NCBI GenBank assembly: GCA_030637025.1
Contig: DAOVVV010000007.1
Coordinates: 52,667 to 72,666, forward strand
Direction: 5' to 3'
Source: Clostridia bacterium
Lineage (GTDB): Bacteria > CBDUZB01 > JAGLHV01
Length of the DNA: 20,000 nucleotides
The position numbers and the translations under genes were made by a program. This document shows positions 1 through 20,000 of the stretch, in pieces (within the stretch, counting starts at the first letter, position 1; the number at the start of each line of letters is the position of its first letter). The notes below the pieces were generated by a model. That model made no database searches. It saw only the letters and a program-made list of their open reading frames with translations, and had not been told where the DNA came from.

Positions 1-1
1 A

Positions 2-217
2 GGACATAAAATTGCCGGGGTAATTATTTTTGATTGTGTTTGCCGTGCCCTTATTTTAGAAGATAAATTTTCTCAGGCGATTGAATCTATCATGGAAGTT
101 ATTGGAAAAGATATTCCCATTATTGGATTTGAAACATACGGAGAAATAGGTATGGAAGCAGGACAATTAAGTGGATTTCATAATACGACTACCAGTATTT
201 TGCTGATACCGGCATAA
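2..217 (+). CDS. FIST C-terminal domain protein (3' partial, runs off window start)
   Basis: Frame from base 2 reads GHKIAGVIIFDCVCRALILEDKF...PIIGFETYGEIGMEAGQLSGFHNTTTSILLIPA*. The CxxR, GFxTYGEI and HNxT motifs are typical of FIST_C. Not in the ORF track because it has no start in the window. Confidence 0.85.
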   Translation, partial: GHKIAGVIIFDCVCRALILEDKFSQAIESIMEVIGKDIPIIGFETYGEIGMEAGQLSGFHNTTTSILLIPA

Positions 218-309
218 TAATGTGTTAATATAAGGAAAATAGTTATTTTATAAAATGACCGGAGAATAAATAAAAATAAATTAGTCGGCAAAAAAAAAGG
301 AGGAGATAA

Positions 310-678
310 ATGGATGAAGCTAAAAGGATATTAGTGATAGAAGACGAGATGGATGTTTTAAAAATGACTGTGTTCAGGTTAAAGAAGGCAGGTTATGATG
401 TTTTAACTGCTGATGACGGAAAAAAAGGTTTAGAAACTGCTGAACAGGAAAGGCCTGATTTTATTTTTCTTGATTTAAACCTGCCGGTGATGGACGGATA
501 TGAGGTGTGCCGTGAATTAAAAAAGGATGAAGAATTAAAGAAAATACCCGTAGTTATACTGAGTGCCAGTTCGGACGGGATAAAGGAAAAATCAATAGAA
601 ATCGGAGCGGATGATTATATAATTAAGCCTTATGAACCACAGGAATTATTGAACAAAATAGAAAAATTTTTGGGGTAA
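310..678 (+). CDS. Single-domain response regulator (CheY-like receiver)
   Basis: ILVIEDE acidic pocket, phosphoacceptor in FLDLNLPVMDG, ILSA and YIIKP motifs; AGGAGG RBS upstream; no output domain. Confidence 0.93.
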   Translation: MDEAKRILVIEDEMDVLKMTVFRLKKAGYDVLTADDGKKGLETAEQERPDFIFLDLNLPVMDGYEVCRELKKDEELKKIPVVILSASSDGIKEKSIEIGADDYIIKPYEPQELLNKIEKFLG

Positions 679-727
679 AAACTGAGATAAAAGAAGTAAG
701 AAATATATTATTTTAGAGAGGTATAGT

Positions 728-1096
728 ATGTTAGCAAAAAAGAAGGGTTTTACTTTAATAGAGATTTTATTGGTAGTAGCGGTGAGCGGGATATTGACTA
801 CTGCGGCTGTTCCTAAATTTTTTAATGTTCGTAGGAAAGCACAGGAAAATGTTTGTTTGGCTAATCGCCATCTTATTGACCGGGTCGATACTTTGTATTT
901 TGTTCAGGAGGGGAAACATTCAGCAAGCGTTCAGGAATTGGTGGATGCCAAGTATTTAGGTGATTTGCCCGAATGCCCTTGCGGAGGAGTATATCTCTGG
1001 GTCCCTGCTTCAGAGGATAATGCACAATATAATGTGGTTATTTGTTCTATGCATGGAACAAATATATCTGGGGAGAAAAAAGTTGCGGCTGAATAA
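728..1096 (+). CDS. Prepilin-type N-terminal cleavage/methylation protein (pilin/pseudopilin, ComGC-like)
   Basis: Class III signal KKKG|FTLIEILLVVAVSGILTTAAVP; C-terminal CPCGGVY...CSMHG; GAGG RBS. Confidence 0.88.
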   Translation: MLAKKKGFTLIEILLVVAVSGILTTAAVPKFFNVRRKAQENVCLANRHLIDRVDTLYFVQEGKHSASVQELVDAKYLGDLPECPCGGVYLWVPASEDNAQYNVVICSMHGTNISGEKKVAAE

Positions 1097-1225
1097 GTTG
1101 TGGAAAGGGTTATCAATGGGAACACATAAAATGCAGGAGAAAGATTAGAATGTTATTCGGATTAAATTTATAGCTAATAATTTTCCGCTAAATTTTTTAC
1201 GCAGTGATATTACTAAAAATTTATA

Positions 1226-1257
1226 TTGCAATCTTTCTTGGATAATGTTATTATAAT
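1226..1257 (+). promoter_or_regulatory. Putative sigma70 promoter of the 1493-8919 operon
   Basis: TTGCAA (1226-1231), 17 bp, then TATTAT (1249-1254) with extended -10 TG; overlapping TATAAT at 1252-1257. The region is AT-rich, so a chance match is possible. Confidence 0.45.
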
Positions 1258-1492
1258 TTGTCTTGTTTACAGTAGTGCATATATTATATCTGAAAAAATA
1301 ATGTCTACAATAAAAAAAATAATTTCTTACCTTTTATAGTCGGGTCTTTGTAATTAAAACTAAATTAATAAAATATTTGTATTGAAAAAGTCATTGAGCA
1401 TTTGTTATTATAAATTGTTTCCTTGGCGATGATGTTTGTGGTGATTTCAGTTTTTATATCTTTAAAAAATATTAAAAAAAGGGAGGTTGAAT

Positions 1493-2119
1493 ATGTGTCC
1501 CGAAAAGAAAAAAATTAATAAAAAAATTGAAAATTTTAAAGATTTTCACCGGCTCATACCTGAGTTTATAAAAGAAATTAATAAAGATCAACAATTGGCT
1601 ATTAGGGCAGCGGTTAATCCTTTGCTGGCTTTTGAGGAATTAGGATATGTTTTACCGCTCGAAGTTCAAAAAAAAGTGGGAATATTTATTCGTTTTCGTC
1701 CTAAAGATCGCAAGCGTTTGACAGAATTAGAGGCGGAGATTTATAAAGCAGCAGGATGCACTTTTGATATTGATTCTCCCCGGGAAGTGGAAACAGTTTT
1801 GTTTAAAACTTTAAAGATGCGTAAACCCAAGGGAATGGAAAAAATGGTTGCTTTAAATGTAATTAAAAAAGGGATGGCAATAGCAATGAAGCAGAAAAAG
1901 AAAAAAGTAGAAGAAGTCGATCCTTTGCAAGAATTAAAAGAAAAACATGCTATCATTGCTCCTTTATTGTCTTATCGTAAAATCCAGGCAGGCAGCTCTG
2001 GTTTTGCTTCCCGCTCTCTTTATGAAGAACTAAAAGCCGGGAAAAAGAAATTTCCTATAAGTAAAATGCGCGTGCGTTTTCCCGAACAACACGAACACGA
2101 GGAGGTAGAAAATGCCTAA
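1493..2119 (+). CDS. Hypothetical protein with a segment resembling the DNA polymerase A thumb subdomain
   Basis: GGAGG at 1482-1486 favours ATG 1493 over TTG 1487. LEAEIYKAAGCTFDIDSPREVETVLFKTLKM...LQELKEKHAIIAPLLSYRKIQ resembles the PolA thumb. Stop overlaps the next gene. Confidence 0.75.
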   Translation: MCPEKKKINKKIENFKDFHRLIPEFIKEINKDQQLAIRAAVNPLLAFEELGYVLPLEVQKKVGIFIRFRPKDRKRLTELEAEIYKAAGCTFDIDSPREVETVLFKTLKMRKPKGMEKMVALNVIKKGMAIAMKQKKKKVEEVDPLQELKEKHAIIAPLLSYRKIQAGSSGFASRSLYEELKAGKKKFPISKMRVRFPEQHEHEEVENA

Positions 2120-5100
2120 TACCCGTGGTTTTGAAGTAGTAGCGGAAGTAATAGTATCGGTTTTAACGGAAATTCTTAAAGCAGCCTGGGATAACGGAGG
2201 AACTAATGATCCTGGATCTATTCCTCATGAGGTTGTTATAGAAGAAGGGTTAATGTTTGGTACATATCGGATAACCAGTGGTCAGGTTAGTATTCCCCAG
2301 GAAGGTCTTAGTCTGAATATGGCTCCGGCTGATAACGGAGTAACCGTAAGATTAGCTACGGGAATCCAGGTAGATCTGGATCCAACTACCATACCTGTCC
2401 CTTCTTTATCTCAATTTAATATGACGGCGGATATTGACATAACCGCTCCTTTTGGAATTATTCCGGAAACTGAGTTTAATGTAGGGGTTATTTTTGAGGG
2501 GTTGCCCCGGGATAAGGTAGTTGTTGCTCTTACCAGTGGGGATCCTATTGAACCGATTTCAGATACCCTTATTGCCGAGTATATACACAACCTTTATGAA
2601 CAGAACGGAGATACTTTCCCACATACCCTTACCCTGGAAGATCAGAGTTGGGGTGCTTTTACTTTTGATGCCTTTGTTGAATTTTTTGATGATCTTTCCG
2701 ACCCGGCACGGCGAATTACTGTACAGCGTCCCGATTCAAATCATGTGGCCGTATCTATACCTATTCATTTAAGGTTAAATGATATAAATTGTTCTTATAC
2801 TACTGTTCTTTCCCCAATGGGAGTGACCGCTAGAATTGTTCTTACCGCACCTTATCAACAGAGCTCAGACCTGATTACCGCTACCTTGAGCGCAGCAGTG
2901 GTTACCGTAGAGGATTTAGCACCTGCTTCGGGAATTGAAGGAACTAATTATAATTTAAATAAAGCAGGAGCAGCTGCTTTAGGAATAGATCTTGACCAAT
3001 TATTTGAGACGGAAATTACTCAGCGGGGTACGGTGCTGGCACAATCAATGGGAGATATTGAAGTTCAATATCCTACGGTGGCTCAGATAGAACAATTTAT
3101 CGGTGACCATGTTTACCATGAGTTGCTCAATCGGCGTTACATAGGAGCCTGGACCCCGGAAACCCCGGAAGATTCCCCGGTAGAAATCAGAGAAGTCCGT
3201 CCCAAAGCATTGTCCGATGCTTTAGCCATAGGAATTAATCCGGGTACAGGTGCTGATGAAAATCTTTTAATCAATTTTGTTCCCTCTGACCAGTCTTTTG
3301 CTATTGCTCTGGATGCGGATTTTGTCAACCAAACAATTAGAGACATTATTGATACTCCCGAACCCGATGGTTTTGGGGGGGTTCCCAAACATTTTGATAA
3401 TATAGAAGGACATGAAGCGCAACTGGAATCGCTTAATTGGGCACTGCAATCCGGTGTTATTCATTTTTGGGGGGATGTAACTGTTTACGATGTTTTTTGC
3501 AAAGCCGATGCCGAATGCAGTTTTTGGGCAGACATAAAACTTAAATGGAATCCTCCGGATGGCTCCGGTGCTCAGGTTCTGGAACCATATCTTCATGATG
3601 ATGATGTAGATTTACCCTGGTGGGCCTGGCTTATTGCCGTATTGGGTTTTATTTTTGGATTGATTATCGGGATTATTATGATAGTAGTTACTGTGGTAGT
3701 TGAGCGGGTTGCCGAACGGATAGGTGGAGCAGTAATGGAAGACGAAGTGGCTGGTCAATTACAGGTTTTGGGAGCATGGCCTCAGCAATTGCAGGGAATT
3801 GGAAACATTATTTCTACCTTTCAGGAAGCAGTAGGTATTGATTCTGAGGGACTTCTGTTTTCCGGTTCGATATTAGTAATAGCTACTTATGGTCTTACTT
3901 TAACCGATCCGGCTTGTGCCGGCGGGCCTTACTTTTGTTTTGCCGGTGGTCCTTCCATTGATTTTTTTGCCGGTCCCGGCAACCCTAAAATTGATTATCA
4001 CTGGAATTTTTGGGGGGGAATTACTGCCCTGGGACATCATGTAACTCATAAATACAATGATAATGGTTTATATATAGTTCGTTTGACCAGCACGGTCAAC
4101 GAGCCTGGAGGAGCAATTACTCATAACTCTGTTTTGGTTCATGCGGAAAATGTGCCGCCGGTGGTTGATGCCGGCGAGGATAAAGTGATAAATGAAGGAG
4201 AAGAGGTTTTATTCTCCGGTAAATTTACCGATCAGGAATGGCCGGATACTCACGAAGCTATCTGGGATTTTGGAGATGACTCACTTCCCGTAGAAGGAAT
4301 GATTACCCAAACTAATAATCCGCCTCAGGCAGAGGGTGTAGTTACGGCCAGTCATGCCTTTTGTGACCAGGGGGAATATACAGTAATCCTGCGTATGCGC
4401 GATGATAACGGCGGAGTTAGTGAAGATACGCTTAAAGTTACTGTGCTTAATGTTCCACCTACAGTAGATGCGGGAGAAGATATGTTTGCTTATATTTGTA
4501 CGCCGATTACTTTGGTAGGGCGTTTTTTTGATCCCGGTTGGTGTGATCAGCACACCGGTTCCTGGAATTTCGGTGATTGTACACCTACTCATCCTGCTAT
4601 TATTCGGGAGAAAAATGAACCGCCTATGGGTACGGGTATTGTAGTGGCTACCCATACCTATAATCGTTGTGGAATTTATTGGGTAGAATGTGTGGTTATT
4701 GATGACGATGGAGGAGTTGGCAGGGATGTTATTACGGTACGGGTAGTAAATATATTAAACCGCGATTTCGAAGCAGGTTTTCGTAACCGTACGGTAGGAA
4801 CAGTAGCTAATCACTGGGAACCTTATTCAGTTAGTGCCTCTACACATACATTGGGAATGGTAGAAGCTATAGATGTTGGTGCAGCTCTTTTTAGTGCCGA
4901 AGAATTTGTGGTTCACGGTGGACAGCGTTCTCAAAAAATAGAAGGAGTGGGAAAATTTAGTGCCGGTATTTATCAACAGGTGGGAGCGAATTCTAATTGG
5001 GACTATCAGGTATCGGTCTGGTATCATATAGATGAGAAAACAGGAGGAAGGTGCCGTTTGGGAGTAGATCCTTTAGGGGGTACCAATCCTGCTTCATCCG

Positions 5101-5843
5101 ATGTAGAATGGGTTGAGGGAAATCAACAGCGTAATTGGGCACAATTGGTCTGGCGGGTGACAGCAAAAAAACGGGCTATTACTGTTTTTCTTGAAGTAGT
5201 CGGTGAAACACAGAATACAGCTGCTTATTTTGACGATGTTGTTTTAAGTCCTTATCCCTGTCCGTTAAAAGAGCCGGAAACGATAGAACAACCCGAGCCG
5301 GAATTACGGGAAATATGTGTTAATTGGGCGGAGGAGAAAAAAGGTGGGGAAGTGGGTACTGTTTATGAAAAAAACGGTTTTATTTTTAAATCTGCCAATC
5401 AGGAACAATTACGCATTATAATATGGGGTTCGCCGGAGGGTGAGGGTAAGTTAGTTCTTCCTCAAGATGGGATGGATGTTTTATTACCTTTTGTAGCTGA
5501 TGGCGTTATTGCTCATGTCGGATTGTATACCCAGCGGCCGATTACCTTAAAAGCTCTGGATGCAGAAGGTAATACCTTAGAAGAAGTAACTACGCCTGCT
5601 GCTCAGGGGGAAGCTTATACTCTGGAAATAAATACAGCGGGGATTGCATCTCTTTTCTTTTCCGGAGGAGGCGGTGAAGGTTTGTTGCTTAATCTGTGTA
5701 TTTCTGAGGGAACAGGAGAGAAAAAGGGCCCGCTCAAAAAAATTGAAGATGTTAAGAAAGAATTGAGTCGGGTTGCAGAGAAAATAGGTGCTAAACTAGA
5801 AAGAAAAAGGATGAAGATAAAGAAGAAAAATAAAAGAAAATAG
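2112..5843 (+). CDS. Large PKD-domain protein: unknown N-terminal region, hydrophobic helix, 3 PKD-like repeats, CBM-like domain, C-terminal beta domain
   Basis: GAGGAGG RBS. Hydrophobic PWWAWLIAVLGFIFGLIIGIIMIVVTVVV (~3615-3701). PKD signatures WNFWGG/WDFGD/WNFGD, HxY/F..G.Y.V and NVPPxVDAGED at 4149 and 4449. NRDFE...YFDDVVL jelly-roll-like domain ~4749-5260. Confidence 0.85.
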   Translation: MPNTRGFEVVAEVIVSVLTEILKAAWDNGGTNDPGSIPHEVVIEEGLMFGTYRITSGQVSIPQEGLSLNMAPADNGVTVRLATGIQVDLDPTTIPVPSLSQFNMTADIDITAPFGIIPETEFNVGVIFEGLPRDKVVVALTSGDPIEPISDTLIAEYIHNLYEQNGDTFPHTLTLEDQSWGAFTFDAFVEFFDDLSDPARRITVQRPDSNHVAVSIPIHLRLNDINCSYTTVLSPMGVTARIVLTAPYQQSSDLITATLSAAVVTVEDLAPASGIEGTNYNLNKAGAAALGIDLDQLFETEITQRGTVLAQSMGDIEVQYPTVAQIEQFIGDHVYHELLNRRYIGAWTPETPEDSPVEIREVRPKALSDALAIGINPGTGADENLLINFVPSDQSFAIALDADFVNQTIRDIIDTPEPDGFGGVPKHFDNIEGHEAQLESLNWALQSGVIHFWGDVTVYDVFCKADAECSFWADIKLKWNPPDGSGAQVLEPYLHDDDVDLPWWAWLIAVLGFIFGLIIGIIMIVVTVVVERVAERIGGAVMEDEVAGQLQVLGAWPQQLQGIGNIISTFQEAVGIDSEGLLFSGSILVIATYGLTLTDPACAGGPYFCFAGGPSIDFFAGPGNPKIDYHWNFWGGITALGHHVTHKYNDNGLYIVRLTSTVNEPGGAITHNSVLVHAENVPPVVDAGEDKVINEGEEVLFSGKFTDQEWPDTHEAIWDFGDDSLPVEGMITQTNNPPQAEGVVTASHAFCDQGEYTVILRMRDDNGGVSEDTLKVTVLNVPPTVDAGEDMFAYICTPITLVGRFFDPGWCDQHTGSWNFGDCTPTHPAIIREKNEPPMGTGIVVATHTYNRCGIYWVECVVIDDDGGVGRDVITVRVVNILNRDFEAGFRNRTVGTVANHWEPYSVSASTHTLGMVEAIDVGAALFSAEEFVVHGGQRSQKIEGVGKFSAGIYQQVGANSNWDYQVSVWYHIDEKTGGRCRLGVDPLGGTNPASSDVEWVEGNQQRNWAQLVWRVTAKKRAITVFLEVVGETQNTAAYFDDVVLSPYPCPLKEPETIEQPEPELREICVNWAEEKKGGEVGTVYEKNGFIFKSANQEQLRIIIWGSPEGEGKLVLPQDGMDVLLPFVADGVIAHVGLYTQRPITLKALDAEGNTLEEVTTPAAQGEAYTLEINTAGIASLFFSGGGGEGLLLNLCISEGTGEKKGPLKKIEDVKKELSRVAEKIGAKLERKRMKIKKKNKRK

Positions 5844-5882
5844 ATTTAAAGAAATAAAATTTATCGTTGGAAAGGAGAAATT

Positions 5883-6620
5883 ATGCCTGAAGAAAGAATA
5901 GTTAAAATTGTTGCCTGGCCCAAAGAGCCGGCAAAACTGGAGCATCGTTTTAATAGCGAAAAACCCTGTCCGGTTTCTATTTCTTTTGAAAAGACTCCGG
6001 CTAATGTAATCGTTCGTTCTAACCCCAAAGAGCCATTCAATGTAGATATGGCCATGAATGTTATAGCAAAGGAAACAATTCCGGTATGTATTAAATTATG
6101 TGAACCAATCTGTGTAAAAAGCAAATATGCTATTGCTATTGATATTTTTGATCGTCCGGTAGCCAATATTGCTTTGCAGGGAGAGACCAGAATATTTAAT
6201 TGTCGTGAAGGGGATAATAATGTTAGACCGGTTTGTGTTGATTTTAATAAGTTAAAAGAGGGAATGGAATTTACGGAAGCATTTACCCATCAAGAATTTA
6301 AGTTTACTCCGCTGGGAGACAAATTACGGACGGTAAATTTCGGAGAGCCGGCCGGCCGGGTAAAATTAGCTTTTCCGCCGGAAGGTATCCGTATAGATCT
6401 TCCGCAGGAAGCAAATCAGGTAAAACTTACAGTTAATAATTATGCCGGTCAGACCCTTGATTTTTTTGTTTACACCGGAAGCACGTTGGCTAACCAATTT
6501 TCCCAGGACATTGTAAATGAAGTAAAAGAAATTTTTATTTCCCGCTCCGGAGTTACGGCAATAGAGATTAAAGGGGGAAGAAATGAATCAGCAGTAGTGG
6601 AGGTTTGTTTTTCTTTATAA
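5883..6620 (+). CDS. Hypothetical two-domain Cys-rich protein
   Basis: AAGGAG RBS. The N-terminal 109 aa are paralogous to 6715-7059; the C-terminal domain resembles the C-terminal domain of 2112-5843. Confidence 0.85.
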   Translation: MPEERIVKIVAWPKEPAKLEHRFNSEKPCPVSISFEKTPANVIVRSNPKEPFNVDMAMNVIAKETIPVCIKLCEPICVKSKYAIAIDIFDRPVANIALQGETRIFNCREGDNNVRPVCVDFNKLKEGMEFTEAFTHQEFKFTPLGDKLRTVNFGEPAGRVKLAFPPEGIRIDLPQEANQVKLTVNNYAGQTLDFFVYTGSTLANQFSQDIVNEVKEIFISRSGVTAIEIKGGRNESAVVEVCFSL

Positions 6621-7041
6621 ACTTTATGGAATAATATTGAGTATGGGATAAAAGATTGATTTTTTTTTAAAAATAAATTAGAATAAAACAGTTATTATTA
6701 AAAGAGGAAAATATATGGCTGAAGAAAGAATAGTTAAAATTACAGCCTGGCCCAAAGAGCCGGTAAAACTGGAACATTATTTTAATAGTGAAAAACCCTG
6801 TCCGGTTTCTATTTCTTTTGAAAAAAACCCGGCCAATGTAATCGTTCACTCTAATCCCAAAGAACCATTTAATGTAGATATGGCTATGAATCTTATAGCA
6901 AAGGAAACTATTCCTGTCTGTATTAAATTATGTGAACCGATTTGTGTTAAAAGTAAGTATGCAATTACCGTTGATATTTTTGATCGTCCGGTAGCAACCA
7001 TTACCCTCAAGGGGGAAACCAGATTATATAATTGTCAGGAG
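5883..7041 (+). repeat. Direct duplication of a ~327-bp coding module (5883-6209 and 6715-7041)
   Basis: Long identical DNA stretches, e.g. GAAAAACCCTGTCCGGTTTCTATTTCTTTTGAAAA and GATATTTTTGATCGTCCGGTAGC, in both copies. Confidence 0.95.
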
Positions 7042-7059
7042 GAGAGAGATGTTGAATAA
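6715..7059 (+). CDS. Hypothetical Cys-rich protein, paralogue of the N-terminal domain of 5883-6620
   Basis: GAGG RBS; 94/109 aa identical to the preceding gene by hand alignment. Confidence 0.85.
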   Translation: MAEERIVKITAWPKEPVKLEHYFNSEKPCPVSISFEKNPANVIVHSNPKEPFNVDMAMNLIAKETIPVCIKLCEPICVKSKYAITVDIFDRPVATITLKGETRLYNCQEERDVE

Positions 7060-7837
7060 AAGTAAAAAAATGCCGAAAAGTAAATTAAATGAGTCCGGAG
7101 GAGATTCAACAGCAAAGTTTCAAACAAGCGGTTTGGGTTCTAAAAAAGGAAACAAAGAGTGGAAAGGAACAGGTGCCGGAGAAAAAAAGAAAATAAGCAA
7201 GGATGTAATTAAAGGATTGGCCAATGCTACTTCCCGTGTAGTTCAGCAGGCTGCTTCCATTTTGGAAGAAGAAGTCGCTGCCGGTATTGTTGCGGCAAAA
7301 CAGGTAGAAGACCGTTTGATTAATGTAAAGGACCTTCGTTCCGGTAAACCGGATGAAGTAATACACCGCTTTCGGCGTGACGCACACGAGGTAATGGATA
7401 TTTTTATTGATTTAGCTCATGCTGCCAGTAAATATGTCGGGGGGCTTGCTCAACGGGTGGTTACTATCCGGGGCTCAGAAAGAAAAGAAAAATCAGAATA
7501 TACGGCTTCCGGGCAATTACCTACGCTTAAAACCAATAAAGCAATGAAACCGGGTGAAGTGGCTAAAATCCCGATGGATTTAGAAAATAACAGTGATAAA
7601 ATAATGGATAAATTTAGTTTTCACAGTACCGATTTAGTAGATGCTTCCGGGAAAAGGATTGCAGCTGAAAGGATAACCTTTACTCCTTCCGCACTTTCTC
7701 TGGCTCCATATAAAACCCAAAAGGTATTGGTAGCAGTTAATATTCCTGCCAAAACTTCCGCAGGTATTTATTCCGGTTTAATCCGGGCGACAAAGATGGA
7801 TCAGTTACAGGCGATATTGGTAATTCAAGTCGATTGA
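7049..7837 (+). CDS. Hypothetical protein: Lys/Gly-rich N-terminus, helical core, C-terminal Ig-like beta domain
   Basis: GGAGGAG RBS; start overlaps the previous stop. The C-terminal pattern (KPGE...L.N...ITFTP..LSLAP...V.V.V.IP.....G.YSG) is typical of Ig-like domains. Confidence 0.75.
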   Translation: MLNKSKKMPKSKLNESGGDSTAKFQTSGLGSKKGNKEWKGTGAGEKKKISKDVIKGLANATSRVVQQAASILEEEVAAGIVAAKQVEDRLINVKDLRSGKPDEVIHRFRRDAHEVMDIFIDLAHAASKYVGGLAQRVVTIRGSERKEKSEYTASGQLPTLKTNKAMKPGEVAKIPMDLENNSDKIMDKFSFHSTDLVDASGKRIAAERITFTPSALSLAPYKTQKVLVAVNIPAKTSAGIYSGLIRATKMDQLQAILVIQVD

Positions 7838-7878
7838 TTTTGGTGTAATTAAGGGAGAATGATTAAGGAGTTTTATTT

Positions 7879-8919
7879 ATGCCCGGGGTTAATCGTTTTG
7901 AATTAGTGGAAACAGCTTTAAAATATTATAAAGATATTACTATGGAAACTCTTTTGACTTTTTTACCGTCAAAAGAGCCCAGGAAGTACCTTTATGATTT
8001 AATTCCATCTTATCCTATGCGTCCGGGAAAAGGTTTACGCCCGGGGTTATGTATGGCTACCTGTGAAGCTTTTGGAGGAAATGTCCGCAATGCTCTTAGG
8101 TCGGCTGTAGCTATTGAATTGTTTCATAATGCTTTTTTAATTCATGATGATGTGGAAGATGGAAGTGAATACCGGCGGGGCGAGAAGACCTTACATGCTA
8201 AATACGGGATGGAAATTGCCGTGAATGCCGGTGATGCAATGAATGTTCTCAGCATTCGTCCTTTAATGGAAAATCTTACCTTTCTCGGTCCGGAGTTAAC
8301 CTGGCAGATTTTTACCGAAATTGAACATATGGTGCGGCAATCAGTTGAAGGACAGGCGATGGAGTTGGGTTGGGTACACGATAATATTTGTGATTTAACC
8401 GAAGAGGATTATTTGCGTACAACCCTTAAGAAGACCTGCTGGTATACCAGTATTCATCCCTGTAGAATAGGTGCTTTGATTGCTAAAGGGGGAGAAATAA
8501 ATTTAGATTCTTTTAATCATTTTGGTTTTTATATGGGAGCAGCTTTTCAGATTCAGGATGATGTTCTTAATCTTGTAGGTCAGCGTAAAAAATACGGCAA
8601 GGAAATCGGAGGGGATATCTGGGAAGGAAAGCGAACCGTAATGCTTATTCATTTGCTGAATAATTGCACTAAAAGAGAAAAAGAAAAAATCACAATGTTT
8701 TTGTCCCTGCCCCGTAAGCAGCGGTTACCTAAAGAAGTTAAGTGGGTTTATTCTTTGATGACCGAATATGGTAGTATCGAGTTTGCCCGCAAAAATGCCC
8801 GCCAACTGGCTGGAGCGGCTTTACGAGAATTTTTCGTAGCCTATGGAAGTTTACCTGACAGCCGGGCTAAACAATTTATTTATGATATTGTGTTATATAT
8901 GGTGGAGAGGGATCTTTAA
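7879..8919 (+). CDS. Polyprenyl synthetase family trans-prenyltransferase (GGPP synthase-like)
   Basis: GKGLRP, FARM LIHDDVEDGSEYRRG, AVNAGD, GQAME, KKT, second motif FQIQDDVLN, GKEIGGDIWEGKRT; AAGGAG RBS. Confidence 0.93.
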   Translation: MPGVNRFELVETALKYYKDITMETLLTFLPSKEPRKYLYDLIPSYPMRPGKGLRPGLCMATCEAFGGNVRNALRSAVAIELFHNAFLIHDDVEDGSEYRRGEKTLHAKYGMEIAVNAGDAMNVLSIRPLMENLTFLGPELTWQIFTEIEHMVRQSVEGQAMELGWVHDNICDLTEEDYLRTTLKKTCWYTSIHPCRIGALIAKGGEINLDSFNHFGFYMGAAFQIQDDVLNLVGQRKKYGKEIGGDIWEGKRTVMLIHLLNNCTKREKEKITMFLSLPRKQRLPKEVKWVYSLMTEYGSIEFARKNARQLAGAALREFFVAYGSLPDSRAKQFIYDIVLYMVERDL

Positions 8920-8925
8920 ATTTTA

Positions 8926-9753
8926 TTATCTTTTCTGCTGCATCATCTGTTGCATCATTTCCTGCATATTAGGCATATTGGGCATAGAACTTCCTTTTGT
9001 TGTTACCTTATCCGGATCAAACAAATCATTAGATAATTCCTGGTTTAGTTTTAAAGATTGCACTACTAAAGTAGACATAAGTTGCTTATCATAATATACA
9101 TTGGTTTTATAAGGCATTTCCCATATACTTTTTATTTTCTTAAAATCAGAGTTTATTATGGATAATACTCTTTCTTTTTTTTCCTGTCCTTGTGCTTTAA
9201 TTAACAGTAGATTCTTTTTTTCTATCCATATTTTGGTGAAAGAAAAGGAATCATTAGGTTTAAACTCAATTACATAACAGTTATGTTTGCCGATTTTTTC
9301 ACTGCCGGTAATTTTTGCTTTTGTTGGTAATTGGTCGTACCAGTTTGTACCTATTTGATAATTTTTTTGTTCTTTCGGGGGAATTTTTTTCTTGCCCATA
9401 AAAGGTGAAATTACCCACTCGTTCCGGCCATCAAAAATAAAAATTGTTTTCATTTGTTTCATTTTCCCCGTAGTTTCTGCGTCAGAGGGTGTAGGTATGC
9501 TGGTTTCTATACGGTACTTTTTGCCTTTTCTATATACTTTGTTTTTTGAGATTACCTGGTTTTTGCCCTGCTGGATTTGCATTTCCTGAACAATAGTTAT
9601 ATCTTTTACTTCTTTTTTAAAGGAAGCATCTTTTTCCTTTAATTTTTTATGAATGCTTGACCATTCTGCAGTAAAACCCTGATTGATTCCTAAGGTTAGA
9701 GTTAAAAATGCCGTTAGCAATACAATTTTTAACCCATTGAATTTTTTTGTCAT
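8926..9753 (-). CDS. Exported LolA-like (outer-membrane lipoprotein-sorting family) protein
   Basis: Sec signal peptide; G.EKIG...CYVIE..P, KIWIEK and LSNDLFDP motifs match the LolA-like fold; Met/Gln-rich tail. Confidence 0.7.
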   Translation of the reverse strand: MTKKFNGLKIVLLTAFLTLTLGINQGFTAEWSSIHKKLKEKDASFKKEVKDITIVQEMQIQQGKNQVISKNKVYRKGKKYRIETSIPTPSDAETTGKMKQMKTIFIFDGRNEWVISPFMGKKKIPPKEQKNYQIGTNWYDQLPTKAKITGSEKIGKHNCYVIEFKPNDSFSFTKIWIEKKNLLLIKAQGQEKKERVLSIINSDFKKIKSIWEMPYKTNVYYDKQLMSTLVVQSLKLNQELSNDLFDPDKVTTKGSSMPNMPNMQEMMQQMMQQKR

Positions 9754-9800
9754 TTTGTTTTCCTTTTAATACTTTTAGTAATGTCAAAAATATCTGACAT

Positions 9801-9979
9801 TTAGTTTATAATTTGTATTCTCGTCGTCCTTCCCCCTTTGAAAAAGGGGGTTGGGGGGATTTTATTTACATTCTTTTCTTTTACTGTCCGATAAATCACA
9901 TTCATAACAAAATCCAGTTTCTGCAAAACTTGTAGATTGTTAAAACGTAATATATATATAATCCCTCTTTAATTAAATA
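9801..9979 (-). pseudogene. C-terminal remnant of a DUF559/very-short-patch-like endonuclease
   Basis: Minus strand reads YLIKEGLYI, then a 2-nt TA slip, then LRFNNLQVLQKLDFVMNVIYRTV. This matches the YLxxxGxxVLRFxNxxV C-terminus of DUF559 proteins. No N-terminal part is present. Confidence 0.6.
9832..9862. repeat. REP-like palindrome CCCCCTTT-GAA-AAAGGGGG-ttggggggattt
   Basis: Perfect 8-bp stem (9832-9839 / 9843-9850) followed by a G-rich tail. Confidence 0.7.
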
Positions 9980-10054
9980 TACTATATTAATTACTCATCA
10001 ACAATTTTACCACTGTTAAAAAATAAAGTCAATGTATTTAGTGCATGTTTTTTA

Positions 10055-10086
10055 TTGACTTGACCGATAATAAATGTTAATATAAT
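10055..10086 (+). promoter_or_regulatory. Putative sigma70 promoter upstream of the FKBP gene
   Basis: TTGACT (10055-10060), 17 bp, then TAATAT (10078-10083) with extended -10 TG; TATAAT at 10081-10086. Confidence 0.55.
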
Positions 10087-10130
10087 TTTAGGTTTAGTAA
10101 ATAAATTAATGAATGTAATGGGGGGAAGGA

Positions 10131-10727
10131 ATGAGGAAAAGTAAGATTTCAACCGGTTTAATCTGGATTGTTTCGGGAGTATTATTGGTAATGGGGTTGG
10201 TTGTAGTTAATGGTTGTGGTAGAAAAAAAGAAGAACTGATAGAAGAGGGAACCAGAGAAAATACTGCTGAAATAATTCCGTTGGAAGAAGGTGGGAAAAA
10301 GATGATAGTTACCAAGGGCGATAAAGTCAAAATAGAATACATAGGAAGTTTTGAAGACGGAACTATTTTTGACCGGTCAAAAGAAGGAAGTCCCTTAGTA
10401 TTTGAAGTAGGAAGCAGGAGAATAATACCCGGACTTGAACGGGGGGTGAAGGGGATGAAATTGAATGAAGAAAAAAAAATAGAGATAAATGTAAATGATG
10501 CTTATGGCCCCAGAAGAGAAGACATAGTTAGAAGTATGCCCAGAACTTCTTTTCCCCCGGACCTCCAGGTAGAAAAAGGAAAGGTGCTGCGGTTAAAAGA
10601 TAAAGAAGGAAGATTAATAATGGGGAAGATACTGGAGATAAAAGGAGATGATTTAGTGGTTGATTTTAATCATCCTTTAGCCGGTAAAAATCTTGTGTTT
10701 GAAGTTAAAGTTGTTGGTATTGAATGA
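10131..10727 (+). CDS. FKBP-type peptidyl-prolyl cis-trans isomerase (SlyD/SlpA-like) with predicted lipoprotein signal
   Basis: GDKVKIEYIGSFEDGTIFD, IIPGLE, DAYGPR, insert-in-flap region and VDFNHPLAGKNLVFEV; N-terminal hydrophobic stretch ending VVVNG-C. Confidence 0.92.
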   Translation: MRKSKISTGLIWIVSGVLLVMGLVVVNGCGRKKEELIEEGTRENTAEIIPLEEGGKKMIVTKGDKVKIEYIGSFEDGTIFDRSKEGSPLVFEVGSRRIIPGLERGVKGMKLNEEKKIEINVNDAYGPRREDIVRSMPRTSFPPDLQVEKGKVLRLKDKEGRLIMGKILEIKGDDLVVDFNHPLAGKNLVFEVKVVGIE

Positions 10728-10842
10728 TTGTGCAGGGAAAATGATGGAAATATAAATAATAAATATTGAATAAGAAGAAAAGATATTTATTTATTGAAAA
10801 ATAAGTTTAAAAACGGCTGGAAAGAAAAGGAGGGGATAAACC

Positions 10843-11130
10843 ATGGATATTTATATAGGTAATTTGCCTAAAGAAATTACTGAAGAAGATTTACAAAAAA
10901 CTTTTGAACCTTTTGGAGAAGTAGAAATAATTAGTATTATTAAAGATAAACTAACCGGTAAATCAAAAGGATTTGGTTTTGTGGAGATGTCCAGTAGAGC
11001 AGAAGGGCAAGTCGCGATTAAATCTATGAACGGTAAAAAGTTAAAAAAACGGAAACTTATAGTAAGAGAGGTTCTTAACCGTTCCGGGGAGCGTAGAAAA
11101 AGCAGTAATGGAAGGCGGCATTTGTTGTAA
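10843..11130 (+). CDS. RRM (RNP-1) RNA-binding protein
   Basis: RNP2 IYIGNL and RNP1 KGFGFVEM; GGAGG RBS. Confidence 0.93.
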   Translation: MDIYIGNLPKEITEEDLQKTFEPFGEVEIISIIKDKLTGKSKGFGFVEMSSRAEGQVAIKSMNGKKLKKRKLIVREVLNRSGERRKSSNGRRHLL

Positions 11131-12537
11131 ATGAATATAGGCGATAAAGTAAAAATAAAAATAGAAAAAATAGTTTTAGGAGGAGACGGGTTAGGACACA
11201 TTGGACGTTTAGTTGTTTTTGTGCCTTATACCTGTCCGGGTGATGAAGTTTTAGTTGAAATTACTAAATTAAAGTCAAATTATTCAAGCGGAAAGATAGT
11301 AGAAATTATTAACCCTTCCAATGAAAGAGAAGTTCCTCAATGTCCTTATTTTTTTCAACCGGGAAAAGAAAATTTTTGTGGCGGTTGTAATTGGCAGCAT
11401 CTTAACTATTCTGTTCAAATAAAATATAAATTGGACTTGATACAAGAAACCCTTAAGCAGTTAGGAGGGGTAAGTTTTAAAGGAGTAAAAATAAAACCAT
11501 CCGTTTCTTCCTCCTTTATTTGGCGTTACCGCAATAAAATGCAGCTTCCGGTTAGAAAACAGGAAGGAAAAATTATAGCCGGTTTTTATAGTCCCGGAAC
11601 CCATAAAATAGTGGATTTTAGCGATTGCTTATTGCATTCTTCGTTAATGAATAAAATTGTGCAATATTTTAAGGGAATGGTTACAGCTTCTGCGGTTTCT
11701 ATTTATAATGAAACTACCGGGGAAGGATTATTGCGGCATTTAGTTTTACGTCAATCATTTTTTAAAGACGAAATTGAATTGATTTTAGTAATAACAAAAA
11801 GAAAGATGACTTCAATAAATGTAATTATTAAAAAGTTGCTCGATAAATTTCCCTCGATTAATGGGATATTTATAAATATAAATCCATTAAAAAGTAATGT
11901 TATTTTGGGGAACCAAACAATAAGAATTTATGGAAAAGATTATTTAATGGAAAAACTTGGAAAAAGGAAATATTTTATTTCTCCTGCATCATTTTTTCAG
12001 GTAAATAAATCGCAGGCAGAAAATCTTTATAAGTTGGTGGCCGAACAAGTTAGGGATGAGAAGGCAACCTTATGGGATATTTATTGTGGATGCGGAACTA
12101 TTGGATTGAGTTGTGCATCGTTGGTCAAGAGGGTTTATGGCATAGAAGAAAATAAATCTGCTATTAGGGATGCTGAAAATAACGCGCGAGCGAATAATAT
12201 TACCAATGCCAGTTTTTTTCATGGTAAAGCGGAAAAAGTTTTATCCGGATTTTTTAAAAATAAATATCAAAAGCCTATTAAAAATTCAATAGTGATATTG
12301 GATCCTCCCCGTGCCGGTTGTTCCCGGGCAGTTTTAGAAAATATTAGTAAAATTTATCCATGGAAAATAATTTATATTTCCTGTAATCCGGCTACTTTAG
12401 CCCGGGACATTAAATTTTTAAAGGGGAAAGGATACCATTTAAAAGAAGTACAGTTAATAGATATGTTTCCGCAAACCGCACATATTGAATGTTTATCTGT
12501 TTTGGAAAGAGAAACACCGAAGGGCAGGATTGTATAA
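11131..12537 (+). CDS. rlmD: 23S rRNA (uracil-C5)-methyltransferase RlmD/RumA family
   Basis: N-terminal TRAM domain, C...CGGC..QH Fe-S motif, YRNK, SFFQVN, DIYCGCG, LDPPRAG, YISCNPATLARD, DMFPQTAHIE. Confidence 0.93.
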   Translation: MNIGDKVKIKIEKIVLGGDGLGHIGRLVVFVPYTCPGDEVLVEITKLKSNYSSGKIVEIINPSNEREVPQCPYFFQPGKENFCGGCNWQHLNYSVQIKYKLDLIQETLKQLGGVSFKGVKIKPSVSSSFIWRYRNKMQLPVRKQEGKIIAGFYSPGTHKIVDFSDCLLHSSLMNKIVQYFKGMVTASAVSIYNETTGEGLLRHLVLRQSFFKDEIELILVITKRKMTSINVIIKKLLDKFPSINGIFININPLKSNVILGNQTIRIYGKDYLMEKLGKRKYFISPASFFQVNKSQAENLYKLVAEQVRDEKATLWDIYCGCGTIGLSCASLVKRVYGIEENKSAIRDAENNARANNITNASFFHGKAEKVLSGFFKNKYQKPIKNSIVILDPPRAGCSRAVLENISKIYPWKIIYISCNPATLARDIKFLKGKGYHLKEVQLIDMFPQTAHIECLSVLERETPKGRIV

Positions 12538-12624
12538 ATAAAGAAAAAGTCATTGTAATTATAACGAAGTTATGAATTTTTTTTGTTTTGACCAAAAAAA
12601 GGCAGTGAATATTTTTTTATTTTT

Positions 12625-12687
12625 GTAGCCACAACTTTTAAGTTGCGTAGGGTTTAAGTCGCTATTTACGCAGGTTTCCTAAGCTAC
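12625..12687. repeat. Degenerate GTAG-type REP doublet (REPIN-like)
   Basis: GTAGC at 12625 and GCTAC at 12683 are inverted ends; inner palindrome CAACTT-TT-AAGTTG (12632-12645); TGCGTA/TACGCA pair. Lies between convergent genes. Confidence 0.55.
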
Positions 12688-12744
12688 CAATAATATCTTA
12701 TTATGTAATATTTGCCACAAATATGAGTAAATTTCGAAAAAGTT

Positions 12745-13215
12745 TTAATATGCTTTTTTATTTTTTTGACCAAACCATAATTTAAACAAATCTATGTTTT
12801 CTTCCCGAAGAAAATCTCCTATTATTTCTATTGAGCTCTTACCGGCTTGTTTCATTTTTTTATTGGAAATAGTACATTCATTAAATTCAAATTTTTGAGC
12901 ATCCTTTATTCGTGCACCATAAACTATTTTATCCATTCTTGCCCAATGGCAGGCAGTAAAACACATCGGACAGGGCTCGCAAGTGGAGTAAATCACGCAT
13001 CCGGATAAATCAATGGTCTTTAATTTTCTGCAAGCGGTTCTGATAGCATTAATTTCAGCATGAGCGGTGATATCAGTGTTTTTCCAGACAACATTATGGG
13101 TACAGCTGATAATTTCCCTTCCTTTGACAATACAGGCTCCAAAAGGGGTTTGTCCTTTTTTAATTCCCTGCTTTGCTTTGTTAATAGCAAGTCTCATAAA
13201 TTTTTCATCGTTCAT
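12745..13215 (-). CDS. Nucleoside deaminase, CDA superfamily (Bacillus GuaD-type guanine deaminase-like)
   Basis: PFGACIV, HAE and CEPCPMC zinc motifs, and a C-terminal Tyr as in GuaD-type enzymes; GGAG RBS. Confidence 0.88.
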   Translation of the reverse strand: MNDEKFMRLAINKAKQGIKKGQTPFGACIVKGREIISCTHNVVWKNTDITAHAEINAIRTACRKLKTIDLSGCVIYSTCEPCPMCFTACHWARMDKIVYGARIKDAQKFEFNECTISNKKMKQAGKSSIEIIGDFLREENIDLFKLWFGQKNKKAY

Positions 13216-13247
13216 TTATTTTTCTCCGTAAAAATAAAGCGTAGATA

Positions 13248-13319
13248 TTATTTTATTTTTCTTATTTTTTTATCAGCTGCAACCTGTTCCATTTTAGAAC
13301 AGGTTAATTTTTTATCATT
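13248..13319 (-). pseudogene. Short RhuM-like DNA-binding protein fragment (copy 2)
   Basis: Minus strand NDKKLTCSKMEQVAADKKIRKIK* resembles the RhuM ...TCSKMEQVAADGK... segment; contains the hairpin AACCTGTTC-N7-GAACAGGTT. Confidence 0.45.
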
Positions 13320-13364
13320 TTTTATCTTTCGTCAAGTATCTTATTAGTTTGAGACCGTCCCGTA

Positions 13365-13484
13365 TTATACCGAAATAATAGCATCTAAATTATAAAACCG
13401 GGTTTTGTAAACTTTGCCATCGGTGGCAATGTGTTCCAAAATGGAACATACTGAATTTTTATCAAGTTCGCTTATTTTATATAT
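13365..13484 (-). pseudogene. RhuM-like (virulence RhuM family) fragment
   Basis: Minus strand IYKISELDKNSVCSILEHIATDGKVYKTRFYNLDAIISV*. The ELD...DGK.Y....YNLDAIISV(GYR) signature is characteristic of RhuM; stops on both sides. Confidence 0.8.
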
Positions 13485-13548
13485 TTATATTACATAAAAC
13501 AGCTAATTTTATCAATATTTTTTTAATTTAACTTGTAAAAATTATTTC

Positions 13549-13622
13549 TTGACTTTTTTTGAAATTCATGTTAACCTCTATGTGTATGGTTAACCAAAGT
13601 TAACCATATTAATGAAGTTAAC
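13549..13622 (+). promoter_or_regulatory. Promoter with four GTTAAC palindromes (putative autoregulatory operator)
   Basis: TTGACT (13549-13554), 17 bp, then TAACCT (13572-13577) with extended TG; GTTAAC at 13570, 13589, 13599 and 13617. Confidence 0.6.
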
Positions 13623-13676
13623 AAGAAAAATGTATTTTTATAAGCGTTGAAATGGATAAGGATTATAGGAGGTTTT

Positions 13677-13934
13677 GTGGTAAAAGACAAATATATTACT
13701 ATTCCCCAGTTAGCTAAAATTCTGGGTATGAGTAGAATTGCTGTATATAAGAAAGTTAAAAAAGGTCAGATTAAAGCAGTGAAAATAGGAAGAAGTTATG
13801 TTATTTCCCAAAAATATATCACCAATATTTTGGGTAAAGAATTAAACGAAAAAGATAAAAAAGAAATTGATGAGGCAGTAAAAAAAACAGTGAAGGAATA
13901 CGGAGAACTGCTTAAACTTTTAGGTAAGGAATGA
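13677..13934 (+). CDS. Excisionase-like HTH DNA-binding protein, putative antitoxin
   Basis: YITIPQLAKILGMSRIAVYKKVKKGQIKAVKIGRSYVI is an HTH_17 pattern; C-terminal YGELLKLLGKE. AGGAGG favours GTG 13677 over TTG 13647. Overlaps the doc-like gene (ATGA). Confidence 0.8.
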   Translation: MVKDKYITIPQLAKILGMSRIAVYKKVKKGQIKAVKIGRSYVISQKYITNILGKELNEKDKKEIDEAVKKTVKEYGELLKLLGKE

Positions 13935-14359
13935 TGCTTAAAATTACTATTACTGTGAAAGAAGTAGAATATATCGCTTTTAGAATGGCAAAAGAAAACC
14001 TATCTTTTAACGAGCCGATTCCTGCTTTTTCTACCCGTTTTCCAAGTATTTTGGAAAGCTGTTTAGTTACTCCTTTTCAAAGTTTCTCAGGAAAGTATTT
14101 TTATCCGACTTTTATTGCTAAAGCAAGTATTCTTTTTTATCTTATGATTAAAAATCATCCTTTTCAAAATGGGAACAAAAGAATTGCTATGACCACTTTA
14201 TTATTTTTTTTCCATAAAAATAAAAAATGGATAAAGGTAAATATTCAAGAATTCTATAATTTTACGATGTGGGTTACGCAAAGTCCTCGTATAGCCAAAG
14301 AAGAGACAATAAACGCAACAGAAAAGTTTCTAAAAAAGTATATAATAAATCTTGAATAA
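13931..14359 (+). CDS. Fic/Doc family (death-on-curing-like) toxin
   Basis: HPFQNGNKR Fic/Doc motif; LESCLVTPFQSF...YPT...KA pattern. Confidence 0.88.
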   Translation: MMLKITITVKEVEYIAFRMAKENLSFNEPIPAFSTRFPSILESCLVTPFQSFSGKYFYPTFIAKASILFYLMIKNHPFQNGNKRIAMTTLLFFFHKNKKWIKVNIQEFYNFTMWVTQSPRIAKEETINATEKFLKKYIINLE

Positions 14360-14374
14360 AATTAATGATACAAC

Positions 14375-14406
14375 GTTGTTAAATAGTTATTTAACTATTT
14401 AACAAC
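14375..14406. repeat. Perfect 15-bp inverted repeat (possible bidirectional terminator or element end)
   Basis: GTTGTTAAATAGTTA-TT-TAACTATTTAACAAC between convergent genes. Confidence 0.8.
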
Positions 14407-14467
14407 ATCCCCTTTTTACCTAAAACAGTATTATTAATTTTATTTTCCTACCATAATTTTCACATAA

Positions 14468-14836
14468 TTAAGAGGCTTTTATCATTGGCGTAACAACTAT
14501 TAGAAGATAAAATATAAGCACTATAATTGTCACTGTAGTAGTTGCCCAAATAATTTTTTCGCGTAAAGACATTGGGAAACAATCTGCATCTGATCCTATT
14601 CTTCCCCATGAGACGCATGACCACATCCTTTCGTAAAAATAGTACATTATCATGCGTGTTGAATGGTGATATATTACAATGAGAGTCGCAAGCCAGGCGG
14701 CTGTTTTAAATTGCTTGGGAACCAGCAAGATTATGACATATGCGCCCACCCAAGTCCATATTATGCCTATGAACCTCCAGAGCAAAGATTTTACAATAGA
14801 ACGCCTTTTATATTCTGTCGTTTTATTATTCTTCAT
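14468..14836 (-). CDS. DUF2061-like small membrane protein
   Basis: RRSIVKSLLWR and YYFYERMW..VSWG motifs; extra C-terminal TM helix; AGGAGG-like RBS 9 bp after the upstream stop. Confidence 0.72.
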   Translation of the reverse strand: MKNNKTTEYKRRSIVKSLLWRFIGIIWTWVGAYVIILLVPKQFKTAAWLATLIVIYHHSTRMIMYYFYERMWSCVSWGRIGSDADCFPMSLREKIIWATTTVTIIVLIFYLLIVVTPMIKAS

Positions 14837-14845
14837 TAGCTCCTC

Positions 14846-17800
14846 CTATTTGTTAGGCCACAAAGGGCAATCTTTATTAATACATTCTTGATTTTTTTTA
14901 TATTGAGAGCATACTAAACCTTTATTGGCGGGCAAATAAACCGGTGAATATTTTTTAGAAAGCTCAGAAACAGCTTTCAAGGCAATCCAGCAATCACGCT
15001 GGCAACACCTTGGAGCATTGTATTCTCCTATTTTCCTCAGAACTTCAGAAGTTATTTGTTGAACGATCTGGCGCTCTTTGCCTTTGTAAGGATTGGATTT
15101 TAATATTACAGAATATCCTATACCGGCTCCGACAGCGGCTCCACATACACCCATAAAAGCACAGGCTCCTCCGGCTACGGTCCTTCCCCTTTCAATTCCC
15201 TCTATAATATCTTCGTTTGAAATATCCCCACCTCTATTTTTATAAACTGATAAAATAACACCGGGAACCAATGAGTGATGCTCCGGACCGTTTAACGGAA
15301 CACTATTGTGTCTCCTTATCTTTTTTAACATCTCTACCATGTCATCATATTTTGATTCCAGGCAGATGTTTTTTATAACTTCAATCGCATCCTGCGAATG
15401 GCACCTATCACAAACGAAATGGTCATTTACACAGACGGCATTAGCATTAAAGGATTTATTACAGTAATGGCAGATTTCGGTATGTTCTTTATCAAAATAT
15501 TCAAGCTTAGCACCGCATACTAAACAACCGCTTTTGTATTTTTTCTCATCTGACTTATTGCCGGACTCTTTTTTTGCTTCAGGAACTATAAAACATGAAC
15601 AGCTCATTTCTTGCTTAACATTGGTCGGGTTACCCTTTTCGTCCAAAACAAAAAACGACTCATTAAGCTCGATGTTAGATGGAATATCTACTACAGCCTT
15701 CCTCCCCTGACGAAGAGTTTGCCCTTCGCATAAAGAAACAGAATGTAACGGCCCCCTATAAATTATCTCTCGCGTGACACTTTTTTTTGGTTTATGAGTA
15801 AAATATGTTACGGCGTAAAAATTATATTCCTTAATCTGCCTGTACAAAAATCTTTTCTTTATATATAAACTTTCAAAACCAATATCTTCTATCATAGAAA
15901 ACAAATCATTTTCTTTCATAGCCCCGCCGATACATTCACCTCGAAGCTTTTCATTATATTTTATTTCGAGTGGAACCTCATCGTCGCATACGATATCTGA
16001 TATGCAAATCCTTCCTCCGGGTTTTAAAATCCTCAATATTTCACTTAATGTTTTCCGCTTGTCAGGAGAAAGATTTATAACACAATTTGATATTACAACA
16101 TCTGCAGAGCTTGATTCTAAAGGAATATTTTCTAGAAAACCCTTTCGGAATTCTGTATTCTTATAACCAAGATTTTGTGATACTCTTTCCAGAGATTTAT
16201 CAGCAATCTTTAGCATCGCATCAGCCATATCTATTCCATATACATGCCCCTGGGGACCCACTATGCGGGAAGCAATAAAACACTCTGTTCCGGTTCCTGA
16301 ACCCAGGTCAACTAACACCTCTTCTTCTTTAAGACCGCAATCTTTCACCGGACTGCCGCATCCATAACTGCGCACTTTGGATTCTTGGGGTATATGCGAT
16401 ATATCATGTTCATCGTATTGAACCGGATTGATTATATCTTCATTAACATCTCGAGCCGCATTGGAATAAAAAGAATTTACGGAAGAATATCCATCTTTTC
16501 CCGGCAGGGACAGAACACAGTTAGAATGAGTAAAGCCTACTGATGCACTGTCTTCATTGCACTCATAAAGACGTTCTCCCATTTTGCAGACCATACCAGG
16601 AATATCTCTTTTGATATAGTTTTGGGATTCTTTTGCCAATAGATACAAAGCACAAAAATTGTATAATTCTAAATATGGATCTGCTCCCACAAAAGTTTTT
16701 GATGCAACATAGCTATGGTCAATATCTCCGCCACCGGAGAAATACTTTAATGGGTGATTTCTAATTTTGTCACTTTCAATCAAAGAAGCTCCTCTAATTT
16801 TTTCGAAAACACTGCTTTTTTTCCACACATTTTTTAATCCTTCTTCAATATTTCCTGCGATTAATCCATTTTCGCCAATCAGCGCAGGAGAAGGATAGAT
16901 ATCGCCCTCGGGGCCTATCGCTATGCTTTCCCATGCGGCATTGCTTAAATCAAAACGGGTTCCTGGTAAACAAAATAGTTGACTTTTAAGTATTTCAAAA
17001 TTATCAATCGTAATTCCCAAAGTGTTTGCCTTCTCATAAGCCTTGACCAGGTGTTTGAATATTTCTTCCGGTTTGACGAAAAGAGTTGAAACACCTTTGC
17101 CTTTTTTGAAAAACCAGAGATAGTGAATATTTTTTATATTAAAGTCTGAAGCTATTTCAATCATGCTACTCATTTCGCCTACATTTTTTTTATTTACTGA
17201 CATGGCAAGACTGACCGGAAAATTAAACTTCTGAAGATAATGAAGTGATTTAAGTAATTCATCGAACGTTCCCTTTCCCCGAATAGTTTCATGGTTTTCT
17301 TTAAGTCCGTCTATACTGATCTGAAAATGAACGCGGTCTGTATGTGTGCTCCTTAACCATTCATCAAATGACTTTATATTCTTGGCGTTGGTAAGTACAA
17401 CAATATGAGTATTATCCTTCTTTAATATTTCGTCACATACTTTTGTGAATTTTGGATAAACAAACGGCTCTCCTCCTGTAAAATAGAAAATCCTGCATCC
17501 CAATTGATAGGCCTCATTGCTTGCCTTAATAACATCGCCGTATGCCAGTGAAGGTTGTAATTTATTATCGGAAGAAAACATGCAATGAGAACACGCCATA
17601 TTGCATTGATTTGTGATATGGAACCAGCATTCTTTGAGAGTTTTCAACTCTCTATAATGGATTCGTCCTTTATACGGTGGGGTGTAATTGTTGTTTATTC
17701 GAAACAGAAAGTTTTCAATTTGCATGTACGCCTTATTGAAGTCACAGCTATACTTTCGCGCATATTTACTTACAGCACTTGAAATATCGTTATTTTCTTT

Positions 17801-17920
17801 AAGTAAACCCAACACATAGTCTGCGTTATTTGTGGGCACGAACCAATCCGGCTTGTTTCCATTAATATATATTGGGATTTTTTTATATTCAAACCGCTTA
17901 TAACAAACAAGTTTCTCCAT
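14846..17920 (-). CDS. Fusion: radical SAM + ArsM-like SAM methyltransferase + Cys-rich/DUF5714-like domain
   Basis: CNMACSHC, FTGGEP and QISIDG (radical SAM); YGCGSP, DLGSGTG, DVVISNCVINLSPDK and ECIGGA (ArsM-like); CLVC..CHYC..CVNDHFVCDRCH, GPEHH, GGACAFMGVCGAA and PRCCQR. GGAG at 17930-17927 favours ATG 17920; the track start 17980 lies inside a repeat remnant. Confidence 0.88.
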   Translation of the reverse strand: MEKLVCYKRFEYKKIPIYINGNKPDWFVPTNNADYVLGLLKENNDISSAVSKYARKYSCDFNKAYMQIENFLFRINNNYTPPYKGRIHYRELKTLKECWFHITNQCNMACSHCMFSSDNKLQPSLAYGDVIKASNEAYQLGCRIFYFTGGEPFVYPKFTKVCDEILKKDNTHIVVLTNAKNIKSFDEWLRSTHTDRVHFQISIDGLKENHETIRGKGTFDELLKSLHYLQKFNFPVSLAMSVNKKNVGEMSSMIEIASDFNIKNIHYLWFFKKGKGVSTLFVKPEEIFKHLVKAYEKANTLGITIDNFEILKSQLFCLPGTRFDLSNAAWESIAIGPEGDIYPSPALIGENGLIAGNIEEGLKNVWKKSSVFEKIRGASLIESDKIRNHPLKYFSGGGDIDHSYVASKTFVGADPYLELYNFCALYLLAKESQNYIKRDIPGMVCKMGERLYECNEDSASVGFTHSNCVLSLPGKDGYSSVNSFYSNAARDVNEDIINPVQYDEHDISHIPQESKVRSYGCGSPVKDCGLKEEEVLVDLGSGTGTECFIASRIVGPQGHVYGIDMADAMLKIADKSLERVSQNLGYKNTEFRKGFLENIPLESSSADVVISNCVINLSPDKRKTLSEILRILKPGGRICISDIVCDDEVPLEIKYNEKLRGECIGGAMKENDLFSMIEDIGFESLYIKKRFLYRQIKEYNFYAVTYFTHKPKKSVTREIIYRGPLHSVSLCEGQTLRQGRKAVVDIPSNIELNESFFVLDEKGNPTNVKQEMSCSCFIVPEAKKESGNKSDEKKYKSGCLVCGAKLEYFDKEHTEICHYCNKSFNANAVCVNDHFVCDRCHSQDAIEVIKNICLESKYDDMVEMLKKIRRHNSVPLNGPEHHSLVPGVILSVYKNRGGDISNEDIIEGIERGRTVAGGACAFMGVCGAAVGAGIGYSVILKSNPYKGKERQIVQQITSEVLRKIGEYNAPRCCQRDCWIALKAVSELSKKYSPVYLPANKGLVCSQYKKNQECINKDCPLWPNK

Positions 17921-17970
17921 TTCACTCTCCAGTCGCAGAGGGTCATAACCTCCATCCACAAAAATAGTTG

Positions 17971-18061
17971 GGGGGAACATTGCGTCGTTTTTTAACTAAT
18001 TATTCTGGTTTGTTTTTAGTTACTTCTTCCCTTCAACGGTATAATTTGCTTATTACACTTG
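17971..18061 (-). mobile_element. Degenerate copy of the Y1-transposase 3' end seen at 19458-19559
   Basis: Colinear with 19458-19559: GGGGA-C.TTGCGTC..AACTAATTATT..TCTGGTT.GTTTTTAGTTA..TTCCCT..CGGTAT.ATTTGCTTATT.CAC. Confidence 0.75.
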
Positions 18062-18288
18062 AAAAAACATGGTTCTCCGCCAAAAACTTAAAGTTTATGA
18101 CGGACCCGGTACTGCATCGCAAATAACCGCCCGAATCAAAATACCATTTGCGTATCAATCTATTTTATATCAAAAATTAGCCAAAAAAGCAACCCAATTA
18201 CATCTACTCGGAATGTCCTATCGAGATAAATCGCTAAAAGTTTAAACATAAAGCTATAAGAGCTTGCAAATATTACAAAAAGAACCGT

Positions 18289-18525
18289 GTGTCATCTTAA
18301 GCGAAGAAACTTTACTTTATTTGTCATTCCTGCGCAAGCAGGAATCTATACAACTATTTTCTCCTCCCCTTGCCTGTCCGTTTCTGGAGGAATTGTAGGG
18401 GTGGCATGAACTTGTACTGAGCTTGTCGAATGTATGACACCCGCATATTAGTTTGCTTGCCTGTCCGCCAGTCTTTAAGGCGGATCCGTCAGTTTGTAAG
18501 GAGGAAGATATTAAGAGGAGAGGGG
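18289..18525. repeat. Cluster of nested, degenerate REP-like palindromes
   Basis: ATTCCTGC-GCAA-GCAGGAAT (18326-18345); CTTGCCTGTCCG twice (18369, 18456); TCCGCC-N9-GGCGGA (18464-18484); CTGAGCTTGTCGAA (~18417); outer CTCCTCCCC / GAGGAGAGGGG. Confidence 0.65.
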
Positions 18526-18667
18526 AATAATTTGTGTTCTGACCATTTAATATTAACAAATTTTTATATCCACAAGAAAAATACATTTGGATACAAATCC
18601 GCATCTTTCGCCCGCATCTTTTGCCTAAAATGCCCACAAAATAATGGACATTTATTTGTTAATTAGC

Positions 18668-18755
18668 TTGACTTATGCATGAATATTACATATAATGTAA
18701 TAAAAGTGCTTGACAAACCCATTTAAAATGTATATTTATTACATAAAGTGTAAGG
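18668..18755 (+). promoter_or_regulatory. abiEi promoter with two related inverted-repeat operators
   Basis: TTGACT (18668-18673), 17 bp, then TATAAT (18691-18696). IR TATTACAT-ata-ATGTAATA (18684-18702) covers the -10; second copy TATTACAT-aaa-GTGTAAGG at 18737-18755; extra TTGACA at 18710. Confidence 0.7.
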
Positions 18756-18765
18756 ATTGTGTATT

Positions 18766-19377
18766 ATGAAAAATACTAAAAAACAAAAACTATTTGAGAT
18801 AGTCTCTCTCCAGCAGGGATATTTTACTGCGAAACAAGCTATCAATGCAGGATTCTCTTATAGGATGCATTCACATTATAGGCAAAGAGGGGAATGGCTT
18901 GAAATTGACAGAGGCATTTTTCGACTGGCACAATTTCCTAATTCACCAGACGAGGATTATGTTAGATGGTCTCTGTGGAGCAGAGATAGAAATGGTCAAC
19001 CCCAGGCGGTTATATCTCATGAGTCAGCACTTAGTATTCATGAGCTTAGCGATGTTATGCCATCAAAAATCCATTTTACTGTTCCGCTTGGGTTTAGAAA
19101 AAAAATACCTAAAGGATGTTTTTCCCACAAAGGAAAAATTTCAAATGATGAAAAAGAACAGAGAGAAGGTTTTTTTGTTACAACTCCTCTTCGCACAATA
19201 ATTGACTCTGCCGAATCAAATCTCAGCATTGATTATCTTGAACAGGCTATACAACAAGGATGCGATAGAGGAATGTTTCAGATCCTTGACATTGTGAGCA
19301 CTGAAATGTCGCAAAAGGCAAAAGAAAAAATAATGATAGTTTTTAAAAAGATAAAAATTGAAAGAGAGAAAAACTAA
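18766..19377 (+). CDS. abiEi: Type IV toxin-antitoxin AbiEi-family antitoxin
   Basis: QQGYFTAKQA..AG, RGIFRL, AVISHESALSIHELSD, IHFTVP and VTTPLRTIID motifs; ATG 18766 preferred over TTG 18757. Confidence 0.88.
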   Translation: MKNTKKQKLFEIVSLQQGYFTAKQAINAGFSYRMHSHYRQRGEWLEIDRGIFRLAQFPNSPDEDYVRWSLWSRDRNGQPQAVISHESALSIHELSDVMPSKIHFTVPLGFRKKIPKGCFSHKGKISNDEKEQREGFFVTTPLRTIIDSAESNLSIDYLEQAIQQGCDRGMFQILDIVSTEMSQKAKEKIMIVFKKIKIEREKN

Positions 19378-19484
19378 TGTCGGCTGATTTTAAAAAATAT
19401 GACAATGCAATAGCTTTCAGGAAAGCCCTTGAACGGGAAAACATAGGGGAAAACATAGGGGACGTTGCGTCCTTTAGGAACTAA
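19377..19484 (+). pseudogene. Truncated AbiEii-family nucleotidyltransferase toxin (first ~20 codons only)
   Basis: TAATG coupling to abiEi. MSADFKKYDNAIAFRKALER matches the AbiEii N-terminal YxxAxAFRxALE pattern, then runs into a 12-bp tandem repeat and stops at 19484. Confidence 0.7.
19435..19458 (+). repeat. 12-bp tandem duplication GGGAAAACATAG x2 at the truncation junction
   Basis: Copies at 19435-19446 and 19447-19458, followed by GGGACGTTG. Confidence 0.9.
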
Positions 19485-19660
19485 TTATTATTTGTATTAC
19501 TTCTGGTTCGTTTTTAGTTATTTATTTCCCTCTCCGGTATGATTTGCTTATTTCACCTGAACTCACTTTCAATTCTTTTTCAAACCTGCTTTCGCTTAAA
19601 CCAAGATAATCTATTCCTAAATTCACAAACACTGCTCTTGCTTTCGCTATTGGCATGACT
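19458..19660 (-). mobile_element. 3' remnant of a Y1/RAYT-like transposase (DnaA-C-like HTH tail) with its GTCCCC end
   Basis: Minus strand PIAKARAVFVNLGIDYLGLSESRFEKELKVSSGEISKSYRRGK*ITKNEPE...* resembles the C-terminal HTH of Y1 transposases; internal stop; ends CAACGTCCCC. Confidence 0.6.
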
Positions 19661-19720
19661 CAAGGAGAACAACAGTTTTACAATTAGTCAGGTTAGTACG
19701 CAACGTTATATAATAAAAAA

Positions 19721-19875
19721 TGTCACAAGAGCACCTCAATCATGTTATAATTTGTGTGAAAGCATAAACTAAAACAAGGAGGAGCTCTTATGACAAAGAA
19801 CAATAATATCAACGAATTGTATCAATTACGAAAAAGTATTAGAAACAAAAATAATACTTTATTAATCGGGTTTGA
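19721..19875 (+). mobile_element. 5' part of an IS110-like transposase gene (ATG 19790), interrupted
   Basis: AGGAGG RBS; MTKNNNINELYQLRKSIRNKNNTLLIGFD resembles the IS110 'hhhGhD' start. A 15/17 inverted repeat (19721-19737 / 19779-19795) sequesters RBS and ATG, with TG-TATAAT in the loop. Confidence 0.55.
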
Positions 19876-20000
19876 TGCATATTCCGGAGTACTTCTACCA
19901 CTAAATCCGGAAAACTTCTACCACCCATTCCGGTTAACTTCTACCACCTAATCCGGTAACTTCTACCAGTCCAAAAGAGCAAATCAACGAAATATAAAAT
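19876..20000. mobile_element. IS21-family-like terminal region with four internal direct repeats
   Basis: Begins TGCATATTCCGG; TCCGG-N2-3-ACTTCTACCA repeated, with cores at 19891, 19914, 19937 and 19959 (period 23, 23, 22). 5'-TG ends and multiple internal repeats are IS21 hallmarks. Confidence 0.75.

Follow-up and report, generated by a model that had tools for sequence, protein, structure and literature searches.

A gene row that ends in a prenyl synthase

Why should a gene for an isoprenoid synthase close a row that otherwise encodes a part of the DNA polymerase fold, a large PKD protein and a pair of Cys-rich paralogues, and what might such a set of proteins do together? The question arose with an initial annotation of the window, by which is meant the whole 20,000-nucleotide stretch of DNA that was analysed, where the row was put forward as a candidate undescribed system. 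That interpretation is supported: the findings that it had named as able to overturn it (homologues that fail to co-occur elsewhere, a synthase that is the only housekeeping one of the genome, a match to a described system) were looked for, and the opposite was seen in each case. Thus no system of the same content was matched in the Pfam, NCBIfam, PHROGs and PADLOC HMM libraries or in full-text searches of the literature, in line with the annotation, which knew of no named one. The six genes appear to be a lipid-handling system, undescribed so far, that is found in many unrelated bacterial groups. The reading developed here, of a conserved two-module set with its own isoprenoid lipid and with g2 as a membrane TULIP carrier, is a tentative one, quite possible if somewhat short of probable.

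The row is real, with the overlaps, gaps and good ribosome-binding sites first attributed to it, as the ORF list and the purine runs confirm. It consists of six co-directional genes on the + strand, namely g1 (1493-2119, with an ORF start at 1487 or 1493; 208 aa), g2 (2112-5843; 1243 residues), g3 (5883-6620), g4 (6715-7059; 114 aa), g5 (7049-7837) and g6 (7879-8919). Adjacent genes overlap at two junctions, g1/g2 by 8 nt and g4/g5 by 11 nt, and are otherwise separated by 39 bp (g2/g3), 94 bp (g3/g4) and 41 bp (g5/g6); a Shine-Dalgarno-like purine run lies 5' of all six starts (GGGAGG, GAGGAGG, AAGGAG, AGAGGA, AGGAGGAG and AAGGAG, respectively). The AT-rich leader of about 400 bp described previously corresponds to positions 1097-1486 (+ strand; 24.6% G+C); it matched no Rfam family and holds one sigma-70-like site (1382-1411), which agrees at 10 of 12 positions and has a TG extension. 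Since promoter-like and terminator-like sites are no commoner than in shuffled sequence, it is from the spacing only that we infer co-transcription of the six genes. The row ends, as reported, at a convergent gene with LolA-like Pfam matches (8926-9753, - strand), which begins 6 nt past the g6 stop. The window holds no other isoprenoid gene and no N-terminal signal peptide is visible by eye in the six products, both as the annotation had it.

Conservation of the gene set

Does the row represent anything beyond a chance neighbourhood, in which an ordinary isoprenoid gene merely happens to follow unrelated genes for surface proteins? The annotation had proposed looking for co-occurrence in distant taxa, and this was borne out: the gene set recurs at 54 loci, which belong to seven or more named phyla and whose neighbouring genes change from one locus to another. 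All 54 loci contain a g3/g4 match, by construction; 48 contain g5, 46 g6, 42 the g2 N-terminus, 39 a reductase gene and 38 g1. Within the complete loci, defined as the 32 flanked on either side by 7 kb or more, both g5 and g6 occur in every one, the reductase in 27, g2 in 26 and g1 in 24 by tblastn (26 by blastp labels). Chance is refuted by these counts and can hardly be entertained any longer, given that the same families are adjacent in so many surroundings, all of them changing.

Two further features of the distribution are of relevance. Firstly, in four of the five genomes that have g3/g4, g5 and g6 and no nearby g2, no g2 match was found, which indicates that these three can stand alone; they are referred to below as module A, and g1 with g2 as module B. 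Secondly, the set is rare and patchy, with a strong g5 match in, for instance, only 4 of 36 Massilia genomes. The g6 tree groups by phylum (9 label changes against a minimum of 8 and a shuffled mean of 14.7, a value as low being reached in 0 of 200 shuffles), and so recent transfer between phyla does not explain the patchy spread.

The synthase and its isoprenoid partners

The prenyltransferase recognised at the outset in g6 is matched by Pfam polyprenyl_synt with 199.4 bits, and among the NCBIfam models IdsA scores highest (193 bits), ahead of family 2 encapsulin cargo (177) and GGPP_syn (173), each below its own cut-off. The motifs DDxxD, RR and DDxxN are invariant in the g6 family of 37 sequences, whose members are 50-70% identical across phyla as against 30% to the IspA of the same genome. 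By these sequence criteria g6 is a short-chain-type trans-isoprenyl diphosphate synthase in an orthologous group of its own, and its product is probably C20, or C15-C20. It is distinct from the housekeeping ispA, a canonical copy of which lies on contig C65 in an xseA-ispA-dxs-tlyA row and encodes an FPP synthase (NF045485, 335.7 bits; cut-off 275), so that g6 is not the only housekeeping IspA/IspB of its genome.

The suggestion of a dedicated prenyl-diphosphate supply is strengthened by the reductase gene in most related loci and by an ispH copy in some. The reductase is of the geranylgeranyl-reductase family (TIGR02032, 197-219 bits; cut-off 158.8); it is absent from the source genome, where the best TIGR02032 match reaches 31 bits and tblastn with four queries gave nothing. 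IspH-like ORFs adjoin the cluster in four loci (one ORF cluster; L037 judged by eye), and the copy in L045 scores 297 bits with TIGR00216 (cut-off 187.85). The lipid product is not defined by the gene content, because the cluster has no enzyme that uses prenyl diphosphates: no UbiA-type, squalene/phytoene-synthase-type or PcrB-type transferase and no terpene synthase. A search of the whole source genome returned one UbiA-family gene, outside the cluster, with no SQS_PSY and no PcrB above cut-off.

The Cys-rich proteins and g5

The sharing of modules noted among the second, third and fourth genes holds, and is best seen from g3. The first 113 residues of g3 (5883-6221, + strand) form a Cys-rich module with an invariant W12-P13 and four Cys that are invariant in the aligned family (C69-x3-C73-E-P-I-C77 ... 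C107). Its model stays below a pLDDT of 50 and gives no fold; the module has no relative by sequence in Pfam, NCBIfam or the PDB, matches no ferredoxin or zinc-finger family, and is matched by only 83 clusters among 1.84 billion representatives. Residues 115-245 (6225-6620, + strand) are predicted (pLDDT above 90) to form a CBM-like beta-jelly-roll, in which the Cys pair C118/C242 is invariant (8x8h_A: Foldseek E 1.8e-6; VIA-align Z 13.8, rmsd 2.5, 130 aligned). The conserved C-terminal Cys is followed by a tail of 2 to about 30 residues with no CaaX box. The short paralogue g4 is the Cys-rich module alone, 85-86% identical to g3 residues 1-110, and a long and a short copy are likewise paired in loci of Calditrichaceae and Chloroflexota.

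By its sequence, the product of the next gene, g5, has a basic, disordered N-terminal part, then two conserved helices (ILEEE..G and FRxDAHE..D) and, at the C-terminus, an Ig-like beta-sandwich; alignment A4 shows 19 invariant columns. The Ig-like part resembles the N-terminal domain of GH123 (Pfam 19.4 bits, below the cut-off; PDB 5fqg, E 1.9e-4), and homologues carry only the public names 'COG1470 family' or 'hypothetical'. In the Chlorobiaceae locus L067 a gene immediately ahead of g6 fuses the g5 helices to the Cys core of g4, and the protein P0111, which is known without genomic context, shows the same fusion. A sister family has Val, Ile or Ala in place of the Cys residues; it keeps the rest of the module and is followed by a g5-like gene. 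Across every lineage aligned g3, g4 and g5 are without signal peptide, and thus combine extracellular-type folds and conserved Cys pairs with the absence of an export signal. The g3/g4 protein and g5 may well bind each other.

Might the lipid be joined to these proteins? In such a scheme the g6 isoprenoid would be attached covalently to g3/g4, at an invariant Cys or at the Trp of the WP motif, g5 would shield the lipid and g2 would insert or extract the lipidated protein. The action of g6 on g3/g4 is then likened to that of ComQ, itself a member of the polyprenyl-synthase family, on ComX, and g5, with its flexible helical arm and Ig-like sandwich, to RhoGDI, which likewise combines a disordered arm and helices with an Ig-like domain and which shields lipids. 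The scheme accounts for the invariant core of Cys-rich protein, g5 and g6, for the invariance of W12, P13 and the four Cys, and for a cluster without a lipid-consuming enzyme. However, g6 keeps all the motifs of a chain-elongating synthase, including residues that we take to be involved in IPP binding, and the Cys-less sister family retains its g5 partner, which argues against Cys as the acceptor. The variable tails of g3, lacking a CaaX box, do not fit either, and no protein prenyltransferase was found, in a PF00432 search that missed its own controls. Lipidation is considered unlikely.

A redox role is less likely again, and quite improbable. Here the four invariant Cys, in a protein without signal peptide, would hold a metal or iron-sulfur centre that passes electrons to the reductase or IspH, with module A as a unit for the reduction of isoprenoids and module B as a passenger of unrelated function. 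An archaeal geranylgeranyl reductase depends on a dedicated ferredoxin whose gene lies beside its own, and both the flavin reductase, adjoining the module in 27 of 32 complete loci, and the IspH-like ORFs in four, with one copy verified, would suit such a function. Against it, the source genome has two copies of the module and no reductase, the window has no extra ispH, relatives with aliphatic replacements of the Cys retain the remaining module and the g5 partner, and the module matches neither a ferredoxin nor a zinc-finger family.

The thumb homologue and the TULIP protein

Turning to module B, the PolA-thumb-like assignment of g1 stands, as does that of PKD to g2. Residues 75-173 of g1 match positions 12-92 of the 381 in Pfam DNA_pol_A (37.4 bits; cut-off 34.3), a family matched also by 12 of the 17 g1 family members, and the g1 profile matches residues 464-541 of Taq Pol I (E 6e-9). 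These matches identify g1 as a genuine homologue of the DNA polymerase I thumb subdomain that stands alone, without palm or fingers and with a variable basic stretch in place of the thumb tip.

The first 500 residues of g2 (2112-3611, + strand) are, by structure prediction, a multi-TULIP (BPI/CETP/P47-like) tubular module with a lipid-binding fold. It begins with an invariant MPNTxGFEV, and has no signal peptide and no conserved Cys. The AF2 model, built from 17 sequences (mean pLDDT 80.6), found OrfX3 (8bgm_D, E 7e-9), LBP, BPI and CETP in the PDB with Foldseek. On VIA-align the matches are P47 (6ekt_A; Z 16.2, rmsd 6.5, 329 aligned), OrfX3 (Z 15.3), BPI (Z 12.6) and CETP (Z 12.0), and, among carriers of isoprenoids, juvenile-hormone-binding protein (Z 9.0), Takeout (Z 6.8) and a beta-carotene-binding protein (Z 6.2).

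P47 and OrfX3, the best of these matches, are TULIP proteins of clostridial neurotoxin clusters, and they serve as the model for an antagonistic or toxin-accessory complex whose products would be released without signal peptides to act on the membranes of other organisms. The lack of signal peptides in all products and the rare, patchy occurrence of the set agree with this. Nevertheless, the resemblance, at 7-12% identity, extends to the entire TULIP superfamily, with BPI and CETP among it; the membrane segment of g2 is conserved; genes for toxins, proteases or pore-forming proteins were found neither within nor beside any of the 54 loci; and there was no match in PADLOC, PHROGs or viral contigs. 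Such a role is very unlikely.

The sole strongly hydrophobic segment of g2, residues 501-530 (3612-3701, + strand), is free of charged residues, with a Gly-rich centre, and is predicted to be either a membrane-spanning helix or a hairpin anchor; AF2 places helices at 503-509 and 513-537. In 20 of 21 homologues the uncharged stretch spans 28-34 residues, and its flanks are both acidic. The K+R totals over the 21 sequences, 16 before the segment and 35 after it, weakly favour the orientation opposite to the one proposed below. Beyond the segment lie three PKD (Ig-like) repeats (PKD_4 108.4 bits and PKD 57.5 bits, three stretches each), the best-scoring at residues 680-778 (4149-4445, + strand; PF18911), and a jelly-roll region at residues 967-1051 (5010-5264, + strand) whose sub-threshold MAM match (E 1.2e-4, 22.4 bits; cut-off 26.4) is a lead only. 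The C-terminal jelly-roll domain (5295-5705, + strand), followed by a Lys/Arg-rich tail, is homologous to that of g3 (27% identity to g3 residues 111-244, E 4.8e-8), and its Cys pair 1069/1196 is kept in 17 of 21 homologues. The conserved Cys of g2, seven in number, are confined to its C-terminal half; their absence from the TULIP half is a hint as to topology.

The PKD and jelly-roll domains raise the prospect of an apparatus for cell-surface binding. Here g2 would be a type II membrane protein with its PKD and CBM-like domains turned outward to bind a glycan or another cell, g3-g5 would be exported to join it, and the isoprenoid genes would supply the structure with a lipid anchor or polyprenyl carrier. 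PKD repeats, two CBM-like jelly rolls and conserved Cys pairs restricted to the C-terminal half of g2 and the g3 jelly roll, as for extracytoplasmic disulfides, all speak for it, as do genes for an ECF sigma factor, a FecR-type anti-sigma factor and SusC/SusD-like proteins beside the Chitinophaga cluster and a TonB-dependent receptor near that of Massilia. Yet g3, g4 and g5 lack signal peptides throughout, the carriers (including Actinomycetota, Chloroflexota and Bacteroidota) have very different envelopes, and polyprenyl-phosphate carriers are made by cis-prenyltransferases, not by a short-chain synthase such as g6. According to PMC6791001 the bacterial TULIP families described so far are all predicted to be extracytoplasmic. 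A cytoplasmic TULIP on a surface adhesin is without known precedent. The surface apparatus is, on balance, improbable.

A proposed lipid-handling pathway

The preferred reading, of two modules serving one lipid, would run as follows. Module A would bring together the dedicated synthase g6 and two non-enzymatic partners, the Cys-rich protein and g5, joined in most other genomes by the geranylgeranyl-reductase-family flavoenzyme and in some by an extra IspH. The cluster would thereby make its own C15-C20 isoprenoid lipid, saturated where the reductase is present. In module B, g2 would be held in the membrane by its one hydrophobic segment, with a chain of TULIP barrels in the N-terminal 500 residues and the PKD and jelly-roll domains in the C-terminal 700, and g1 may act as its adaptor. 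The TULIP cavity would take up the lipid at the cytoplasmic face of the membrane, from where it might be passed on to, or retained at, a site in the membrane or envelope that is set by the Ig-like and jelly-roll domains. Relative to the annotation, the predicted TULIP fold and membrane segment of g2 and the reductase gene of the wider family are additions; the multi-TULIP character of g2, the thumb homologue g1, the Cys-rich module without relatives in Pfam or the PDB and the fusion of g5 with the Cys core before g6 are new.

The g1 and g2 genes overlap by 8 nt and co-occur across loci, and co-folding of g1 with the g2 N-terminus scored 0.52 (best of three controls 0.00), the runs agreeing in at least 86% of contacts with a partner pLDDT of at least 72. 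Among 80 solved complexes the mark used was passed by 58, and among 110 mismatched pairs by 2; passes at 0.60 or below comprised only 7 of the 80 solved complexes and both passing mismatches. A pass in this weak class, as for g1 and g2, is wrong more often than right unless the guess was likely beforehand. The physical hints within the system are two in number: this weak co-folding score and the natural fusion of g5 with g4.

Conservation and modular architecture of the gene set

The six genes of the cluster, all on the + strand, encode a homologue of the DNA polymerase I thumb (g1, 1493-2119, with an alternative TTG start at 1487), a large membrane protein with a predicted TULIP lipid-binding part (g2, 2112-5843), two Cys-rich proteins (g3, 5883-6620, and g4, 6715-7059), a protein of helices and an Ig-like domain (g5, 7049-7837) and a putative isoprenyl diphosphate synthase (g6, 7879-8919). 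The initial annotation, which had read this row as an operon of a possibly undescribed kind, placed the six ORFs exactly where the ORF calls put them, and its account of the layout also stands: g1 and g2 overlap by 8 nt and g4 and g5 by 11 nt, and the other junctions are gaps of 39 bp (g2-g3), 94 bp (g3-g4) and 41 bp (g5-g6); the good ribosome-binding sites it described are Shine-Dalgarno-like runs 5-9 nt 5' of all six starts; the AT-rich leader is a spacer of 390 bp (24.6% G+C) 5' of g1; and the convergent gene at the end of the row is LolA-like and begins 6 nt past the g6 stop. Promoter-like and terminator-like sites in the window show no excess over shuffles, so that the status of the row as an operon rests on spacing and conservation. 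No Rfam family is found in the window. Thirteen sequencing runs contain the stretch, all of them DNA and all from cold-seep or marine-sediment metagenomes.

The association of these genes extends to distant taxa, with 54 related loci emerging from a scan of one genome per species across 185,579 species. By the group names in the record titles, the carriers belong to the Calditrichota (Caldithrix, Calditrichaceae), Chloroflexota (Anaerolineaceae, Chloroflexia, Aggregatilineales), Bacteroidota (Marinilabilia, Flavobacteriaceae including Dokdonia, Cryomorphaceae, Lewinella, Chitinophaga and Mucilaginibacter), Pseudomonadota (Massilia and one gammaproteobacterial genome), Actinomycetota (Desertimonas, Ilumatobacteraceae), Acidobacteriota (Terriglobia, Bryobacterales) and Gemmatimonadota (Gemmatimonadaceae), together with metagenome-assembled genomes of Balneolaceae and Chlorobiaceae. 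From the window's own small lineage come three more genomes of its genus; the remaining 57 'relatives' have only the domain in common with it. Cultured carriers include Marinilabilia salmonicolor JCM 21150, several Chitinophaga and Massilia species, Desertimonas flava and one Lewinella strain.

When the window's proteins are used as tblastn queries, g3/g4 is present in all 54 loci by construction, g5 in 48, g6 in 46, the g2 N-terminus in 42 and g1 in 38, and a reductase that is absent from the window accompanies 39. In the subset of 32 loci that extend 7 kb or more to either side, g3/g4, g5 and g6 are each found in all 32, the reductase in 27, the g2 N-terminus in 26 and g1 in 24 (26 by blastp labels). 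Relatives from outside the genus match the window's g6 at 50-70% identity, its g2 N-terminus at 33-57%, g3 at 31-57%, g5 at 29-54% and g1 at 23-47%. Most lineages keep the order g1-g2-g3/4-g5-g6, and Flavobacteriia and Chitinophaga have g3/4-g5-g6-reductase-g1-g2. Since the flanks of the related loci hold unrelated housekeeping or regulatory genes, the gene set is self-contained. Against this recurrence, the reading that the genes are neighbours by chance is barely credible.

The set is best treated as two modules because g3/4-g5-g6 can occur without g1-g2 nearby. Thus Massilia, one Bryobacterales, one Chlorobiaceae and one Calditrichaceae genome have only g3/4-g5-g6 together, with the reductase too except at the Chlorobiaceae locus. 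In one complete Massilia genome a g2 homologue lies 2.2 Mb away from g3/4-g5-g6, and none was found in the four others searched among the genomes with g3/4-g5-g6 alone. We refer to g3/g4, g5 and g6, with or without the reductase and an IspH-like gene, as module A and to g1 and g2 as module B.

How did so patchy a distribution arise? The cluster has a G+C content of 40.8% in a genome of 33.5%, above that of all 1866 equal-size genome windows, and a strong g5 match is present in only 4 of 36 Massilia genomes. Despite these two features recent transfer between phyla is not claimed, and does not fit, because the g6 tree groups by phylum, with 9 label changes where the minimum is 8; shuffles average 14.7, and none of 200 comes as low. 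This tree, made by a quick method, covers 36 of the 46 loci with a g6 match plus the window, with the genome's own IspA as outgroup; it omits 10 loci whose ORFs fall outside 330-365 residues or are miscalled in high-G+C DNA, including the Massilia and most Gemmatimonadota loci. The history fits either an old acquisition with much loss or old transfers. In two Chloroflexia loci genes of the set are broken: at L024 the g2 and g6 homologues lie in short ORF pieces, which suggests a decayed copy, by decay or assembly error, and at L019 g1 and g2 are split over several ORFs, through real decay or assembly error.

The surroundings of some loci deserve a separate mention. In Chitinophaga (L056, L058, L059, L061 and L062) the cluster adjoins genes for an ECF sigma factor, a FecR-type anti-sigma factor and SusC/SusD-like proteins, neighbours that may point to control by an envelope signal. 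In Massilia (L037, L039, L040 and L043) a TonB-dependent receptor gene is nearby, with two small genes in between that have no Pfam hit.

The claim that the cluster matches no described system is likewise upheld. PADLOC gives 0 hits for 7 proteins and PHROGs 0 hits for 6, searches of full-text articles found no published description, and no relatives were found on viral contigs. What can be stated firmly is that there is a conserved, self-contained set consisting of a private short-chain synthase, usually with a reductase, a membrane-anchored multi-TULIP protein and three families without known relatives.

A dedicated isoprenyl diphosphate synthase

The product of g6 scores 199.4 bits against Pfam PF00348 (cut-off 27), and its motifs D90-D91-x-x-D94, R99-R100 and D227-D228-x-x-N231 are invariant in 37 sequences, in whose alignment a Phe stands at -4 before the first Asp-rich motif. 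The best family models are short-chain ones (IdsA and GGPP synthase), but g6 stays below all the NCBIfam equivalog cut-offs: 193.3 vs 468 bits for IdsA, 176.7 vs 450 for the encapsulin cargo, 173.2 vs 500 for GGPP synthase and 121.3 vs 275 for FPP synthase, with octaprenyl and other synthase models likewise not reached. By sequence, g6 is thus a trans-isoprenyl diphosphate synthase that forms a group of its own. The DDxxN form of its second motif resembles that of eukaryotic-type GGPP synthases.

The enzyme is also additional to general isoprenoid metabolism. The concern that it might be the genome's only, housekeeping prenyl synthase is met by the presence of two PF00348 genes in the genome, which is 97.8% complete. 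The other, a housekeeping ispA at C65:23310-24047, scores 335.7 bits on the FPPsyn model (cut-off 275), lies between xseA and dxs-tlyA, the usual setting of ispA, and encodes a protein to which g6 has 30% identity. Beyond the cluster the genome has one UbiA-family gene, no squalene or phytoene synthase and no PcrB above cut-off.

Comparison with named systems places g6 apart. With archaeal IdsA/GGPP synthase and the encapsulin cargo synthase it shares the Pfam family, both Asp-rich motifs and overall length, but unlike these named short-chain synthases it is tied to non-enzymatic partners and keeps 50-70% identity across phyla. The family 2 encapsulin cargo system differs further in that no shell gene is seen in Pfam scans of the window ORFs; the genome has no match to PF04454, a model that possibly does not extend to family 2 shells.

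ComQ is a member of the polyprenyl synthase family, and the cluster is like ComQ-ComX in that a gene of this family adjoins those of small proteins with an invariant Trp. The differences are that the cluster lacks a ComP/ComA pair, that the partners here have 110-250 residues and are conserved over their whole length, and that g6 looks like a true elongating synthase. This comparison bears on a rival reading in which the Cys-rich proteins are covalently lipidated. A CaaX box needs a Cys at -4, and the number of residues after C242 of g3 is 3 here and ranges from 2 to about 30 in 19 relatives. Covalent lipidation of the Cys-rich proteins is, in our view, unlikely.

Clustering of neighbours in the related loci reveals a seventh family beside g6, of 480-590 residues. 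All four of its proteins tested exceed the TIGR02032 geranylgeranyl-reductase cut-off of 158.8, at 197-219 bits, and these four stay below the equivalog cut-offs for MenJ, BchP/ChlP and archaeal lipid reductases. IspH-like ORFs flank the set in four loci, the copy at locus L045 scoring 297 bits on TIGR00216. Most related loci pair a synthase with a TIGR02032-family reductase, as do the archaeal lipid and chlorophyll/menaquinone pathways. In contrast to those pathways, the cluster has no GGGP/DGGGP synthase, chlorophyll synthase or MenA, and the window's own genome has no reductase: its best TIGR02032 match is 31 bits and tblastn with four queries finds nothing.

The predicted TULIP membrane protein g2

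The largest protein of the set, g2, has 1243 residues, an invariant start MPNTxGFEV and no signal peptide. A structure model of residues 1-500, built from 17 sequences, has a mean pLDDT of 80.6 and consists of repeated units of a helix and a curved sheet. Foldseek relates it to OrfX3, LBP, BPI and CETP (E 7e-9 to 4e-7, with TULIP matches up to 1e-6), and an independent structure search gives P47 (Z 16.2), OrfX3 (Z 15.3), BPI (Z 12.6) and CETP (Z 12.0), with single-domain matches to juvenile-hormone-binding protein, Takeout and a beta-carotene-binding protein. The predicted structure thus assigns residues 1-500 to the TULIP lipid-binding fold, in which a strongly curved antiparallel sheet wraps a long helix and such units follow one another head to tail, as they do in BPI. 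This likeness is to a class of lipid-transfer proteins (BPI/LBP/CETP, JHBP/Takeout and P47/OrfX) several members of which carry isoprenoid ligands.

Pfam searches with g2 at E up to 0.1 return only PKD_4, PKD and a sub-threshold MAM match, and for this reason the TULIP part is, by sequence, a new family. The bacterial TULIP families named in the accessible part of a survey (PMC6791001) are P47/OrfX, YceB (DUF1439), DUF4403, DUF2140 and DUF2993, and none of those so listed is matched by g2 in the Pfam scan at E up to 0.1, so that it differs from known TULIP proteins in having no sequence-family match. The same part of the survey assigns YceB and the newly described families to the outside of the cytoplasm on the strength of their signal or lipoprotein sequences, with no mention of a prenyl link (PMC6791001); g2, by contrast with these families predicted to be extracytoplasmic, has its TULIP part ahead of the membrane segment and lacks a signal peptide. 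A different TULIP fusion appears in the accessible part of the lipocone paper (PMC12419801). Searches of the full-text literature for TULIP with polyprenyl or geranylgeranyl found no published TULIP gene linked to an isoprenoid synthase, and 'TULIP domain' together with 'PKD' was absent among the matches listed.

The structural match to P47 and OrfX3 is a point in favour of a toxin-accessory-like complex, in the manner of the OrfX/P47 setting. No neurotoxin-like or other toxin genes are found in the window or in the 54 locus gene maps, and this reading is very improbable.

A hydrophobic segment (residues 501-530) follows the TULIP part and is uncharged and 28-34 residues long in 20 of 21 homologues. 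It is followed by three PKD repeats and a pair of jelly rolls, of which the second is homologous to the C-terminal domain of g3, and in many homologues by a basic C-terminal tail. SMP-domain tethers such as the extended synaptotagmins are of similar build, with a TULIP module, a hydrophobic anchor and beta-sandwich domains.

Evidence on the orientation of g2 conflicts. A TULIP part inside the cell, with PKD repeats and jelly rolls outside, is favoured by the absence of a signal peptide and by seven conserved Cys that all lie past the hydrophobic segment, the first 500 residues having none. It is disfavoured (i) by the charge of the segment's flanks, where K+R number 16 N-terminally and 35 C-terminally, and (ii) by g3, g4 and g5, which share extracellular-type folds and Cys pairs but have no export signal in any lineage. 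The uncharged stretch of 30-32 residues, with its Gly-rich centre, could also form a hairpin that keeps everything cytoplasmic. The same observations bear on whether the proteins might form a surface binding apparatus, for which the PKD repeats and the jelly rolls of g2 and g3 speak and against which the missing export signals count; like lipidation, it is an improbable alternative.

The polymerase-thumb protein g1

The 208-residue product of g1 matches Pfam DNA_pol_A with 37.4 bits over profile positions 12-92 of 381, a match shared by 12 of 17 relatives, and the g1 family profile finds residues 464-541 of Taq Pol I with an E of 6e-9. These matches fall on helices H-I of the Pol I thumb and make g1, as judged from sequence, a true homologue of the family A DNA polymerase thumb. 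Unlike Pol I it has no exonuclease, and palm and fingers with their catalytic motifs are not present in g1; in place of the thumb tip there is a variable basic stretch. A polymerase thumb thus survives as a separate small protein.

The g1 gene is always directly 5' of the TULIP membrane protein gene. Co-folding of g1 with g2 residues 1-560 scores 0.52, against 0.00 for the best of three controls, with contact agreement between runs of at least 86% and a partner pLDDT of at least 72. Of 80 solved complexes 58 reach the mark, as do 2 out of 110 mismatched pairs, and marks of 0.60 or less comprise only 7 of the 80 solved complexes and both passing mismatches, so a predicted contact between g1 and g2 is weakly supported by co-folding.

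The Cys-rich proteins and g5

The g3 protein combines a 113-residue Cys-rich module with a CBM-like jelly roll, which is modelled at pLDDT >90 and matches 8x8h_A (Z 13.8, rmsd 2.5, 130 residues aligned), and g4 is the Cys-rich module alone, with 86% identity to that of g3. Three lineages have such long and short pairs, whose members are 83-86%, 69% and 54-57% identical within a locus. The module has the invariants W12-P13, C69-x3-C73-E-P-I-C77, S80, Y82, G100 and C107, and its structure model has a pLDDT <50. It has no sequence relatives in Pfam, NCBIfam or PDB; a search of 1.84 billion representative proteins yields only 83 matching clusters, in which the module stands by itself or is joined to the jelly roll, and the g3 family has 59 clusters among 5.8 billion proteins. 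An atlas look-up of g4 is uninformative (best score 0.80). Three long matches (P0124, P0135 and P0136) were rejected as relatives because only a short beta-strand stretch matches; they are repeat proteins (InlB B-repeat, Calx-beta).

A sister family without these Cys (P0101, P0125, P0130, P0132, P0138 and the gene at 403-1467 of locus L071) has Val, Ile or Ala in their place, keeps the N-terminal WP..LEH.F motif and carries a variable number of short PV.VGF strands. L071, a 1.5-kb contig and the sole one recovered in a metagenome scan, has the Cys-less gene followed by a g5-like gene; the family was not found in 401 sampled Actinomycetota genomes. These two sets of sequences frame the reading of the Cys module as a redox helper, to which the invariant Cys lend themselves and which the Cys-less relatives do not suit; it is distinctly unlikely.

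An AWP(K/Q) motif is nearly invariant just after the membrane segment of g2 (A555-W556-P557, 3774-3782), and g3 has A11-W12-P13 at 5913-5921, the W-P being invariant at the g3/g4 N-terminus. Homology of the two is unsupported (hhalign aligns the motif with a probability of 1.4% and E 0.038), and a shared recognition site is possible.

The g5 protein consists of a disordered, basic N-terminal stretch, a pair of helices that are strongly conserved (ILEEE..G and FRxDAHE..D) and a sandwich of Ig-like type. Its public names are 'hypothetical' or 'COG1470 family', and an atlas look-up returns 30 unnamed clusters scoring 0.94, commonest in Actinomycetota. In 400 other sampled Actinomycetota genomes the g5 profile matches in 4, in the Ig-like part only. 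The helix-bearing family has so far been known only through its Ig-like domain.

A Chlorobiaceae locus (L067, 9767-10237, +) encodes a 156-residue fusion of the g5 helices with the g4 Cys core, directly 5' of g6, and an independent 152-residue protein, P0111, has the same build. At L067 the fusion gene and the synthase gene make up a minimal two-gene form of module A. The parts of the fusion run from g5 to g4, opposite to the gene order elsewhere, so that a simple deletion fails to explain it, and it offers a hint of physical contact between g4 and g5.

A possible lipid-carrier function and its significance

What might such a set do? In the most economical mechanism, which we hold tentatively, the cluster would make an isoprenoid lipid that the TULIP domain of g2 takes up and moves; g1 would serve as an adaptor of the TULIP protein, and g3/g4 and g5 as partners of the synthase g6. 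The main weakness of this lipid-carrier model is that no enzyme in the set uses prenyl diphosphate. Such probability as is left beyond the readings discussed here is assigned to other functions.

A broader form of the lipid-carrier model, more doubtful than its core, would make the system a bacterial counterpart of the eukaryotic membrane-tethered TULIP lipid-transfer machines with a private C20 isoprenoid supply. The anchored TULIP chain would shuttle lipid to build or feed a specialised membrane domain, an envelope layer or an intracellular lipid body, the thumb-derived adaptor would open the machine and the new Cys-rich family would organise it. If true, g2 would be the first case of a TULIP protein with a genetic link to the making of the ligand it binds, and g1 the first non-polymerase use of the Pol I thumb. 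For the lipid-transfer field, the cluster supplies a TULIP protein with an operon that may itself reveal the ligand. Bacterial isoprenoid lipids beyond quinones, carotenoids, hopanoids and carrier lipids are poorly charted, and the cluster gives a handle on one of them: its synthase is dedicated, a reductase often goes with it, and a probable carrier protein is encoded alongside.

Other features of the window and genome

The genome may hold a second unusual lipid locus, L069 (C39:14000-24000; ORFs 2282-3487 and 4463-5308), where its only UbiA-family gene lies two genes 3' of a radical SAM gene. The radical SAM protein scores best on TrsS (134 bits) and on Tes, the archaeal tetraether lipid synthase (106 bits), without reaching either cut-off, and a sugar dehydratase/epimerase gene is two genes further on.

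Within the window, 5' of the cluster leader (310-1096, +), are genes for a stand-alone response-regulator receiver and then a 122-residue type IV pilin-like protein with an N-terminal methylation motif; in a sister genome (L014) the same place holds a pilin-motif protein with a 3-keto-disaccharide-hydrolase-like domain. On the other side of the cluster, a small HTH_17 gene overlaps a Fic/DOC-family gene (13647-14359, +) with the look of a toxin-antitoxin pair, beyond which an AbiEi-antitoxin-like regulator is encoded at 18757-19377 (+). The gene at 14846-17980 (-) specifies an unusual combination, a 1044-residue fusion of radical SAM (77 bits), class I SAM methyltransferase (108 bits) and DUF5714 (203 bits) domains.
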